The notes under the pieces are model-generated. The model made no database searches. It saw only the letters and a program-made list of their open reading frames with translations, and was not told the origin of the DNA. A stretch of DNA of 64,000 nucleotides, from the IMG/VR virus record IMGVR_UViG_3300031227_000026; one strand, written 5' to 3'. The first letter of the stretch is position 1. Each line of letters starts with the position of its first letter. Shown here piece by piece: positions 1 through 64,000 of this stretch. The translations under genes were made by a program, and so were the position numbers. The stretch comes from an uncultured virus (IMG/VR IMGVR_UViG_3300031227_000026) (Duplodnaviria; Heunggongvirae; Uroviricota; Caudoviricetes).

Positions 1-306
1 TTCCTCTAATGCGAATCCTGTTATTGCAGCGGGAGGCGTGAGCGTAGTTTCTTGCGCAGCTGTAAGCACCACTGGAGTTGAAGCAGCTTCCAAAGCTTGA
101 CCTAATGCGGGAATATTGTCAGTCTTAGCTTTGATATCCGCCAAGTTCCCACCTTCCTCTAATGCGAATCCTGTTATTGCAGCGGGAGGCGTGAGCGTAG
201 TTTCTTGCGCAGCTGTAAGCACCACTGGAGTTGAAGCAGCTTCCAAAGCTTGACCTAATGCGGGAATATTGTCAGTCTTACCTTTGATACCCGCCAAGTT
301 CCCATC
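1..306. repeat. 153-bp near-identical tandem repeat (at least 2 copies)
   Basis: 1..153 recurs at 154..306 with about 3 mismatches; encodes GNLAxIKxKTDNIPALGQALEAASTPVVLTAAQETTLTPPAAITGFALEE. Confidence 0.95.
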
Positions 307-663
307 TTCCTTTGCCGGATTTATAATAGTTCCAGCCACATTTTTAAGTTTTACTAATTCGGCACCACCTTCACTGTACCCACCAAGAGCAACACTGTCC
401 GTAATATTTTCAGTAGAAAGATCTCCACTAATTACCGGTGTTCCAGCACCTAACCGACGAACTAAAATGCCTGGCTCATAGATTCTAGTGGTAAATATTC
501 TTGCTGAGTTCGATGGCAAAATTCTCCAAAGATGGTTATCTATAGAAAATTCTGCAGTATCCCCAGTATTGAAGATAGTAAACTCTGCGTCAATACCTCC
601 CCCTGCGAAAATAAGAACCGCATCATCATCTAAAATAATAGTTGTTTCAAATTTTGCAAACAT
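1..663 (-). CDS. Tail-associated protein, 5' part only (runs off the window), with 51-aa tandem repeats
   Basis: Not in the ORF track because it is truncated. GGAG RBS then ATG at 663 (MFAKFETTIILDDDAV...), open to the window edge; follows the tail genes. Confidence 0.7.
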   Translation of the reverse strand, partial: MFAKFETTIILDDDAVLIFAGGGIDAEFTIFNTGDTAEFSIDNHLWRILPSNSARIFTTRIYEPGILVRRLGAGTPVISGDLSTENITDSVALGGYSEGGAELVKLKNVAGTIINPAKEDGNLAGIKGKTDNIPALGQALEAASTPVVLTAAQETTLTPPAAITGFALEEGGNLADIKAKTDNIPALGQALEAASTPVVLTAAQETTLTPPAAITGFALEE

Positions 664-675
664 TTAAATTTCTCC

Positions 676-969
676 TTAAGAACTCATCTCTTCGATTGTC
701 TGAATCACATATGCTACAATAGTACCTACTGTTATTTTCCTATTAGGATCAGTATCATCAACTACTAGTTGTAGAATATCTTCATCAGTAACTTCTTCAA
801 TAGGTCTATCCGGTAATCCCGATATAGCTACTTGGATATACTCTTTTAGAGCCTCTAAAGATATTTTTCTATCCGGTGTCCCATCACCAGGAATTACAAG
901 ATACATAATATCTGTATCTAAAAGTTCCTCAACAGCAACCTCAGCTAAGTCAGTAATTTTCTGACTCAT
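676..969 (-). CDS. Small tail/fibre-associated protein with two internal repeats
   Basis: Duplicated KITDL...DRKIS / ISGL...NRKIT motif; tail module context. Confidence 0.5.
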   Translation of the reverse strand: MSQKITDLAEVAVEELLDTDIMYLVIPGDGTPDRKISLEALKEYIQVAISGLPDRPIEEVTDEDILQLVVDDTDPNRKITVGTIVAYVIQTIEEMSS

Positions 970-2960
970 AATCTATCTCCTTCAAAGTCTATTGTTACTT
1001 CATACAGCGAACTGCTTCTATTTTTTATAACTGTTGGGTCATTTACGAAATACCCTCTAAGGGTTATACCGTCATAATATACCATATCTGTTAATTCACC
1101 CATAGCTTCATTGATAAAGTCTAATAAAGAATTTTTCTTGGTCCATGACAATGAAGAAAATGTCATATGCATCTTTGATACAGGTTCAGTTTTAATATGG
1201 CTATATACCAGTCCAGACATAGCCATATTAAAATATGTTTTTAAGTCTATGATTTCAGAATCACCCAATATTGGGGCAGGTAATTCTATTTCAAATACAG
1301 TATCAACAATTTCAAAAGTTACAGAAGTATTTGTTGTTACTTCCTCTTCATCACATTCTGAAGGTATAATTTCTCCAGCATATCCCGAATCATTTGAACT
1401 ATAGTCTGACTTTATACTATCGACAACGGCTACTACCCAATAATAATAAATTATATGCAACAATGTAGTAGACCCATTGACCATATCATCATAAGAATTT
1501 GTTACTAAGTCTTCAACAAGTAAGTTTGCATTATTTATATTATTTGTTAAAGCTCGCCAAACTTCAAAGGTATCTGCTGTGGGATAAGCGTCCCAAGCCA
1601 ATGCTATTTTTGTATCATAAGTACCATCTGATGCAGTTAATCCAGTCGGCAATGTTGGAATAAAAGCATACCCGCTGTCGCTGGCGCTGTATCCAGAAGG
1701 TGTACCAGAGACTACGGCCAATACCCAATAATAATAAGTAACATCAGCGAATGTTGTTATATCATCAACCGTATCATTGTAGGCTGATGTTAAAATCCCG
1801 TCTGCAAATTTTGTGGCTGTTCCAATTTCGTCAGTCTCTGAACGCCAAACCTCGAATGTATCTGCTGTTGGGTACGCATCCCATGTTAATGCAATTTTAT
1901 CGGCATACGTTCCATCCGATGCGGTCAAGCCTGTTGGTAGAGGCAGTACGCTGTCTTCCCAAGCGCCGTGTGTTATCGTGCCCGCGTAGTCCGCAATGTT
2001 ATTAACCTCGAATAATACCCATGCCACTGTGCGTGTGGTTGCGGCTACACGGACTTCGTCTAAGTTACCGTTAAAAGGGAATGACGTTGCCCTTGACCCA
2101 ATTCTAAAGATTTCATATCCGCCGTCCGGAATTGCGGTCAGCGCAGGCGTTCCCGCCGCCACGCCGTTTATGAAAAAGCTGGCGTTTGAGCCATCGTAAG
2201 ATACTAGGACATGTGACCATGCATTGGCCGCAATCGACCCCGTTGCCTTAACATGGGTGTTCTTCACGGAAATGAAAGGTACCCGAGTATTGCTCCATAG
2301 TCGTAAAGAATACTCTTTAACATAATCGCGTCCTGCGATTTGTGGATAACTTCCACCATTACCCGTTGGCTTTACCCATGCCGATAAAGTTATGTTGCCC
2401 GTGAGTCGAAGACTACTACTATCAGGAGCATCCACTTCATCAAAGGTAATGCCAAATGCAGCACCGCCATCAACCATGCCTTCGCCTGCGTCCACATCAT
2501 TGTATGCTCGCCCATGATTTGTCCCGGCAGAATCTTTGATGTAGTCAGCACCACCAGCAACCCATCCTGCCAATTCGTTAAAGTGCCACACGCCTTTGAA
2601 GTTTCCTGCTCCATTTTCGTTCCACACATCGCTGACTGGCGTATATGCTGTGCCACCCGTCTTGCCGATGTAGATTCGCAAATCCGTATCACTAGCAGAA
2701 CCAACAGAGGGAACACGAACCCAAAAACCTGCATCAACATTTGCTCCGTTGTCCGTCCAGTATTCCCGCTGATAAGGGAGCGGCGTTGAATCTCCGTCGA
2801 GTGTGAACGCAATGTCTAGTCCGCTGTTGAGTGTGTAGTCGTTGAGTTCGGTTGACGTGGCAAACCTAACGTATCCGGGGAAATACGCAAGCGAACTCGC
2901 GGGCTTGTTACCCGTCACGCTTACTTTCTGCGACCAAGCATATCCTGTCAGATTTGCCAT
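966..2960 (-). CDS. Tail adhesin: DUF2341-like + LamG/ConA + 2 FN3 domains + C-terminal Dit-like domain
   Basis: DIAFT..LPYQRE..FWVRVP (DUF2341-like); ITLSAWVKP, WSHV..YDG, FNGNLDEVRV (LamG); two PTGLTASDG..YYYWV repeats (FN3). Confidence 0.8.
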   Translation of the reverse strand: MANLTGYAWSQKVSVTGNKPASSLAYFPGYVRFATSTELNDYTLNSGLDIAFTLDGDSTPLPYQREYWTDNGANVDAGFWVRVPSVGSASDTDLRIYIGKTGGTAYTPVSDVWNENGAGNFKGVWHFNELAGWVAGGADYIKDSAGTNHGRAYNDVDAGEGMVDGGAAFGITFDEVDAPDSSSLRLTGNITLSAWVKPTGNGGSYPQIAGRDYVKEYSLRLWSNTRVPFISVKNTHVKATGSIAANAWSHVLVSYDGSNASFFINGVAAGTPALTAIPDGGYEIFRIGSRATSFPFNGNLDEVRVAATTRTVAWVLFEVNNIADYAGTITHGAWEDSVLPLPTGLTASDGTYADKIALTWDAYPTADTFEVWRSETDEIGTATKFADGILTSAYNDTVDDITTFADVTYYYWVLAVVSGTPSGYSASDSGYAFIPTLPTGLTASDGTYDTKIALAWDAYPTADTFEVWRALTNNINNANLLVEDLVTNSYDDMVNGSTTLLHIIYYYWVVAVVDSIKSDYSSNDSGYAGEIIPSECDEEEVTTNTSVTFEIVDTVFEIELPAPILGDSEIIDLKTYFNMAMSGLVYSHIKTEPVSKMHMTFSSLSWTKKNSLLDFINEAMGELTDMVYYDGITLRGYFVNDPTVIKNRSSSLYEVTIDFEGDRL

Positions 2961-2967
2961 TTTATCC

Positions 2968-3264
2968 TCAGAACGTGACTAATGCCATTTCCATTGCAAT
3001 TGCCTGTGCTTTCAACTCTACGAAGTCAGCGACCAGCAAGTTGGCTTTTGCCTTTGTGACCTGCCAGGCTTTATCGTCCGGGTTTGCCACAAGCCCGGAA
3101 TCAATGTCTGCGATAACCGGTGCATATAGCATAGCCATCGCCGCCAGTATCGCCTTCGTGTTCGTAACAGCCGTTTTTATATTACGCAGCGCATCTTCTG
3201 CCTGCGTATTCTTAGCCATAATTTCGGCTAGATATGCCTCTGCCTTCGAGAAACTAATCGCCAT
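2968..3264 (-). CDS. Hypothetical helical protein in the tail module
   Basis: AGGAG RBS, tight operon packing. Confidence 0.6.
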   Translation of the reverse strand: MAISFSKAEAYLAEIMAKNTQAEDALRNIKTAVTNTKAILAAMAMLYAPVIADIDSGLVANPDDKAWQVTKAKANLLVADFVELKAQAIAMEMALVTF

Positions 3265-3303
3265 TATTCTACTCCTTAAAAGTTTGCCTGTTCAGGCGTC
3301 ACA

Positions 3304-3786
3304 TCAATCTCCAGATATTATTAAATCTATTTCGGATTCTAAAATCATCTGAGTACCAAACTCGCTAACAACTAAGTAATAATCATCGTTATCGGGGTCT
3401 TGCATAAATTGCAAGTTAATATCGTAAGCGCCATCCTTATCCTCGCATCCCTCTACCTCACTGGTAGCGTCCTGCATCGTAACCAATTCAGCAGGATTTA
3501 TAGTAATATATCCTTCCCGCACGACGTAAAGATGATCTATAGTTGTTATCTTAAGACCTGCAGTATTTATTAAGAATGTTCGAAGAGACTCTCTAGTCTC
3601 TCGATTCATACCGCGGATGTCCCATGTAAATGTCTTCAACTTGAACCAATCTTGATCACGATATGCAAATCTATTACCGCCTTCTGTGATTCTATAAATC
3701 GCATGGGTTCTTTGTTCTTCTTCATCTCCAAACTCTGGACTTGGTAGAAGGACGCTATCACCAAGGTATTTTAATATTAGGCTCAT
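3304..3786 (-). CDS. Distal tail (Dit-like) protein
   Basis: First gene after the tape measure; 160 aa; resembles the C-terminus of 966..2960. Confidence 0.6.
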   Translation of the reverse strand: MSLILKYLGDSVLLPSPEFGDEEEQRTHAIYRITEGGNRFAYRDQDWFKLKTFTWDIRGMNRETRESLRTFLINTAGLKITTIDHLYVVREGYITINPAELVTMQDATSEVEGCEDKDGAYDINLQFMQDPDNDDYYLVVSEFGTQMILESEIDLIISGD

Positions 3787-6700
3787 AGTCTTCCTCTACG
3801 TATTTCTTTACTAATGGCCTTACCAATCCTTACAGCATCAATAGTTTCACCACCTGACGACATCAATGATACATTGACATCACCAACATTCGTAATGTTA
3901 CTAGCCACCGAGGAATTTCTACCGGCACTATTCATTGCTTGAATACTTCCAAAAAATTGTCTGGTCGCAGGAGCATTCATAACGAATTCGCCTCTTGACA
4001 AGAGAGCAGGGATATCATCCCTACCATGCATATACTGACCATTTGCTGCTAGAACCATGCCACCCATTATACTTTCTTCACCAGCAGCAGCAGCAGCAGG
4101 ATTCTTCCAGTTTGTTACAAGAAGATCTAAGGCTTCAACTATCTTTGTACGTTCAATATTGCCATCAGCAAGAAGTCTTTCTGTGATTTTAAACGAATCT
4201 CCAAAGGTAGCTAAGTCCAATCGATTGTCACGTATTGCATCAACAAGTTCTTTTGGTGACATTGCGCTTAATCTTTCACTAGCTTTTTCCTCAGCAGTTT
4301 TTTCTCTTGGCTCTTCACCCAGGCTTTTTATTTGTGTTTGTAGTTCGATAATTTTCTTTGTTGCTTCAGCTACAATTTCAGCGCGTTCGGCTGAAGATGT
4401 AGCACCTAAAAGTTTTTCTCGTAGTTCCAAAATAGTTTGAACATTTTCTGCAAGACGTGTTCCATAGTCTTGAAGAGGAGTTCCAGCAAAATATGACTTA
4501 AATTCATTAGACTTAAATTTATTCAAGTCACCAGATTTTAAAATCGCGTCTACAAATTTATCTAAATTAGTTGCCTTTGTTTTAGCTTCCTCACTTAGTC
4601 GCTTTACAAGAATATTTCGTATATTTATTTCATGGCCTATAGCTGTTTTTAATTTTCCTTGACGATCTCTTTCAGGTTGAGATAATCCTTCTTTAACTTC
4701 TTTAGCCTTTAATTCAGCCAATGCTGTTTGATGTTTTGAAAGTTGTGAAGTAGTTTTTTGTATTAGCTTGACAGTTGATTGATATTTTTTGGCGTCTTCT
4801 TTAGCTAATTTTTGATAATCGCCAACAGTACCTATAGTCCCACCTAAATCAAGATCCATAGAAGTTAGTATTTGGCTTTTTATATCAGTTATGAGGCCTT
4901 TAAGTTCTTTAGAGTTTAAAACTAGATGCTCCCAAATACTCGGTTGCTCAATACTTAAATCTTCACCAAAAGCTGCCTCTTTAATACTTTCTGCAGAATC
5001 AGAAACCGCTTTGACTTCATCTTGTAATTTTTTTAACCTGCCTTCAAGTTCTCCAGAAACCTCTGCACCAAATTTAGCCTTAAGATCCACTTTCAACTTA
5101 TCTACTAAGGCATCAAAACTAGCTTCTATATCCTTTCGTTGTCTCTTAAGGTCAAAAATATTTTCAATATCAAGTTTTTCTCTAAATTCTTTACTAAAAC
5201 CGCCTGTTACTTTTTCAAGTTTATCGTACAATTCTACAGAAGCTTGCCGAGCTTTTTCTATTAATGCAAAACGTTTTTTAGGATCAGCTTCTTTAGACTC
5301 GAAAGCTTCTTTGCGTAGCCGCTCTACTTCCGTACGTTTTTCAAGAACCAGATTGAGTTGTTGAAAAGCAAGAGCATTTTTAGCTTGTTCGGCAAGCATA
5401 TTTTTTTGTATATCGACAAGAGTTTTACGAGTACGTTCTGCTCTAGCTAAAGACCATGCATTAAATTGCTCTTCAGCAGCTTTCTTCATATCTGTAATCT
5501 TTTCTATAGCAGCTTTTTCAGAACCTTCTGCCAGAGTATGTTGTTTCTCTAGAAGGGTCATTATATATTTGGATATTGCAGTTAATTCTTTTTCTTCAGC
5601 TTCACGTCGTTTTTGAAGAGATTGTATAGTAATAGCATCTCCAGCTTCGGTAGCTTTTTGGATTTCCCTATCAGTCTTATCAAGTAAGTCCAATTGCTTA
5701 TTATAATTTTCTTTTTGCTCATCATATTCTGTAGTATATTTAGCCATCCGTTCAGCATGTTGCTTTTTTAATATACCTTTTCTCTCGGCTTCAAGATCTT
5801 TAATATTAGTTTTAGATACCTCAGCTTGAGGACTATCGGCTCCAAAAGTTTCTTTAGCCTCGTCAAAAGCAATTTTTGCGGCATCAATTCTATCTTCAAC
5901 ATTTTTTAATTCTTTTGCAGATGCCGCATCTATCTTCATTCTGAAACTAGCTCTTTGAGTAGCTATAGCTGCAGCTGTTATCTTACTTTGATAACGTTCT
6001 ATACGGGATTCAAGAAGTTTGATTACGGAATCAACAGTTTTTAATTTTGCTACTATATTTTCGGAAAGAGAAGAATATCCAGCATCAATAACTGCCTTAA
6101 AATTCTTGAAGACTGTCTCAGTAAGCTCAAACATCTTCTTTATTTCATCTTGAACTCTAAAAAAGACTTTAGAAGTTTGGGACAAGATGTAGGCATAATC
6201 TGACTGTGCTCGTTTCAAAAGTTCTTGGGTCGCTATTAAAGTTGCTTGAAAGGATTCTAGGATATACCTATTTGTTTGTTCCATAAGAGCTTTGAGACCA
6301 AGCTGCCTCAGACGCTCTTCCTCGGCTGCTTTAGCCCTAAAATAAGAAATTACCATATATGCTCCAATAGCCGCGGCAGCTATTAGAGCAATAATACCCA
6401 GTTGTCCAGCAGATATTGCTGCTTTTGCCGTTGCTGTTGCTGCGGCAGCGGCGGCTATTTGCTTCTCGGTTTTTACCACCATCAGATTTGCCACTATCAA
6501 TGCTTTTTTAGCCTCAGTAAGTGCCCATACAGCTTTAATTGTCCGTATAAAATATCTGATAGTTACTGCTATGCCAACGCCTCCTAGAGTCATTATTAGC
6601 ATCTTCACGCCAGCCAGAACAGTCATTATACCTACGTACAAACCTTTAAATCCATCTGTAATTTTTTCGACAAAGTTAAGGAAAGAATTACCAAGCTCAA

Positions 6701-9101
6701 CCTTGAAATAATTAGACAGCCTTGTTAAAGTTATTTCAAGTTTCTTGCCACTATTCTCCATAGCAATTTCAGTTTTATCTGCGAAATCTAAATTTGCTCG
6801 CATTATTTTTTCAAGGTTTGATTTGTATAGATCTGCATTCTTTCCAGCTATAGCCATTGCACCAGATATACCACGAATACGGTTAATATATTTAGCTAAC
6901 TGGGTTGAAGAACCTTGTGTCTTTTCGCTTATGATATCCATAAGCCCACTAAATCCATAGGCTTCGATGGCCGCTTCGCCAGATGCTACACCTAATTCTT
7001 TATATAATTTTTTCATATGCGCTGTGGGTTTTAATAATTCTATCATGATTCCGCGAATCTGTGTCATAGCTTCCCTAGTAGCCATACCTTGAACAGTAAC
7101 TGTTGCAAGCATTGCGCCAACTTCTTCGAAGGATACACCAAGTTGGGCTGCAAGAATAGCAACATTACCAATATCAGCTAATTGTTCAAGACGTATACGC
7201 CCTAATTCTACTATTTTAAACAGCTTAGCAGAAACCTCACTAGATTCACTAACTGTCATTTTATAAGCATTCAATACGCCCGTTAATGACTCTACGGCAA
7301 TTTCAGTTGTTGTCAAAGACACTAGAGCCAAATTATTTGCAATGGTCAAAAATTGAAGAGCTTCAGCACCTTTAGCAATTTGATTTGACATTGTTTGATA
7401 AAGAGCTTCAGCTTGTTTTAAAATATCTATACCAAAGGCATCTGATAATTTGCGAAGTTGAACAATCCATTCTTCGGTACTTTTTGCATCGATACCAGAA
7501 CCTTGGATGGTTCTAATCTCATAGATTTTCTTTTGAAGTTCTATAGCAACTAGAACACCATCTTTAAGAGTACGAACTAATTTAGATATTGCTTGGTGAG
7601 ACAATTGAACGGCAACAAGCCTTACCATTGACCGCCAAGATAATGTATATTCTTTAACTTTTTTATTTAAGGTACTTTGTTGAGTAATTAATTTGCCTTG
7701 TGAAGTCTTTAAAGCTACTGCCGCTTTTTGAGCTTCACCCATTCCACCCGTATATGCTCGTATTTTATTTCTACTAATATCTGTCCATAATGTTCGAATT
7801 TGTGCTAATGTTAATTTGTGTTTATTAGCAATTACTTCTACTTTTTTATAGGCTTCGGTATATGCTAAGGCAGCTGCCGGCGTGGCCTTAGACATATCAG
7901 CCATTGGTATAGCACTTTTTATACTTATTTTCTTCATTGTTTCTGCGCGTAATTTAATATGGGCAGCGCGTGTTGCATCAATTTGCTGGCGTAGTTTCAT
8001 CAATTCTGGAGTATATTCTTTATTAACACCGTCTTTGGAGTCACGCCATACTTTAAGTATAGTACTTCTAGTGAATTTGTATTGATTTTGAAGAGATACT
8101 AATTGCTGACGATGCTGAATAACAGAATTTATTGCTTCTTGAGAAGCGCCTTCTGTAGTACTTATTTTAGTTAATTTTGTTATTGCGCTTTGAGCAGTAA
8201 TTGCTTGTGTCATTTGCTTCTGTATTAGAAGTCTTTTTTCTTCGGACATTGATAATGAATCTACAGAAGATTTTACTTTTCGTAATTGAGCGTCAACGGC
8301 TATCAGCCGTGAAGGGTATTCAACAATCTTTCCGTCTACAATATTCTTCCAAACCATCGCAATATCAGCAGCAGACACCTTGTTTTGGATTTGAAAATCA
8401 ATAACAGCTTGTTTCGCCATTGTTAAAGCGCTAACTTGCTGTTGAGTCGCTGAAGCACCAAATGTTTTGGGCCCAACACCACCAAGCATTGTTTTGGTAG
8501 TGCCTGCTTCTGCTCTGGTCATTGCTTCCTGGACGCGGGTATTTGTCTCCCCAACTATTTGCTGTTCAAGATTTTTTCGTTGAACTAATAGAGCACGTAT
8601 CTTTGCTTCAGCCGCTGTATATGCTCTAACTTTACCTAGATTGAAATCTTCGGTAATTTGCTTGACCTTATTTAAAGAAATCTTTTCATCAAGGGCCGTC
8701 TTGGCTATGGCACTTTGAATCTGACCAAAAGCATCTACATAATTTTGCTTTAGGGTAGCCCCATCCGTTTTAAATTGTGTCTGTTGCGCTAAAAATTTCT
8801 TAACACCATTCGTAAGAGTATTGATTGCTTTCTGTGACTTTACTCCAAATGTTTTAAAAGAACTTTCAGTTTCTTTGACTGCCCCATCAATATACTTGAA
8901 TGTTTTAGTAATTTCTATGCCTTTTTTAGACATATATACCATATGCGCTGAAGTCTCATCAGCTGTAGCGCCAAGTTGTAGAAAAGCATTAACAGGTCCA
9001 ATTGCCGATTTAGTAATTTTTGCCAGCTCGTTTTGAAATTTTACAGCTGATTCTACAACATCTTTTGCTGGCATCGTTACATGTATTTTAGCATCGCTCA
9101 T
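3783..9101 (-). CDS. Tail tape measure protein
   Basis: 1772 aa, helical; TP901-like core (AEALYQ..LTGVLNAY..VELGRIRLEQLA); hydrophobic segments; C-terminal DDIPALLSRGEFVMNA motif. Confidence 0.92.
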   Translation of the reverse strand: MSDAKIHVTMPAKDVVESAVKFQNELAKITKSAIGPVNAFLQLGATADETSAHMVYMSKKGIEITKTFKYIDGAVKETESSFKTFGVKSQKAINTLTNGVKKFLAQQTQFKTDGATLKQNYVDAFGQIQSAIAKTALDEKISLNKVKQITEDFNLGKVRAYTAAEAKIRALLVQRKNLEQQIVGETNTRVQEAMTRAEAGTTKTMLGGVGPKTFGASATQQQVSALTMAKQAVIDFQIQNKVSAADIAMVWKNIVDGKIVEYPSRLIAVDAQLRKVKSSVDSLSMSEEKRLLIQKQMTQAITAQSAITKLTKISTTEGASQEAINSVIQHRQQLVSLQNQYKFTRSTILKVWRDSKDGVNKEYTPELMKLRQQIDATRAAHIKLRAETMKKISIKSAIPMADMSKATPAAALAYTEAYKKVEVIANKHKLTLAQIRTLWTDISRNKIRAYTGGMGEAQKAAVALKTSQGKLITQQSTLNKKVKEYTLSWRSMVRLVAVQLSHQAISKLVRTLKDGVLVAIELQKKIYEIRTIQGSGIDAKSTEEWIVQLRKLSDAFGIDILKQAEALYQTMSNQIAKGAEALQFLTIANNLALVSLTTTEIAVESLTGVLNAYKMTVSESSEVSAKLFKIVELGRIRLEQLADIGNVAILAAQLGVSFEEVGAMLATVTVQGMATREAMTQIRGIMIELLKPTAHMKKLYKELGVASGEAAIEAYGFSGLMDIISEKTQGSSTQLAKYINRIRGISGAMAIAGKNADLYKSNLEKIMRANLDFADKTEIAMENSGKKLEITLTRLSNYFKVELGNSFLNFVEKITDGFKGLYVGIMTVLAGVKMLIMTLGGVGIAVTIRYFIRTIKAVWALTEAKKALIVANLMVVKTEKQIAAAAAATATAKAAISAGQLGIIALIAAAAIGAYMVISYFRAKAAEEERLRQLGLKALMEQTNRYILESFQATLIATQELLKRAQSDYAYILSQTSKVFFRVQDEIKKMFELTETVFKNFKAVIDAGYSSLSENIVAKLKTVDSVIKLLESRIERYQSKITAAAIATQRASFRMKIDAASAKELKNVEDRIDAAKIAFDEAKETFGADSPQAEVSKTNIKDLEAERKGILKKQHAERMAKYTTEYDEQKENYNKQLDLLDKTDREIQKATEAGDAITIQSLQKRREAEEKELTAISKYIMTLLEKQHTLAEGSEKAAIEKITDMKKAAEEQFNAWSLARAERTRKTLVDIQKNMLAEQAKNALAFQQLNLVLEKRTEVERLRKEAFESKEADPKKRFALIEKARQASVELYDKLEKVTGGFSKEFREKLDIENIFDLKRQRKDIEASFDALVDKLKVDLKAKFGAEVSGELEGRLKKLQDEVKAVSDSAESIKEAAFGEDLSIEQPSIWEHLVLNSKELKGLITDIKSQILTSMDLDLGGTIGTVGDYQKLAKEDAKKYQSTVKLIQKTTSQLSKHQTALAELKAKEVKEGLSQPERDRQGKLKTAIGHEINIRNILVKRLSEEAKTKATNLDKFVDAILKSGDLNKFKSNEFKSYFAGTPLQDYGTRLAENVQTILELREKLLGATSSAERAEIVAEATKKIIELQTQIKSLGEEPREKTAEEKASERLSAMSPKELVDAIRDNRLDLATFGDSFKITERLLADGNIERTKIVEALDLLVTNWKNPAAAAAGEESIMGGMVLAANGQYMHGRDDIPALLSRGEFVMNAPATRQFFGSIQAMNSAGRNSSVASNITNVGDVNVSLMSSGGETIDAVRIGKAISKEIRRGRL

Positions 9102-9104
9102 AGT

Positions 9105-9704
9105 TTAATTTCCTAACCCAGATTTTAATTGCTTGGTTAGTATCTCAGCAATTTTTTTTGCATTCAAGTATCTTGAAACATTCCCTTTCCAAGATTTAAC
9201 AAAAGCTTGCTTACCAAAAAACATTGACCGCCAATTTCCAGATTCACCAGGATATAATTGCCAATTTTCAGATGCTTCGTGAACATAATACTGATATACA
9301 GCAAGTATAAATAGAAATCTAAAAGTTCCTTTTTTTGATTTTGCAAAACCAAGTTTGTAAGCATTTTCACCAAGTTGTATACCAAATGCATGTGATTTCG
9401 GTTGCCCTATTTGATTTGCAAATCGAGCTAAATGGCTTTTTGCTCCAAGACCATGCGCCTTACCCCCTCTAAAAACTCTACTATAAATCTTACGTGTGGT
9501 ATGTTGTTTTAAAATTTTAGCCAAAGGTACTAAAGAACCCATGGACATACCTGTATCTATTTTTATTCTTAAAGACATAGCATTAATACATGCTATAGCA
9601 GACGACGCCCAACATTCTTCAAGATGGTCAAAAATATATTTAGTGAGTTTGTCTCCCCCTTTATAAGTGGGCGGGCGGCGTTTCATACTTAATTGTCTTG
9701 GCAT
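9105..9704 (-). CDS. Basic tail-completion/neck-like protein
   Basis: IDTG motif and Lys/Arg-rich; position only. Confidence 0.4.
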   Translation of the reverse strand: MPRQLSMKRRPPTYKGGDKLTKYIFDHLEECWASSAIACINAMSLRIKIDTGMSMGSLVPLAKILKQHTTRKIYSRVFRGGKAHGLGAKSHLARFANQIGQPKSHAFGIQLGENAYKLGFAKSKKGTFRFLFILAVYQYYVHEASENWQLYPGESGNWRSMFFGKQAFVKSWKGNVSRYLNAKKIAEILTKQLKSGLGN

Positions 9705-9713
9705 GCTGATTTC

Positions 9714-9938
9714 CTAAATCATTGGGCAAGAACCGCGTGATTCTGATTCTTCATATTCACGTACCTGACTATATGCTATAAGAAGGGCTTGTGTCCAAAT
9801 ATCATTTTGAGACCAGACAGGATTAACATTATCAGGTTTTATGTCCATCCTCTCACAAACCCTCCAAATAGCATATAATTCAGTCCTGCCTTTAGGCAGG
9901 TTTCGTTGTCTTACTGCTCCTGCCGAGTAGCTAAAAAA
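9714..9938 (-). CDS. -1 frameshift extension of the tail assembly chaperone (gpGT-like)
   Basis: Slippery T TTT TTA at 9938..9932; the -1 frame stays open (SYSAGAVRQRNLPKGRTELYAIWRVCERM...) to TAG at 9714. Confidence 0.85.
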   Translation of the reverse strand, partial: FFSYSAGAVRQRNLPKGRTELYAIWRVCERMDIKPDNVNPVWSQNDIWTQALLIAYSQVREYEESESRGSCPMI

Positions 9939-10375
9939 CGTTGAGTTGCTTGATCGATCTTTTCTTGATCTAGACCATTTGCTTCAATAGCAATTTGTAT
10001 CAATCTAGATACTTCAAGATCCGAAAAACCGGACTCTTTCAACTCTGTAGCATACTCAGGCCATGTTTCAGGATTAGACATATCTACTTTTTCCCAAGTA
10101 AGCTCTTTAGTAGCTTCAAGGGACTTGAGTATAATCCAACATGTCTTGTATTCTGCCCACTTCGTTAATGCTTTTGTGTATACGGGGTCAGTAACATCCT
10201 GACTTTTAAGTCCACCAGGTCGTACAACAATAGGCGGAGTGGGCTGCGGGCACACTTTATCGAAATCATCAAACGATGCAACAGTTTGGGCTTTGAAGAC
10301 AAGATCTTCACCGTCTCTTGGAATAACGCATATTGCTTCACGCGGGCCATCATACTTTTTTCCATTGAATAACAT
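9911..10375 (-). CDS. Tail assembly chaperone (gpG-like)
   Basis: Follows the tail tube gene; ends in a slippery heptamer. Confidence 0.8.
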   Translation of the reverse strand: MLFNGKKYDGPREAICVIPRDGEDLVFKAQTVASFDDFDKVCPQPTPPIVVRPGGLKSQDVTDPVYTKALTKWAEYKTCWIILKSLEATKELTWEKVDMSNPETWPEYATELKESGFSDLEVSRLIQIAIEANGLDQEKIDQATQRFLATRQEQ

Positions 10376-10385
10376 TTCTTAACTC

Positions 10386-10886
10386 CTAAACATTAGATTG
10401 TTCTTCACGAAGAATAATTGGTTCCTTAGCATTGCACTTACCAGTAGCACTGATAGTACCTGCCTTAAGATCACCATCTTTAGACTCAACACGGAAATCA
10501 GGGAACGTATATGTTTCCTTGTCCCCACAATTAATCGGCAATGGAGCATGGACAACGACAATATCGACAGCATACGGGTTACAAGCATCATCATCCGTAG
10601 AAATCCAACCTGCAGTCGCTGCCGAACCTTCACCACTAAAGGCATCTAAAATACCAACATCACCACTTCCAGGAGATATTTTTAAATATTCCCATACGAA
10701 GTCAAACTTAACATCCATAGGAACTTCATCAGCATTACGAACACCCCATATCGTGCCCCTATCGAGGATATATTCACGTGGTGTTCCAGCTGTCCATGTC
10801 AAGTTACCCGCTCCAATACGCATTGTAAGCGAATGCCCATCGCCATCTTGAATAGAGAGATCACAATTTTTAATATCTATAATCAT
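10386..10886 (-). CDS. Major tail tube protein
   Basis: 166 aa, beta-rich; lies between the terminator-like gene and the chaperone. Confidence 0.7.
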   Translation of the reverse strand: MIIDIKNCDLSIQDGDGHSLTMRIGAGNLTWTAGTPREYILDRGTIWGVRNADEVPMDVKFDFVWEYLKISPGSGDVGILDAFSGEGSAATAGWISTDDDACNPYAVDIVVVHAPLPINCGDKETYTFPDFRVESKDGDLKAGTISATGKCNAKEPIILREEQSNV

Positions 10887-10888
10887 TC

Positions 10889-11344
10889 TTAGTCTCCTTC
10901 TGTAAGATGAACTAAGTAATCACTCGTTATGAGCGTTGCTTGGTATTCATCTTTAGGATTGATCTGGCCCAGATTGGTAACAATTATCTCGGCCTCTTGA
11001 GTCATACAACCAAGTTGTGGCTGTCCAGGTTTACCATACTTATAGATAGGTATATTAGCAAATGCTTTTAAAAATACCCCTATCAAGTCTGGAACTTTGT
11101 ACATATTTTCATTCTCTTTCATAATACAATGAATGATTATGGATATAGTAATCTCAGTATCAAGGGCTTGAGGGCCATCATTTGTGATTACCATTCTTAA
11201 AACACTTTGCTCAATAAAAAGTGGAAGTTGATCAGTATTTTGAAACTGTCCCTCAATAAAAATAGGAACATTTTCTGTACTTGCATAGGAGGCAAAATGA
11301 TTTGTAATAGAGGCAAATAGCCAAGTAACCCATTTATTATCCAT
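10889..11344 (-). CDS. Tail terminator-like protein
   Basis: Size and position. Confidence 0.5.
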   Translation of the reverse strand: MDNKWVTWLFASITNHFASYASTENVPIFIEGQFQNTDQLPLFIEQSVLRMVITNDGPQALDTEITISIIIHCIMKENENMYKVPDLIGVFLKAFANIPIYKYGKPGQPQLGCMTQEAEIIVTNLGQINPKDEYQATLITSDYLVHLTEGD

Positions 11345-11696
11345 TTAATATTCCTCTACAAGTTACTAACCAACCTTCTAAATCAGAAATAACATCGATA
11401 ATGTTATAGGACTTAGTATCGATTAGGATAATATCGGAATTAACGGGAACCGTATCTACATCCTTAAAAGCGATGGAAACTGTCAAAGTTTGCGGATCAT
11501 AGTACCCACCAATTTTCAAACCAGTACCAATTACATCTCGCCATACGCGAGTAGGACTAACGACTGCTTTTTTGATTTTGAAATCTGTAACAATCGATAC
11601 AGGGTCTCCGGTAGATAAATTATAATCTCGTGCAATCCTGCGCAAAATTACTTTCCTACCTCGAAGTTTTTTTAACCCATATAATATAGTATTCAT
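11337..11696 (-). CDS. Head-tail joining (stopper-like) protein
   Basis: Size, position, Y+..TG motif and DIILID..YNI beta pattern. Confidence 0.5.
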   Translation of the reverse strand: MNTILYGLKKLRGRKVILRRIARDYNLSTGDPVSIVTDFKIKKAVVSPTRVWRDVIGTGLKIGGYYDPQTLTVSIAFKDVDTVPVNSDIILIDTKSYNIIDVISDLEGWLVTCRGILNG

Positions 11697-11701
11697 TATT
11701 T

Positions 11702-11962
11702 TTATGACCTAGTAAGACCTGCAATTGACCCTTCTAATTTACCAATAAGGTAAAGAATCTGTCTAAATTGTTCAGAGACAGTTTTATTAAAACCATCAAA
11801 GTGTTTGTCATAGGAGGCTTGAGTTTTTATTACCCCAGCCAATGTAGCAGCTATTGTCGCCATTTCTCTCTGAGTTGAAAGAACAATCTTTGATATCCAT
11901 ACGGCCCACCCTAATACGAGAACAGAGAAGATCATATAAAATACTTCTAACCAAGCTGGCAT
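11702..11962 (-). CDS. Small membrane protein (1 TM + coiled coil), possibly holin-like
   Basis: N-terminal hydrophobic helix; AGGAG RBS. Confidence 0.45.
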   Translation of the reverse strand: MPAWLEVFYMIFSVLVLGWAVWISKIVLSTQREMATIAATLAGVIKTQASYDKHFDGFNKTVSEQFRQILYLIGKLEGSIAGLTRS

Positions 11963-11987
11963 ATGCTCACTCCTAAATTGCGTCTTA

Positions 11988-12013
11988 GGGTGGGGATTTT
12001 AGAATCCCCACCC
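11988..12013 (-). terminator. Hairpin after the capsid gene
   Basis: GGGTGGGGATT-TTAG-AATCCCCACCC; no clear U-tract. Confidence 0.6.
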
Positions 12014-12029
12014 GTCAGACAAGTTACCT

Positions 12030-13391
12030 TTAGGCGAGCATCACAGCGCCAAGACGACGATCAAGGGTCTTAATACCACAGAGGGTATCTATAGTAACCA
12101 AGTGACCTTGATTACGCCCTTCATACGTAATAGTAACGCGAACCGCGAGACCATTGAAATTAGCAACATACGACAATGCTCCAGTTCCAGGCTGCGGCGC
12201 TGCCAATGGCCTCATCACAAGCGCAAGAGCGTTGCGATGGAAACCGAAACAGTAATCACCAATAGGCCCGAGGCCAAGAAGAGCCTCATCTGCGGCGGCC
12301 GCTTCAAGTGAGCGGTTAAGCAGAACCGTAGTGGCGGTTGGAGCCGACATCAGACCATAATTAACAGCACCAGCACTAAGCAAGCGGCCAGTAGCAGGAA
12401 CAGGCGTAACAGTGTCAATCGTCAGTTCCTTATTATACTTGACAGCATAACCATCCGGGGCATTATCAACCTGAACACCCGAATACACCGTAACAACTGC
12501 AGCCGAGTCACAAGCACTCTTTAGGCCTGGAGTAATGGCGAGCGACGTACTTGGGTCACCAGTATTCGTAACAATACGCTGTGGAGTCATGTCTCCAGCA
12601 ACCGTCAGCCATGTACCAGCAACAAATACCTCGGATGTGCCCGTAATCGCAATAGTCGTCGCGCCTACAGCATGATCACCATCCAAAGCAGCTGCATCAC
12701 TATCACCACTTACGATACTAGGAACATTCTGGCCCATCCAGACATTGTAACCAAACCGGCGACCAAGAGAACCTTCACGCATCGCCGTGCCATCATCACC
12801 GATTTTCTCAGCATTCGTGAAGTCAGCAATGCCAAGCAAGTCAGCTTCAACCTTCGGAGAAACAAGTAGGTTACGACCTTCAGTTGGAACCTTGTTGGTA
12901 TTCATGAGTTCACGCAACTCAAGAACAGTCGTCTTCGTCGCACCAGCACCAAGCTGACCAACATTATACGTCAGGAAATCATAAGCCTGGTTGAGCAGCA
13001 CTTCGTCAATAGCCTGCGCAATTGACAGCATACCAGGAACAAGATACTCATCTCTAAGTTTCTTGAAACCCTTCGTCTCTTCACCATCTTTGATAATGAA
13101 AGCCGTATGGAGATGCTGGTCAAGTGGAACCGGCACGTTAGTAGCCGACGCATCCTGAATCGTAACAGCATCCGTGTCCGTCTTACGTTTCGCAACGAAA
13201 GTACCGGGCATGCGAGTATTAACGACATCACCAAAACTAGCAATATTGTCCTCGAAATCACGATGAACAAGATTTGCCGCAATCATTTGAGCTTCAAGAA
13301 TCATCAATGATTCTTGCGCCCAGACTTCGGGAATGAACGCGGAGTTGTCATTCTCGAACACAACCTTAAAACTCTTCGATCTTGTAATCAT
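12030..13391 (-). CDS. Major capsid protein (P22 coat-like HK97 fold with an insertion domain)
   Basis: FIPEVWA, GDVVN..P, VP.EGR.LLVSP, G..GRRFGYNV, FHRNALALVMRPL; directly follows the scaffold. Confidence 0.88.
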   Translation of the reverse strand: MITRSKSFKVVFENDNSAFIPEVWAQESLMILEAQMIAANLVHRDFEDNIASFGDVVNTRMPGTFVAKRKTDTDAVTIQDASATNVPVPLDQHLHTAFIIKDGEETKGFKKLRDEYLVPGMLSIAQAIDEVLLNQAYDFLTYNVGQLGAGATKTTVLELRELMNTNKVPTEGRNLLVSPKVEADLLGIADFTNAEKIGDDGTAMREGSLGRRFGYNVWMGQNVPSIVSGDSDAAALDGDHAVGATTIAITGTSEVFVAGTWLTVAGDMTPQRIVTNTGDPSTSLAITPGLKSACDSAAVVTVYSGVQVDNAPDGYAVKYNKELTIDTVTPVPATGRLLSAGAVNYGLMSAPTATTVLLNRSLEAAAADEALLGLGPIGDYCFGFHRNALALVMRPLAAPQPGTGALSYVANFNGLAVRVTITYEGRNQGHLVTIDTLCGIKTLDRRLGAVMLA

Positions 13392-13405
13392 ACTGAAATT
13401 CTCCT

Positions 13406-14209
13406 CTACTTAAAAATTACCTTGCCGTCAGCTTTAGCCTTGCGATAGGCTTCAGGATTTCTGGCAAGTTCTTTGAGATTTACTGGTTTACCTTTGCTTC
13501 TATTAAAGGCACCGGCTCCACCGGAACCATCTGCATTGAACAGATTCTGATACTCCGGCATTTCTTTCATTTTTTCGATAGCTTCGTCCACAGACAAATT
13601 AAGAACTACTGGTTTTCCATCTTTATCAGTAGTATCTAAAGCTGTCATGGGGACCTGTTGACCGGTAGGCTTTCCGTCATCATCAAGTTTATCGGTCAGC
13701 GTAGTAGTTGCCCGCATTATAGCCATAATTTGCGGGGGGTAATATGCCTTATGCTTAACTGCGGCAGCTGTGATAGCGGTTTCGATAGTTGATTGCGTAA
13801 ATCGATTTTTCCAATCATCACGTTCAGCGATGGTTTTTTCAGATTCTTCTTTCATCTTTTTCTGAAATTTTTCAAATTCAGTTTTTGCAATCTCTTCTTT
13901 GGTCTGGATAGTTTTCGATAGTACTTCAATACGTCCTTCAAGTCCAGTACGTTCTTCATCGGTCATTGTAGCTTTTGCTTTTAGCAATTCCAATTCATCA
14001 AGTGCTTTTTTAAGATTGCCTTGATTTTTTTGACGTTCGGCAACAAGCAATTTTTCAGAGTCAGCCTTAGTCATAGTTTCTGCAGCTTCAGCGGCTGCTT
14101 TATCTGCGACTGCTTTATCAGCGGCGGCTTTAGCGGCGGCTTCAGCATCCCCATCTTCAAAAATAGCATGCCAAATAGGGCTACGTGGATTGTTTCGATA
14201 ATTTTTCAT
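13406..14209 (-). CDS. Capsid scaffolding protein
   Basis: Coiled-coil, Ala/Lys/Glu-rich, NLF..GSGG C-terminal motif; upstream of the capsid gene. Confidence 0.75.
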   Translation of the reverse strand: MKNYRNNPRSPIWHAIFEDGDAEAAAKAAADKAVADKAAAEAAETMTKADSEKLLVAERQKNQGNLKKALDELELLKAKATMTDEERTGLEGRIEVLSKTIQTKEEIAKTEFEKFQKKMKEESEKTIAERDDWKNRFTQSTIETAITAAAVKHKAYYPPQIMAIMRATTTLTDKLDDDGKPTGQQVPMTALDTTDKDGKPVVLNLSVDEAIEKMKEMPEYQNLFNADGSGGAGAFNRSKGKPVNLKELARNPEAYRKAKADGKVIFK

Positions 14210-14225
14210 ACAAATGCTCCTTAAA

Positions 14226-14666
14226 TTAGGACGTCCTATACAAGTCTACATCGCCAGCCTGATATACATAAGGTTTTAAATATTGCCACGCAAGTGACGA
14301 AGGTATGTGATAAATGATATGCTCAGGAAATTCTTCTCGATTATACGAGACTGTAGAATTTGCATATTTCTGAGACGCCACGTTCAACATGTCGAACTCT
14401 TTTTCAGGGTTCACACCATCAACAATTGCGAGTGCAATTTCTGCACACGCGATTTCAAAATTATTTTCTTTTTGGGCAATATATTCAGCATACGCAGCAT
14501 CTTCAAGGTCTGCTTCAGTAAGAATATTCAAAGGTAGCGCGTCGATAAGTCTTGTAGATGTTTCTAATGCTTTTCTTTTTTCAAGATTTGTTGAGTCATC
14601 CCAAGATTGTGAAAAAGCACTATAATAAAAATAGTCATCAGCTTCTTTTAAAGTACAATAACTCAC
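14226..14666 (-). CDS. Head-tail adaptor (DnaT-like/gp15-like)
   Basis: SYCTLKEADDYF..W..KRKAL..TRLID motif. Confidence 0.7.
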   Translation of the reverse strand: MSYCTLKEADDYFYYSAFSQSWDDSTNLEKRKALETSTRLIDALPLNILTEADLEDAAYAEYIAQKENNFEIACAEIALAIVDGVNPEKEFDMLNVASQKYANSTVSYNREEFPEHIIYHIPSSLAWQYLKPYVYQAGDVDLYRTS

Positions 14667-14676
14667 ACTACTCTCC

Positions 14677-14988
14677 TTACCAAAATAAATGACCCCATAT
14701 TACTGCATTAAGAGCAGGTAGGAGTCCACGAATTCCAAATATCAACCAAGTATGAAATACTAAAAAGCACATAGCACAAATTCCAACCCACCCAGTTAAT
14801 ATGGACCTTATATACCTGGTGATAGTCTGTTGTCCCTGCGCTAAAAGAATTAAATCTAAAATACCCACTAGTGTTAGTAATATAACACCTATCCACATCG
14901 TTTTCCTCTTATGTGATGGCATAAAGTGACTTGCCCACATTAAAATAGTCGAGACACAAATTAAAGACGCTCCGATTTTAGCAATCAT
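14677..14988 (-). CDS. Small 3-TM membrane protein
   Basis: Three hydrophobic segments in 103 aa. Confidence 0.6.
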   Translation of the reverse strand: MIAKIGASLICVSTILMWASHFMPSHKRKTMWIGVILLTLVGILDLILLAQGQQTITRYIRSILTGWVGICAMCFLVFHTWLIFGIRGLLPALNAVIWGHLFW

Positions 14989-16643
14989 TTAGTATTCTCC
15001 AACTCGGCTAAATTCTTTTCGTCTTTAGGTCCGGTTCCTGTTGGATCCAAGTCTTTAGTACCGCGAGCACCAGGATTTGCAGCAGTGATGCCAGCTTTAC
15101 TTTGCGCTGCAGCCACACGCACGGCTCTTTCGGCATGATCTTTACGAGCTTTCTCGACTTCACCCTTTGGATAGCCTCGCAACTTGCTTGCTGTTTCTTC
15201 GGAAACCAAACTAGCTTCAATATCCTTTAGTAAGATTTCAGGATCGACAATAACGGTGGCAGCTTCATCGATTTCTTTTTCAATCTTTGTCATTTGTTCG
15301 ATAGTGATTTCCCTACCAACAGTTAATCTAGCGATTTTCTTAGCAATGACCTTCTGATAAGTTTTCGATGGTGACTTAATCATCATATTAGACAGTCGGT
15401 CGGCCTCATTACTGTAGTCTTCATCAGTCCTAAGGTCATAACGCCGGGGATACGTAATAACAGTATTGTCGGACTTGACGCCAAGATAATCACAATATAT
15501 CATTGCAATTTGTCGTTCGCCATATTCTAGTTCAAGACCAATATTACCTAGTCCTGCTTCAAGACCCCTTTGATCTGCAGTTTTTGACTCCGCAGATGCT
15601 CTACCAGGAGTAACATTAGTTACTGCTAAATGTATCAGGGTTCGTATCTCTAGCTTAAGATTATCTTGTTTCTCCATCGAAGCTCTAAGTGGCTCTGCGG
15701 AAGGATGAATAAATCCAGGTCTCTCTAGACCTTTAGGGTAGCGACGACCTTGAGATACACCAACTTCGAGATTTGTTTTAACATCGTCGTCACCAGCAGC
15801 TTGCTTAGCAGCATTATCCGTTAGAGCTGAGTATTGCTCAGTATAAAACGGGAAATTACTTCTGAAAGCATAGTTCATATCCGATGAAGCAAGATTGAGA
15901 TGAGCAATCTGATAATCGGCAATGTCTGTTAGTAATGAGTTTGAGATTTCAAAAATCACAAATGGTATTTGTTTCAATTTAAGAAGCATTCTACTATTTG
16001 GTACCTCTTTGCCATCTCCATCATAGAATAAAACATCAATACCTGTTTCTGTTTTCACTAACAAACGATATTGGACTTCCTCACTAGTTGGAAGACCTGT
16101 TTCTTCATCATTTATAAGGATAGTATCTTCAAGTAGAATACGTTTTAGTTGGCCATTTTCATCATATGACCAAGACAAAATTTCTTCGGCATGATACATA
16201 TAAAGATAGGGCAAGGAACCCTTTGATTCTACTAATGTAGCATTGTCTTGGATTTTCTGGCGATCTATGAAGACACCAACCTTACCTAGCGCTAGCAATT
16301 CTTCAAGAATCTTGGACCCAATGAAGTTATTCATGGTATTTCCACAAAGGTCAATACCTTTGCCTTGACCAGTAACTGCCGCATTATACTCTTTGCATCC
16401 TGTTTTTCGGATGATGTCTGCCATTTTCTGATAAATAGAGTCTTTAACCTCTAGAAGAGCAGATTTAGCATGCGCTGGACAATAAGATATGTCCTTACGT
16501 AGAGCATAATCAACTGTTGACTCTTTAGTTGAATACTGTTTCAAGTATGAATCAACAAATGCTTTACCACTAGCTAAAGTCGCCCGATATTTTGCCCAAT
16601 CAGTTATATTAGCAACATAATCAGGATGATGACTTGGTTTCAT
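14985..16643 (-). CDS. Portal protein
   Basis: HPDY..W, PYL..Y.AE.I..W, IPFV, L.DIA..IAH; follows the terminase. Confidence 0.85.
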   Translation of the reverse strand: MKPSHHPDYVANITDWAKYRATLASGKAFVDSYLKQYSTKESTVDYALRKDISYCPAHAKSALLEVKDSIYQKMADIIRKTGCKEYNAAVTGQGKGIDLCGNTMNNFIGSKILEELLALGKVGVFIDRQKIQDNATLVESKGSLPYLYMYHAEEILSWSYDENGQLKRILLEDTILINDEETGLPTSEEVQYRLLVKTETGIDVLFYDGDGKEVPNSRMLLKLKQIPFVIFEISNSLLTDIADYQIAHLNLASSDMNYAFRSNFPFYTEQYSALTDNAAKQAAGDDDVKTNLEVGVSQGRRYPKGLERPGFIHPSAEPLRASMEKQDNLKLEIRTLIHLAVTNVTPGRASAESKTADQRGLEAGLGNIGLELEYGERQIAMIYCDYLGVKSDNTVITYPRRYDLRTDEDYSNEADRLSNMMIKSPSKTYQKVIAKKIARLTVGREITIEQMTKIEKEIDEAATVIVDPEILLKDIEASLVSEETASKLRGYPKGEVEKARKDHAERAVRVAAAQSKAGITAANPGARGTKDLDPTGTGPKDEKNLAELENTK

Positions 16644-16652
16644 ATTTAACTC

Positions 16653-18296
16653 CTAGTATACATTATTAATATCTTTAGCAACATCTTGCGAAACAACAAT
16701 AGCAAGAGCTATCTCACTATACGTTCTAGCATGAGCAAAGTGATCAGCAGCATTTGCTGGTGTCAGGAATCTACCTACAGGATTACCACGTTTATCTTTC
16801 TCGTAAGTACGAGTTGGTATCTTTAAATGAGAACGGTATTCAATGGAAATATCCTTTGGTAGAGAGATAAGTTGATTTTTAAATCTACTAAGTGCTGCAT
16901 CCATCCAAGATGTTCTATCCACAGTTATTGTACAATCTTCTTCAGCATGCATATGAAGCTCTTTACCACTGACACCCATACCATAAAAGCAAAGCTTAAC
17001 TAACCCATAGAAGCGTTGTGCAAATTCTAGAGCTTTACGTCGTTCTGGATTTGCATCGATGACAGCAAACAAGACCCTATACTCTTTCAATATGGCATCT
17101 AGGTCTTCAAAATTTTCTACTTTACCTGCAGCAATAACTTGAGGCACAGCATCTATCAGGCTGTTGCTTTTTTCAGATTCACTAAGTGACCACGAGGCTA
17201 TTTCGTAATGTAGAAATTTTCCAACATCAATACCCATTGTTACTATACCATGCTTCTTGGGGCCCGAGATATATTCACCGACACATTGATCTAAAAATCC
17301 GTCTGTGATTCGTGCGCCTTCGACTTCATGTGGGATACCAAGCTTCGAGTTATAGAATTCTGTTTCATCCTCTGGGTTTGTTAGTCCTCGCAAGTAGGAT
17401 ATGGCAATTTTACTCGGTGCCTCTGTTGTGGAATAGAGTTGATTAACATGAAAGCCTCTGACCATACGATTCTCAAATGATGGCACCCATTCGCCGTCTT
17501 GTAGAAATGTAACTTTATCTTCATGAGGCAGCTTACCGAGACATTCTTTGCATATGATATATGATTCTAAAATCTTAGGATCGGAAATTACATCACTGGT
17601 CATGACCAGACAATCTGGAAAAACTAATTCAGTCATGTGCCCACAATTTGGGCATCTGAAGAAATAGTGTTCAGCAGTAGAATTATTGTACTCGCTCGAT
17701 ATTCCAAAGTTGCCAATCGTGGGCGTAGAAATTTTTATTATCTGACTGCTGACTTGCCCGGACGTTCGTTCAAGAGCTAGTGTTACATTTTTTTGCACCA
17801 TTTCATCAAGCTCATCGAATACAATCTTACTGACTGGTACGGATTTCATCTGGCTACGGGAACGCGATCCTCTGATGTACAAGTTGGCCGACCCTGCCCT
17901 TTTGTGACCAATATTCTTGACTTTAGAGAAGAGGTTTTTCAAGTGGTCAGACATTTCAAGAGCAGGGTCGAATCTTGATGCGGAAAATTCTGATGCATCT
18001 GGTGTCGATGCTGGTAGTACATAGAGGATAGACTCGGCCTTTACGTCGATAGTAAATAAAGTTACATTTAAACATGTCTCAGTGAATCCCATCTGAGCCG
18101 CTTTTTGCCCTACCCAGTCGTCTTCACAATCATGCATTTCTCGAAGCCAAGGATGGCGCTTAAATGCCCAAGGACCAGGAAGTGGCATACCCATAACGCG
18201 GTAGGCTTCTGCCCACTTGGATGCTGTAGTAATAGACTTTCTGCGGAGTCCAGAGACAAGTCTTTCTCTAAATACTGTTATGAGTTTATCGTTCAT
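16653..18296 (-). CDS. Terminase large subunit (lambda GpA-like)
   Basis: KAAQMGFTE (Walker A-like), FDELD (Walker B), ISTPT, CPNCG zinc site, MGIDVG nuclease motif. Confidence 0.92.
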   Translation of the reverse strand: MNDKLITVFRERLVSGLRRKSITTASKWAEAYRVMGMPLPGPWAFKRHPWLREMHDCEDDWVGQKAAQMGFTETCLNVTLFTIDVKAESILYVLPASTPDASEFSASRFDPALEMSDHLKNLFSKVKNIGHKRAGSANLYIRGSRSRSQMKSVPVSKIVFDELDEMVQKNVTLALERTSGQVSSQIIKISTPTIGNFGISSEYNNSTAEHYFFRCPNCGHMTELVFPDCLVMTSDVISDPKILESYIICKECLGKLPHEDKVTFLQDGEWVPSFENRMVRGFHVNQLYSTTEAPSKIAISYLRGLTNPEDETEFYNSKLGIPHEVEGARITDGFLDQCVGEYISGPKKHGIVTMGIDVGKFLHYEIASWSLSESEKSNSLIDAVPQVIAAGKVENFEDLDAILKEYRVLFAVIDANPERRKALEFAQRFYGLVKLCFYGMGVSGKELHMHAEEDCTITVDRTSWMDAALSRFKNQLISLPKDISIEYRSHLKIPTRTYEKDKRGNPVGRFLTPANAADHFAHARTYSEIALAIVVSQDVAKDINNVY

Positions 18297-18832
18297 TCAC
18301 TATCCTTACCTTGAGCCATGATTTCCATAATCCCATCTGCTATTTTAGAAATCATTGTTTCATCGTGGATATGTGCCCCAATGACTTCTATTACTTGCAC
18401 TGCGAATTGTATCAAAGTCTGTTTATCGAGGAGGGTATCCATTGAACCTTCTAGCTTATGGCAGCTTGACACCAGCTTTTCGATTTTAACAACGAGTTCA
18501 GAAATAGTCTGTGATTTCAGCAATAGGTCAGTAGAATCCTTACATCTATTTATTTGCTCTTCAAGAAGCATCCGTAAGATGGCGATTTCATCTCGTAGAG
18601 TCTTGATACCATCGGAATTATAAAAATCATCGAGTCGAGCTTTATATTTTTCGATACGATAATTTTGTAATTGCTTTTTAGTTATGTCATTAGCTATATG
18701 AGTACCACCATGACACTTACAGTATTTCGTACCCGAAACAGAGACATTCAAACATTGTCCATGAGTACCGATAACTGCTTGACATCGATTTGGGTCGTCT
18801 TCTTCAGTTATTCTTTCCATGCCTTCAGCCAT
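18293..18832 (-). CDS. Probable terminase small subunit
   Basis: Directly upstream of TerL; RC..QC..C.CHGG motif; LRDEIAILR helix. Confidence 0.65.
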   Translation of the reverse strand: MAEGMERITEEDDPNRCQAVIGTHGQCLNVSVSGTKYCKCHGGTHIANDITKKQLQNYRIEKYKARLDDFYNSDGIKTLRDEIAILRMLLEEQINRCKDSTDLLLKSQTISELVVKIEKLVSSCHKLEGSMDTLLDKQTLIQFAVQVIEVIGAHIHDETMISKIADGIMEIMAQGKDSE

Positions 18833-18895
18833 TGTATTCCTTTCATGATCTCAAAATCACGACAGATTTTAAAATCAGAATATGATCTCTATACT

Positions 18896-18925
18896 ATACT
18901 ATCCGAATAAGCTATAATCGTCTAA
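18896..18925 (-). promoter_or_regulatory. Promoter for the packaging/virion operon
   Basis: TTAGAC-gattatagcttattcgga-TAGTAT; same pattern as the promoters at 63.2 and 63.4 kb. Confidence 0.65.
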
Positions 18926-19055
18926 CTTATTTCCGTAATGTTAAAAAATAGATTTATTTTTGCATTTCAGAATTTTGTCGAGATTTTGAAATCAGAAATT
19001 TTGATTTTTGGAATTTTGATTTTTAGAATCATACCAGATATTTACCTACCCGGTA

Positions 19056-19219
19056 TCTTGGCTACTTGTAGTCTTTGTATCTTGCCTCTTGGCTACTTGT
19101 AGTCTTTGTATCTTGCCTCTTGCCTCTTGCCTCTTGCCTCTTGCCTCTTGCCTCTTGCCTCTTGCCTCTTGCCTCTTGCCTCTTGCCCTTGCCCTTGCCC
19201 TTGCCTCTTGCCTCTTGCC
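19056..19219. repeat. Heptamer microsatellite (TCTTGCC)n preceded by a 31-bp duplication
   Basis: 11 consecutive TCTTGCC from 19111, then 3 CTTGCC, then 2 TCTTGCC. Confidence 0.95.
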
Positions 19220-19297
19220 CTATTTCAAATATTCCTGAGTTCAGATACCGTAACCAGGACATCAATCAATCTTAAGTCCTTTACCGTCTTCTTCGCG

Positions 19298-19332
19298 AAA
19301 AAACACCCACCCTGCGCAGGGCGCAGGGTAGG
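19298..19332 (-). terminator. Rho-independent terminator closing the GC-rich operon
   Basis: CCTACCCTGCGC-CCT-GCGCAGGGTGGG followed by TGTTTTTT. Confidence 0.8.
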
Positions 19333-19347
19333 CATCAAAGCGGCGGC

Positions 19348-19425
19348 TCATTTTTTCATAGGCATTAAGACCCCTAGAACGTAGCCAAGTGCGGACAAAC
19401 ACGCGCCTAGAATGACATTATCCAT
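19348..19425 (-). CDS. 25-aa hydrophobic peptide
   Basis: GAGGAG RBS, then MDNVILGACLSALGYVLGVLMPMKK. Confidence 0.45.
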   Translation of the reverse strand: MDNVILGACLSALGYVLGVLMPMKK

Positions 19426-19453
19426 CGGCAAAGTCTCCTCGATTAAAGACATG

Positions 19454-20719
19454 TCATTTCTGGGCATCCGCGCGCGCTTTTTCGACTTTACTAGCCAAAG
19501 CGACACGCTCTGACTTTGCAAGCTCGACGGCATCCGCGAACAGGCGGGCGTCGGCATCGAGCGCAACAAGACGCGCTTTGTCGATATTTGCGCCGGCGGC
19601 CATTTTCAGCGTAAGTTGAACGACTTCAGATAGATACGTTCCCGACTTCAATTCGCCGAGCATGGCCTTTGCGGACATCGCCTTTGCCGCTTTTTCGCCA
19701 TTGGCCGCGGCCGCCGCGGCAACGACACTGTTTTCCTTGACCTTTTGCCAAGCCAGCTTGTAGTTTGCGCCGACTTTGTAGCGGTCAACACCAGCGGGGT
19801 TGTCCAATTTCGCATCGGCATCTTTATCCGCGCGAAGTGCCTTCGCAAGGTCAACAAGGTCGGTTGTCTTGACTTCCGGCAACTCGCCAAACGCATGCGT
19901 TTTGTCGAGGACAAGTTTGAGCGAGTTCGCCCACGCTTCCGACACTATCGGCGGCAAGCTCATCAGTCGAGTATACTTTTGTATGACGCCACGGCGCCCG
20001 ACGAATGACCGCGCATCTGCGCGTTTGTTCTCGCCTTTTTCGCGAAGTTCGGCAACTTCCGCGCTCAACTTGGCGTTCGGATGGATGCTGTCGATGAGTC
20101 CGCCAAGACGCGCGACTAGCGCCGGTTCTGCGCTTATGCCAGCGGCGCGCAACATGCGGACTGCGCGATACAACTCGGTTGGCGTGCGCAACGCGATAGT
20201 GTTACCGCTATCAATTTTCAGATCCATTTCCTGCGCAGGCGTCAAGTTGTGGTAAACTTTGACACGCGCCGTCGTTGCATTCAAATAGCGCAGGGCGGCG
20301 GCGCGCCGATGTCCCTGTAACGTTCGCGCGACGTTCGGGGCATCGTCTAGGACATTCGCGCTGATATGCTCGCGCTGTCCGACGGCATCAATATCGGCCG
20401 CCAGATTAACGATGTCCTGTCTGTCGGCATCGCGCACGTTTTCGACTTCGAGCAAGTTCGATAGCGGGTAGTCTTCCACTAGCTGGAAAACGTAGCCGCT
20501 ACTGTCCGTGCCAGAGAAGTGTTCCTCGACAAGCTCAAGCGCGGCCGCGGCCAACATCTTGTCTTTTGCGGTCATTTTGACAGGCGCCGTCGGCTTGACT
20601 TCGACTGGCGCCACTTCGGCCTCTTCGGCCTCTTTGGCCTTCGGCTCGACTGGCTCGACTTCGACTGACGCCGTCGGCTCGACTTCGACTTCGACGGCCG
20701 CTTTGGTTTTCTTGCTCAT
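19454..20719 (-). CDS. ParB/Srx-like domain protein
   Basis: ENVR..IVNLAADIDAVGQREHI..LQGHRRAAAL (ParB GxxR motif); N-terminal VEVEP low-complexity tract. Confidence 0.7.
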   Translation of the reverse strand: MSKKTKAAVEVEVEPTASVEVEPVEPKAKEAEEAEVAPVEVKPTAPVKMTAKDKMLAAAALELVEEHFSGTDSSGYVFQLVEDYPLSNLLEVENVRDADRQDIVNLAADIDAVGQREHISANVLDDAPNVARTLQGHRRAAALRYLNATTARVKVYHNLTPAQEMDLKIDSGNTIALRTPTELYRAVRMLRAAGISAEPALVARLGGLIDSIHPNAKLSAEVAELREKGENKRADARSFVGRRGVIQKYTRLMSLPPIVSEAWANSLKLVLDKTHAFGELPEVKTTDLVDLAKALRADKDADAKLDNPAGVDRYKVGANYKLAWQKVKENSVVAAAAAANGEKAAKAMSAKAMLGELKSGTYLSEVVQLTLKMAAGANIDKARLVALDADARLFADAVELAKSERVALASKVEKARADAQK

Positions 20720-20822
20720 TTTTCATTTCCTCAATGTGTGTGTATTCTGTTTTTCAAATCATATCGGCAAAAGTTCACAATTTGTGAACAGGCGGCGGGC
20801 GCGGTCGATAGATGGCATATGT

Positions 20823-20896
20823 TCGCGCGCGCGGTGCGGGGGTCGTGCGGATGGTGCGGATGGTGCGGGTCGTGCGGATGGTGCGGGCGCGCGCGA
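20823..20896. repeat. 9-bp GG-rich repeats enclosed by (CG)n inverted arms
   Basis: TCGCGCGCGC ... (GCGGATGGT/GCGGGTCGT)n ... GCGCGCGCGA. Confidence 0.85.
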
Positions 20897-20907
20897 GCAT
20901 TTGCTAT

Positions 20908-21114
20908 CTACCTACTCTCAACGACGGTTGCAACTTCGGCAACGGTTGTTGCCACTTCAAAAACGGCATCAATGTATATACGCAAAAGGTCATCGACTTC
21001 GTCCAGCGTATTTTGCGCACATAGCGAGTCTCGAACGACGGCCATGACTGCGACGGGCGGCGCGTGCCTGCAGTATACAGCTAGGTCGGTAATGGCTTGC
21101 TTGCTATTCATCAT
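20908..21114 (-). CDS. Hypothetical protein
   Basis: AAGGAG RBS; ATGA overlap with the upstream gene. Confidence 0.6.
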   Translation of the reverse strand: MMNSKQAITDLAVYCRHAPPVAVMAVVRDSLCAQNTLDEVDDLLRIYIDAVFEVATTVAEVATVVESR

Positions 21115-21410
21115 TGCCGGCTCCTTTCGGCTCGCTCGGCGGCTCGTTCGGCTGACGTGGCAACGGCCTGCGCGCAACGCAAATTGAGGTCGGCCGCCTG
21201 TGCATCCAAAAGTGCTAATTCGGCAATGTGTTCGGCGGCATCGGCTTCCACTTGCGCTGAAGTTTGTTCGGTATAGATAGTAGCGTGCGCGCGCGCGGCG
21301 GTGGCGGCGTCGATGGCCACAAATGCTTTTCGCGCCATTACCACCACTTCGGATGTGCGTTTGGCGACAGCGCCGCGCGTAAACTTCATAAATTCTCGCC
21401 TGTTCATCAT
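21111..21410 (-). CDS. Hypothetical Ala-rich protein
   Basis: AAGGAG RBS, then MMNRREFMKF. Confidence 0.6.
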   Translation of the reverse strand: MMNRREFMKFTRGAVAKRTSEVVVMARKAFVAIDAATAARAHATIYTEQTSAQVEADAAEHIAELALLDAQAADLNLRCAQAVATSAERAAERAERSRQ

Positions 21411-21446
21411 CTGGTCGGCTCCTTTCAGCGATAATTCGCTAGACAA

Positions 21447-21476
21447 AGTATAACATAATTTGGCGCCTTGTGTCCA
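21447..21476 (-). promoter_or_regulatory. Sigma70-type promoter of the GC-rich operon
   Basis: TGGACA-18 bp-TATACT with an extended -10 TG. Confidence 0.6.
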
Positions 21477-21570
21477 GAATAAAACAAAATATTATCCCCA
21501 TACGGCGCAAAGGGTTATGACTTTTAGGGCAGAAATTTTAATTCAGGTATTCAAATACCACAATACCACT

Positions 21571-21888
21571 ATATAGGGAATGTTATATAGTCTAAATGTT
21601 ATAGAGGATGTTATATAGTCTAAATGCTATAGGGGATGCTATAGGGGATGTTATAGAAGATACTATAGAAGATACTATAGAGGATACTATAGAGGATATT
21701 ATAGGGGATATTATAGGGGATATTATAGGGGATATTATAGGGGATATTATAGGGGATATTATAGGGGATATTATAGGGGATATTATAGGGGATACTATAG
21801 AAAATACTATAGAAAATACTATATGGGATACTATAGGGGATGTTATATGGGATATTATAGGGGATGCTATATGGGATATTATAGGGGG
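21571..21888. repeat. 12-bp tandem array (ATAGGGGATATT)n
   Basis: 21 consecutive 12-bp units at 21629..21880 plus degenerate flanks. Confidence 0.95.
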
Positions 21889-21911
21889 TGCAAGATGCCT
21901 CTTCAGACTAT

Positions 21912-21999
21912 TTGATCCGGCAACTTTTCGGATCGTTGATCCGACAACTTTTTAGATCGTTGATCCGATAATTTTTTGGATCGTTGATTTTTAAAATCA
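21912..21999. repeat. 24-bp GATC-rich repeat (about 3.5 copies) ending in a TGATTTTTAAAATCA palindrome
   Basis: TTGATCCG-N-AACTTTT-N-GATCG units. Confidence 0.9.
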
Positions 22000-22002
22000 C
22001 CT

Positions 22003-22171
<169 letters not shown>

Positions 22172-22912
22172 TCAAGTATGGATAAACCTTTTAGGACTGT
22201 TTTTTAGGCAATAATGGAGTCACACCCGAAGGACTATAATAAGCTCTGCAGTATGCAAGCTGCAGTATGCAAGCTGCAAAGATTTTATGATCATAAGAGT
22301 AGTCTAATGTATGATTCCAACTTCTCGACAAGATTCCCGAACATTTCACAAGCCACAACATCTTGCCCTACAGGGCTTTACATCAATATCCACCAATCCG
22401 TCATAAGTCCTTGCTATATATAGACTTTATATTTTACATTCATATTCCCAATTTTTGCTGTTGTTAAATAAAATAGAATAAAAATATATACAATAGGACT
22501 GGGAGCCTCTAATCCGGAAGTCTATCAAACTCGCAGGAAGCCCGCTACAGGCTACAACCAGCTTTACCGATAATCCCAGCCAACACGGTTTCAAGCAAGC
22601 CTACAAGCCGCCAGCAAGCTCTAACAGGCTTGTATCCCAACATTTACGTAGGCGACCCGATTCTATGATTCGGTGTTCTTGTCAAGATCCTGTCCCCAAG
22701 AGTTTATAATAAATGCCTCAATAACAGACGCATCGGCACCTTCCTGTATTGCCTTTCTACACTCCCTTAGGTCAACACGCATCGCCGCATCAGCACACTC
22801 CCGTTCGGCTTCTGCCAAATGCCCAATAGCAAAGATACGATGGTGACCGTATGCCGGTATTTCGGATTCTAAAATCAAGACGTAAGCCTGTCCGATATGT
22901 TTTTCAACACAT

Positions 22913-23470
22913 TCATCGCAACGAGCCAAAGTAATGTCCCTCCTTACATTCACGGTAACGCTTTACAAAATGTGCCGCTGCAGCCATTGGCGGCAAACAT
23001 TCTACCAACAAACCATCCTCAAGCCCAGTTTCACCATCATCAAAAACAGTGCTCCACGGTAGCAATGTCTGGAACTCGGTAACAAGACTTTTCTTATCAG
23101 CTTTTTTAATAATACGCTTCTCAGAGTAATCCGGCCTGCTGATATCTAGCCCCGTATAAATTGCCGCCTGAATCCGGACCTCTAGCTCACACAGCTTTTT
23201 CGATTGCAAAAACACCTTCAATGGAGACGATAGGTCGCCAATATATGCTTCATGGGCATCATGAAGCAGTCCCCACAAAGGAAAAAGTCCTTCTTGCGGA
23301 ACAGCCCGTGATACAAGGATCGAATGCTCCGCAACGGAATAGAACTGTGAACAAAATCCCACGAATCGACATAAATGCCCCAATGAATGTGCAATCTCTA
23401 CTATAGTATACTCGTGTTCTTCAGGATTTGCAAAATCAAAAAGCTTCGTAGAGTGGTAAGTTGCTATCAT
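22913..23470 (-). CDS. HD-domain phosphohydrolase (YfbR/YfdR-like nucleotidase)
   Basis: CRFVG..YSVAEHS..LLHDAHEAYIGD..PLK..AD. Confidence 0.85.
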   Translation of the reverse strand: MIATYHSTKLFDFANPEEHEYTIVEIAHSLGHLCRFVGFCSQFYSVAEHSILVSRAVPQEGLFPLWGLLHDAHEAYIGDLSSPLKVFLQSKKLCELEVRIQAAIYTGLDISRPDYSEKRIIKKADKKSLVTEFQTLLPWSTVFDDGETGLEDGLLVECLPPMAAAAHFVKRYRECKEGHYFGSLR

Positions 23471-24039
23471 GTATATGTCGTCCTTTCTGGTAATATTTGT
23501 ATACCACCTATCTTTGCCATCTTGTCTATTATTCGTCGGGCAGGTTTCGGTGTTTTCCACGGCATTGACCAGAAAACCTCTTTACCGGAAGACTTTTCTC
23601 GTACTGTGATCCACCACATATCCTCTACAATTTCTTCCCTTATGAAACTCTCACAACATACTCGTGCCGTAAATTCTATCATCATAGGGCTCCACAAAAA
23701 GTATATTCATTTTCTTCAAACCAGTCAGCAAGTATACCGCTTATTGAGGATTGTACATCCCGTATTTGATGTATCTGCTGGACAGTCACCCAGTTATTGT
23801 GGCCATCTAGTCCAATAACACCATAGCTCCACACAGGATGATTTGCTCCAAAGTGTTTGGAAGCAGTCAGGAATCCAGTTTGCACATAACCTTCAAAACT
23901 AAACTTAAAATATTCCCCAAGACCTATAGTCTCTGGAATTGTTAGCAAGTCATATCGTGACAAGATTTCAAAAATCTGTGACGTTATCTCGACCACTACA
24001 TCTGGAGTACCCTGTTGCTCTAAAATTTCCAGTGCTCTT

Positions 24040-24793
24040 TTAAGACCGGTCATTTGTTTTCCTTTCTATTAAACCAATTAACCCACTCTTTTTCTTTCGA
24101 ATCTCCGGCAGGCCTCTCAAAGTCGAACCAGCCGAATGCCTTATATAATTCTCTGCACCCTTGCCGATCCACTTGCCTTGCAGCAGCAATGCTTTTGCAG
24201 GGGAGTTCCAAAGTGCAACAAACATAGATACCTCTTCAAGACTCCGCGACCTGTCAGCAAGCTCCCGCCATAATCTAAAGAATCTATGTGTCTCCTCGTT
24301 TCTTTTCCACCAAAAGCATCCAGCACAAGGTGTCATAAAACCACCTTCCCCCAAGATGCTTTTTAACCATATCCCACTTACCACTCCGACCGCCAAGCTC
24401 CTGCAACGACCGATATCCAACATAAGCAAGATCCCAAGAATCCAGATACTGGAATGGCAAGAGGAATTCGGGTCTCCGTATGAGAACATCAGCGTCAAGA
24501 TGCAAGGTTCGTCGAAAAGGAGACAATTCATCAAGCCACATTCGAGTCTTGATATAGGCATTATCTCGCACTGGCATATAGTAACGACTGACATTTTTCA
24601 TCTTAGGCCATCTTTCAACATTGGTGATGATGTTGACGGGCGCCGAAAAACGCCTATGTAGAAATTCAATTGACTTAACAGCGCAATCTCTATACTCATT
24701 TCCGTAGGCAATAATAACAATTCCTACATCTGTTACCTTTGGCATCGGGATCTTTTCTACCAATTTTTTTATATGGTCTTCAAGTATACTCAT
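24040..24793 (-). pseudogene. GT-A fold glycosyltransferase-like gene split by a one-base frameshift
   Basis: The upstream frame has SPFRRTLHLDAD (DxD); the downstream frame continues AGCFWWK..FFRLW; the junction is a G5 run at 24348..24352. Confidence 0.6.
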
Positions 24794-25313
24794 TGTATTT
24801 TCTCTCCCCTTCTAGACACTTAGCACACTTGACTTGTTCACCAGATTCATTACCAATATGATTTTTGTCTTTTACCCATCTGACTTTAATCGGTTGCTTG
24901 TAAAGGACACAATAGAGTTCGCCCTTACTATCTACATCACCAAAAACACAATCATTGCATCTCATTTCTTTTCTCCTTCGATTTTAGAGATCAATATTTC
25001 TCGTGCCTTTTGGGCATCATGAAGCTCATAAGTCTCTTTAATAAATGCAACAAAATTGTCATACTTATTAATAAGGTTTAATCGTATTTCATTATATGCT
25101 ATAATACTCCTATTGTAGTCATACAACGATACCGTAATACATTGATTGCAACAGATATCATTGTTTTCAGGATTCTCACCACAACAAGAGTCACAACATA
25201 ATTTCCCACATACACAACATTCATCAGGCAGGTCACAAGGCTTACCACAAAGATCACAATATTCTTGCTTCTCTAATAATTTCATACTTTCTCCAATTCT
25301 ACTGGTCTAAACA

Positions 25314-25838
25314 TTATCTGTTATCTCCAGTAAATCGCTTGCCATCTTCAGTAAATTCATATTCATTAACCCTAAGAGCGTCTTCCACGTATTCCCTGCT
25401 TTTGCGGAACTCAAACTCCTTGCGCAATATTGAAAGATATTCTTCAAGAATCGCACGCTTGAATTCTGATTCCAATTCCTCTAATTCAACATCAAAATCC
25501 CGTCCGCATCCCGTAGTTTCATAATCCGCTTCCTGTTCGTCTACTATGCGTCCGAAATCGTTCTTGAATGTGAACGCGAGTTTGTAGGTTTCATACCATT
25601 CACCATGACTTTTAATAATCCTATTTGCGCAGTCTGCAATATTCAATATTTCGCCTTTGATACTGTTTCCTTGACCAGCATCAAATGACATTATCTTAAT
25701 CCCAATGGCGTCTGCATCTTCATAGACGGAATCCCACCACCAATCATAATCCCCTTCCTCCCACCACTGGCATGCTTTCTCTTTTGCCTTGGCAGACAAT
25801 TCTTCATACGTATAGACTTTAATTGTCACATTCCTCAT
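25314..25838 (-). CDS. Conserved phage protein, YxYxELSxxAK family (paralogs at 35921..36449 and 39123..39590)
   Basis: Shared N-terminus and EYEF..G..F C-terminus. Confidence 0.7.
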   Translation of the reverse strand: MRNVTIKVYTYEELSAKAKEKACQWWEEGDYDWWWDSVYEDADAIGIKIMSFDAGQGNSIKGEILNIADCANRIIKSHGEWYETYKLAFTFKNDFGRIVDEQEADYETTGCGRDFDVELEELESEFKRAILEEYLSILRKEFEFRKSREYVEDALRVNEYEFTEDGKRFTGDNR

Positions 25839-26436
25839 ACTTTACTCCTCTCCTTACAAACTTTAGCCAGTTCCTCATGCCAAATCCTCAGACGCTCGTT
25901 TTCTTTGGCTTCCCGCAAATGGTAACCAGCGCCCCATGAATACGAACATCTGGTCTCTGCTCCATGTTTCCTGTGTAAGCTCAGTTCAAAGTTTTCTTCA
26001 TTCCTGATCTTCGTCTCATTTACTGAGGCCGCAAATGCTTCAGCCTCAGTATCAAAAACCTTGGTGCTATTATAGAACTGATGGGAAGTCATGTAATAGA
26101 TAGTAGGCTCTTTTGAATATTCGATTTTGCAAATCGTCTTAAGTTCTGCCGCTGGTTCACTAGTGTACTCGACTATTTGTCCAATCGGATTATTATAACC
26201 ATGTGAGCAAAAGTCACAAGGCAATTCAACAACACGCCCGTCACCAAGAGTCAAGTGAACAACTCGCTTGCCTAAACAAATAGGGCATGTGACCAGTATT
26301 TCACGATGATCCGGGGCTGGACACCAAACTTCATCGCCGATTTTATACTTCATATCTTCACTCTCCTTTTGAAGCCTCATTATTTTCCTTTAGTGCTTTC
26401 AGCTCTTTAAGAGCTTTTGTAGCAATAAAGAAAGCC

Positions 26437-27030
26437 TTAAATGTGATTTTTGTGTAGTCTACACGACAAATCATAACACGCAATACATTCAAAGGTATCT
26501 CCAGTTCCTTCGCTTACTCCTATTAAATTTATCGGCGATTCAGGTTTTGGTGAATAATAACCTGTCATTTCTTTGCCCAATGTCTTATCAAAGAATTTTT
26601 TTGTTGCGCCAACATCGACCTCGTTTTCACATAATCGGCATTTCATTATAAATCCAAAGTGCACATCAGTAGTCTCCTTTATAATTATTTCGATGCAGGT
26701 AAGCAAACGTGCAAAGTGCTCTCCGCGACATGGTTGGAAGGCACTTCTTTCTTTCTTTACCATCTCGACAATGGTATTCAACTTGCGATTCGCGGAATCA
26801 TATTGCGCCGTCATCCGCTCGACCTCGGCATGGAGTTCCTCGTTTTCTTTAGTACTGGCATCAAGAAGAGGCCACACATCTGCAGGCTTTGAGCCTTTGT
26901 GACTCTCCTTGACGATCTTTCGAATATCACTCTCCAATTCCCATTGAAGCATTTTTCCTTCCTCTCTACTTATATGCCCATTATCTATCAAGTCCTTCAT
27001 GAATCTAAATGCACAGCTTTCAGGTGTCAT
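26437..27030 (-). CDS. MTP-start coiled-coil family protein
   Basis: GGAG RBS, then MTPESC; contains the ANRKL module. Confidence 0.6.
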   Translation of the reverse strand: MTPESCAFRFMKDLIDNGHISREEGKMLQWELESDIRKIVKESHKGSKPADVWPLLDASTKENEELHAEVERMTAQYDSANRKLNTIVEMVKKERSAFQPCRGEHFARLLTCIEIIIKETTDVHFGFIMKCRLCENEVDVGATKKFFDKTLGKEMTGYYSPKPESPINLIGVSEGTGDTFECIACYDLSCRLHKNHI

Positions 27031-27043
27031 AATCATTCTCCAG

Positions 27044-27472
27044 TTATTTACGCCAGTCATGAATGATAGCGCCTTCGTCCCATGTGACTTTACAATCATC
27101 AAACAGCCATGCTTCGCCACCGCTTTCGACGTGTCCCTTGCTGTCGCTCCCGAAAGACGCCTCACCACTAGACTTGACCTCACCAGTGCTATTAACATCA
27201 AAATCTGCCAAGCCACCACTTCTAACTACCCCAGAGCTACTGCCAGTGAAATATCCATAACCGCCATCCTCAAGAATACCATGACTTGCGTTGCGGAACT
27301 CTCCTTCAACACCTTTTGTGATGGTGCGACTGCCCTCATAAATGGTAATCTTATTCATGGTAAATCCATCCTCGCAATCTCCTGTGCCACCATACTCGAC
27401 TGCATCCTTGTAGAGATACGCCTTGTTGCCGCATATAAGCGCGTAGCTTTCCCTAGTAGCTGTCTTACCCAT
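27044..27472 (-). CDS. Gly/Ser repeat beta-solenoid-like protein
   Basis: Repeats such as STGEVKSSGEASF and SKGHVESGGEAWL. Confidence 0.55.
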   Translation of the reverse strand: MGKTATRESYALICGNKAYLYKDAVEYGGTGDCEDGFTMNKITIYEGSRTITKGVEGEFRNASHGILEDGGYGYFTGSSSGVVRSGGLADFDVNSTGEVKSSGEASFGSDSKGHVESGGEAWLFDDCKVTWDEGAIIHDWRK

Positions 27473-27475
27473 CTG

Positions 27476-27883
27476 TCATTCTCCTTGTTCTAGCATTTCA
27501 AGCACATTACGAACGATAGTGCTAGGGTCATCACAGGCATAGCACTGCATTATCGCCGCAAGGAGCTTGCGATTGGCAAGATCACGCTCTTCACGAGCAT
27601 GCTTCAGTTTGTCAAGAACGCTGTTAATGTCCTTTTTCAGTCCAACTTGTCCGCTTGGTGGACAGATAGTATCAAAATTGCAAAACGATTGTAACATAAG
27701 AACTTCGCCTTCAAACTCAACCGGCGGGAGCTTCCCTTTCGTTCTATCAATCTTTGCTCTTATACTCATTGGCGTCTTGCATGTTATGCAGTTTTTCCAT
27801 TGCGCATTTACAGCCATGACCAGCGGTAAAGTAGTCCCACAAGTCTTACACCACCATTCAAGTTTCTCATCCTTCGGTGTCAT
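27476..27883 (-). CDS. MTP-start family protein with CxxC pairs
   Basis: MTPKDE..ERDLANRKL..VLEMLEQGE. Confidence 0.65.
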   Translation of the reverse strand: MTPKDEKLEWWCKTCGTTLPLVMAVNAQWKNCITCKTPMSIRAKIDRTKGKLPPVEFEGEVLMLQSFCNFDTICPPSGQVGLKKDINSVLDKLKHAREERDLANRKLLAAIMQCYACDDPSTIVRNVLEMLEQGE

Positions 27884-28621
27884 GTTGCTTCTCCTTGTTC
27901 TAGCATTTCAAGCACATTACGAACAATGATTTCGGGGACTAATGGGTATCATTCCCCCATCAACTGCTCGTATTCCAAACTCATCAAACTTAAAAACAAT
28001 CTTCGGAGTAAGACAGCGCATCAAGTGTGCAAACTCTGCTCCCGTGCAGTTAGCATCCACCCAATCGAGCATTAGCTTGTTCTCTGCCATGAGTATGGCG
28101 TTCTGGTCATCAACACATTGCTGGATGATAGCTTCGACACCCTCATTCTCGCTAGGTGAAAAAGCTAGAAGCTCCATTATCTCTACAGTTCCTTCATTCG
28201 GTGTCATGTTGCTTCTCCTGACATAGAGTAAAAGAAGCTATTGCAATCCGGGCAATATCCAGCATTACCCATCACATTGCCATAAGCATACCGCTCAAGT
28301 TCCACCGTTTTCCGGTTGTGTCTCCAGTCCACTTCCTTCGCCATTTCTTGCCGCCACTTTCGACGCCTCCAAAGCCAGCCGAGTCCACACCAACGCAACC
28401 AGCGGGGTGCAAGAGGGATATGAACTTGTTCTGCTTCGATTGGGTTATGACCGCAAACGTGAATCATTCGCGTCACGCCAACCGGAACCAGAAAGACTTT
28501 CGGCGGCTCGGTGTGGAACGCCTGTGTGCCTGTGCTGGTCACACGTTGCATCTGCCCCTGTATCACCCGCCGCATAACTTCTTCTGGAAACGTTTGCGTC
28601 ACGCTTTTGATTCTGCCCATG

Positions 28622-29239
28622 TCATTCTCCTTGTTCTAGCATTTCAAGCACTTCGGTCTTGCGAAGAATATAACGCTGTGTAACTGCCCAGTCAAATGAC
28701 GAAATAATAGGTGAAACAATTCCGCCATCCGTAAGATATATATCACCACAACGTGGCTTTCGATAATCAATAATCTCGTAACCTTCAGGCACTTCGGGCT
28801 TGACCACGGCGTCGAGCTTCTCCTGGAGTTCGTCGCGCTCTACGATTACTTGGTCGCGTTTTTCGCAGACGGCTCTATCGTCTACATCGCTCAGTTTTGA
28901 GCGCAGATACGGACACCGCTCAACAAGGCTCTTGAGCCGCTCGACCTTTGCTTTGAGCTCGTCGCGCTCGGCGGCAATCTTTTTCACCATGGCTTGCCAG
29001 TGCTGGCTCTCGTTCCGGATAATCCGCTTTGCCGATTCGACTTCTGTTTCAAGACGCTTGCGATTTGCAAGATCACGCTCGGTCACCAGCTTGACATTGA
29101 TGCCAATTGCGATAGCTCGCTCCTGCCGGAGCGCGTCATAAACGGCATCATAAGCACATTGCTGGATGATTGCTATCCGCTCGGCATGGGTATAAGTTTT
29201 GTTACTTTCTATTTCGTTATACGCTTCTTTCGGTGTCAT
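28622..29239 (-). CDS. MTP-start coiled-coil family protein
   Basis: AAGGAG RBS; IIQQC, ERDLANRK, KKIAAERDELKAK and VLEMLEQGE modules. Confidence 0.65.
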   Translation of the reverse strand: MTPKEAYNEIESNKTYTHAERIAIIQQCAYDAVYDALRQERAIAIGINVKLVTERDLANRKRLETEVESAKRIIRNESQHWQAMVKKIAAERDELKAKVERLKSLVERCPYLRSKLSDVDDRAVCEKRDQVIVERDELQEKLDAVVKPEVPEGYEIIDYRKPRCGDIYLTDGGIVSPIISSFDWAVTQRYILRKTEVLEMLEQGE

Positions 29240-30123
29240 GCTGTTTCTCCTTTGCCGCTTGTTTGCACGATTCGGGGCGTAGATAATGATATTCAACAAG
29301 CTTGTCATGTAGGTCATCTATGTCTGCTGATTCTATGCCCGATTCTTCGCCAACCCACATTTCTTTAAGGTCGCCGTGCCCGTTGCCGCAGTAGTGACCC
29401 CCCATGTCAGAGTGCTGCACCATCGGACACCCAGGACTCCCATCACAATATCGCTCATTTTCGAGCTTGACCGTTATCGAGAACTTATCTGGCTTGCACT
29501 TCTGGCAATAAGACTCCGGATTCGGTGTCATGATTTGTCCTCCAGAATCTTTCCGATTTCGTGAATCAAGGCGGGGCGATATGCCCCCTTGTTGTTACGG
29601 TAAAACTCATCATTATTCACCACTTCCAGCACCGCCTGAACCTGCGCGTGAGTTCGCCGAGTGCGTCGTGTTCAACCTCATCTAGAATCATGGCATCGAA
29701 AGCCCTAGCGTTTTCTTTCGTCCATTCTTCAGTCTCCCAGTTTTTTTTCGATTTCATAATCATTTTCCTCATTCATAAAAGTCAGTATCATCTTTGTCAT
29801 TCATAATTGGGAAGAAACCCTTCGTTTCTTATGTAATCCATTCGATCTTCGAGTGCTTTTACCCGCGCGCGAAGCTGGCAGATAGCCGTAGGGCGTTTCT
29901 TTTTTGTTACGCTAGACCCTGTTCGCTTATTTGTTTTCTTCATCATTACGCTCCTAACACAAGAATAGTCCAGAATGTCGCCGTTTGTCTCGCATCTGCT
30001 GTAAGTCCTTTTGTAATTCCTGCCAACAATAATCACATCGAATTCTATGTGCTCGTATATAGCCATCGCAGATTATCCTGCCACAATCACGGCACTGAAG
30101 GGGAATCCCAGTCATACTTCTTT

Positions 30124-30573
30124 TCACACATCTCCTCCATGTAGTGTTGCTTCTTCAGACGCTTCGGGCTTGGCCTCCATAATCGTCTTGATGCCAGAAA
30201 GCACATTCTCAATCGCCCCATTGTAGCCATCATCAAACGAATTGTCACTGTGGTATTTTATCCGCTCATTGCTCTTTACTATGTTGACCACGGCGTTGAG
30301 CTTGCGCTGGAGTTCGTCACGCTCTATGGCAACCGTGCCTAATACCCCAAGTGCGTGTCTATGCTTTTGTAGAAATTGTTGATAGTTCTGTTCAAGCTCT
30401 TTAATCTTTGCCTTGAGTTTGGCATTTTGGTCATCAACGCATCGTTGAATAAAGTCCTGCATCTGTGATCTTATTACAATTGATAACTCATCATCTATAA
30501 CCTTATAATTCCAAGTTTTCAGTAGTGTTCTATACGCAGTTTCGCAGGATGCTGCACATTCTTCAGGTGTCAT
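30124..30573 (-). CDS. MTP-start coiled-coil family protein
   Basis: CVDDQNA and ERDELQRKLNAVV modules. Confidence 0.65.
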   Translation of the reverse strand: MTPEECAASCETAYRTLLKTWNYKVIDDELSIVIRSQMQDFIQRCVDDQNAKLKAKIKELEQNYQQFLQKHRHALGVLGTVAIERDELQRKLNAVVNIVKSNERIKYHSDNSFDDGYNGAIENVLSGIKTIMEAKPEASEEATLHGGDV

Positions 30574-33500
30574 AATTCACCCCATAATGTAATGTTGTTT
30601 CTTCGGGCTCTCTATCCAATTTTACTACCTCTAGTACGGCGTCGAGCTTTGCCTTGAGCTCGTCGCGTTCGGCGGCAATCTTTTTCACTCCTTTACGTTT
30701 GCCCCACGCAAAGCCGAATAGCCAATCGTCGTTATTACGATCAGACGGGCAAGAGAATTCGTTGCCGCCCGTCCTTGCGCTTTTACAGCCCGCGTTAAAT
30801 GCCTCAACCTTTGCCATGTGGTTTGTGCACAGTCGATTGACCTCGGCTCGGCTTTCGTCGAGCTTCTCGACCACGTCGTCGAGCTTTGCCTTGAGCTCGT
30901 CGCGCTGTGTAATCAAGGTGCCATTCAGGTGGTCTACCATCCCCCACACCCTGTTTGCCTTGCCTACCCTTTCACTAATATCGTCATATACCGTTTGCAA
31001 CTTGGCACGGAAGTCATTGATTACAGCAATCAGTTCGGCAGATATTTGCTTATCATATTCATTTACCTTCGTGTTAATAATCTTGTGGATTCGGACAAGT
31101 GTGACGTTAGCAAAGTCGTCGATGCCCCCCAAACCGCGTATCGCCTACGTCAAGGAGCTTGCGATTCGCTTCACACAAGCTCTCCTCAAAGGAAAGCCCG
31201 TCCGGTATTTCAAGACTCTTAAAAAAAATACGTGAAATCATCCTCGCCTTTATCCAGTCTGCCCTATGAGGGTCTTTTCTGACAGGCGTATCCACATGTT
31301 CCCCTTCAATCTTGGGGAGCAAAACTTCTTCGATGTATTCTTTTGCTATGAGGCAAGTGCTTACTTGGACACCTGTCATAACATTCACGCCGTCATAATC
31401 GCCTCCAGCCAACCATTTCGGAAGTTTCTTAATAAAAACGACCATTTCGTCCCTGCTTGCCATTTTTCCAATTTTGGGAAGCACTACGTTCCCAAGATGC
31501 TCCCTTTCTATATCACTGCAACTTACTAGTGGGTCTTCTTTTGAAAACTGGTCTGCCGCACCAATAGAAAGGTCTATATCATCGTCCTCTAAATATAACC
31601 TCTCTATTTCGCTCTTAACTAACGCAATGATGTCTACTCTCATTGTGCCTTCTCCTTTCAGTCTAATCGTGTATTCCCTGGGTCAGAAAGCTCAATATTC
31701 TTTCGTTCAAGCTCCTTAATCTTATTGCGAAGAGCAACAAGTCGTGACTCAGGCACAAGCCCAACGTGACCTCTGATTCGTTCAATGCAAGTAGGGCACA
31801 TGATGTCTATTGCTCTTACTGGATTACAGCACATCCAACACCTGCCACCTTCTTCTGTTCCCACGTCCACAGGCTCTTTGCTATCTCTCAAGTCCAATTG
31901 GTCAATTTCGTCAATGAGCGCATCAAGTTTGTCTACTGGCATACCAAGATTCTTTGCGAGAGCTTCGATTCTTGCATCCTCAGAACCCTTGCAATGATGT
32001 GGACACACTGGATTATACTTCGCGTGACAATATTTGCAGATGGCAAATCCGCTACTCATTTTTTATACCCCTTCTTGGTCTTTATTGATTTCATCAAAGG
32101 CCTCAGCTACGGACTTAATGATATCAAGTGCTTTATCACTTGCTTTCTGTTCATTCGCTATGCACTCGTCACAGCGAACGCAGTAAAACGGGAATGGAGC
32201 ATCAGGAGCATAGTCCCAACTTTCCACCAAACCCTTGCGATAATATGAGCAGTAAGATGATCCCATACCGTCGCATTGGAAGGGGCACTTGCCACATACC
32301 CTTTCGTTCCCTACTTCCACAGTAATTTCTGGCAACGTGATTTCAAGCATCATACTCCTCCGGTTAGTCTAGTGACAACTTGATTATGCCCGATTTCTTC
32401 ACTTTCTATGATAGACAGAAACGATTTCTCTGCGTATACAGGCTCTTCACCATGATGCTCACACATTTTGTTCTCGGCTTTCATTCCTTCAACCCCGGCA
32501 TAAGCACGAACAATGCGTGCCAGCACGTCCACACAACAGCGAAGGTCATTAGCGTCAAGCGTCATAATTGTTCTCCTTGAATTTAGAAAATTCTTTAAAT
32601 GCTTTCCATACAACTCTCCAATTTCCCGATTTAACTGAATTTCGTGCTATATCGTCATAAAGATCCCAATTACCAGTTATCCAATTCCAGGATATTGTAT
32701 ATTTACTGTGTTGAGACTCTTCATACACGAAAGATGCCCTTCCATGGTTTTTAAGTATTCTTTGTAAATCTTTCTGTAACTGCATCATAACTGTTCTCCT
32801 GGTACACATTCAAACCGTTCATCAGCCCATTGCCCCGGCGTCATACAAAATAAACAGTCTTTTACTTATCCTTATCCCTTTTCAAAGCTATCTCGTTTTC
32901 TGTCATCCTACAAAGTGTACATCTTAGGGTTTTCAAGTCCATTTTATGCTTACACTTTGGTGGTAGTAACTTAAGAAATTCGGCATGTTTTTCGTCGTAT
33001 GCTTCTAGGAGCGTTATACCGCACTTTATACACCTGTCTGAACGTCCATTAAATGCGACTTGGGCTAGGTCTGGCCATTGGTGGTCACACATTCTTGTCC
33101 CCCTCTTTATTGTGTTTGACTTGGTTCTGTAGTATTTCTATTTCGTTCTTAAGCCGTTCCGTAAAGCCTCCGCGGAGTTCCTTCATTGCTATTCCTGCGT
33201 CTTTAATGCGCGCAGAAATTACGTTCATATCGCCTGAGGGTACTTGGGAATCGTTCATGCCATTTAGTTCATTTCTAAACAGTCGCACGGCCATTGCTTG
33301 TGCGCGAGACAGGGATTCTGTTAAGTCGAACAAATACTCAGTCAGGTCAGGATATTTTCTCATTCTACAGCTCCTTAATTTACCATTTCACAATTCCTAG
33401 AAGACTACGCTTATCAACAGGGATAAGATTTATTATATCTGCTAAAGTAGGCATTGTGCCCTTTCCAATCAATTCTGCCTTCAAGCCATCACGATTGAGT

Positions 33501-35392
33501 GCAAATTCATGCGTAAATACTGATCGCCCTAATGCTTCCTCTACAGCAAATTGAAACATATCGAAAGGCATACAAAGTCTGTCTTCCCATAACTGGAATA
33601 TTGCTATTTCCCTTGCCGACATTGATTTCCAAAATCCTGAGTCATACAATATACCTGCTTGGTCTTTAGTCATCATGCTATCCCTACAAACGATACAGTA
33701 GGCGAATTGCGCAGGAATTCTACGATAACTTCATCAGCCGATTTCTGGTAGCAGAAAGGAAACAAGTGACTTTTAGGTAAAGTCCATAACCATCGAATAG
33801 TCAAAGAACCGGCGGCACTCTGCAAAATATAAAAACAGCGTTCGTTGCGGTAGTCTATATAGTTGACCCACATATGTCTTGTAAGATTGTCCTCTTTTAA
33901 CATAAACATAATACCAAATCCTATTGGCGGGACATTGGAGAAACATTCGGAGTCATGACTCAATACCTTATTTCCAGGAATATCTTTACCACATTTTGTA
34001 CATTTAAACATTACAATTCTCCTATCAATGGTAAGCTAGCATAATAAGTCCAACAACAGTTCTACCATCTTCAAGCTTAATTTCAAATATCATTATTTAG
34101 TTTCCTCGGCAGTAAAGAATCTGTTTCCTTTACCTACTATGGACTTGACAGTCATGAATTCAAAGCCCATCTTTTCACCGAGCCACCGCCAAGCATTATT
34201 TGTATTATCCTGTTGACTAAGCGGCTTGATACCACCGATAACGATATAGGGAACAGGCTTACAAGCTTCCACTAGTTTTCTAAAGTCTTTTTTTGTCATT
34301 TCAAATTCTTTTACCATTTGAGGTTTCCTAAATATCTGGTAATAGTCGTCTGGGCTTCTTGTTCCGCGAGCAATAGAAAATTAGCAAACTCTTTCGCCCG
34401 CTCGTAAGTTGGCGGGTAAAAAATCATGTCGACATTAGCTAACCCACTGACAGTAATTGTATATTGCTCCTGAACTTCTAAATTAGCATCAATACTCATT
34501 GATTCAAGAATCTGTATGACTAACATAGCTTAAGCTCTTTCTCTATTTGTATTAGTCTTTTGGCGATTGACTGTGCCTGTTCAAGATTATCTGGGTGCAT
34601 AATCATACAGCCCCTATCAATTCTTCGAACAGTGAGTTTAAAATTGTTCCGTACTCGCCTTTTTGAGTCAAGGTAAATCAATTCAGTGATTTCAATTGAC
34701 ATCTTCAAGTCTCCGTAGCCCTGTCTCATTCCAACAATATGTTACATCATTATCAACATCCTTGACGATAAAAGCTTTTGGCATCTCATCTATCTCAATG
34801 GATTCTATAATCACATCTACAGGATTCTCGGAATCAGGCTCCTCGATGCCAATAACCGTATCTCCAATCTGCAGGGCAGAGACCATTGCGGCAATATTCT
34901 GCCGAAAGACTCGAGAATCAATATGCATCATATCTTGTATCTTGTATTCCATCATTTGTCTCCTGCAAATAGGTGAAGTTGAAAATTATCCCAAAAAGAC
35001 TTGTCAAAATGATACCCAACTCTCTCTGTAATAGAGTGATATGCTTCGAGCATGTCGCCAGTTACCTTCGCATGAATTTGTATTGTATCACACGCATTGA
35101 AGATAACGATATCTTCCAATGGTAGCTTGCTTGTTGCAAGGATATTAAGAATAATAACAAGTTGCATGGCTCTATATGCAGAATCATTTACTTGTTTCAG
35201 AGTGGTTTTGTGGATATCTATTATCATCACTTATTCTCCTTATTATGATATCGCTGAATATGCCAATCCAACCAAGGATAAGTAGAACCGCTACTAATAG
35301 GATGCCAATAACAACTGGCTTATCAAAATTAGCCACCCCCCACATTGAATAAAAAATAGTAAGTATTAAATAGCAGCACCCCAAAAACGCAT

Positions 35393-35809
35393 TCATGATA
35401 TCCTCCTTAAAACATTTTTAGCATATTCTACCGTATGCGGCTTCGTATTTCCATCAGGCCCGCCGTTCCAAACCCTAGCGGCTGTAGTAACAGTATACGG
35501 TAGCCCTTTCTTTGAACACCAGTATCTGGTATATACAAAGAACATTTGTCTTGACTTAACAACATCCTTCCTACTCAACAGGGTAAAGGTATCTGATCCA
35601 AGAATCATGTTGCAGTCAACAACAACACCAGCATGTATCTGTGCAATACCAACAGCCTCGCCGCCGTCTCCATCTGGTGCATCAGCATCATTTCCACTTT
35701 CCTGCAGGCATATTGCTAACCAGAGATTATCCTCGCTATAAGCACCATGGGCTGCAAATATGAAGACTAGGAGGCAAATAATTATGACCCATAAAAGTCG
35801 ACTAATCAT
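35393..35809 (-). CDS. Lysozyme-like (i-type/SLT-like) muralytic protein with a signal peptide
   Basis: AICLQESG..GD.G..VG..QIH..ARVWNGGP; hydrophobic N-terminus. Confidence 0.7.
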   Translation of the reverse strand: MISRLLWVIIICLLVFIFAAHGAYSEDNLWLAICLQESGNDADAPDGDGGEAVGIAQIHAGVVVDCNMILGSDTFTLLSRKDVVKSRQMFFVYTRYWCSKKGLPYTVTTAARVWNGGPDGNTKPHTVEYAKNVLRRIS

Positions 35810-35920
35810 GGATGTTCCTTCCAGCAGATTGAATAATTTCGAAGACGCGTGGATCGGTGTAACTATCCGCATGCGTCTTCAGTATCTTAACTTCATCACC
35901 TACGATATATCTGGATATAA

Positions 35921-36449
35921 TCATTCTTCAATACCCCTTTTAGATACCCAAAATTGTTCTCCGTCGATAGTAAATTCAAGTTCCTGTGCGGCAATATCAT
36001 TTTCCATAGATTCCTTGGATGTTGCTCTACTATAGACTTCTCGAAAGATTATGGCGAAGTGAGCTAATATTTGGTTTAAAAAAAGCTTCTTCATTAAGTC
36101 GAGTATGTAAAAAGTCTTGAGCTGCTTGTGTAGCGCAACCATGCTCGATGAGAGCCTTAGCAACTTCTGCCGGACTCTCGATGAATTTCCCTGTACAGTA
36201 ATAGAAGTGAGTCTCTTGAATCTCGATGAGAGCCTTAGCAACTTCTGCCGGACTCTTGATGAATTTCCCTATACAGTAATAGAAGTCAATCTCTTCAATC
36301 TCGATTCCAAGATCATGGGCATTGCCTATTTCATCGGAATACCAATCCCTGTCAGGATACCCTATTGAAAAGTTGTCTAGTGCCTGTGTCTGCGCATCAG
36401 CGTCCAACTCATCATAAGTGTAGACTTTGACTTTAACAATTTTCATCAT
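35921..36449 (-). pseudogene. YxYxELS family paralog with a 78-bp internal duplication and a frameshift
   Basis: 36144..36299 is a tandem duplication; a T7 run at 36078..36084 separates the N- and C-terminal homology to 25314..25838. Confidence 0.65.
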
Positions 36450-36614
36450 GCTGCTCCTTGCTTCAAGAATTTTCTATTTCGACGCTGTTCGCAAATAGCC
36501 CGCTTCGACCAGCAATGCCGACAATAAGGATTCCCGCGGAAAACTACATCTTTCAACGGAACAATTACCTTACAGTCGTGGCACATATATGTATTTTCTG
36601 GCACGATACAACTC

Positions 36615-36893
36615 CTACTTGTAAAAATTATCATCTCCACGACCAAATTGTAACTCGTTATAGCGGTTTTCTAGTTCGTATACAGCACACATGATGTTAG
36701 AGTCTTCAAACAAACTTTTAATATTCTTCGCTACCTTGTGTCCTGCTAGCCACCCTTGATTCCGTAGCCAAGATAAATACTCAAGACCCTCATCGGATTC
36801 TGCAATCTCTCCGAGTGTCTTGCCTTGATATTTACCATAAGGCATAGTAAATCTAGTTGCCAAGTTAATCGATGTGTAGGCATCCATCTGCAT
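36615..36893 (-). CDS. DUF3820/ExoX C-terminal-like protein
   Basis: MPYGKYQGKTL.EI....YLSWL motif. Confidence 0.65.
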   Translation of the reverse strand: MQMDAYTSINLATRFTMPYGKYQGKTLGEIAESDEGLEYLSWLRNQGWLAGHKVAKNIKSLFEDSNIMCAVYELENRYNELQFGRGDDNFYK

Positions 36894-38459
36894 GACCCTC
36901 ATCATAGGAACGATCCTTAGCATTCAAAAGGATTTCCTCAAGTTTTTCGCAAAGTTCTTTGAAGTTAGTTATTTCAGGCGATACACCATAAGCTTCAAAG
37001 CAGATTTTCAAAATCAATACTTTCCATTTATACCTCCTTTAGCAATTCGCTTGGATGAAAAACTGAAATTACATTACGGTCTTTCCTACTAACAACAAAA
37101 AATGGGTGGCCAATTTCTAGATGGAGGCTACTAATAACACCCTTCCAATGATACTGCCGGCACTTCTTTTGTACATTTTTTGGCAGTCCAAATTTACGAA
37201 TCACAACCTTATCACCAACCTTTAGCATTTGTCTACTCCTTTTTAGTCTGACATTTTATAGAAAGTATAACCTGTAAGACTCAACCACAAATGTAATACT
37301 TCACAAGGTGGTGTAGACTCGTGGACTGAAACAGAAGTGCCATATATGCGCTGCCAGTAACCAGCTTCTGTAAGAATAACACCACAGGAACGCTTAGCCC
37401 CATCACAGTTTTCATGTGCTAGGAATCCAGTATACTGGGCGTCGTTGATATTTAAAACAAATAGGTCGCCCCATTTAAGATCCATTGGTATTGGCTTCTT
37501 GCAAATATGCGTCTTTACAACTCCAGCTTCAACATTTTGGCCACACCCGGCACATGTAAAGATTCTACGATCAGCCATTGTCCTCTCCTTCTTTTTTAGT
37601 ATTTTCCAGCATCAACTTGTATGCTTTATCCCGCCTTATAATCAATAAGTATAACTCGTGTCTTGCCTGTGCACTTTAACTCTGTGCAAGATGCCAGTTT
37701 CGGATCAAGCCACCCCTCCCAAGTTCCGCCGAACCCGTGTGATCCTTCTTCATGAGCAAGGTCGCGTGCCTCCTTTTCTGATTCTGCTTCGATAACAAAA
37801 CCCGCCGTTTCATCATAGTCTACTGCACCCAATTGTTCAATTACCCAATAGCTCATGACTTAGCTCCTGAAACATGCCCGAAACCGTGAGGGTTGGGCGC
37901 AGTAGTCTCACCCGCCCTATTCTTGCCACAAGTGAGACAGGTCAATGCGGGTATTACCCTATTCATGTAGTGATGGTCGGCATATCCTGATGTTAGATGA
38001 TAATAAGCACCACAATGTTCACAAATCATATCGGCACAAAAATCATTATTGTATCTTTCGGTGACTCTAGTAATCTTCATTCTTTAATCTCCTTATTGAT
38101 ACACGCTTTTGGGCGCTTGAAGGTTATACGATTCAACTTAAAACCTGCCATACACTTGTATGAAATTGCCTGGGTCTTACCCCAAGTAGTAACATCAATA
38201 TTAAGCAGTTTGCATCCTTCACATTTGGTTTTAAAATTAAGATCTAAATCTACTATGATTTTATAAATCATATCTTTTTATCTCCGACCCTATTGAAGCG
38301 AGAATGGCATACACACTCATCAGTAGGCCAATTATCACAGATGTAAGCCCCAGTATTCCAAAATTAAGGGTTATCCAAATAAAGATTAACCCGATTCTAT
38401 ATATAGCAAATGCTGTTATGGTGCCAATTAAAAAGCCAAACATCAAAATATCCAAAGCT

Positions 38460-38893
38460 TTAATTAACATTTTCTTCATCTTTTTTATATCCTCTTTTAC
38501 AAGAAATAGGTCGAACATAGGCAAGATACTCGAAACCGCCACCATGTGTCTTATTGATAGTTTTAAACTTCATCGTAATCTTACCCATTTTTGCTAGACA
38601 AAAAGGCTTATTGAAACGAGTATTCCTATCTAGCAAGGGGCATCCATTGCATTCATTATCATCATGTAACGTAATGGGAACTTTAATCTTCATCTTTGTG
38701 TCCTTTTTTTACATGTCATCGGGCGGATAAAGATAAGACGCTCGAAACCTTGCCTTATTATATACTTCATCTTAATCTTACCCATCTTTGCTATACAAAA
38801 AGGGCTACCAAAACATCCATTTTTATCCAGACATGGGCATCCATTGCACTCATTACCATTATACAATGTAATAGGAATTCTAGCTATTACCAT
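38460..38893 (-). CDS. Tandem pair of paralogous Cys-rich small proteins (38460..38693 and 38690..38893)
   Basis: Both contain PITL..NECNGCP.LD..PFC.AKMGKI..RP..CK. Confidence 0.75.
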
Positions 38894-39603
38894 ATTCGTT
38901 TCTCCTTCGGAATGTTATTGATGATTCCTAAATCCAAGTCACCAGATACCTCTTTGATAGCAAAAGCAAAGGTGCATGCTTTTGCGTAATTATCGAAATA
39001 GAAATATGTTACCTCTATGTCTCCATGAACTTGTTGCTCGACGATAACAAAGAAACTTGCCCAAGAACAGTATGCTGGAATATCGATAGCAACTCTAGTT
39101 ATGATATGTGGAGCCTTGATTCCTAACATTTTAGATACTCTCCAAAATGATGCCCACTTCCAAAGAACTCATACTTTAGAGAAATGGCATAGGCAGCAAA
39201 TTCCTCTTCAGTAGTTATCTTTAAGTACACCATAGCTAGGTATCTAATAATATAGTCACATATACCGTCATTAAAAACGCGAGCACCGGCCATTATTCCA
39301 TTACGTTTGAACTCAATAGCAATAACATGCAGTGGATGTTCAGAGTCGTACGATTCTAAAATCATCTGAGCAGTTGAAGTTGCATCATCCAGATACTTGA
39401 TAGTAACAGTAGAGTTATCAAACCTATAGTTGAAGATTTGAACACCAATATTCCACATTACATTCAAAAAAGAATCTGTCCAGTTTTCAGGAGGATATTG
39501 GCCTGTTGTCACGAAAATATCTCGTGCAATGATCTTTGCTTCGTCAGAAAGTTCTTCATAAGAGTACAAATTTAATTCTACTTTTCTCATAGCCTTTCCC
39601 CCC

Positions 39604-40431
39604 TTATTTCTTAAAGCCGGCAATAGTTTGATCGCTAACAGGAAACTCGATAGAGTTTTTAGCAAGATCATGTTTAACAAGTTCTCTATGCATGCTATCG
39701 GATACACCCGCAATTCTAGAAATAGTTGCCACTTTATCTTTAAGAACTTTATCCTTAGTATTTTCGATAGCTATAGCCATGACACCCACCATTGTGGCTT
39801 TGGTTTTAGCTTTCCGAGTTTCTAGGATATACAAAATAACCAGATATACCCCGCCAAGAACCCCTGCTACAACAACTACAAGCAGTATATCCTTAACTAT
39901 CGATCCTAAAATCACAAAAACCAATGCCCCAATACCAGCAATAGCGCCAAATGGAGCAAACTTCCGTGTAGGCGACCACCATATCATGACGCCCACTGTC
40001 AAAAGCGTAGTAAGTAATATCGTAATAAGATGAAATCTAATATCCTTTTGTTTTGTATTCAAAACTTGGTCAGCAATATCTGCGTGGGCTTGTGCCTGTG
40101 TTGTTTCATTTGTCTCTAAAGCAACTTGCCTATCGACAAGTTCCACAATGACATTTTGCTTGATCTTTTCAAGTTCCTGTGGTGTCATTTTCAGTATAAC
40201 TTTTCCAGGCCCAGTAAGCAATTGAATAACATCCAGTCCAGTTACTAGCCTCTTAGACTCCACACTCTGGGGTTCTGTTCCTTTCTCTTTAATTCCTATA
40301 GCATCATTCTTCAATGTTGTAGTCAAGTCCGCCGCCGATTTGAACTGAGCCTGCGGCGCGGGTCTTACTACTGGAACCGTTTTACATCCTATGGATAATA
40401 TGATCCACAAGATCAAAATTCCTTTACTCAT
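39604..40431 (-). CDS. Lipoprotein-signal membrane protein with several TM helices
   Basis: ILSIG-C lipobox-like motif; about 3 hydrophobic helices in the C-terminal half. Confidence 0.6.
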   Translation of the reverse strand: MSKGILILWIILSIGCKTVPVVRPAPQAQFKSAADLTTTLKNDAIGIKEKGTEPQSVESKRLVTGLDVIQLLTGPGKVILKMTPQELEKIKQNVIVELVDRQVALETNETTQAQAHADIADQVLNTKQKDIRFHLITILLTTLLTVGVMIWWSPTRKFAPFGAIAGIGALVFVILGSIVKDILLVVVVAGVLGGVYLVILYILETRKAKTKATMVGVMAIAIENTKDKVLKDKVATISRIAGVSDSMHRELVKHDLAKNSIEFPVSDQTIAGFKK

Positions 40432-41009
40432 TCTTTCGTCTCCAAGTATTGATCAAGCCGTGTAATCAAGTTAGTAATTGAAAAGATAAGAAATTTTTCT
40501 TTGGTTTCGTGTTCTAGTCTATGCGCTATTTTGATACCATGATGCAAACAGACATTTTCTAACTTGTCTATGATTTCATTTAGCACTTTAGTATCCACAG
40601 CCACTTTAGTATCCACAGCCACTGTAGTGGATGCCTTAATGCCTTCGCTATAGGCATCGCAACACATCTTAACCACTTCTTCTTTGACATCTACCCAACG
40701 TGAGTTAAATATGTCGAAGTCAAATTCTTTACTCATTTTGTCTCCTAAGTAAAATATCCAGGGTCATCAATCACGATACCGGAACCAACAATACTATCTA
40801 AATAGCTTATCGCCCCATCGATATCGTGCATGTTGGTGTCAAACCACCCAAAGTCTATTGCTAATTGCGTGAACTCGGAGTCATTTTGAATTAGGATGCT
40901 AGAATCATCAGCATCCCAAAAACCCTGTTCAGTAACAATACATAGGGCATAACATGCAGGTGCATGATCTATAGTATCTATAGTAATCTTCATTTTACTA
41001 TCTCCTAAA

Positions 41010-41885
41010 TTATCGAGCTCGTTTAAGCCAGTCATTTGGAATATTCTCTGAGTCTTCAAGAATTTGACTTCGAGCTTCTGTGTTTTCGCCCAGAAACTTA
41101 CCTGTTTGCACCTTATCCCAAAGATCTTTGTAACGGTCCATCAGGCCATATTGAAACTCAGCGCTGATTCGATACCGATGCTTCGCGCATCGTGGTTCAT
41201 GCTTCCTGCTCCAAACAATCTGGTCGAGGCCTACGATGAAGTCAGTGTCCCCAACATCGATGCCAAGAACCCAAGAATATGTTGCTAACTGTGTTGCCCA
41301 GTTTTTATTAATATCTTCCAAGTTACTGGAAGCATTTACTATGATACCTGATTCTGTAATCATTGGTGTTGCATTCTTATGCGCACCTTTTTCATTTCCA
41401 AGAGCATCCCATAGCTTGATGTATTCTGGAGCCGGTGAAGCTACTGAACAAAAGCCATTAACTTTCCAGTCTATGACAATGATGTCGGACTTAAGTATGA
41501 ACTTCAAGTCAGGGCGCCCATGAAGCGGGACGCCTTTGACCATTCTATTAACCTGCCCAATTACATCAGGTTTCGACGCCCCCATTTCGAGCATCAAAGA
41601 GGCAAGAGCTCCAGAATTCTTGTAGAATCCGAAGCATTCTTTGCCGCCTTTGATTGCAAAATCCATAAGGTCATTTGAATCAACGCCATCTTTTATCATT
41701 TCATACGCATTGATCTCTGGATCAATAGCGTGTTTGACAAAGGCATCAAAACCTGTTCCAACTACCATTGGCTTGGTTTGTTCTTCCTTAGCGTGTCCAA
41801 GAATTTTCGTTTTATAGAAGTATTCAGGGTCACGTTCAAAAAGCATCAAAGAACTCGGCGATAGATATGTTATTGGTTTTGGCAT
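41010..41885 (-). CDS. PD-(D/E)XK exonuclease (RecB/Cas4-like, no Fe-S cysteines)
   Basis: LSPSSL, GTGFD, GRPDL, VIDWK, QLATY. Confidence 0.8.
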   Translation of the reverse strand: MPKPITYLSPSSLMLFERDPEYFYKTKILGHAKEEQTKPMVVGTGFDAFVKHAIDPEINAYEMIKDGVDSNDLMDFAIKGGKECFGFYKNSGALASLMLEMGASKPDVIGQVNRMVKGVPLHGRPDLKFILKSDIIVIDWKVNGFCSVASPAPEYIKLWDALGNEKGAHKNATPMITESGIIVNASSNLEDINKNWATQLATYSWVLGIDVGDTDFIVGLDQIVWSRKHEPRCAKHRYRISAEFQYGLMDRYKDLWDKVQTGKFLGENTEARSQILEDSENIPNDWLKRAR

Positions 41886-41900
41886 TATTGTCTCCTTTTT

Positions 41901-42338
41901 TTATTTTCCTAATATTATTTCGATATCTGCTTCGCCCATCATAATAAGGGCGGCATCACAAGATGCTTTCCATCTTTTATGGAGTTGATATTCAGTTTTA
42001 ATATATACACGCCGAATTCCCGACTGTATAATCCCTCGCGCACAATCAGCACATGGGCGTCCAAGCACATAGAGTTCAGCGCCAACAAGCGATACACCTA
42101 TTCGTGCCGCATTGTATATAGCATTTCGCTCAGCATGCTCTGTATAAAGATATTTCTCAGGGTCTCCTGATACAAAGTCACGATGCTTAACACCACGGGG
42201 GTGTCCATTGTATCCTGTTGCTAAGATTACACGGTCTTTAGTAATTACACAACCAATTCCTGATGAATTATCCTCAGACATCTTGGCTACTGCCTCGCAA
42301 ATCTCAAAGAAATGATTCACCCAACGTCCTGATGGCAT
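41901..42338 (-). CDS. dCMP deaminase
   Basis: TGYNG, HAERNAI, PCADC, IIQSGI. Confidence 0.92.
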   Translation of the reverse strand: MPSGRWVNHFFEICEAVAKMSEDNSSGIGCVITKDRVILATGYNGHPRGVKHRDFVSGDPEKYLYTEHAERNAIYNAARIGVSLVGAELYVLGRPCADCARGIIQSGIRRVYIKTEYQLHKRWKASCDAALIMMGEADIEIILGK

Positions 42339-42570
42339 AATGTTATCCTTTCGTTAATTCATTAAAAGCAAATCTGCCAATAAAATAACCTTCTTTACGG
42401 GAGTAGACATAATATGGATATCTACTATCTAAAATAATTTTCCTTACCACCCCACGATTCTTAAATCGAGCCCGCCACACAGGGGCATAATGGCTATGTG
42501 TTTTCGACAATTTTATTTTAATTTTGTCGCCTATGCTGAAAGGTTCAGGTTTCTTATACATTGTCTTTCC

Positions 42571-43419
42571 TTAATAAACTCTGAAGCCACCACAATTACG
42601 TAAAAAAGTTATAAACTTCCGCAAATGCGCACCGTCGGTTGCATATACTGGCCGATCGCCCTTAAAAGACGCAGGAATTGTCTCTTCAATAATGCTAATC
42701 TGCTCGTTGATCATGTCGCGACATTTGCCACTGGCAAATTCACCAAGGCCAATTAGGTCATGATCCCCGTAGCCTATCGCTCGTCCCTCAAACCAGAATG
42801 CTAACTTGTCACAGGTCTCTTGGTTTTCAGGGCCGGCGCCTTCGTTGTAAGACATTAAGTCAAGCATCTTGTAGTCTTTGATTATTTCTGATTCGACAAT
42901 CGCGCTGTAAATAGGGCGCCAAGACCAGATATCTGCTCTAAAGTATTTACCAACTTCATTCTTCGGATTACGGCCATGTAAGTCCATACCCATTTTCAAG
43001 TCTCCTTAACAAACTTCAAAGCCACCACAATTACGTAAAAAAGCTATAAACTCCCGCAAATGTTTGCCGTCGGTTGCATAGAGTACTTCTTCCTTTTGAC
43101 AAAACATTGAGATAGCGAGTTCTTTTTCTCTTTCACGGACTATCTTACGCACGGTTTCGGATGCAAATTCTGCGAGATGTATACTTTGAGAATCAGAATA
43201 ATCCTTTATCATTTCTTCAAGAGCATCTGCAAGTTTGTCGCAGGTTTCTTGATCCTTTGGACCAGCCCCATCCTTGAAAGACATCGAGTCCATCATAGCT
43301 TGATCTATGATACCTGTTTCATTGATAGCATCCCATATAGGACGCCAAGACCAGATGTTTGCTCGAAAGTCCATGCCAATTTCATTCTTCGGATTACGAC
43401 CATATAAATCCATGTTCAT
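42571..43419 (-). CDS. Tandem pair of paralogous conserved phage proteins (42571..42999 and 43006..43419)
   Basis: Both contain MDL.GRNPKNE.G..FRA.IWSWRPI..YATDG.HLR.FI.FLRNCGGF. Confidence 0.8.
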
Positions 43420-43630
43420 TTCAAGTCTCCTCAGTTAGCTTCCTAAGATATAGGTAATACCAAATACAATGAAGAATACTGATACGAGTATTATTGATTT
43501 GAAAATCCTTGCTTCTTTGTCCATCTTTTCGATGGCAATATTTATAAGATATATCTCAGCTTTGGTTTTTGCAATCTTTCGATAAATTTGATAAGTTTTT
43601 TCTTCAAGCATGATTACCTCTTGGATAAGT

Positions 43631-43665
43631 GAAGGGGCGGCGGAAAGGGAGGACGCCGCCCCTTC
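43631..43665. terminator. GC-rich hairpin
   Basis: GAAGGGGCGGCG / CGCCGCCCCTTC, 12-bp stem. Confidence 0.6.
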
Positions 43666-45462
43666 GGAACAGAGTTAGGTGCGCGGTTCCTAACTCTGGG
43701 ATTCAAGATATATTGTCTTTATTTCTGCAAGAACCCGATCCCTAACTAAGCAAAAGTTCATTCGCGACAATAATTTTTCTACTTCACCTACTGTTGTCGC
43801 ATCAGTAAGCGTGTCATACTCTGCAACAAGTCCGTAATAGTTAACAATATTATCTTGAATTTTCGCGTCAAGTTTCTCTAAGAATGCATCCATAGTCTTA
43901 TTCCCTAATAGTCTCTTTGGCGATTTCTCGAATCTCTTCAAGGACTATTCCAATAGTTTCAATAAGTGGATTAGTAGCCTTTTCTTCAATAATCTTAAGA
44001 GCATTCTTCAAGTATGCAATCCTAATGCCCTTATGCTTGCTTGCTCTATCAAGATCCTTAACTAGCTCGCGCAAGAAGTCAATAGTATTTTTGTCATCCA
44101 CAGTTTTATCCCTTAATTTTTATAATCACACCATCCTTGACTTCAACGCTTGCATACCACGTATGGGGAGCGGGATAATGTGGCCCTTCGATAGCACACA
44201 AACCATCTTGGATATCAGGTCCAAAGAATCCTGGCTGGTAAACAGGTATCTGAATACCGTTCTTGAAGTCCTCTTTCATCTGTTTCTTTGTCTTGTAATT
44301 TTTATTAGTATAAGCCATTGTTTATTTTCCTTTTTTGATAAGAGTCAGACTCTTGGCATCATAGCAGCCCATGTAAATGTTGTTCTTTCTTGATCTTACT
44401 TCAATTGGATAAGGCCCAACGCCCCGTCTGGTTTCGATATTGGTAATTACTCCAATATTCTTGAAACGTTTCCTTTCATCTGGATAATAAAAGGTATATC
44501 TTTTGGTCACAGATACTTCAACAATGTCGCCTACTTTAAACATCTTTGCCACTCCTAATAGGTAACTCGACTTTGATCTTTTGCTCAATACGATTTTGCC
44601 AATCATCTTCCTGCTTGCAGCTTTGACATACTGCATAATAAAACTGTCTCCCGTTGCAGGTATATTGATTTATAGATCGTGGTGAATGTTGTCCGCACAG
44701 ATAACATTTAAACGCACGACTATTCCGTAGGCGTATAATCAATATTTCGGGAGCAACAATATTGTCATTATCGACTTCAAATAAAGTCATAACATCAACC
44801 CCATGTTTGATGCCCATTTCTTTATCGCGCCTGCTAGACAATAAAAATTTACCAAAAGCCCTTTTTTATGCTTCTTAAGTAAGTCCCATTCCTTAAATAA
44901 GTCCCATTCTCTGGATTGAGTTTTCTCGCAATAGTAACAGCAGCGTTGCTCATAAGTTTGCCCAATACGACAGTTTGTCAAAAGATACCAGTCGCAAAAC
45001 TTATGTAGTCCGATTTTACAAAGAAACTTCATTTGACACCCCTTCAAGAGTTTCTGCAATATAGCGTATTAAGGCACCAAGTTGCTCGGCACTTACATAG
45101 GTTAAATGATCTAGATTCGGAGGATCTGCGAGAATAGCCCGGGCTGCAACTCGCATACTATCAATGGCAATCTGGTTTTTTGGCGTTTCGACCCAGTTCT
45201 TGAATTTAATATGCCAGCTTTTTGGCGTAGAAGTCAAAGCATCTGCTGCAAGACGCAGAGCAACTATATTCTTTTGCTCGATCATTTCGGTACCCTTTCA
45301 ATTAAAGTGGCTTCACGCCTTTTCAACTTATAAAGATCTCTGTGTTCAAGATTCTTAACCCATTCTACCAGTTTATCAACTCTCCTTTCTTTTTTCCATG
45401 CCTTTTTGATAAGGGTTAAAGATGCCATCTTTAAGTCTTTGAACTTTCCGCGAGCAGTTTTT

Positions 45463-45621
45463 CTACTCATTATTGTCTCCAAAGAAATCATCAGGGTCTT
45501 CGTCTTCGTCTTCGTCTTCGTCTTCAAAAAAGATGCAGCCACAAGCATTACAAGTATACTCGCCATCGCCAAAAGACTCGATATCATCTGAACCACATTT
45601 AGGGCAAAAAACTTCTACCAT
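45463..45621 (-). CDS. 52-aa zinc-ribbon protein with an acidic tail (missed by the ORF track)
   Basis: MVEVFCPKCGSDDIESFGDGEYTCNACGCIFFEDEDEDEDEDPDDFFGDNNE; GGAG RBS. Confidence 0.75.
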   Translation of the reverse strand: MVEVFCPKCGSDDIESFGDGEYTCNACGCIFFEDEDEDEDEDPDDFFGDNNE

Positions 45622-45623
45622 AG

Positions 45624-46700
45624 TTACTCTCCTTCGGGTCTAGGACGCAGGTATCTTGCTTCAATAGGAATACCCTCGTCGGTTAATCCACGATAAGTAA
45701 AAGTTATACGCGACCCAACCGGAAACATATTCGATGTTATCCAGTCATGGCATACCATATTTGGATGCTCGATAGCCCAATTAGTTGCTTCAAGAGTAGC
45801 GAAGTCACGCTCACCATTAAGAGTATTGAAACCAGAAAGCTTAAATGTTTTTTCATTTTCTAGCTTCAAGATCAATGCCCCTATTTTTCCGAGTAGTTTG
45901 CTACCCTTGTCGGTCTCTCGTCCAGTGGTATACCCGATAACAGTTCCTTCCATATCGTCGGCTTTTTTCACCTTCAACAAATTCCACGATCGTTCAGGAA
46001 ACCATCTTGACTTAGGTGATCTTAAAATCACCCCTTCGCCATGGGGCTTTGCAATAATCTCAGCAACACGTTCGTTAATTCTGGTCATTGCGGCATTGTA
46101 GACTATTGAGAGTCTCTCCTGTGGGTGGATGATTGCCACTGATGATGGCGACAGGCTGGCGGACAAATGTGTAAGAGTCTCCTCGAAAGATCTGTTATGT
46201 ATAATGAACTCATAGCCACGCTCATTGATGAAACTAAGTATAGCCCCGTAGTCAAAATACCGTCTACAAGCATCTACTGCCCCTGCTCCGAAAATTTGAT
46301 CGAAACTTGGAGAATCGAAGATATTATAGTCTATCTCCGACCAGTCACCCATATTCTCGGGATTCCTTTTCAAGATCGAAAACAATTTTTGTCTCGACAT
46401 CGTGGTGCTGAATAGTTCACCATCCAAGGGTGTTATAGGCAAGGTGTCCAAGAACCATTCTGGAGCATGCCGCACATGCCCATAGCGTGTCCACATGCCT
46501 GTTGCAATCTGCTCTTTGACATACCTATCATCTTTCGTAATATTTGCCCACGGGACTTTTAATTTAGGAATCCCTCTTGAAATTCCGCCATCCCAAAAAC
46601 AGCGTTCACCATCGAGTTTCTCGGACATATACCAGTCTGTAACCCAACACTTAGTCGGATTATATTTTTGTGCAAGCATTACAAATTCACGCTTTGCCAT
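45624..46700 (-). CDS. ATP-dependent DNA ligase
   Basis: SEKLDG motif I, LDGELF, GEGVILR, LLKVK, C-terminal OB fold. Confidence 0.9.
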   Translation of the reverse strand: MAKREFVMLAQKYNPTKCWVTDWYMSEKLDGERCFWDGGISRGIPKLKVPWANITKDDRYVKEQIATGMWTRYGHVRHAPEWFLDTLPITPLDGELFSTTMSRQKLFSILKRNPENMGDWSEIDYNIFDSPSFDQIFGAGAVDACRRYFDYGAILSFINERGYEFIIHNRSFEETLTHLSASLSPSSVAIIHPQERLSIVYNAAMTRINERVAEIIAKPHGEGVILRSPKSRWFPERSWNLLKVKKADDMEGTVIGYTTGRETDKGSKLLGKIGALILKLENEKTFKLSGFNTLNGERDFATLEATNWAIEHPNMVCHDWITSNMFPVGSRITFTYRGLTDEGIPIEARYLRPRPEGE

Positions 46701-48914
46701 TCTTTGGCTCCTTTAGTTGTTTGATAGTTTCTTCTCTTGCAACTTCATCTGTTTCTTGAATCATAAAGAAGAAAAGATCAACCAAATGAGTGATCTTTTT
46801 TATTGACCATATTGGAGTATTACTTCGTAGTATACATGATACCTGTTCTTTAGTATAAATCACAATATTTCCTCTTTTTGATAGGATTCAATCAAGAGCC
46901 TACAGACAGGATTTTCATAGTCAAGTAATTTGAGAGCATCTTCTATATTCTTGATTTTTGAAATCCTATTCACTATAAATGCAGTCCAATATGAGTCAAT
47001 ACTGATAAGCACTGAAGCAAATGTTTCAGCTCTTTTCTCTATTTCATCTTCAGTAAAAGAGTCACCTATCCATAGATACCCAATACCTATTATAGTATTG
47101 GATACTAATACATTAGTTGGATAGGTTAAAAGAGTATATTTTATTTCTTCAAGGAATGCCATTTAATTCACTATCTTCGGACGTCCTGTATCCGATCTTT
47201 AGCTGGTCATTATCATCTATCATGAAATAGAGAGCTGGGAAATTTCTACGTAGATAGGAATAAAGAGCAACATTACTTCTACAACGTCCACGAATATGCT
47301 TGATTAGCTTAATCAGCCACATCATTTCCTCTGGTGTTGGGGAATAAGCTTTAAAAACCTCTTGGAACTCTCTTAAAACTTCTGGTTCGTCGAATTTTGT
47401 CATATTTGTTTTCCTTTTGTTATAAGATTCAATTCATAACAAATGATCGCTAATTCACTTAATGTTGATTCCGGCAATCGTAACCATTCGTGAATATGGT
47501 GCCATGTCCAAATTTTAGATCCAGACATATTAAAATAGCCTATAACTCGAAAATGCCCTTTAACTGCTTCTTCTCTTATAGTTATTTTTAAGGTTTCATT
47601 TGTTACATCCTTAAGAGTAATTATTTGTCCAAGAGTATTTTCCATCCTCATTCATTTCTCCAGTCAGCATCATCACGTAATGGATGTTGCTTCTTGGGAA
47701 GTTTTACTCTTAAACCTTCATCCCTTATACTGTAGATTATTCCTTTTCTTTGACATTTTTTACATATCCTATTATGCCTCGGATCTTTGCTCTCGAAGTC
47801 TTTTCTGCATCTTAGACACATTACGGTGGTCTTCAACGGTTATTCTCCTAATATTTGGGGATATAGTTACGTCAACAGCCTTTAAAAATTTGAAACAGCT
47901 GTCACATAACTTTTCTTCTTTGATAGTTTCAAAGCCGTTTGATACTTTACTGCCATGATAATACTTGACTCGGCGTATTATCCTAACAAGCATATTGGGT
48001 TTCTTTGCAAATTGCTTACAAGCACCACACTTGAACATTAACATTCTCCAAAATTTGATTTCTTCAATCAGATTTTACACAATTCTTACAAATTTGCTTC
48101 AGTTCATTTTCCCCCCAACACCCCGCAAACGGGAGCTCCACATAGTTTGCAAGGATTTGTAAGAAATTTCTTTACGCGATGTTTACAGATACCGCAGAAA
48201 GTCATTTGAATTCCCAGTTTGTCTTTAAGCTACTCAATATATACTCCTATTTATTACTCTAAGTTCCCCAATTACAGCTGACCATATGCATGATGTCCAA
48301 CACGCTTTTTTTGTCGGTTGGGAATGGAACAGGCAAGTTAGCAATTCGCAGGAAAGTTATAACCTGCAAAGAGTCTATATCTTTCTGGTCTGAAAGGTGA
48401 AAAAGAATCACCCCACGTTCGGAGTCTACTTCTAATACCCCGTTGAATTCTGTTGTCGGTGTATGATACAGTTCGATTTCAGCCGCTGTGAAATTGATAG
48501 TATTTTCGTTTCCATCAGAGTCCTCGAATGAGACAGCATATGGATACTCGGTGTGTTCAAGAACTAATACAATCGTTCCGAGGAAATTGGCTTCCGAGAT
48601 AGTCTTCCATCTACCTTCTGATATATGCTCGGCGTCTTTGGATACTTTAACTTTTACCATGTCGCCTTCAAACATTGTCACTCTCCTTATTTAGGTGATT
48701 GATAAATCACTCTTAAGATAGTTTTCCATCTTTCGCCTAGCTTCATCGTGACCTTCTCTCCATACTTCTTTCAGCAGTCTTACCGTTTGGTTAATTGCCA
48801 CTTTATACGATAATGAAGTGCTCCGAAAAGTTGTATCAACTCCTGACCAGATTTCATCCACTTTTTCCCCGAGTTCTGCTTCCCAAATTCCGTCTTTGTC
48901 GTCTTTAAGCATTG

Positions 48915-49849
48915 TCATTCTCCTGCAGTTTGTAGTATTTGACGAATTGCCTTGAGTTCGCTAGAAAGATTTCGTCCTTTATGATAAATGCTTGCTGGAG
49001 CCGCAGAACCGCGCCACGCCGCCGCTCACGGCGCCGGTGCTGGTGCCGTAGAAATACGCGAAGCCGCTGTTCACGATGCCGGTGCTGGTGTCGAAGAAAT
49101 GCGCGAAGCCGCTGTTCACGGTGCCGGTGCTGGTGTCGCGGAATCGCGCGAAGCCGCCGCTCACGGTGCCGGTGCTAGAGCCGTAGAACCGCGCGTAGCC
49201 GCCGCTCACGGTGCCGGTGCTGGTGTCGTAGAACCGCGCCACGCCGCCGCTCACGGTGCCGGTGCTGGTGTCGTGAAACTGCGCCATGCTGTCGCCGCTC
49301 ACGGTGCCGGTGCTGGTGTCATGGAACAATGCTATGCCGCCGCTCACGGTGCCGGTGCTGGTGTCGTAGAAATGCGCGAAGCCGCCGCTCATGGTGCCGG
49401 TGCTGGCGCCGTAGAACCGCGCCGTGCCGCCGCTCACGGTGATATGTGCTTTGCCAATAGCCATCCGCGTCTGCCCCTGTTTGCATGTTCCCCTGCCACG
49501 TTTGATGAGGTGGTATTTCGCCCAAACCGTCAATGCCTTGCGGCACTCTCTCTCGCCCCACCTCGCGTTCCACCATTCGGGCGTAACGGTTTGGCCGAGG
49601 GTAAACACCCATTGCTTGAGGGGGAGCGAGTAATCGTTATCTGGCGGCACGATTTCGCACCGCACGAAGTCGCCGCCGTGCAACGAATCGTTGAGCGCGC
49701 GTTCGCTGATAATATCCTCATGACTGTCGCCGTTCTTGTCCCAAAAGACGCCATTACGAGTTACGATAAAACTTGCTGACCTGCACATCATCATTCTCCT
49801 GCAGTTTGTAGTATTTGACGAATTGCCTTGAGTTCGCTAGAAAGATTTC
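48915..49849. mobile_element. GC-rich gene cassette flanked by 59-bp perfect direct repeats
   Basis: 48915..48973 is identical to 49791..49849; the interior is much more GC-rich than the flanks. Confidence 0.7.
48979..49794 (-). CDS. Protein with about ten 15-aa repeats (TSTGTVSGGxAxFxD), beta-solenoid-like
   Basis: 45-bp tandem units at about 48995..49445. Confidence 0.8.
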   Translation of the reverse strand: MMMCRSASFIVTRNGVFWDKNGDSHEDIISERALNDSLHGGDFVRCEIVPPDNDYSLPLKQWVFTLGQTVTPEWWNARWGERECRKALTVWAKYHLIKRGRGTCKQGQTRMAIGKAHITVSGGTARFYGASTGTMSGGFAHFYDTSTGTVSGGIALFHDTSTGTVSGDSMAQFHDTSTGTVSGGVARFYDTSTGTVSGGYARFYGSSTGTVSGGFARFRDTSTGTVNSGFAHFFDTSTGIVNSGFAYFYGTSTGAVSGGVARFCGSSKHLS

Positions 49850-51108
49850 TTGCCTGCTCTTCTGTTAGGTCAATCATATATGGAACATGCTCTAGCGCCT
49901 TCTCTACGCCATAGTGCACCATTACTATCGCAGAGTATGACAAGCTCTTTTTGAAAATACGATGCAGTTCTTTGGTTTCATCAATTGTCAGCATTGTCAT
50001 TTCTCCAAGATTAGTCCTTCGACTCCGTAACCAACAAGGATTACATAGTCTCCAGGACTGTGAACAGCTGTCCTGTCGCAGTTGCACACCACCCTTGCGA
50101 TAAAGACAGGGTCGCCGCAAGCGCCACAAGAGCTTTCTTGCGTTATGATGATGTCGATAAGCCCAACAAGCTCCTCATCAAAAATATCATACACGGTGTC
50201 TCCAACTTTTGGAATATAGTAGCCATCCAAAGGATCAATGCCCAAGGTACCACGTTCTACTCTCATCTGTCTACCCTTTCTCAAAATATCCCTGTAGGAT
50301 TGAACAAATCACTTGAGCTCGTCCCTCATCGAAGTTGCTACTAAAAGGCAGGGCGATGTGATTCTTTTCGCAGAAGCTCTCTAAAAGCAGGATAGTATTT
50401 TTTGATTCGATATCTGCAACAAAATTGACGGAATCACGACCACTTGTATATCCAATGTCATAAGCGCCAAAACGCTCGATATTCACAAAATTTGCAAGAT
50501 CATCTCTCAAGTCTGCATCATCTTCGTAGTGTTTATTTTTAACCTTGTCAACAATCTCTTCAATATCCATTGTCAATTACCTCAATATGACATGTTATAT
50601 CGAAACCACTTCTGACCGATTCGAAAATCAAACCCAAACTTTTCTCCGCATAGCTGTTCTCCTGTTTCCAGCATTTTGATATCTTCGACAAATGGCGGGG
50701 CCAATAACTCAATGGCTTCTTTGTATTCATCGTCGAGTCCGCCAAAGTCATATTCATCTTGCCATTTTCTTGTAAGAAATCCAAGATGCGGAGCCGCATT
50801 ATTTATGAAAACTTGAGCAAGTTCTGCTGAGGCCGGCATTTTGGTCTCCGTTTCTTTGCGTCGTTGTGTGCCATTATCATTGCTTTACGGATAGCTTTGA
50901 TTTCACGATCGCTCCATACTTTCATTGTTTATCTCCTTTGCGCATTTGAGACAAAACGGCTGGTTATTAATAAGCGCGACTTGGGAGACATGGACTCCCA
51001 AGCCGCACCTAACACACACTCTACCAGCACACAACACACAGGCAGATCGTTTGAAATATGGATGTTTGTATACATCCCCTACAATTTCTTGTTTGCAGTC
51101 ACAGCATC

Positions 51109-51630
51109 TCATTGACCACCAGCCCTTTCTTTCACATTGGTAATATGCCACTTTGCTGTTGATGCGCCCATACCAAGTTTTTGTGCTATTTCATCAAAAG
51201 AGTATCCAGCAATACGCAAATTTAAGATGGCAAGTTCGACCTCTGAAATCTTATACATTTTGATAATATCAGACACGCCAAATACATTGACATCTTCAAC
51301 GGAAGGTTCAGCACTATCTGTAGAATTATTATCATCCCCAGAATGATTCAAAGATCGACAATAGACCATTAGGCTAAAGTCATGATCGTGGATAGTAGAA
51401 TTTGGAACGCGAATAAGTCTATTTTCTACACAATACTTGCGTAAGTGTCCATAGACTGTTTTTCGTAGTGTGAAAGGATTGGCGTCAGGATATCTTGATA
51501 AATATTCTACAGAAACCATTAAAGCTTCATTTTCAAGATCATCAACATCTTGATTTTTGAATCTTGAACGTGCCCAAAGTGCCGAGCGACGAGCTAATTT
51601 ATAGACTTCCTTGTCCATTATCAAAGTCAC
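51109..51630 (-). CDS. Sigma-70-like factor
   Basis: Region 2-like DVDDLENEA; region 4 HTH GYSFDEIAQKLGMGASTAKWH. Confidence 0.65.
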   Translation of the reverse strand: MTLIMDKEVYKLARRSALWARSRFKNQDVDDLENEALMVSVEYLSRYPDANPFTLRKTVYGHLRKYCVENRLIRVPNSTIHDHDFSLMVYCRSLNHSGDDNNSTDSAEPSVEDVNVFGVSDIIKMYKISEVELAILNLRIAGYSFDEIAQKLGMGASTAKWHITNVKERAGGQ

Positions 51631-51713
51631 TTTGCCTCACCTCGAAAAGGTTTGAGTAACCCAGAGCCATACCTTCTTTAATGACCGGACTACTTCAAAT
51701 AGGATGCAGTTTC

Positions 51714-51761
51714 TCCTTGTCAGTATGCTGGACTACATGTTGTCTAGCATACTGACAAGGA
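51714..51761. terminator. Long hairpin (20-bp stem)
   Basis: TCCTTGTCAGTATGCTGGAC-TACATGTT-GTCTAGCATACTGACAAGGA. Confidence 0.6.
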
Positions 51762-52250
51762 TGGAGTATATTTAATATGCTTCGATGTCATCCGCTGAAA
51801 AGAAAATAGTCACGTCGCCTTCGTAGGCATCTTCGAATAAGACAGCGTATGGACACTGTCGATTTTTAAATATTTCTGAAATCAATCCGACAAAATCAGC
51901 TCTCAAAATAACTTTCCACAGCTCTTCGTCCATATGCTCACTATCTCTGGTAACGTTAACTCTTACCAAGTCTCCTGCTTCAAGCATTGTCGTTCTCCAT
52001 GTTAAGATGAGATGCTACTTTTTCCAGCTCTTCACCACAACCTGCTGGATAACTTCCAGCATTTTGGCTAACTCATTCAATCATCTCCTTTTTCAATATG
52101 AGACTATAGGATTGAGCAAATCATAGACTTCCTTGTCCATTTGCCCAATCCTTTCAGATGATCTTAAAATCACTAACGTCTATTATTGAAATCATAAAAT
52201 CAAATTGTGCGCTCTGATGTCAACAGTGTCCGCGCACATTACCTATATAC

Positions 52251-52279
52251 AGTATATCCGACGGCTCGCGGAAAGTCAA
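52251..52279 (-). promoter_or_regulatory. Sigma70 promoter driving the accessory region
   Basis: TTGACT-17 bp-TATACT with TCGGA just before the -10. Confidence 0.7.
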
Positions 52280-52338
52280 CTGTATTTGAGGAATAAAATG
52301 ATTTTATGATTCCAATAATCCGAAAAGATGATTTCATT

Positions 52339-52824
52339 TCAATGATTTTCAGAATCAATTTTAATGATTAACCAAGCATCTTCTGCTGATTTAAAGATCG
52401 AATTATAGGATGTTAATGGGTATTTCATACCTCGTGGGTCATATATATAAATACCATCACAAGCAACAGCATGCCCAGCCCCAGTGAATAGTTCCCCAAC
52501 TATCACTGATGCCTTTGACTTATATATATGATTCCAGAATCTTTGCTCGGGAAGACTTTGAATAGGTTTGACATCATTATCAGACCATGGGCGGGTTTTT
52601 GGTATACAGATTATACCTACTGGGGCTAACTCATGATTCAAACATACATCTACCATTTCATCGATATGATGCCCGCGGAATCTGGCATTTCCAACTAACT
52701 CGGGCCAAACAATTTCTGTGCCATCATGACCGATTTCTTGGATTAGACTTTCTGCTGATATATTCATTGCCATTGCAAACGAATATACCATACAAAATGG
52801 TCCGTCCATAGTTTGTAAATTCAT
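52339..52824 (-). CDS. Papain-like (C39-like) peptidase
   Basis: Q..C...SFAM, GHAV, IYDP. Confidence 0.55.
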   Translation of the reverse strand: MNLQTMDGPFCMVYSFAMAMNISAESLIQEIGHDGTEIVWPELVGNARFRGHHIDEMVDVCLNHELAPVGIICIPKTRPWSDNDVKPIQSLPEQRFWNHIYKSKASVIVGELFTGAGHAVACDGIYIYDPRGMKYPLTSYNSIFKSAEDAWLIIKIDSENH

Positions 52825-53291
52825 TCTTTAGATTCTCCATCTTTGGTATCCTCTAAAAGAGATTCTGGAATCTCAATTGTTTGACATAGTGTTTTTAGCT
52901 CATTTGAGATACCAGCAGCAAAGATAATGATATCAATATTCTTTGACCGCATATGATTGATAAATGGGGCAAGGTCGCGATTAGATGATGCAATAAATAC
53001 AGTGTCTACTCGATGATTTTCTAAATCATCTATGATATCGATTACAATACCTACTGACCAATCTTCTCGTGGCCCTTTATATTTTGTTTCTATATTTTGT
53101 TTCTGCAATGACCTGATAAATGGACTTGCTTCATTTTTCATCTGGATACCATAAGCTACTGCCTTAACAAGATTTCCTAGATCTTTTATATGCTGAAGAA
53201 ATTTACTATAGTCTAATTTTCTACCTTCATACTTCTGCTTTACACAATAATAAAGATTCGATATATCCATATAAACACCAATTTGCTTCAT
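52821..53291 (-). CDS. NYN/LabA (DUF88) PIN-like nuclease-domain protein
   Basis: VYMDISNLYY, ASSNRDLAP, S.EL motifs. Confidence 0.75.
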   Translation of the reverse strand: MKQIGVYMDISNLYYCVKQKYEGRKLDYSKFLQHIKDLGNLVKAVAYGIQMKNEASPFIRSLQKQNIETKYKGPREDWSVGIVIDIIDDLENHRVDTVFIASSNRDLAPFINHMRSKNIDIIIFAAGISNELKTLCQTIEIPESLLEDTKDGESKE

Positions 53292-53644
53292 CTCAAAGCC
53301 TCCAAATACCATGCCCAATTGGGGCGTGTAAATAGTTTTTCGTATTCTGAGTTTATCGAACCAACTAATACCCAGACTCCCGAACCGTTGGCACATAGTT
53401 TCGGAAATACTTCATGTTGGGCTGATGTAAAAACATCACCTTTTCTTTTTGGGTCTTTGACTTCTATCCAACGTTGTCCATATTTTGAATGGCAAGCAAA
53501 AATATCTGGTAGCCCAGATTGAAACATGTTTCCATGTGTCACGATAGCATACCAGCCATTCGTCCGTAGTTTTGCAAGAATAGAAGACTGAATCTTTGAT
53601 TCTGGCCCACCTTTCTTTGTTCGTTTAGGGCTGAATGGATCCAT
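53288..53644 (-). CDS. VRR-NUC nuclease / Holliday junction resolvase
   Basis: ESKIQ, GLPDI, WIEVK, T.AQ. Confidence 0.85.
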   Translation of the reverse strand: MDPFSPKRTKKGGPESKIQSSILAKLRTNGWYAIVTHGNMFQSGLPDIFACHSKYGQRWIEVKDPKRKGDVFTSAQHEVFPKLCANGSGVWVLVGSINSEYEKLFTRPNWAWYLEALR

Positions 53645-54347
53645 TTATTATTCCTTTTCTTCAAAAACAAGTATAGCTAAAGTAAGCATTTGTATTGCTT
53701 TGAGGATAGTTGGTTTTGCTTGCCCCTTTTTAGCGTCTTCAATCAATACTTGAGCTTGAGTAAGATAATAATTGTAATTACCAACGTCAACAATAATCCT
53801 CAAAGACTTACTCTTTTTTGGATTGAACTTGGCCTGATTTAATGTTTTCGCTATTGAAGTAGCGGAGATCGTTTTCATTATAGTATCCTTTTTGTTTTAA
53901 GATTTCAAGAATCCGACTTTGAAGTTGCAGAAGTATTGCCATGTGCTTTATAATTTCCTGCAGATGCTTTATGTCGTTTTTCATTTTTTCGGAGCACTTC
54001 ATTTATCTTCCTTTTCTTAAATAATACCGGACGAAATTTATTAGTAATAACTTTCTTGAGGTTAATCCTAGCTCTTTTGAGTAATTGAACTTCGGCTAAA
54101 TCTTCACAGTCTCCCATTGATTCGTAAAATTCCCAAACATCTTCGGAACATAGTCTTCGAATCTTTGCATAGTCATTCAATGATGCTAAAGCCCTATCTT
54201 TAAGCCACATATAGGCATCATGCAATATTTCTGCTTTTAAGGTGTTCATTTTATCTGGGCAATATAGTTCCAAATCAGCACGTTTTGCAGTTATCTGATG
54301 CTCATGAGTGATCTTTTCAATCTTCTCACAATAATACTTCTTGCTCC

Positions 54348-54704
54348 TCATTTCTTGGCTCCTTTTGTTATAGTTGAAACTAAATCACGTTTTGACATAC
54401 GTGAATAACCGACAATACGCATTTTTGCAGCAATTTGTTTTAATCTACTTACAGGTAATTCACCAATATCCTTAGATGGATGCTTTTTTACCCAGTCTTG
54501 TAATGAGCCTTTATCACACACCCCAATATATAATAATGCCGCTTCTTTAGATTCATCAGTAGATTCATTCCAAACTTGCTCAAAAGCCTGCCTATTTATA
54601 AAACCTTCAATACTCCTTAATTCAAGAATTTGATTGTGCAAATCTATTCTAACTTCTTCAAGAGACTTTACTTGTCTGCCCATGTATTCATAGACTCCTT
54701 CCAA
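54348..54704 (-). CDS. Protein with a C-terminal Rho-N-like (HeH) domain
   Basis: LKQIAAKMRIVGYSRMSKRDLV. Confidence 0.55.
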   Translation of the reverse strand: MEGVYEYMGRQVKSLEEVRIDLHNQILELRSIEGFINRQAFEQVWNESTDESKEAALLYIGVCDKGSLQDWVKKHPSKDIGELPVSRLKQIAAKMRIVGYSRMSKRDLVSTITKGAKK

Positions 54705-57073
54705 GTTATGCCCAGTAGGGGCACAGTTTTTTTATGCTCAGTGACGAAATCTCTAACAACATCAGAAACTTCTGGTATTAAAGAGGGTAATGTACAAACT
54801 TCTAATTCATCGTGCTCATTCAATAATTTTATCCTCCACCTATTGACCCCTGCAGGCTGCAATGCTAGTAGGCGCATCTCTAATTCCTTTACTAATTCTG
54901 CTCCTGTTGATTGTATTACATGATTTGCTGCCGCCCGCATATTTGCAGCTTGAATCTGAAATGCTGCGCCCAGTATTGCAGATCGTAACGCTCCATGTGC
55001 TGTTTGTTCCCTATCTCTCCGTACTATCTTATACCGTATCTCTTTCCATTCTTTAGGCGGTTGTTCAGCCATATCAAAAAGGGCTTTAACAATACTATTT
55101 TCAAGAGTAAAATATCTCTTAAAGCCAAGCATTGACTCAATATACTCAGCAGGTTCGTGCCATTCTACTTTTGTTCCTATACCATTTGGTTGACGCATTG
55201 AACAAAACTCATCAAAAATTTTCTTTCGCTCAGCGCCCCATTGTGGGTGCATTAATACGAAATTATTATAGCCTTCCGTTGCTTTATCAGCAGGTATTCC
55301 TAAACGAATTACAAGCGCTTTATCATCACCGCCATATAAAATTAAAAATGTACACCCTTTGGACTTCTTGTAAATATCTTTATCGCCAGGAAGGCCATCT
55401 GTTGCTAGGATTTCTTCATAAGTCATTGGTGCGAAGAAGAATGATCCTAAAATCCCGTGAAAGGATGCTCGGACTTTCCCAGTTCCTTTGCATTTAGGAC
55501 AACCCTTCCCGCCACATTTGTGGCAGGTTTTAACTTCCATTAATTCTTTACGTAATGTTTCATCATTATATGCGGCATCTGCTAATGTAATTTCAAAAGC
55601 ATCAAAGTCACCACCACATAAGACCATACCACCATCTGCAAGTGGAAATTTATTTCTAACATACTTTGCTTTATTGATGCCCTGTGGATTAAGCCCACCT
55701 GTTCCTGCTTTACGATTAGATCGTGTTCCTACGATTACAAAATCAGGCTGCAGGCGGCCAGCTATTAGAAGCTTTTCGTAAATTTCTAGTTCCTTCTTTG
55801 CTCGCCGAGCTTTTAAAATCTCTTGAGCTCTACTAGCTGCAGGGTGCGGGTCGCCTGTTGGTAATACCCCTTCACCACCACACTGGTCGCAACCTTCACC
55901 TTCACATTTGTCACATATTACTTCAGCTCGCCATTTGGATATGGCTTCAAGGATAGATGCTTTGGTGCTTGTTTTATCGTTGTATTTTAGGCTAAGTTTT
56001 TCTATTGGTGTCATGACTTCCATGATATACTTCTTACACACCTGTGGCGCATTGAAGTTAAATTTGATTTCTTGAATCTGTTTCTTCTTTTCTTGGCGAA
56101 GTTTTTCGATACCATCAGTATCAACAGCAAATCCAGCCCATCTCGATGCACCTACTGCGCAAGCAATATTACTGTCATTATCTGGTTGTGGGTCTTCAAA
56201 GAAATGATACAAAGCTCTTGTATCTGCTACGTCGTCAGAAGCATATTCCCTAGCAAGGGTATTAAATGCCCAGTGTTGAATGTGCATATGTATCATCTCC
56301 GGCCAACCGTTATTTGTGATTTCGCGAATCTTCTTTGTCCCTTTCCAGATTTCTTTGGCTTTTTTGATAGCATTAGCATATGGGGCATATCCAAATTCAA
56401 ATGGCATTGCTGCAGTTGGTAATGCTATATCCCCATACATAAGTCTATGCTCCCGCGCAACACCGGCATCTACAGCCAATGCTTTGAGAGCCGATGATGG
56501 TGAAAACTTTAATACTAAGTCTTTCAGAGAAGGGTTGATGTCACCAAAATCATCCGCGATATCCTGCACCTGCCATCTTTCGTGCCGATTTTTTGCTCTT
56601 GTAAAATAGATATCCTTGAGAGGTATCCGGCTATCTAATTCATCTCGAAGCCGCCAAGCCAATGCTGTTGGGACTTTACGGATTCTTAAATCCTTTCGCT
56701 TCATCGTGCTTTGATACGGCCCCTTCCTCGCGACTAACATCAGGTCTACAGCTGCCTGCGGCTTGAGGCAAAGATCCACAAATCTTGCGGAGTCCTCCCA
56801 TTCAACGATTTCATCCATTGTGTAATCTAATGGGCAATATTTCTTATTAGGAGCCTGATAGAATGTTGTGTAAATTTTACAAAGATGAAACATATCAAAA
56901 GTCAAATTGAAGCCACAGATTGTGGAATCACAAAAACGTTCAATGAGTTCAAGAGTATCTTGGATTGGTTCATGCCAAATGGAGTGAAGGTTGATTTCTC
57001 CTTCATCCTCAGCCCACTGTAGTAAGACTGCCAAACCGTGAAATCCACAAGTCTCCGAGTCCAGGAAAAACAT
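54668..57073 (-). CDS. Family A DNA polymerase with 3'-5' exonuclease and two zinc-finger inserts
   Basis: ExoI LDSET, ExoII FNLTFD, ExoIII YASDD; motif A DFDAFE, motif B KGCTFLILYG, motif C HDEL. Confidence 0.9.
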   Translation of the reverse strand: MFFLDSETCGFHGLAVLLQWAEDEGEINLHSIWHEPIQDTLELIERFCDSTICGFNLTFDMFHLCKIYTTFYQAPNKKYCPLDYTMDEIVEWEDSARFVDLCLKPQAAVDLMLVARKGPYQSTMKRKDLRIRKVPTALAWRLRDELDSRIPLKDIYFTRAKNRHERWQVQDIADDFGDINPSLKDLVLKFSPSSALKALAVDAGVAREHRLMYGDIALPTAAMPFEFGYAPYANAIKKAKEIWKGTKKIREITNNGWPEMIHMHIQHWAFNTLAREYASDDVADTRALYHFFEDPQPDNDSNIACAVGASRWAGFAVDTDGIEKLRQEKKKQIQEIKFNFNAPQVCKKYIMEVMTPIEKLSLKYNDKTSTKASILEAISKWRAEVICDKCEGEGCDQCGGEGVLPTGDPHPAASRAQEILKARRAKKELEIYEKLLIAGRLQPDFVIVGTRSNRKAGTGGLNPQGINKAKYVRNKFPLADGGMVLCGGDFDAFEITLADAAYNDETLRKELMEVKTCHKCGGKGCPKCKGTGKVRASFHGILGSFFFAPMTYEEILATDGLPGDKDIYKKSKGCTFLILYGGDDKALVIRLGIPADKATEGYNNFVLMHPQWGAERKKIFDEFCSMRQPNGIGTKVEWHEPAEYIESMLGFKRYFTLENSIVKALFDMAEQPPKEWKEIRYKIVRRDREQTAHGALRSAILGAAFQIQAANMRAAANHVIQSTGAELVKELEMRLLALQPAGVNRWRIKLLNEHDELEVCTLPSLIPEVSDVVRDFVTEHKKTVPLLGITWKESMNTWADK

Positions 57074-57097
57074 ATCTTTTCGTTCTCCTAATATTTA

Positions 57098-57242
57098 GTA
57101 GGTGGCGCAGTGTTGTCTCTACGCCGCCCAACAAGTGGAGTTCTTATGGTTTGTGTCTGCCACTTGTTAATAATGGGACAACAAGCGTGTACTCTTGTTG
57201 TCCCAGTAGGCCGCATTCTTTGGGCTAAATGTTATGACCTAC
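57098..57242 (-). ncRNA. Chain of four abutting hairpins upstream of the polymerase
   Basis: Stems of 7-12 bp, e.g. TGGGACAACAAG/CTTGTTGTCCCA and AACAAGTGG/CCACTTGTT. Confidence 0.45.
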
Positions 57243-57267
57243 CTTGTATTATTGATTTTTCAATCAA

Positions 57268-57408
57268 TTACCGCCCACGCCCGCTTCCTTTGCCTTTTCC
57301 TACACCGCTCTTCGGTCTAGGTCCAGGTTTTGCTCCTGGACATTTTCCTCTCTGTCCACCGGTCTTTGCACCTTTACCTGCCGGCCCCGTTCCATCGCGT
57401 CTAGGCAT
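57268..57408 (-). CDS. 46-aa Gly/Lys/Arg-rich DUF5320-like protein (missed by the ORF track)
   Basis: AGGAG RBS; MPRRDGTGPAGKGAKTGGQRGKCPG... Confidence 0.7.
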   Translation of the reverse strand: MPRRDGTGPAGKGAKTGGQRGKCPGAKPGPRPKSGVGKGKGSGRGR

Positions 57409-57422
57409 CTCAATTCTCCTAT

Positions 57423-57508
57423 CCTATGCAGCAGTTGTTTACCTGATCCGGCGCCTACCAAGATGCCGGCCTTTTTGGGTGCGCCTACTGCGCCCACACC
57501 GCTATAGG
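57423..57508 (-). ncRNA. Unannotated 3-way-junction RNA candidate
   Basis: Closing CCTAT-AGCGGT/ACTGCT-ATAGG with hairpins TGGG-CGC/GCG-CCCA and CCGGC/GCCGG. Confidence 0.4.
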
Positions 57509-57582
57509 TGGTTGCTCAGCAAGGACTCGAACCTTAGTTACCAGAATCAAAGTCTGGGGTGCTACCACTACACTACTGAGCA
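57509..57582 (-). tRNA. tRNA-Gln(TTG)
   Basis: Cloverleaf; anticodon arm CCAGA-CTTTGAT-TCTGG; GGTTCGAGTCC; CCA end. Confidence 0.92.
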
Positions 57583-57584
57583 TT

Positions 57585-57684
57585 CGTGACGGGACAGGTT
57601 TTACTGTCTTTTATGCGATTGCGCAAATCACTAGTAAAGATGCCTTGGTCACATAAGTCTTTCACGTATTAAACGACCGCCACG
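57585..57684 (-). ncRNA. Unannotated multi-stem RNA candidate between two tRNAs
   Basis: Closing CGTGGCGG/CCGTCACG; inner GTGATT/AATCGC and GACAG/CTGTC. Confidence 0.45.
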
Positions 57685-57688
57685 TCGG

Positions 57689-57761
57689 CGGAGCGGGCGG
57701 GACTCGAACCCGCAATCTCCAGATCGACAATCTGGCGCTTTAACCTTTAAGCTACCGCCCT
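57689..57761 (-). tRNA. tRNA-Asp(GTC)
   Basis: CCAGA-TTGTCGA-TCTGG; GGTTCGAGTCC; A1.C72 mismatch; followed by CCG rather than CCA. Confidence 0.85.
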
Positions 57762-57762
57762 A

Positions 57763-57839
57763 TGGTAGCGGAGACAGGATTCGAACCTGCGACCCTCTGC
57801 TCCCAAAGCAGATGCTCCACCAAACTGAGCTACTCCACT
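57763..57839 (-). tRNA. tRNA-Pro(TGG)
   Basis: TCTGC-TTTGGGA-GCAGA; GGTTCGAATCC; CCA end. Confidence 0.9.
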
Positions 57840-57843
57840 GTCA

Positions 57844-57918
57844 TGGCGGGCAGAGAAGGAATCGAACCCCCATCTTCGGTTTTGGAAACCGAGGTTCTAC
57901 CAGTTAAACTATCTACCC
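57844..57918 (-). tRNA. tRNA-Trp(CCA)
   Basis: TCGGT-TTCCAAA-ACCGA; GGTTCGATTCC; CCA end. Confidence 0.92.
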
Positions 57919-57923
57919 TATAA

Positions 57924-58012
57924 ATGCGAAGAGGAGCAGGTGTCTCACCTGCCCAATCGGGGCCCGTGAAATTGGATTGGTGGTGACTTTAGCACCTATC
58001 CTAACTTCGCAT
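57924..58012 (-). ncRNA. tRNA-like 4-way-junction RNA candidate
   Basis: ATGCGAAG/CTTCGCAT closing stem; GGTG/CACC; CCAAT/ATTGG; T-arm-like GCAGG-TGAGACA-CCTGC. Confidence 0.5.
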
Positions 58013-58017
58013 CTAGT

Positions 58018-58082
58018 ACAAGCTCTGTCGGACTTTTACAGACCTGTCGTCACAGCCACTCTTTAAATTAGTGGTTGCTTGC
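58018..58082 (-). ncRNA. Small 4-way-junction RNA candidate
   Basis: GCAAGC/GCTTGT closing; CCACT/AGTGG, CTGT/ACAG and TCTGT/ACAGA arms. Confidence 0.35.
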
Positions 58083-58086
58083 TCTA

Positions 58087-58911
58087 TTACTCATCGGAAA
58101 TCCTTGTCCAATCTTTAACTACGTAACTAGGATACTCTAATAGAATATCACTTTCAAATTCATCGTTAGTAATTTCACCAGCGCACCAAGCTAATGCGCG
58201 TGTCATAAGACTTGGGCTAGTATGCTTTATGATATGCTCAATCATCTTAAAGATTTCCTGTCGTTTCCTATGATACTTTGCCGTCCCCTTCATCTTTGTT
58301 GGGGATACAGTAGCAGGAATCCCACGAGCTTTACCGTCTTTAAGTTTCTTTGCGGCCGAGAAACAAGCCTCTTTACCGAAGTTATTTAATACAGTATAAA
58401 GTTCTCGAACACCCCCTTGCACAATTGCACCAATTGCAAATTCAGCCTGAACTTCTTCTGGAAGCTCAAGAAGCATAAACCTAACTTGAACCCAACCACG
58501 AGATGTTCCAAGTTTCTCAGCGCATTCTTCTTGTTTGATTCCTAAATCCTTTAGCTTCTTTATTGCTTTTGCTTCCTGAACAATGTTGAGATCTTTGCGT
58601 TGAAGATTTTCTGCGAGATTGAACATTCTTGCAGATACTTCATCCATATGTTCATGGATTGTAGCGTGTATTGTTAATTTCTTTAAAACCTGATGAGCAT
58701 AATAACGTCTAAAACCAACAAGAAGTTTCCACTTTAGCCCTGTTCTTTCTTGCTCAACAGCATTGAACAAGCATACTGTTACAGGCTGTATCAAACCATT
58801 CTTCTCAATATCTTTAGCCAAATCAATAACATCAATAGGTGTAATTGCACCCCTACAATTAAATTCAGAATCGGCATCAATTTCATTAAGTGGGACTTCA
58901 ATAACTTTCAT
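58087..58911 (-). CDS. ParB/RepB/Spo0J-family protein
   Basis: LAKDIEKNGLIQPVTV, GFRRYYA, NLAENLQRKDL, HTH QEECAEKLGTSRGWV. Confidence 0.9.
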   Translation of the reverse strand: MKVIEVPLNEIDADSEFNCRGAITPIDVIDLAKDIEKNGLIQPVTVCLFNAVEQERTGLKWKLLVGFRRYYAHQVLKKLTIHATIHEHMDEVSARMFNLAENLQRKDLNIVQEAKAIKKLKDLGIKQEECAEKLGTSRGWVQVRFMLLELPEEVQAEFAIGAIVQGGVRELYTVLNNFGKEACFSAAKKLKDGKARGIPATVSPTKMKGTAKYHRKRQEIFKMIEHIIKHTSPSLMTRALAWCAGEITNDEFESDILLEYPSYVVKDWTRISDE

Positions 58912-60748
58912 CTTCTGTCTCCTTTTTATCAAGAGCTTCTGCAAGCTCACCCATAGATAATGCCTGTAACTTTTTCTTTTGCTTCAAATTTTTAAGAATT
59001 AAAGTATCTGTTGGCAAGTGTATTAAGTCTTTAATTACTAGACCTTTATTAGTATCCATGCCTATTCGATGGCATCTATCTTCAGCTTGCATACGATGCT
59101 CACCGTTAAATGTATTTGAATAAAATAACATCGTTGGGGCTGCTGTAAAAGTATTTGCCATACCGCCAGCGCCAGCATTTCCAACTATACAAATTTTAGG
59201 ATATTGTTCTAAAAGATTTTTAAAATCTTTATGAGATCTATCCATTGCATTGAGGAATATATCTGAATCTATTTTTTCACCAGTGGCCATTTCACCTAAA
59301 TAGCCACGACCATCTATGCGTAATACAGCCCACCCCTGTTTATGGGCAATAGTAACTAGCCTGTCTATCGTCCCCTCGAAACCGCCCCAAACAACATATC
59401 GTCCAATATCTTCGTGCTGGTCGAGGTCGTCGATAAAATACTGGTCTTTAGGCGACTCAACAATAGTTGTGATACGTTCATATATGGCAATTTTTCCAGA
59501 TCCACCACACATATCACATTCGGGATTCCCACCAGCACAGATACAATCTTTTTCATCAATTTTCTCCTGCGAATATTGAAAGCCATCACTTAGTTCCCGT
59601 AAAAGCATTAGTGCCGTTATTGCTCTGGGGGCAACCTTAGCAATTAATTTTGCCGTTCTCAATGTTTCAACTGTAGGTTTGATTTTTACAATCTCATAAC
59701 GCTTGTCGGGCAAATCTAAACAATCCTTTTTGAATAAAACAATAACAAGTCCTTTCATTCTTTCATAAAGAAATTGGACTTCATTCTTTGACTTAAGAAA
59801 CTTGTGACCAGACTCCATAATGTTTAGTCTATGGTCAGGATTCTCGTAGTCAAGTTTCCCACATTTTGCGCATTTATTTTCATCATCAAGCCACGTAATT
59901 AAATGCGGATAAACGCCACCTGTTATTGATTCCCTTTGCTCAACCAAAGATAGGCGAGCTTTGAATTTTGCTGGATGCCCTTCTTTAATAAATCCAGGGT
60001 AAGCAACCTCACAAGCATGCCACCAGTCTGTTGGTTCTTTGGGTGCAGGTGTTCCTGACATCAGAATCACATATCCATTTTCGCCATATTCTTCTCTGAT
60101 ACTATCAGCAAGTTTCTTAGCTGCTTGTGACCGTTGGGCAGTAGGTGTTTTTATCTTGCTACTTTCATCGAAGATAACCATTTTTGGAGCCGGAACTCCT
60201 GGTTGCCAATTTTTCATAACCCCAACAAGCCCTTCGTAAGTCAACATACGTGGTCTGATTTTACAATCCCATTTAAGCAATTCTCGATTAACCGCAACAA
60301 CACCTGCTCGCGGGCCAGCATACCACACATCACTTGAATTTTTCATACCCGCTTTTTCCAGTATCTCTATTGCAGCTAGTGTCTTGCCCGTTCCCATTTC
60401 ACAGGCTAAAATACAATAATGTCTATGGTATCCGAAGATAGCCATATGCTTCTGATGAGCATATAATGGCCTAATCGTTTCCCAAGTTTTGTCACTCAAA
60501 TCTTTATCGAAATGGGCATAAGGATTTTCGCCCATTAAAAATTTGAGTTGAAACTGATTCCTAAAAGAATTAGCTATCGACCATACTTTTTTAGGTGGAC
60601 TTTCAAAGCCATGCCACTTGGCTCCTTCCATTGACTTGATTTCCCCAAGCAAAGATTTATTATATCTGAATTGGACAAAGAGGCGAGAGCCTTGTTCGGT
60701 TATTGTAACAGGTATCATATATCTCCCAATACGTAATTTGATATCCAT
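58898..60748 (-). CDS. SNF2-like superfamily 2 helicase
   Basis: EMGTGKT, FDESS, MSGTP, QAEDRCHRIG. Confidence 0.88.
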   Translation of the reverse strand: MDIKLRIGRYMIPVTITEQGSRLFVQFRYNKSLLGEIKSMEGAKWHGFESPPKKVWSIANSFRNQFQLKFLMGENPYAHFDKDLSDKTWETIRPLYAHQKHMAIFGYHRHYCILACEMGTGKTLAAIEILEKAGMKNSSDVWYAGPRAGVVAVNRELLKWDCKIRPRMLTYEGLVGVMKNWQPGVPAPKMVIFDESSKIKTPTAQRSQAAKKLADSIREEYGENGYVILMSGTPAPKEPTDWWHACEVAYPGFIKEGHPAKFKARLSLVEQRESITGGVYPHLITWLDDENKCAKCGKLDYENPDHRLNIMESGHKFLKSKNEVQFLYERMKGLVIVLFKKDCLDLPDKRYEIVKIKPTVETLRTAKLIAKVAPRAITALMLLRELSDGFQYSQEKIDEKDCICAGGNPECDMCGGSGKIAIYERITTIVESPKDQYFIDDLDQHEDIGRYVVWGGFEGTIDRLVTIAHKQGWAVLRIDGRGYLGEMATGEKIDSDIFLNAMDRSHKDFKNLLEQYPKICIVGNAGAGGMANTFTAAPTMLFYSNTFNGEHRMQAEDRCHRIGMDTNKGLVIKDLIHLPTDTLILKNLKQKKKLQALSMGELAEALDKKETEDESY

Positions 60749-61251
60749 TATGACTTCTCCAATTCAAAAGTACCATCTTGTAAATCGTGTTTCGTATAAT
60801 TATTAAATAGATCGCGAAATCCTGCAGTCTCAAGCTTGCATATAATATTATCGGCTAAGAGTCTAAGTTCCTTACTTGTATTTGGCATTGTTAATGATAC
60901 AATAATAAAAATATACCAGTAAAAAATACTTGCGGTCATTATTGTATATGATGTTTTCTTAGACGATGAAACAACTAGAATATCTACTCCGCGTATCTGT
61001 GTAACTAAGTCATCTTCCAAATCGCCAACGAACGAAAGGTGAACATGTTTAAAAACTGGATTCAACTCCGTCCGCAAGCATTCTAATGGCTGATTTCTCA
61101 AATCTAGGCTTGCGACATAGGCTTTAGCTTCTTTTGGATTAATGTTATGTTTATCTATACCCCGTGTGGGTGAGAAGCCAAGAGACTCTTGACATGTCTT
61201 TATGAAGGTTTCCCAATGCACATTGGTCGTCGCTAAAGCGAAAATTTCCAT
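60748..61251 (-). CDS. Degenerate ThyX-fold-like protein
   Basis: PVFKHVHLSF and IMTAS..W..FI..KELRLLA resemble the ThyX ends; RHR..S motif absent. Confidence 0.4.
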   Translation of the reverse strand: MEIFALATTNVHWETFIKTCQESLGFSPTRGIDKHNINPKEAKAYVASLDLRNQPLECLRTELNPVFKHVHLSFVGDLEDDLVTQIRGVDILVVSSSKKTSYTIMTASIFYWYIFIIVSLTMPNTSKELRLLADNIICKLETAGFRDLFNNYTKHDLQDGTFELEKS

Positions 61252-61263
61252 TAGACCCTCTTA

Positions 61264-61308
61264 AATAAAGGGAGAATCGGGTATGGTGTGACTCATACCC
61301 GATTCTCT
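61264..61308 (-). terminator. Rho-independent terminator
   Basis: AGAGAATCGGGTATG / CATACCCGATTCTCC followed by TTTATTT. Confidence 0.8.
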
Positions 61309-61314
61309 AAATAG

Positions 61315-61995
61315 TTACCTGCTACGGGCATCTTCATCTGGCTTATCAGCAAGTTCCGCCGTAGGGGCTGGCGGATTATTGAATTTTTTTACTTGCTCAA
61401 TAAGATCTTCTTGGTCTGGCAACTCGAAAGGAGTAGTACAAGCTGTAACAAAGGGGCCGTACCAAGTATGCTTACTACCTTCGATCTTTCGGCTACCTAA
61501 TGTGGCGGCTTTCTTGAGTCTAGCGGACACGCTCTTAGCTTCATTTCGAGCAGTCTTAGAACCCATGAAATATACAGCCCATTTCTTGATTGCTGGAATC
61601 CAAACAAAAAACTCTGGGCCATACATGCACCCACTATTATCTATAAGTGATTTGTCCTGTATAGTTTTGAATGTAGCACTCTCTTGGTCATAATTAGAAA
61701 TTACTGCATCCTTACCCATTTCAAGAGCTTTTGGCCGCCAAGTAACTACTAGAACATCTACTTCTTCCCCTAAGTCCAAATGTTCAGAACCTTCGATGCA
61801 AGCATAATGATTTATCGGAAACTTTCCATCTTTACAAGGCTTAGAATTAGAAGTCATTAGTTGGAGTCTTGGAAGATAGTCACCTGACTTGGCAAGATTT
61901 GTCAAATCCTCATTGGAATATTTGTCTAAAGGGGCATCTTCAGGAAGTGAAGGTAAAAGATTTTCATCATCAGAAAAGATAGATTTAAAGGTCAT
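61315..61995 (-). CDS. Probable ssDNA-binding protein
   Basis: GGAG RBS at 62006; YLPRLQL motif; aromatic beta pattern; acidic tail; replication context. Confidence 0.5.
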   Translation of the reverse strand: MTFKSIFSDDENLLPSLPEDAPLDKYSNEDLTNLAKSGDYLPRLQLMTSNSKPCKDGKFPINHYACIEGSEHLDLGEEVDVLVVTWRPKALEMGKDAVISNYDQESATFKTIQDKSLIDNSGCMYGPEFFVWIPAIKKWAVYFMGSKTARNEAKSVSARLKKAATLGSRKIEGSKHTWYGPFVTACTTPFELPDQEDLIEQVKKFNNPPAPTAELADKPDEDARSR

Positions 61996-62020
61996 GTTCA
62001 AGGTTCTCCTAAAGTAATGT

Positions 62021-62054
62021 AAAATAGGGGGCGGGTTCATGTCACCCGCCCCTA
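62021..62054 (-). terminator. Rho-independent terminator after ParB
   Basis: TAGGGGCGGGT / ACCCGCCCCCTA followed by TTTT. Confidence 0.75.
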
Positions 62055-62077
62055 GCTTGTATGTCTTTGATATAGAA

Positions 62078-63064
62078 TTACTTCTTCTCGAAATTAGCCT
62101 TAACCTCATCGGCAATGACTGCGGCTTCTTTAGCTTCCTTTTCCGCTTTTGCCTTTTTAGCTTCAGCTTTCTTGATCTCACGACGCTTGGCGGCTTCTGC
62201 TTTTTCAGCCATCTGCGCATCATGCTTTGCTTTTTGAGCTTCAACGCTCATCGGGTCAACATGCATAACCCAACGAAGAGCAAGATTCCAACCATCGACT
62301 GCCGACTTTGCACCGACTTTCTTAATCAGGCCGCCGCCAACTTTTGAGGCTTCCATCTCATCCTTAATGGCCTTAATCTTCTGCATAAATGCAGCAGGCT
62401 GAAATTCAGCGGGAGTTGCATCTTTACCCTTGCGAGCCGCTTCACGAAGCTCTTTGAGGCGAGCATTAGCAGCCGCCGCAAATTCTCCAGGCGGAAGGGT
62501 CATTGCACGCTCTAGGAAATCAGCTTGCTCATTGGGCGGAAGTTTCGCCAACGCATAAGCATTGACAAGACAAATACGACCTTCATCAATAAGCTCGCCA
62601 GTTTTCTTATCAGCAATCTTATTGATACTAAGGCGATCCTTAATCCACGTTGCAGACTTCGCCAATTTCTCAGCAAGTTCTGATTCCGTCATCAATGGAT
62701 TGCGTCCAAGAATCCTACGAAGTTGTGCCGAATACTCGCAAGGCTTTGTTTCAATCTTGTGAATATTGGTCATAATTTGCGCTTCGAGAAGCTGATCTTC
62801 GTTCATCGAGAGAATGATTACGGGAATCTCGGTGAGTCCCGCTTCTCTGGCTCCTGCAAAACGATGCAAACCATCGATAAGCTCGTAGAACTTTTCGTTA
62901 GTCTTTTCGTCAGTACTCCGACGAACTGAAATAGGATTCATCACACCCGATTTTCGAATCGAGTCTACAAGACCCTGAAACTGCTCAGAATCCTTCTGCA
63001 CGTTACGCAGGGCGACAGGATTCTCTCTGATTTCAGAAATCTTCAAGGTTTTCAAATCTGCCAT
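62078..63064 (-). CDS. ParB/RepB/Spo0J-family protein with a Lys/Ala-rich tail
   Basis: LVDSIRKSGVMNPISVR, YELIDGLHRF, HTH ESELAEKLAKSATWI. Confidence 0.9.
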   Translation of the reverse strand: MADLKTLKISEIRENPVALRNVQKDSEQFQGLVDSIRKSGVMNPISVRRSTDEKTNEKFYELIDGLHRFAGAREAGLTEIPVIILSMNEDQLLEAQIMTNIHKIETKPCEYSAQLRRILGRNPLMTESELAEKLAKSATWIKDRLSINKIADKKTGELIDEGRICLVNAYALAKLPPNEQADFLERAMTLPPGEFAAAANARLKELREAARKGKDATPAEFQPAAFMQKIKAIKDEMEASKVGGGLIKKVGAKSAVDGWNLALRWVMHVDPMSVEAQKAKHDAQMAEKAEAAKRREIKKAEAKKAKAEKEAKEAAVIADEVKANFEKK

Positions 63065-63177
63065 ACTACAAGCTCCTAACTAAATTATTTGATTTGGCAA
63101 ATCGTTGCATTATCAAAATCAAATCACACTTGCAACATTTGCCTGCGCCGGCGGCAACATTTACCGCCGACAGAAAG

Positions 63178-63217
63178 CCGATATAGTATAATATCCGAAT
63201 GAACATAATTCGTCTAA
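63178..63217 (-). promoter_or_regulatory. Leftward promoter (left arm of a 40-bp inverted repeat)
   Basis: TTAGAC-gaattatgttcattcgga-TATTAT. Confidence 0.7.
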
Positions 63218-63405
63218 AGTATTTTAAAATAGTTACATGTATAAGGTATAGGAATATGATTTGATTTCGGTCTTACAGTCTTCTGGATAGAGCATTCTCA
63301 ATTACTACTGTATATTTTTTTCTTTTCTTTTTTTTTCACCAAATGGTTAAAAAACATAAGAACGTAAAATGTAATATGTTGCTATAAAAGAGTTTACAGA
63401 ATTTG

Positions 63406-63445
63406 TTAGACGATTTATGTCCATTCGGATATTATACTATATCGG
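63406..63445 (+). promoter_or_regulatory. Rightward promoter (right arm of a 40-bp inverted repeat)
   Basis: TTAGAC-gatttatgtccattcgga-TATTAT. Confidence 0.7.
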
Positions 63446-63558
63446 GAACTTTATCTTATCCCACTATCCCACTTAAAATTGATTTGATTTTGACAACGTA
63501 TTCTCAAAATCAAATCATAGTCTATGATTCATAAATCATCAAGCAAAGGACAAAAATC

Positions 63559-64000
63559 GTGCCTACAAAAACTAGAGCTATAATCCTTTTCTTAGAGGCA
63601 AAAACATTACCTGATCTTGCAAATCTTTATTCCCATGATATGGAATGTCAAGTCAATGTAGCTCAAGATGGTGGCGAAAGGACAGAAGGAGATTATAAGG
63701 GAAAGAAGTGGCATGGGTGGACAGACGGATTATCAACATGGAAATCTTTTCGTATTCCTTATAATGCCAATAGGGAGCCAGAATATACCGACAGTGAAAT
63801 GAACTTTGACCTAGAGGAACATGTCGAAGCAATTGGTATGACAGGATGGGATTGGAAAAATCGTGTAAGTAAGTGGGTAGCTTTTGACTTTGATGCAATG
63901 ATGGGCCACGCCTCCTCGTCTTCAAATAAAAAATTGACAAATGAAGAATTAGACAAGATTGTGTCGTCGTTACAAAATATCGATTGGGTAACGATTCGAA
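63559..64000 (+). CDS. Probable primase-polymerase (AEP), 5' part only
   Basis: AAGGA RBS, GTG start, open to the window end; WVAFDFD motif I. Confidence 0.6.
   Translation, partial: MPTKTRAIILFLEAKTLPDLANLYSHDMECQVNVAQDGGERTEGDYKGKKWHGWTDGLSTWKSFRIPYNANREPEYTDSEMNFDLEEHVEAIGMTGWDWKNRVSKWVAFDFDAMMGHASSSSNKKLTNEELDKIVSSLQNIDWVTIR

Follow-up and report, generated by a model that had tools for sequence, protein, structure and literature searches.

A GC-rich operon encoding an orphan ParB-like protein beside the terminase genes of an uncultured phage: a possible inherited module acting on nearby repeats

Orphan proteins of the ParB fold occur on mobile elements and phages (PMC12704722). KorB of plasmid RK2, in which the fold is used in regulation, is a CTP-dependent sliding clamp and long-range repressor that is locked by KorA (PMC11790492). 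HerB/YfjB, from the leading region of F, combines an HTH with a novel module for dimerisation, and the DNA that encodes it is proposed to act at establishment (10.64898/2026.07.07.736705). The orphan phage proteins of the ParB-CTPase fold described by Kaljevic et al. 2025 (PMC12704722) resemble the protein reported here in their divergent long branch, their occurrence on mobile elements, the lack of a ParA motif and the presence of extra unannotated domains. In the accessible text of that paper, the word 'terminase' has 0 occurrences and there is no mention of a terminase-adjacent slot, of inverted repeats bracketing the gene, of flanking arrays or of a GC3 anomaly. The literature search returned nothing to the point on a terminase-adjacent ParB gene bracketed by inverted repeats, nor on the concatemer junction of T7.

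The locus described here belongs to an uncultured phage from a salt lake; the whole stretch of its DNA that was analysed (64,000 nt) is called the window. The preliminary description presented a self-contained transcription unit, GC- and CpG-rich against AT-rich flanks and adjoining the terminase genes, with a large ParB-like product, and all of this was borne out. The GC content is 0.559 in 19261-21480 and 0.408 in the rest of the window, with CpG observed/expected ratios of 1.51 and 0.88, respectively; in a 500-bp profile, GC is 0.55-0.58 within these limits and 0.33-0.34 in the windows on either side. The expression signals are consensus matches only. A sigma-70-like promoter on the minus strand (21447..21476; TGGACA and TATACT separated by 18 nt, with a TG extension; 10/12 consensus positions) is the top promoter-like match within 18500-23000, where there are 10 such matches against 6.8 in shuffled sequences. 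It is followed on the same strand by four open reading frames: orfA (21111..21410; 99 aa, an Ala-rich helical hairpin), orfB (20908..21114; 68 aa), the gene of the ParB/KorB/Noc-like protein of 421 aa (19454..20719) and a hydrophobic peptide of 25 aa (19348..19425) with GAGGAG upstream. The orfB start overlaps the orfA stop, and three of the four frames are preceded by AAGGAG, GAGGAG or GAGGAA. The operon ends in an intrinsic-terminator-like element (19306..19332, minus strand), whose hairpin with T run is placed at 19323..19306. Neither orfA nor orfB belongs to a family, and protein-atlas look-ups gave generic helical hairpins only. No Rfam match was found within 18500-23000, and the orfB-ParB spacer (20715-20925) shows no significant RNA folding (z -1.37). 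Three operon genes have GC3 values of 0.64, 0.59 and 0.55, whereas the median for 69 genes of the window is 0.37 (sd 0.11).

The genes adjoining the unit, also on the minus strand, code for a large terminase of GpA type (TerL; 16653..18296, profile match) and a putative small terminase of 179 aa (TerS; 18293..18832). The latter matches phrog_3678, which has no assigned function; its role as TerS is inferred from gene position, and it is 41-49% identical to the TerL-adjacent gene in four related contigs (L006, L008, L010 and L017).

The 421-aa protein (P0001) begins with an acidic disordered extension (residues 1 to about 50) and a helix missing from its homologs (51 to about 75). The ParB/Srx NTP-binding domain follows at about 75-172, then a central helical region that aligns to the ParB DNA-binding domain, and finally a long C-terminal helix (381-420). 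P0001 itself matches no Pfam family above the gathering score (PF02195 included) and lies below the NCBIfam thresholds; it was linked to the ParB family through its phmmer homologs and its fold. The phmmer search yielded 64 relatives at E<=1e-3 over residues ~85-400, the best of them 34-35% identical (best E 5.5e-22). Of 48 homologs, 19 are matched by Pfam ParB_N (PF02195), 23 by TIGR00180, 20 by the Noc model and up to 28 by the PHROG 'ParB-like partition protein'. The alignment of 48 sequences has seven invariant residues (N94, R96, G114, G136, R139, D170 and E182), of which N94 and R96 are box I-like. The arginine patch of box II, GxxRxxA, is present as G136-H-R-R-A-A-A142, R138 being conserved in at least 90% of the sequences. 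The canonical box III motif is not evident, so that neither binding nor hydrolysis of CTP can be taken for granted.

An AF2 model built from the alignment has a pLDDT of 88.0 and a pTM of 0.74; the single-sequence model (pLDDT 41) was unusable. Foldseek comparison with the PDB gave KorB (8qa9, E 2.7e-7) as the best match, together with Noc (7nfu), PadC (6ryk) and ParB-CDP (6sdk), all with E between 2.7e-7 and 1e-5. In VIA-align, the highest scores were those of PadC (Z 12.3, rmsd 2.1, 93 residues aligned) and pNOB8 ParB-N (Z 12.1, 192 aligned, residues 73-334), and KorB (Z 10.6, residues 80-178), sulfiredoxin (Z 9.2) and Spo0J (Z 8.1, residues 99-336) were also matched. The best BFVD matches of the model are phage ParB/Spo0J-like proteins. 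The 421-aa protein is thus predicted, from its model, to be a divergent protein of the ParB/KorB/Noc fold with an intact GHRR box. Among cultured phages and plasmids there was no similar DNA (blastn of 16653-22500) and no similar protein (tblastn of P0001 and of P0012); searches for related loci with P0007 and P0008 gave no matches, and a scan of genome contigs gave a 24-residue match only.

KorB, the closest structural match, also resembles the present system in having small co-transcribed proteins encoded upstream. It differs in sequence (about 15% identity), in its IncC/ParA partner, not found here, and in its plasmid rather than phage context; orfA and orfB have no KorA-like family, and there is no OB-like operator set except for one palindrome. 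Chromosomal ParB/Spo0J and Noc share the N-terminal ParB/Srx fold and the GxRR box (GHRR, 136-139), and the DNA-binding domain of Spo0J superposes on the central helical region, but no ParA was found among the proteins scanned here, and the 421-aa protein lacks a ParA-binding motif and has a different C-terminal region. No copy of the 16-bp sequence that we take to be the canonical parS was found at the operon. HerB/YfjB, likened here by its description, is likewise ParB-like, orphan and equipped with an NTP-binding domain; it is larger, with subdomains past residue 600, and its entry-first position is established for F (10.64898/2026.07.07.736705).

The setting of the gene is conserved. In relatives whose terminase is in view, the ParB homolog adjoins TerS, TerL or the portal gene or lies within about 10 kb of them. 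It is 1.1-2.3 kb from the TerS homolog in the four contigs named above, and in two of these (L006 and L008) TerL, 52-56% identical to that of the window, and the portal gene come next. For TerL, the window and its relatives are 52-56% identical, and the relatives 56-62% among themselves; the corresponding values for ParB are 27-31% and 36-40%. The two proteins appear from these identities to share the same branching, ParB evolving faster. In 13 of 14 homolog loci the gene has a GC content of at least 0.50 and a GC3 of at least 0.56, with flanks at 0.38-0.49. ParB is divergent from TerS in all four relatives that show TerS and co-directional with it in the window phage, the operon being flipped. 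The left junction of the unit recurs as the same sequence in a further two contigs (L003 and L004), and the 37-mer of the right junction is absent from the viral and metagenome contigs searched. The neighbourhood in Vibrio phage PS14A.1 (TerL 23% identical) is unlike that of the window phage. The idea that the 'island' is foreign DNA was not upheld, because homologs hold the same TerS/TerL slot in related phages, and because the GC3 excess is family-wide and ParB divergence follows that of TerL.

Tandem repeats, identified with TRF, are concentrated around the operon. The unit had been placed between two heptamer arrays; this holds on the left, where TCTTGCC is repeated 16 times with 98% matches (19111..19219), preceded by a 15-mer x2.2 and a 16-mer x3.2 (18997..19106), but on the right a heptamer is not the nearest array. 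The order outward on the promoter side is a 28-mer x2.6 followed by the 12-mer TATAGGGGATAT x21.7 (21572..21887, the 12-mer array spanning 21628-21887), a 24-mer x3.2 in which every unit has a hairpin containing GATC (21912..21988), only then the heptamer TGTCTCA x23.9 (22003..22170), and a 14-mer x2.4 (22246..22278). The repeat units on one side differ from those on the other and also vary from phage to phage; the arrays are direct repeats, and the units are not palindromic. Tandem-repeat bases per kb within 2.5 kb of the ParB gene, compared with elsewhere in the genome, are 163 vs 11 in the window phage, and 69 vs 6.8 (G004), 31 vs 8.5 (G002) and 0 vs 4 (G003, with no arrays near the gene) in three relatives. 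Most relatives have arrays within about 2 kb of the ParB homolog.

Arrays and operon are enclosed jointly, as a 3.4-kb module, by an imperfect inverted repeat of 25 nt (left arm 18970..18994, plus strand; right arm 22312..22336, minus strand). The left arm matches the reverse complement of the right at 21 of 25 positions, a score reached by none of 200 dinucleotide shuffles. A weak third copy of the motif, with five substitutions, lies just upstream of the TerS start (18846..18870, minus strand). An inverted repeat of 20-29 nt brackets the ParB gene itself in each of the 10 relatives tested (9 distinct), its arms lying 12-70 nt beyond either end of the ORF; in every case, 0/60 shuffles reached the score. 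The arms vary between phages yet match within each phage, and they are unique in the genome in G002, G003 and G004. The ParB gene of the window lacks such a tight bracket, its score of 7 being lower than the mean of the shuffles.

Two further elements lie upstream of the ParB gene. The 17-bp palindrome GTTCACAATTTGTGAAC (20773..20789), which precedes the ParB start by 54 bp, is a candidate operator or loading site; it is present once in the window, a count that is not significant (two or more matches in 8/100 shuffles). Between orfB and the ParB gene, a 29-nt inverted repeat (83%) surrounds GTGCGGATG x4.7 (20804..20915). The motif TTGTCGRRAT / TTGTCGRNR showed no convincing clustering at the operon locus.

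The depletion of restriction sites noted earlier was confirmed by Markov-corrected counts: 19261-21480 contains no CCNGG, GGNCC or GTAC and one GATC, that is, one site where about 19 are expected. The order-2 Markov expectation is 19.5 for the four sites together (one or none in 0/2000 simulations) and that of synonymous-codon shuffles 19.0 (0/1000). After correction for post hoc choice among 32 palindromic 4-mers and NNxNN 5-mers, the observed depletion was reached in 20/2000 simulations of order 2, 138/2000 of order 3 and 0/2000 codon shuffles. These sites do occur elsewhere, as had been stated, but they are about twofold depleted in the remainder of the 84.5-kb genome too (observed/expected: CCNGG 71/138.8, GGNCC 51/149.1, GTAC 104/214.3 and GATC 188/328.5). 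Among 223 sliding windows of 2220 bp, the island is the joint most depleted, together with a GC-rich repeat gene near 47.7-50.7 kb. The near-absence of the four sites is therefore a local extreme of phage-wide avoidance and is not confined to the island; in the ParB genes of relatives, these sites are not depleted.

The explanation that we prefer, with moderate confidence, is that an uncultured clade of AT-rich siphophages has inherited this region as an orphan-ParB module, which is transcribed separately and acts on nearby cis repeats. High GC3 appears, from the homologous loci, to be a long-maintained trait of this ParB gene family; since the anomaly is kept over deep divergence, recent horizontal transfer does not explain it. 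The ParB-like protein would dimerise through its C-terminal helix and load as an NTP-switched clamp on specific cis sites in the non-coding DNA round its own gene; there are three candidates for these, namely the 20773-20789 palindrome, the bracket motif of 25 nt and the tandem arrays. The clamp might then spread over or bridge the terminase-proximal region, a role suggested by position alone, and would organise or regulate this DNA in the way of KorB (PMC11790492), Noc or VirB (PMC10653881) rather than serve in partition. The host-type promoter suggests early expression. A more specific form of the idea, which seems quite doubtful, is an establishment and anti-silencing device of an AT-rich phage: the GC3-rich operon, driven by a host promoter, would escape AT-seeking silencers of the H-NS, MvaT, Lsr2 or Rok type, and the clamp, loaded at the flanking repeats or bracket sites, would spread on the incoming genome and clear or exclude them, much as VirB acts against H-NS. 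Such a device would account for the lasting high GC3, the matched brackets, the separate promoter and terminator, and a possible entry-first position.

At the concatemer junction of T7, a short non-coding terminal repeat is flanked by arrays of short repeats (heptamers), and the first-step-transfer DNA of T5 avoids restriction sites. By analogy, the array-bracketed segment might be a genome end or terminal repeat that enters first and is immediately transcribed by the RNA polymerase of the host, its site avoidance reflecting exposure before other defences act and its ParB-like protein coating, protecting or positioning the DNA. We consider this unlikely. It agrees with the host-type promoter, with the arrays on both sides (7-bp units flanking a discrete segment near packaging genes, as in T7), and with the position immediately upstream of TerS/TerL, the usual place of pac or cos; the single site, where scaling by the genome observed/expected ratios predicts about 9.4 (Poisson 8.6e-4, post hoc), also fits, and HerB/YfjB, induced right after F entry, is a plasmid precedent (10.64898/2026.07.07.736705). 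The comparison with T7 is limited by the segment being a 2.2-kb operon and the terminase being of GpA type. Against the reading, the region at 47.7-50.7 kb is equally depleted, the ParB genes of relatives show no depletion, and the three DNA methyltransferases carried by the phage would give protection to everything that is packaged. Only one relative, G002, had a 'direct terminal repeat' flagged, and this is a tandem array of a 13-mer found at the two ends of the contig; the neighbouring HD-type dNMP phosphatase is common across phages and not T5-specific. A link to T5 through this enzyme was rejected: its matches belong to various phages, and the 25 that were listed include no T5-like one. 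The flipped orientation relative to TerS, and the GC-rich composition kept by a stretch that coincides with the bracket, would follow if the ParB gene were instead the cargo or enzyme of a cassette, bounded by inverted repeats, that can invert or move. The 25-nt repeat round the 3.4-kb module and the gene-bracketing repeats of all the relatives tested, different between phages and matched within each, are consistent with such a cassette and recall the boundaries of the Hin/Gin invertible segment, but the adjacent invertase or recombinase gene of that system is missing, and no recombinase, invertase or transposase family was found in the operon or among the neighbours scanned. The slot is kept even where the TerL proteins of the phages are no more than 52-62% identical, ParB divergence follows that of TerL, there is one copy per genome, the window gene has no tight bracket, and the matched arms might just as well be sites at which a protein binds in pairs or an RNA stem joining the two UTRs, 5' and 3'; a cassette is unlikely.

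Recent acquisition from a GC-rich donor, as a moron with no role in the phage cycle, was suggested by the GC and CpG contents, a GC3 about 2 sd above the phage median, the separate promoter and terminator and the lack of a homolog closer than 34-35% identity. It is very unlikely, given the homologous slot in relatives, the GC3 excess common to 13 of 14 loci, the parallel ParB and TerL distances and the identical left junction in L003 and L004; moreover, the island shows the phage's own avoidance of CCNGG, GGNCC, GTAC and GATC, in extreme form. Iterated centromeres are known on plasmids, and repeat arrays adjoining a gene of the ParB family might likewise be the centromere of a classical partition cassette in a plasmid-prophage like P1 or N15. 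This is extremely improbable: no ParA was found in the operon or among the scanned proteins (19 + 63 + 21 + 30, a set that takes in few of the plus-strand ORFs and not every small one), nor any integrase, protelomerase or repressor among them, and in gene content the phage is of the virulent kind, with a polymerase, primase, helicase, ligase, sigma-like factor and tRNAs of its own. Inspection of the 421-aa sequence also showed no ParA-binding motif [LFI]G[KR]G[LFI], as defined in PMC12704722. Other phage ParB-like proteins activate 5mYOX T-dioxygenases (PMC13229309), and the present phage encodes a dCMP deaminase, the HD dNMP phosphatase, glycosyltransferases and the three methyltransferases, so that the protein might activate a DNA-modifying enzyme. 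This too is highly improbable: there is no dioxygenase or other modifying enzyme in or next to the operon, and two other ParB genes of the phage, in its replication module, are better candidates. The 5mYOX-associated ParBs are described as having no DNA-binding domain (PMC13229309), whereas the 421-aa model aligns with ParB DNA-binding regions.

Orphan ParB-fold proteins are common on phages and plasmids, and a role is known for few of them. The locus has a recurrent architecture, in which a fast-evolving ParB-like gene holds a fixed slot beside the terminase and is GC3-rich in AT-rich genomes; the matched inverted-repeat brackets and, in most cases, tandem arrays that go with it are candidate cis sites at which binding could be studied. 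A compositional puzzle comes with this architecture, the synonymous-site anomaly being maintained over deep divergence. A GC-rich, site-avoiding 'island' can be an ancestral phage gene with family-wide and genome-wide traits, which calls for caution in reading such regions. If the module does act on packaging-proximal or incoming DNA, it would place a ParB-type clamp in the infection cycle, beyond the partition of plasmid-prophages.

The stretch 19261–21480 is GC-rich (GC 0.559, against 0.408 elsewhere) and CpG-rich (CpG observed/expected 1.51, against 0.88 elsewhere). As the preliminary description had proposed, it is laid out as a complete transcription unit, with promoter and terminator predicted from consensus matches. 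A sigma-70-like promoter (TGGACA-18-TATACT with TG; 21476..21447, minus strand), the top match of the region, is followed by orfA (99 aa), orfB (68 aa), whose start overlaps the orfA stop, a 190-bp spacer, the gene for the 421-aa ParB-like protein P0001 (19454–20719, minus strand), a 25-aa hydrophobic peptide and a terminator-like hairpin with a T run (19323..19306, minus strand). The spacer contains a 29-nt inverted repeat enclosing 4.7 copies of GTGCGGATG (20804–20915), and its RNA fold is no better than those of shuffled sequences (z −1.37). The ParB start is preceded, at a distance of 54 bp, by a 17-bp palindrome.

P0001 has no Pfam match and, in PHROGs, only a weak one (E 6.6e-4), in which residues 82–169 align with the ParB-like N-terminus of a family of methyltransferases. 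A word-indexed search found one relative, bearing PF02195, and an exhaustive HMMER search gave 64 (E ≤ 1e-3), most of them 340–400 aa long and aligned to residues ~85–400. P0001 thus has an extension of its own at residues 1 to ~80, which is acidic and disordered as far as residue ~50 and is followed by a predicted helix at residues 51–67 (AF2). Invariant positions in an alignment of 48 sequences are N94, R96, G114, G136, R139, D170, E182, P256 and G317, and the GHRR of P0001 occupies the GxRR position of ParB. Pfam ParB_N is matched by 19/48 of these sequences, TIGR00180 by 23/48, the Noc model by 20/48 and PHROG families annotated ‘ParB-like partition protein’ by up to 28/48. The AF2 model has pLDDT 88 and pTM 0.74 with the alignment, and pLDDT 41 without it. 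KorB, Noc, PadC and CDP- or CTPgammaS-bound ParBs take the top Foldseek ranks; the VIA-align Z-scores are 12.3 for PadC, 12.1 for pNOB8 ParB-N (residues 73–334), 10.6 for KorB and 8.1 for Spo0J (99–336), and phage ParB/Spo0J-like proteins lead the BFVD matches. Helices make up the C-terminal third, the last of them 40 residues long, and its matches are generic only. The homologues, the alignment and the fold matches thus place P0001 in the ParB-CTPase-fold superfamily as a divergent member, so that its earlier designation as ParB-like holds. Judging from the model, its middle region is probably DNA-binding; nucleotide binding is a plausible prediction. The ParA-binding motif, as defined in PMC12704722, is absent from P0001. 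Two further ParB genes of this phage (58087–58950 and 62078–63064, both minus strand) are canonical ParB_N + HTH_ParB genes that flank an SNF2-type helicase in the replication module; their products have no detectable similarity to P0001 outside the GxRR region. One apparently virulent phage encodes three mutually very divergent ParB-fold proteins.

Three contigs from IMG/VR and twelve from metagenomes carry members of the P0001 family (locus L009 repeats L006, L016 is identical to L017 and L011 nearly so to L012). The ParB gene lies 1.1–2.3 kb from a homologue of the putative 179-aa small terminase TerS (41–49% identity) in L006, L008, L010 and L017; the large terminase TerL (52–56% identity) and the portal gene (48–49%) come next in L006 and L008. 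In the related genome G002, TerL is ~10 kb from the ParB gene, across the contig closure. TerL identity is 52–56% between the window phage and the related genomes G002–G004 and 56–62% within G002–G004; the corresponding values for ParB are 27–31% and 36–40%. The order of relatedness is the same for both proteins, ParB evolving faster. The conserved slot and this matching order therefore indicate that the ParB gene is an old resident of the terminase side.

The GC richness of the ParB gene is a family trait. In 13 of 14 loci its GC is at least 0.50 and its GC3 0.56–0.78, with flanks at 0.38–0.49; the exception is L008 (GC 0.449, GC3 0.41). In the window, GC3 is 0.64, 0.59 and 0.55 for the three operon genes, and the median of 69 genes is 0.37 (s.d. 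0.11). A synonymous-site anomaly kept across such divergence cannot be the trace of a recent transfer, and needs selection or a biased process. Adaptation to high expression was ruled out as the cause of the operon GC3, since the 14 highest-GC3 genes of the window do not include that for the major head protein.

The GC-rich stretch coincides in the relatives with an inverted-repeat bracket. All 10 relatives with enough flank (L006, L007, L008, L010, L011, L012, L013, L015, L017 and L018, representing nine distinct loci) carry a 20–29 nt inverted repeat just outside the ParB ORF on both sides; L014, L019 and L020 were excluded for too little flank, and L016 and L009 as duplicates. Bracket scores are 14–23 against a shuffle maximum of 12, and were reached in 0/60 shuffles per locus. 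The arms are at 7624–7650/9100–9126 in L006, 7956–7987/9114–9145 in L008, 4102–4130/5329–5357 in L010, 7521–7546/8788–8813 in L017, 546–574/1792–1820 in L018, 1658–1686/2925–2953 in L007, 1832–1857/3059–3084 in L012, 567–594/1866–1893 in L013 and 3–26/1214–1237 in L015. Their sequence varies among phages and is matched within each phage; in G002, G003 and G004, it is present solely as that one pair. Arm–arm mismatches, compared by eye, show no G:U enrichment on the sense strand, which gives no preference to an mRNA 5′–3′ stem over inter-arm recombination or paired protein sites. No tight bracket was found around the window ParB gene (score 7, under the shuffle mean). A 25-nt imperfect inverted repeat (18970–18994/22312–22336; 21/25 match, score equalled in 0/200 shuffles) encloses the arrays and the operon there, with a weak third copy of the motif just upstream of TerS. 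The operon and TerS are co-directional in the window and divergent in 4/4 relatives showing TerS.

The tandem arrays around the operon are denser than previously stated. There are short 15/16-mers and TCTTGCC ×16 on the terminator side, and a 28-mer ×2.6, the 12-mer TATAGGGGATAT ×21.7, a 24-mer ×3.2, TGTCTCA ×23.9 and a 14-mer ×2.4 on the promoter side. No unit sequence is common between phages, nor between the two sides. Tandem-repeat bases per kb, within 2.5 kb of the gene versus the rest, number 163 versus 11 in the window phage, 69 versus 6.8 in G004, 31 versus 8.5 in G002 and 0 versus 4 in G003; arrays within ~1.1 kb of the gene are also found in the shorter loci L010, L012, L013, L015 and L018. 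An HD-type dNMP phosphatase (22913–23560, minus strand) adjoins the window arrays. Together with a dCMP deaminase (41901–42338, minus strand) and glycosyltransferases (L034, 7259–9110), it may point to modified DNA or to a change in the nucleotide pools.

The window is phage DNA with genes almost all on the minus strand. The structural genes encode a 1772-aa tape-measure protein, major head protein, scaffold and portal (14985–16643), and are accompanied by a GpA-type large terminase (16653–18296) and the 179-aa gene in small-terminase position. A ligase, a sigma-like factor, a family-A DNA polymerase, the SNF2-type helicase, the dCMP deaminase and four tRNAs are also encoded, and the early or replication region includes an NYN-domain (RNase-like) protein (52821–53396, minus strand) and a small Rho_N-domain protein (54348–54704, minus strand). 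The 47.8-kb record G001 is 100% identical to window 36760–64000, runs ~20.5 kb past the window and terminates in the 153-bp tandem repeat of window 1–311; the largest contig with the ParB protein has 84,505 bases, and the assembly thus closes on itself at ~84.5 kb. This repeat (two copies, inside an open reading frame), at which the closure falls and in which the contig of L003 also ends, is likely an assembly breakpoint and not a genome end. The additional 20 kb encode a primase, an exonuclease, an RNA ligase, glycosyltransferases and three DNA methyltransferases (two D12 N6-adenine, one N6/N4). No integrase, repressor, ParA or dioxygenase was seen among the phage proteins scanned.

The left island junction is confirmed in L003 (window 6656–21128) and L004 (12333–20347), both 100% identical and of uncertain independence from the window's source; the right junction is in no other contig among the viral and metagenome contigs searched. 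Parts of 17500–23500 are present in 19 runs labelled salt-lake metagenome. Of the words sampled from this region, two runs carry fractions of 0.93 and 0.92, which, with the slot conserved in relatives, argues against a chimera.

The preliminary description took the operon for terminal, first-injected DNA, a reading that we consider improbable. The points of comparison for this reading are the junction arrays of T7 and the first-step-transfer DNA of T5; the parS consensus and the Hin/Gin sites serve as comparisons for partition sites and invertible segments. The island has no CCNGG, GGNCC or GTAC and one GATC, where 19.5 sites in total are expected under an order-2 Markov model (≤1 in 0/2000 simulations) and 19.0 under a synonymous-codon shuffle with proteins kept (≤1 in 0/1000). 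Because these sites had been picked after looking, a post-hoc correction was applied: out of 32 palindromic patterns, the four with the strongest depletion were taken, and the same statistic was computed in the simulations. The observed value was reached in 20/2000 (order 2), 138/2000 (order 3, a model that fixes 4-mer counts) and 0/2000 (codon shuffle). The depletion survives this correction, but is not peculiar to the island: observed/expected counts in the other 82.3 kb are 71/138.8 for CCNGG, 51/149.1 for GGNCC, 104/214.3 for GTAC and 188/328.5 for GATC, and across the 84.5 kb (window plus G001:1–20517) these four and GGCC are avoided 2- to 3-fold (order-2 Markov). When the ratios of the other 82.3 kb are applied to the island, ~9.4 sites are expected where 1 is present (Poisson 8.6e-4, post hoc). 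Island and genome differ in profile: GANTC is over-represented in the genome as a whole (364/293) and scarce in the island (2/7.5), and GGCC is reduced to half across the genome and not in the island (15/15.7). The island is the most depleted of 223 sliding windows, tied with the surroundings of a second GC-rich gene (48979–49794, minus strand; GC 0.62, GC3 0.81). That gene, for which no family was found, is made up of some ten 15-aa units with the pattern GTVSGGxARFYDTST (45-bp DNA unit, 48993–49441). ParB genes of relatives show no depletion in CCNGG, GGNCC, GTAC or GATC; G002 is nearly without CTAG instead (3 observed, 100 expected).

We read the depletion as a phage-wide, host-driven avoidance that is fully present in the island; it fits long residence in the phage better than recent import, and gives, in our reading, no particular reason to take the island for the DNA that enters first. 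The ‘direct terminal repeats’ flagged in G002 were rejected as a mapped terminus: they are a single 13-mer array, AAAAATTTTTCTA, divided over the contig ends (G002:C1:1–127 and 64596–64750) by an assembly break. The G004 contig begins with ACTGGT ×19 (G004:C1:1–114), the reverse complement of the ParB-adjacent TACCAG ×18 (20423–20530), 20 kb away; this is either a pair of inverted arrays flanking the structural genes or an assembly artefact.

Many orphan, divergent members of the ParB-CTPase fold are reported on phages and plasmids in a survey (PMC12704722), in which the word ‘terminase’ has 0 occurrences. Other papers describe ParB-like activators of phage thymine dioxygenases (PMC13229309), HerB/YfjB, an orphan ParB-like protein induced upon plasmid entry (10.64898/2026.07.07.736705), KorB (PMC11790492) and VirB (PMC10653881). 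In the literature searched, no ParB slot next to a terminase is described that has inverted repeats around the gene, arrays or anomalous GC3.

A possible mechanism, to which, taken as a whole, we give an even chance, builds on what was observed: the fold with its conserved arginine box, no ParA among the proteins scanned, a packaging-side position kept in relatives, and surroundings that are bracketed and rich in repeats. Expressed early under a host-type promoter, the ParB-like protein would dimerise and load close to its own gene, at cis sites, as a clamp switched by a nucleotide. Once loaded, the clamp would spread or bridge across the terminase-proximal DNA, and may have an organising or regulatory role there like that of KorB, Noc or VirB.

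Follow-up and report, generated by a model that had tools for sequence, protein, structure and literature searches.

In the genome of an uncultured salt-lake phage, a block of about 1 kb (58086 to 57074, minus strand) carries four tRNA genes, and the non-coding space around them is taken up by compact segments that are not tRNAs. The question raised by this locus is what these segments are: a novel array of small RNAs, perhaps imitating tRNAs, as a preliminary description of the sequence proposed, or structured parts of the tRNA precursor. The block was analysed within a 64-kb window, which is the whole stretch of phage DNA available, and its segments were compared with tRNAs, with related phages and with the small stable RNAs of phages T4 and T5.

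Layout of the block and its tRNAs

The block is flanked by a ParB-like gene on one side and a family-A DNA polymerase gene on the other, and all four tRNAs and every flanking gene are located on one strand. The features, in minus-strand order, are:

58018..58082, minus strand: element A, a 65-nt closed three-hairpin domain, 4 nt past the stop codon of the ParB-like gene
57921..58015, minus strand: element B in its extended form (core 57924..58012), a rod-like hairpin whose end lies 2 nt upstream of tRNA-Trp
57844..57918, minus strand: tRNA-Trp (CCA anticodon), called by ARAGORN, RF00005 63.9 bits, 3' CCA encoded
57763..57839, minus strand: tRNA-Pro (UGG), called by ARAGORN, RF00005 65.3 bits, 3' CCA encoded
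57687..57761, minus strand: tRNA-Asp (GUC), called by ARAGORN, RF00005 67.8 bits, without encoded CCA
57585..57684, minus strand: element C, a 100-nt closed domain filling the Asp-Gln spacer except for 2 nt at each end
57509..57582, minus strand: tRNA-Gln (UUG), called by ARAGORN, RF00005 64.1 bits, 3' CCA encoded
57423..57508, minus strand: element D, 86 nt from the base after the tRNA-Gln CCA, with 14 nt left between its end and the small gene's ATG
57268..57408, minus strand: gene of a 46-aa Gly/Lys/Arg-rich protein with a DUF5320 N-terminal motif and an AGGAG ribosome-binding site, the last gene of the block
57098..57240, minus strand: four hairpins in a row, separating the small gene from the start of the DNA polymerase gene

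The four minus-strand tRNAs were called by ARAGORN and Rfam alike; the first acceptor pair of tRNA-Asp is A-C and is marked as non-standard in the RF00005 alignment. Elements A-D occupy the rest of the non-coding space with gaps of 0–5 nt from neighbour to neighbour, a tight tiling that is partly built in, as the elements were defined as whatever fills the spacers. In the leader, the ParB-like stop (58087) is followed after 4 nt by A (58082-58018), after 5 nt by the core of B (58012-57924) and after another 5 nt by tRNA-Trp. Further downstream, 2 nt separate tRNA-Asp from C (57684-57585), 2 nt separate C from tRNA-Gln, and D (57508-57423) follows at a distance of 0 nt; 3' of D, 14 nt containing AGGAG lead to the ATG at 57408. 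The layout claimed in the preliminary description around tRNA-Trp, -Pro, -Asp and -Gln was correct in its coordinates and in its gaps of 0–5 nt, and the term "tRNA-sized" applies loosely, with elements of 65, 89–95, 100 and 86 nt vs tRNAs of 74–77 nt.

No terminator-like site was detected within the block on the tRNA strand using a consensus terminator scan. The GC content was 0.50 in the block vs 0.41 in the window. Small open reading frames in the spacers were evaluated and rejected: the sole frame of at least 30 aa (57665-57573, 30 aa) lacks a ribosome-binding site, extends into tRNA-Gln and has no family match. A 159-aa frame on the plus strand (57110-57589), antisense to the Gly-rich gene and also with no family match, was likewise rejected.

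Folding and tRNA likeness of elements A-D

In the minimum free energy (MFE) folds the ends of A, B, C and D are paired and each element contains 2–3 internal arms, in agreement with the earlier description of terminal closing stems with internal arms; the closing helices are 6, 8 (extendable to 11), 8 and 5 bp long. Three of the four closing helices include a G-U pair, which is valid on the tRNA strand only.

Element B forms a 21-bp rod: segments of 11, 4 and 6 bp are interrupted by two bulges (2 nt and 1 nt), the tip is small and branched, and the 8-bp closing helix can be extended to 11 bp at 58015-57921. Its z-score against dinucleotide shuffles was -3.9 for the core, -4.95 for the extended form and -5.2 with flanks; no shuffle folded equally well (0 of 200, and 0 of 500 for extended B). 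Element B corresponds to inverted repeat I3, folds the same on both strands (z -3.8 vs -3.9), and has alternative folds in its apical part (MFE frequency 0.08–0.10). Element C (z -2.3/-2.4; plus strand z -1.7) is composed of an 8-bp closing helix with one G-U pair, an 8-bp middle arm that carries a 30-nt loop, and, directly next to the closing helix, an arm of 5 bp. Element A (MFE -18.1 kcal/mol, z -2.0 to -2.2) has a closing helix of 6 bp with one G-U pair, its MFE structure accounts for 48% of the ensemble, and the plus strand folds poorly (z -0.8). Element D is closed by 5 bp and its z-score of -1.3/-1.4 is not above chance. In B, C and D the apical regions lack a well-defined fold (MFE frequencies 0.06–0.10). 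Shuffling, which the preliminary description had named as a check on its claim, was in favour of it for B (-3.9 to -5.2) and C (-2.3/-2.4), where folding is clearly above chance, borderline for A (-2.0/-2.2) and against it for D. A global fold of the entire 1-kb precursor was not used; in it A and D persist and the tRNAs themselves are mispaired.

End pairing was also assessed against 1500 same-length, same-strand phage segments, with spacer limits taken from the gene calls and not from the preliminary description. Closure as good as that observed occurred in 0.13% of controls for the Asp-Gln spacer (element C, 2 of 1500 genome-sampled 104-mers, with the same count in a repeat), in 3.8% for the ParB-Trp leader with its two closed domains and in 10.9% for the Gln-to-ATG spacer, all of these being statistics picked after the folds had been seen; for C, the frequency in composition-matched shuffles was 0.2–0.4%.

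The elements might on these values be leftover spacers, neutral chance folds of GC-richer non-coding RNA in a block whose relevant parts are just the tRNAs and the small gene. The closure of D (10.9% of controls) and of the leader (3.8%) as well as the z-scores of A, C and D (just -1.3 to -2.4) would fit such filler, the GC content of the block (0.50 vs 0.41) favours folding against genome-sampled controls, and no homologues were found. We nevertheless consider this unlikely, given the closure of C (2 of 1500 controls, 0.2–0.4% of matched shuffles), extended B being beaten by 0 of 500 shuffles, and the occurrence of the same closure in five of the eight known T4 and T5 stable RNAs described below.

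Likeness to tRNAs was evaluated by covariance models, gene prediction and loop geometry. The Rfam tRNA clan (CL00001) gave no match in A, B, C or D across a 1.4-kb stretch even at E<=10, and the gathering score of RF00005 (29 bits) was reached only by the four known tRNAs (63.9–67.8 bits). ARAGORN returned the same four genes only in standard, intron and mitochondrial modes and at the 80% threshold without intron mode. With the 80% threshold and intron mode combined, two extra calls appeared, having introns of 127 and 397 nt that span real tRNAs, and the loosest mitochondrial mode produced 17 calls scattered into coding DNA too, which represent noise. Element by element, the predicted loops of the 11 hairpins measure 9, 4 and 9 nt; 8 and 5 nt; 5, 7 and 6 nt; and 5, 4 and 8 nt. 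None of these hairpins in A-D combines a 7-nt loop with a 5-bp stem, the sole 7-nt loop sitting on a stem of 2 bp, and the T-loop motif (GTTCRANYC type) is absent from A-D. The clan search, relaxed ARAGORN and loop geometry all agree with the initial observation of no canonical tRNA pattern. The same results, namely no Rfam clan score, no credible ARAGORN call and no tRNA-type loops, go against the proposal of tRNA mimics or decoys for anticodon nucleases: the decoy idea is without support, and nothing shows tRNA mimicry by A-D.

With Rfam 15 (4227 models), no non-tRNA family was identified in the window at gathering score, and weak matches at E<=10 overlap the tRNAs or fall far under the cut-offs. 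Ribozymes and riboswitches were ruled out on having no Rfam match.

Relatives and the stable RNAs of T4 and T5

None of the collections searched yielded a homologue of A, B, C or D. Aligning the whole block to the phage collection with blastn returned tRNAs only. When A+B, C, and D with its downstream sequence were compared by blastn (word size 11, E<=1) with 50,697 phage records, nothing credible emerged, the one 25-nt match, in a tail-fibre gene, being a chance one. Local blastn of A-D against the rest of the window and the fetched loci, with the T4 locus included and the T5 locus left out, was at chance level only. IMG/VR was searched using an exact 28-mer of B, a pattern of the Pro/Asp junction and 25-mers of tRNA-Gln and tRNA-Trp, and only contig G001 was recovered, which is the same phage (100% identity across the block, 1 mismatch in ~12 kb). 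The Asp-C-Gln architecture pattern had 0 occurrences in metagenome contigs and 0 in genome contigs, and the tRNA-Trp 25-mer 0 in genome contigs. Against 29 viral records, a covariance model of C (R1) reached at best E 0.2 (14 bits) and a model of B (R2) had no match; the latter recovers its own site in G001 with 129 bits. The fetched viral loci provided 6 usable inter-tRNA spacers, several of them containing a DUF5320 gene. Four DNA sequencing runs contained low-depth pieces of the block, all identical and with no variation, along with unrelated tRNA look-alikes, and no RNA run containing the stretch was listed among the 16 runs found. The collection of homologues envisaged in the preliminary description yielded nothing beyond the same phage (G001).

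A search of IMG/VR with the ParB protein identified four relatives with 47–50% identity, in which there is no tRNA between ParB and polymerase and no similarity to the block, so the block is dispensable for this phage group. The polymerase protein found itself only in IMG/VR and nothing in metagenome contigs.

These searches bear on whether the elements could act as DNA, as protein-binding inverted repeats (e.g. for the adjacent ParB-like protein), as a replication origin or as miniature inverted-repeat mobile elements. The position between ParB-like and DNA polymerase genes, the terminal inverted repeats in each element and the equal folding of B on both strands would be compatible with such a function, which is hardly plausible, however, since no iterons or repeat copies are present in the block, the rest of the window or other loci, the sequence of each element differs, the G-U pairs of three closing helices work only in RNA of the tRNA strand, and the block is missing from relatives that share the ParB and polymerase genes. 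Miniature mobile elements were ruled out specifically, as a second copy was found nowhere in the window or the other loci.

Small RNAs in the tRNA clusters of T4 and T5 have been known for decades, with roles still unknown (PMC3014915), and the function of T4 RNAC and RNAD is given as unknown (PMC3014915, PMC9697503). Both RNAC and RNAD were seen by RNA-seq, and a Northern blot was done with an RNAC probe (PMC9697503). E. coli RNase III participates in T4 tRNA maturation (PMC4810235).

Eight annotated RNAs were folded in the same way as A-D: T4 rnaC and rnaD, and T5 RNA1, RNAI, RNAIII, RNAIV, rna2 and RNA2H. Five of the eight folded into one closed domain each, with 5–12 bp in the closing helix and no more than 4 exterior unpaired bases (z -0.9 to -4.4), against a background of 21 such closed domains in 1500 random 104-mers of this phage. 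The T5 RNAs have been mapped by experiment in the tRNA region. Among everything compared they are nearest to A-D in layout and fold: RNA1, RNAI, RNAIII and tRNA-His (misc_RNA features, AY692264) are tiled with gaps of 0, 4 and 0 nt, and five of the six T5 RNAs (103–172 nt, z -0.9 to -2.8) form single domains with 5–12 bp closing helices and at most 4 exterior unpaired bases. They differ in that RNA1 and rna2 retain T-arm sequences and RNAI ends in GCCA, whereas A-D carry no such marks. In T4, as here, non-tRNA RNAs lie on the tRNA strand, rnaD 1 nt behind tRNA-Arg and rnaC 6 nt behind rnaD, and rnaC (species 1/2 being RNAC and RNAD) forms one closed domain (z -4.4/-4.6). Unlike A-D, rnaC has a tRNA-type T arm, and the T4 RNAs, which are 119–139 nt long and located at the cluster end, have been demonstrated as RNAs, a status that is only inferred for A-D. 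No sequence similarity of A-D to the T4 and T5 RNAs was detected by blastn in the 50,697 phage records.

Elements A-D abut tRNAs or each other within a few nt and have paired-end folds (6, 11, 8 and 5 bp, with D not above chance). By analogy, they appear to be an added case of the known, functionally unexplained T4/T5-type RNAs, which form a descriptive class and not a sequence family, and as a kind they would not be novel.

As regards RF00005-type tRNAs, the likeness of A-D consists of the site in a tRNA cluster and, for A, C and D, of a closing stem with three arms, whereas the defining features tested all fail. Decay of tRNA genes down to this cloverleaf-like outline would account for both, and the T-arm sequences in T4 rnaC, T5 RNA1 and T5 rna2 show that such decay or derivation occurs. 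That A-D originated in this manner is very unlikely: there is no residual tRNA score, no ARAGORN call at the 80% threshold and no blastn similarity to any tRNA of the window or to the ~60 phage tRNAs in the fetched loci, and decay should break pairing, yet closing helices of 8–11 bp remain.

The T4 and T5 precedents also concern the possibility that A-D are released to act in trans, whether in regulation or as decoys for anticodon nucleases and other defences that target tRNAs. Closed ends would give stable RNAs; A, C and D have a four-way-junction outline, and the 3' arm of A and of C lies directly against the closing stem, like a T arm; T4 rnaC, T5 RNA1 and T5 rna2 are partly tRNA-like in their T-arm sequence; and the function of the known T4 and T5 RNAs is still open (PMC3014915). 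We regard trans-acting RNAs as quite unlikely in view of the missing tRNA-clan score at E<=10, the lack of any call from relaxed ARAGORN or tRNA-type loop in 11 hairpins, the lack of conservation in the collections searched, and the absence of D from the nearest tRNA-Gln/DUF5320 modules. Little credence is given to the further proposal that A-D are long-lived trans RNAs titrating host tRNA-directed nucleases or processing enzymes, or partnering the DUF5320-type protein. If true, the block would be a small RNA-protein module for counter-defence or translation tuning, and a first functional handle on phage "stable RNAs".

A self-folding precursor as the favoured reading

The protein of the small gene matches DUF5320 (Pfam PF17253) with 30.6 bits (gathering score 27, E 8.2e-7) over profile positions 1-49 of 99 only, and has no PHROG match. 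The N-terminal DUF5320 motif is invariant across 13–14 short homologues, and DUF5320-type genes, found at 27 other viral loci, have ribosome-binding sites and varied codons. Element D is the 5' UTR of this gene, which is a real one, and extends up to its ribosome-binding site. In the two further tRNA-Gln(-like)/DUF5320 modules identified, gaps of 31 and 46 nt separate tRNA and gene, and element D is absent.

The row of hairpins downstream of the small gene folds with an MFE of -53.2 kcal/mol (z -5.7, unmatched by any of 200 shuffles) and includes a 12-bp perfect stem, inverted repeat I1. It is missed by the consensus terminator scan because it has no U run, and it likely represents transcript-end or processing structures.

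On balance, we lean slightly towards A-D being the leader and spacers of a tRNA operon, freed by tRNA processing and having their role in cis. This reading is based on the layout, strand, folds and closure statistics, on the lack of tRNA features and on an architecture like that of T4 and T5. We infer from these co-transcription, the cleavage sites, the stability of the products and a role in cis over one in trans. The block would be one accessory transcription unit on the minus strand, made up of a leader (A, B), three abutting tRNAs, spacer C, the fourth tRNA, the 5' UTR D, the small gene and the terminal hairpins. Elements A-D would be the non-tRNA segments of the precursor, each self-folded with paired ends, which may prevent mispairing with adjacent tRNAs and expose the tRNA borders to processing enzymes. 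RNase P would then cut at the tRNA 5' ends, 3' maturation would trim the tRNA 3' ends, and an RNase III-type enzyme may cut the 21-bp rod of B just 5' of the first tRNA. Since the ends of A-D are paired, cuts at the tRNA borders would release compact RNAs, and with overhangs of only 0–5 nt the excised elements may persist as small stable RNAs, like RNAC and RNAD of T4 and RNAI, RNAIII and RNAIV of T5. Of the co-processed array released by cleavage of the flanking tRNAs, as first described, the form is retained (tRNA strand, no internal terminator-like site, paired ends), whereas its novelty of kind is lost to the T4/T5 precedent.

RNase III acts on stems in which double-stranded RNA runs with few interruptions for some two helical turns (~20 bp). 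This length is attained by B alone (11 + 4 + 6 bp), the closing helices of A, C and D falling short at 5–8 bp, and on its predicted fold B is a likely candidate for processing by an RNase III-type enzyme. In T4, an 11-bp hairpin of the leader precedes tRNA-Gln, the first tRNA, by ~9 nt, and here the 21-bp rod of B lies 2 nt ahead of tRNA-Trp. The RNase III cut in T4 presumably lies in this T4 leader hairpin; B, the putative RNase III substrate, is longer and has a branched tip. A stem directly behind the tRNA-Gln CCA, as in D, could impede exonucleolytic 3' trimming instead of aiding it.

As an observation in its own right, a short DUF5320-type Gly/Arg-rich gene recurs immediately behind tRNAs in the tRNA arrays of several unrelated phages, and this association is possibly a fresher lead than the spacers. 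The present instance of folded spacers is weak by itself, A-D having no homologues in the collections searched and their pairs being known from predicted folds. Its significance lies in an unrelated salt-lake phage having the T4/T5 design of end-paired segments tiled against tRNAs, a design which by analogy may point to a general rule, that the spacers of phage tRNA operons must self-fold, and not to a special RNA family.

Layout of the tRNA block

The phage, which is contained in salt-lake metagenome runs, carries nearly all of its long reading frames on the minus strand, and four tRNA genes lie on the same strand in a 1013-nt block (58086-57074) between a ParB-like gene and a family-A DNA polymerase gene. 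The four tRNAs were scored by Rfam at 63.9-67.8 bits, with concordant ARAGORN calls, and GC content was 0.50 in the block vs 0.41 in the window. The non-tRNA segments around the tRNA genes are named A to D here. Their coordinates and the 0-5 nt gaps between neighbours, as drawn in the preliminary description, agree with the ARAGORN calls, gene calls and sequence, the tight tiling being partly built in because the elements were defined as spacer fill.

Features of the block and its flanking genes
58950-58087, minus strand: ParB-like gene (Pfam ParB_N and HTH_ParB; PHROG 'ParB-like partition protein')
58082-58018, minus strand: element A, starting 4 nt past the ParB stop
58012-57924, minus strand: element B, stem extending to 58015-57921, ending 2 nt upstream of tRNA-Trp
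57918-57844, minus strand: tRNA-Trp (ARAGORN and Rfam)
57839-57763, minus strand: tRNA-Pro (ARAGORN and Rfam)
57761-57687, minus strand: tRNA-Asp (ARAGORN and Rfam)
57684-57585, minus strand: element C, 2 nt from a tRNA on both sides
57582-57509, minus strand: tRNA-Gln (ARAGORN and Rfam), CCA encoded
57508-57423, minus strand: element D, beginning right after the tRNA-Gln CCA and ending 14 nt (including AGGAG) before an ATG
57408-57268, minus strand: 46-aa ORF, above the Pfam threshold for DUF5320
57240-57098, minus strand: four hairpins (z -5.7), downstream of the small gene and upstream of the polymerase start
57073-54668, minus strand: family-A DNA polymerase gene (protein-family matches)

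The terminator scan returned no terminator-like site within the block on the tRNA strand; a 12-bp stem at 57240-57098 was not called because no U run follows it. An ACAAG/CUUGU motif is common to two adjacent stems there, so that alternative pairing is possible. One weak promoter-like site was found at 58157-58129. In tRNA-Asp the first acceptor pair is non-standard (A opposite C) and, unlike in the other three tRNAs, CCA is not encoded, with CCGA following the discriminator.

Folding of the segments and likeness to known RNAs

Closing stems at the ends and 2-3 inner arms, as described from the sequence beforehand, were present in all four minimum free energy (MFE) folds, with closing helices of 6 bp in A, 8 bp in B (extendable to 11 bp), 8 bp in C and 5 bp in D. 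Against dinucleotide shuffles, a check proposed at the outset, folding was favoured for B (z -3.9; -4.95 extended; -5.2 with flanks) and C (-2.3 / -2.4), borderline for A (-2.0 / -2.2) and not favoured for D (-1.3 / -1.4). The inner arms are poorly defined in B, C and D, with MFE frequencies of 0.06-0.10.

Closure was evaluated on the three non-coding gaps bounded by gene calls, to avoid any choice of ends, with 1500 same-length pieces from the same strand of the phage as controls; the statistics were picked after the folds had been seen. The Asp-Gln gap forms a single domain with an 8-bp closing helix and 4 exterior unpaired bases, equalled by 0.13% of controls and on repeat again by 2/1500. 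The ParB-Trp leader forms two closed domains with 8 of its 168 bases outside (equalled by 3.8% of 1500 controls), and closure of the Gln-ATG gap was equalled by 10.9% of 1500. The block's high GC inflates the contrast with genome-sampled controls, but B and C stay favoured when the shuffles match them in composition. The structure of C and B thus exceeds chance, that of A is borderline and that of D does not exceed it, and we consider it unlikely that the segments are neutral filler whose folds arise by chance.

It is very improbable that the segments act as DNA-level elements: a single G-U pair is present in each of three closing helices out of four, and both A and C have a poorer fold on the plus strand, which is more in keeping with RNA from the tRNA strand than with a palindrome in DNA. 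At 57692-57677 (minus strand) CCGCC, formed by the last bases of tRNA-Asp and the trailer, is complementary to a GGCGG within the 5' strand of the helix that closes C; the predicted alternative 5-bp hairpin would compete with the tRNA-Asp acceptor stem and with C closure.

Stable RNAs of T4 and T5 were folded with the same script. In T4, rnaD ('species 2 RNA') starts 1 nt past tRNA-Arg and rnaC ('species 1') 6 nt past rnaD; in T5 (AY692264), RNA1, RNAI, RNAIII and tRNA-His follow one another at distances of 0, 4 and 0 nt, and RNA2H, RNAIV and rna2 lie among the remaining tRNAs. Five of these eight RNAs fold into a single closed domain whose closing helix has 5-12 bp and which leaves no more than 4 exterior bases unpaired (z -0.9 to -4.4), a form seen in just 21 of 1500 random 104-mers of the window's phage. 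As predicted RNAs, A to D match them in layout, size range and fold style, without sequence similarity (blastn vs the phage collection). In the T4 leader, an 11-bp hairpin precedes the first tRNA by about 9 nt; B, a 21-bp rod, precedes the first tRNA of the block by 2 nt. RNAC and RNAD originate in T4's tRNA region and have no known role (PMC3014915); RNA-seq detected both, and a Northern blot was done with an RNAC probe (PMC9697503). T4 tRNA maturation involves E. coli RNase III (PMC4810235). The kind of segment present in the block is already known from T4 and T5.

T-arm remnants occur in T4 rnaC, T5 RNA1 and T5 rna2 and are lacking in A to D, for which an origin as decayed tRNA genes is quite improbable. 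That A to D have no canonical tRNA pattern, as first described, agrees with Rfam, ARAGORN modes and loop geometry. At gathering scores the proposed Rfam search matched the four tRNAs only, and over 1.4 kb no tRNA-clan match fell in A to D at E<=10; other weak matches at that cut-off overlapped tRNAs or fell far under their cut-offs. ARAGORN added no tRNA in intron mode, in mitochondrial mode or with its threshold lowered to 80%. Combining that threshold with intron mode gave two further calls, whose 'introns' of 127 and 397 nt span real tRNAs, and the loosest mode gave 17 calls, also scattered over coding DNA. Among the 11 predicted hairpins of A to D there is no 7-nt loop carried by a 5-bp stem, and A to D contain no T-loop sequence. 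Because Rfam, ARAGORN and loop tests found nothing tRNA-like, the suggestion of tRNA mimics or decoys is unsupported by the sequence, and trans-acting RNAs or decoys are an improbable reading.

Relatives of the block and the DUF5320-type gene

Searches of the phage collection with the block and its elements matched tRNAs only, and pattern scans of IMG/VR returned solely one contig of the same phage (G001; 1 mismatch in about 12 kb). Four relatives with 47-50% ParB identity have protein genes instead of tRNAs between ParB and polymerase and no similarity to the block; in one of them (L004, 47%), this interval (4855-5771) contains frames of 232 and 72 aa. The whole tRNA block (57074-58086) is specific to the window's lineage. 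Metagenome and genome-contig scans gave no matches, a search of 29 viral records with covariance models of C and B gave no match (the B model scores 129 bits on its own site), and block fragments in four DNA runs were identical, at low depth and without natural variation. By sequence, the block appears to be an orphan, every homologue route having led back to the same genome.

The 46-aa ORF scored 30.6 bits against DUF5320 (Pfam threshold 27), and its product has 13 short homologues (45-75 aa) that share a conserved motif at the N terminus, including a single invariant Cys. Gly/Arg/Lys-rich proteins of 28-83 aa with the DUF5320 N-terminal motif were seen on 27 other viral contigs (IMG/VR, L016-L042; ORF at 2501, plus strand). 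Nearly all of these loci have a strong ribosome-binding site and codons differ among them, which points to a protein, not an RNA motif. No PHROG covers the protein, and DUF5320 in phage context was not found in the literature searched, where the name itself is rare.

tRNAs lie within 2.5 kb in 8 of the 27 loci; in six, a tRNA ends 22-47 nt upstream of the start codon, and in three of those (L023, L027, L032) a further tRNA begins about 8-10 nt past the stop. The DUF5320-type gene is wedged into phage tRNA arrays. A tRNA-Gln(UUG) or Gln-like tRNA is upstream of it in the window, L042 and L017; the gap in L042 and L017 (31 or 46 nt) contains nothing resembling D, which weakens D as a conserved part of a tRNA-Gln/DUF5320 module. 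The L017 tRNA (2378-2454, plus strand), called by ARAGORN with an undetermined two-letter anticodon, is tRNA-Gln(UUG)-like with a 6-nt anticodon loop; it abuts tRNA-Leu and lies 46 nt upstream of the gene, where the window and L042 have a normal tRNA-Gln.

Proposed processing of the transcript

We regard it as moderately probable that A to D are self-folding operon segments of the T4/T5 kind. Against this, D and A are statistically weak, a stem right after the tRNA-Gln CCA might be a hindrance to 3' trimming instead of an aid, and the poorly defined inner arms and the GC-inflated control comparison also count. What the preliminary description observed is borne out in part. Its co-processed array would hold in form, as stem-closed segments with presumed co-processing, but its substance of mimics or decoys is unsupported.

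As operon segments, A to D would belong to one operon of leader, tRNAs, spacer, tRNA, UTR, small gene and end hairpins, which we read as an insertion in the window's lineage alone. A single precursor transcript would cover the block, RNase P would cut the 5' end of each tRNA and the tRNA 3' ends would be matured. A putative RNase III-type enzyme may cut rod B, separating the tRNA portion from the message upstream and leaving A as that message's folded 3' end. C would be released with 2-4 nt overhangs on its 8-bp helix; from the behaviour of 3' exonucleases, short overhangs on an 8-bp helix should make an RNA long-lived. D would remain as 5' UTR on the mRNA of the small gene. A trans function of the segments is improbable and unsupported; most plausibly, self-closure serves in cis, where it would stop the spacers from pairing with tRNA halves and present the junctions to the enzymes.
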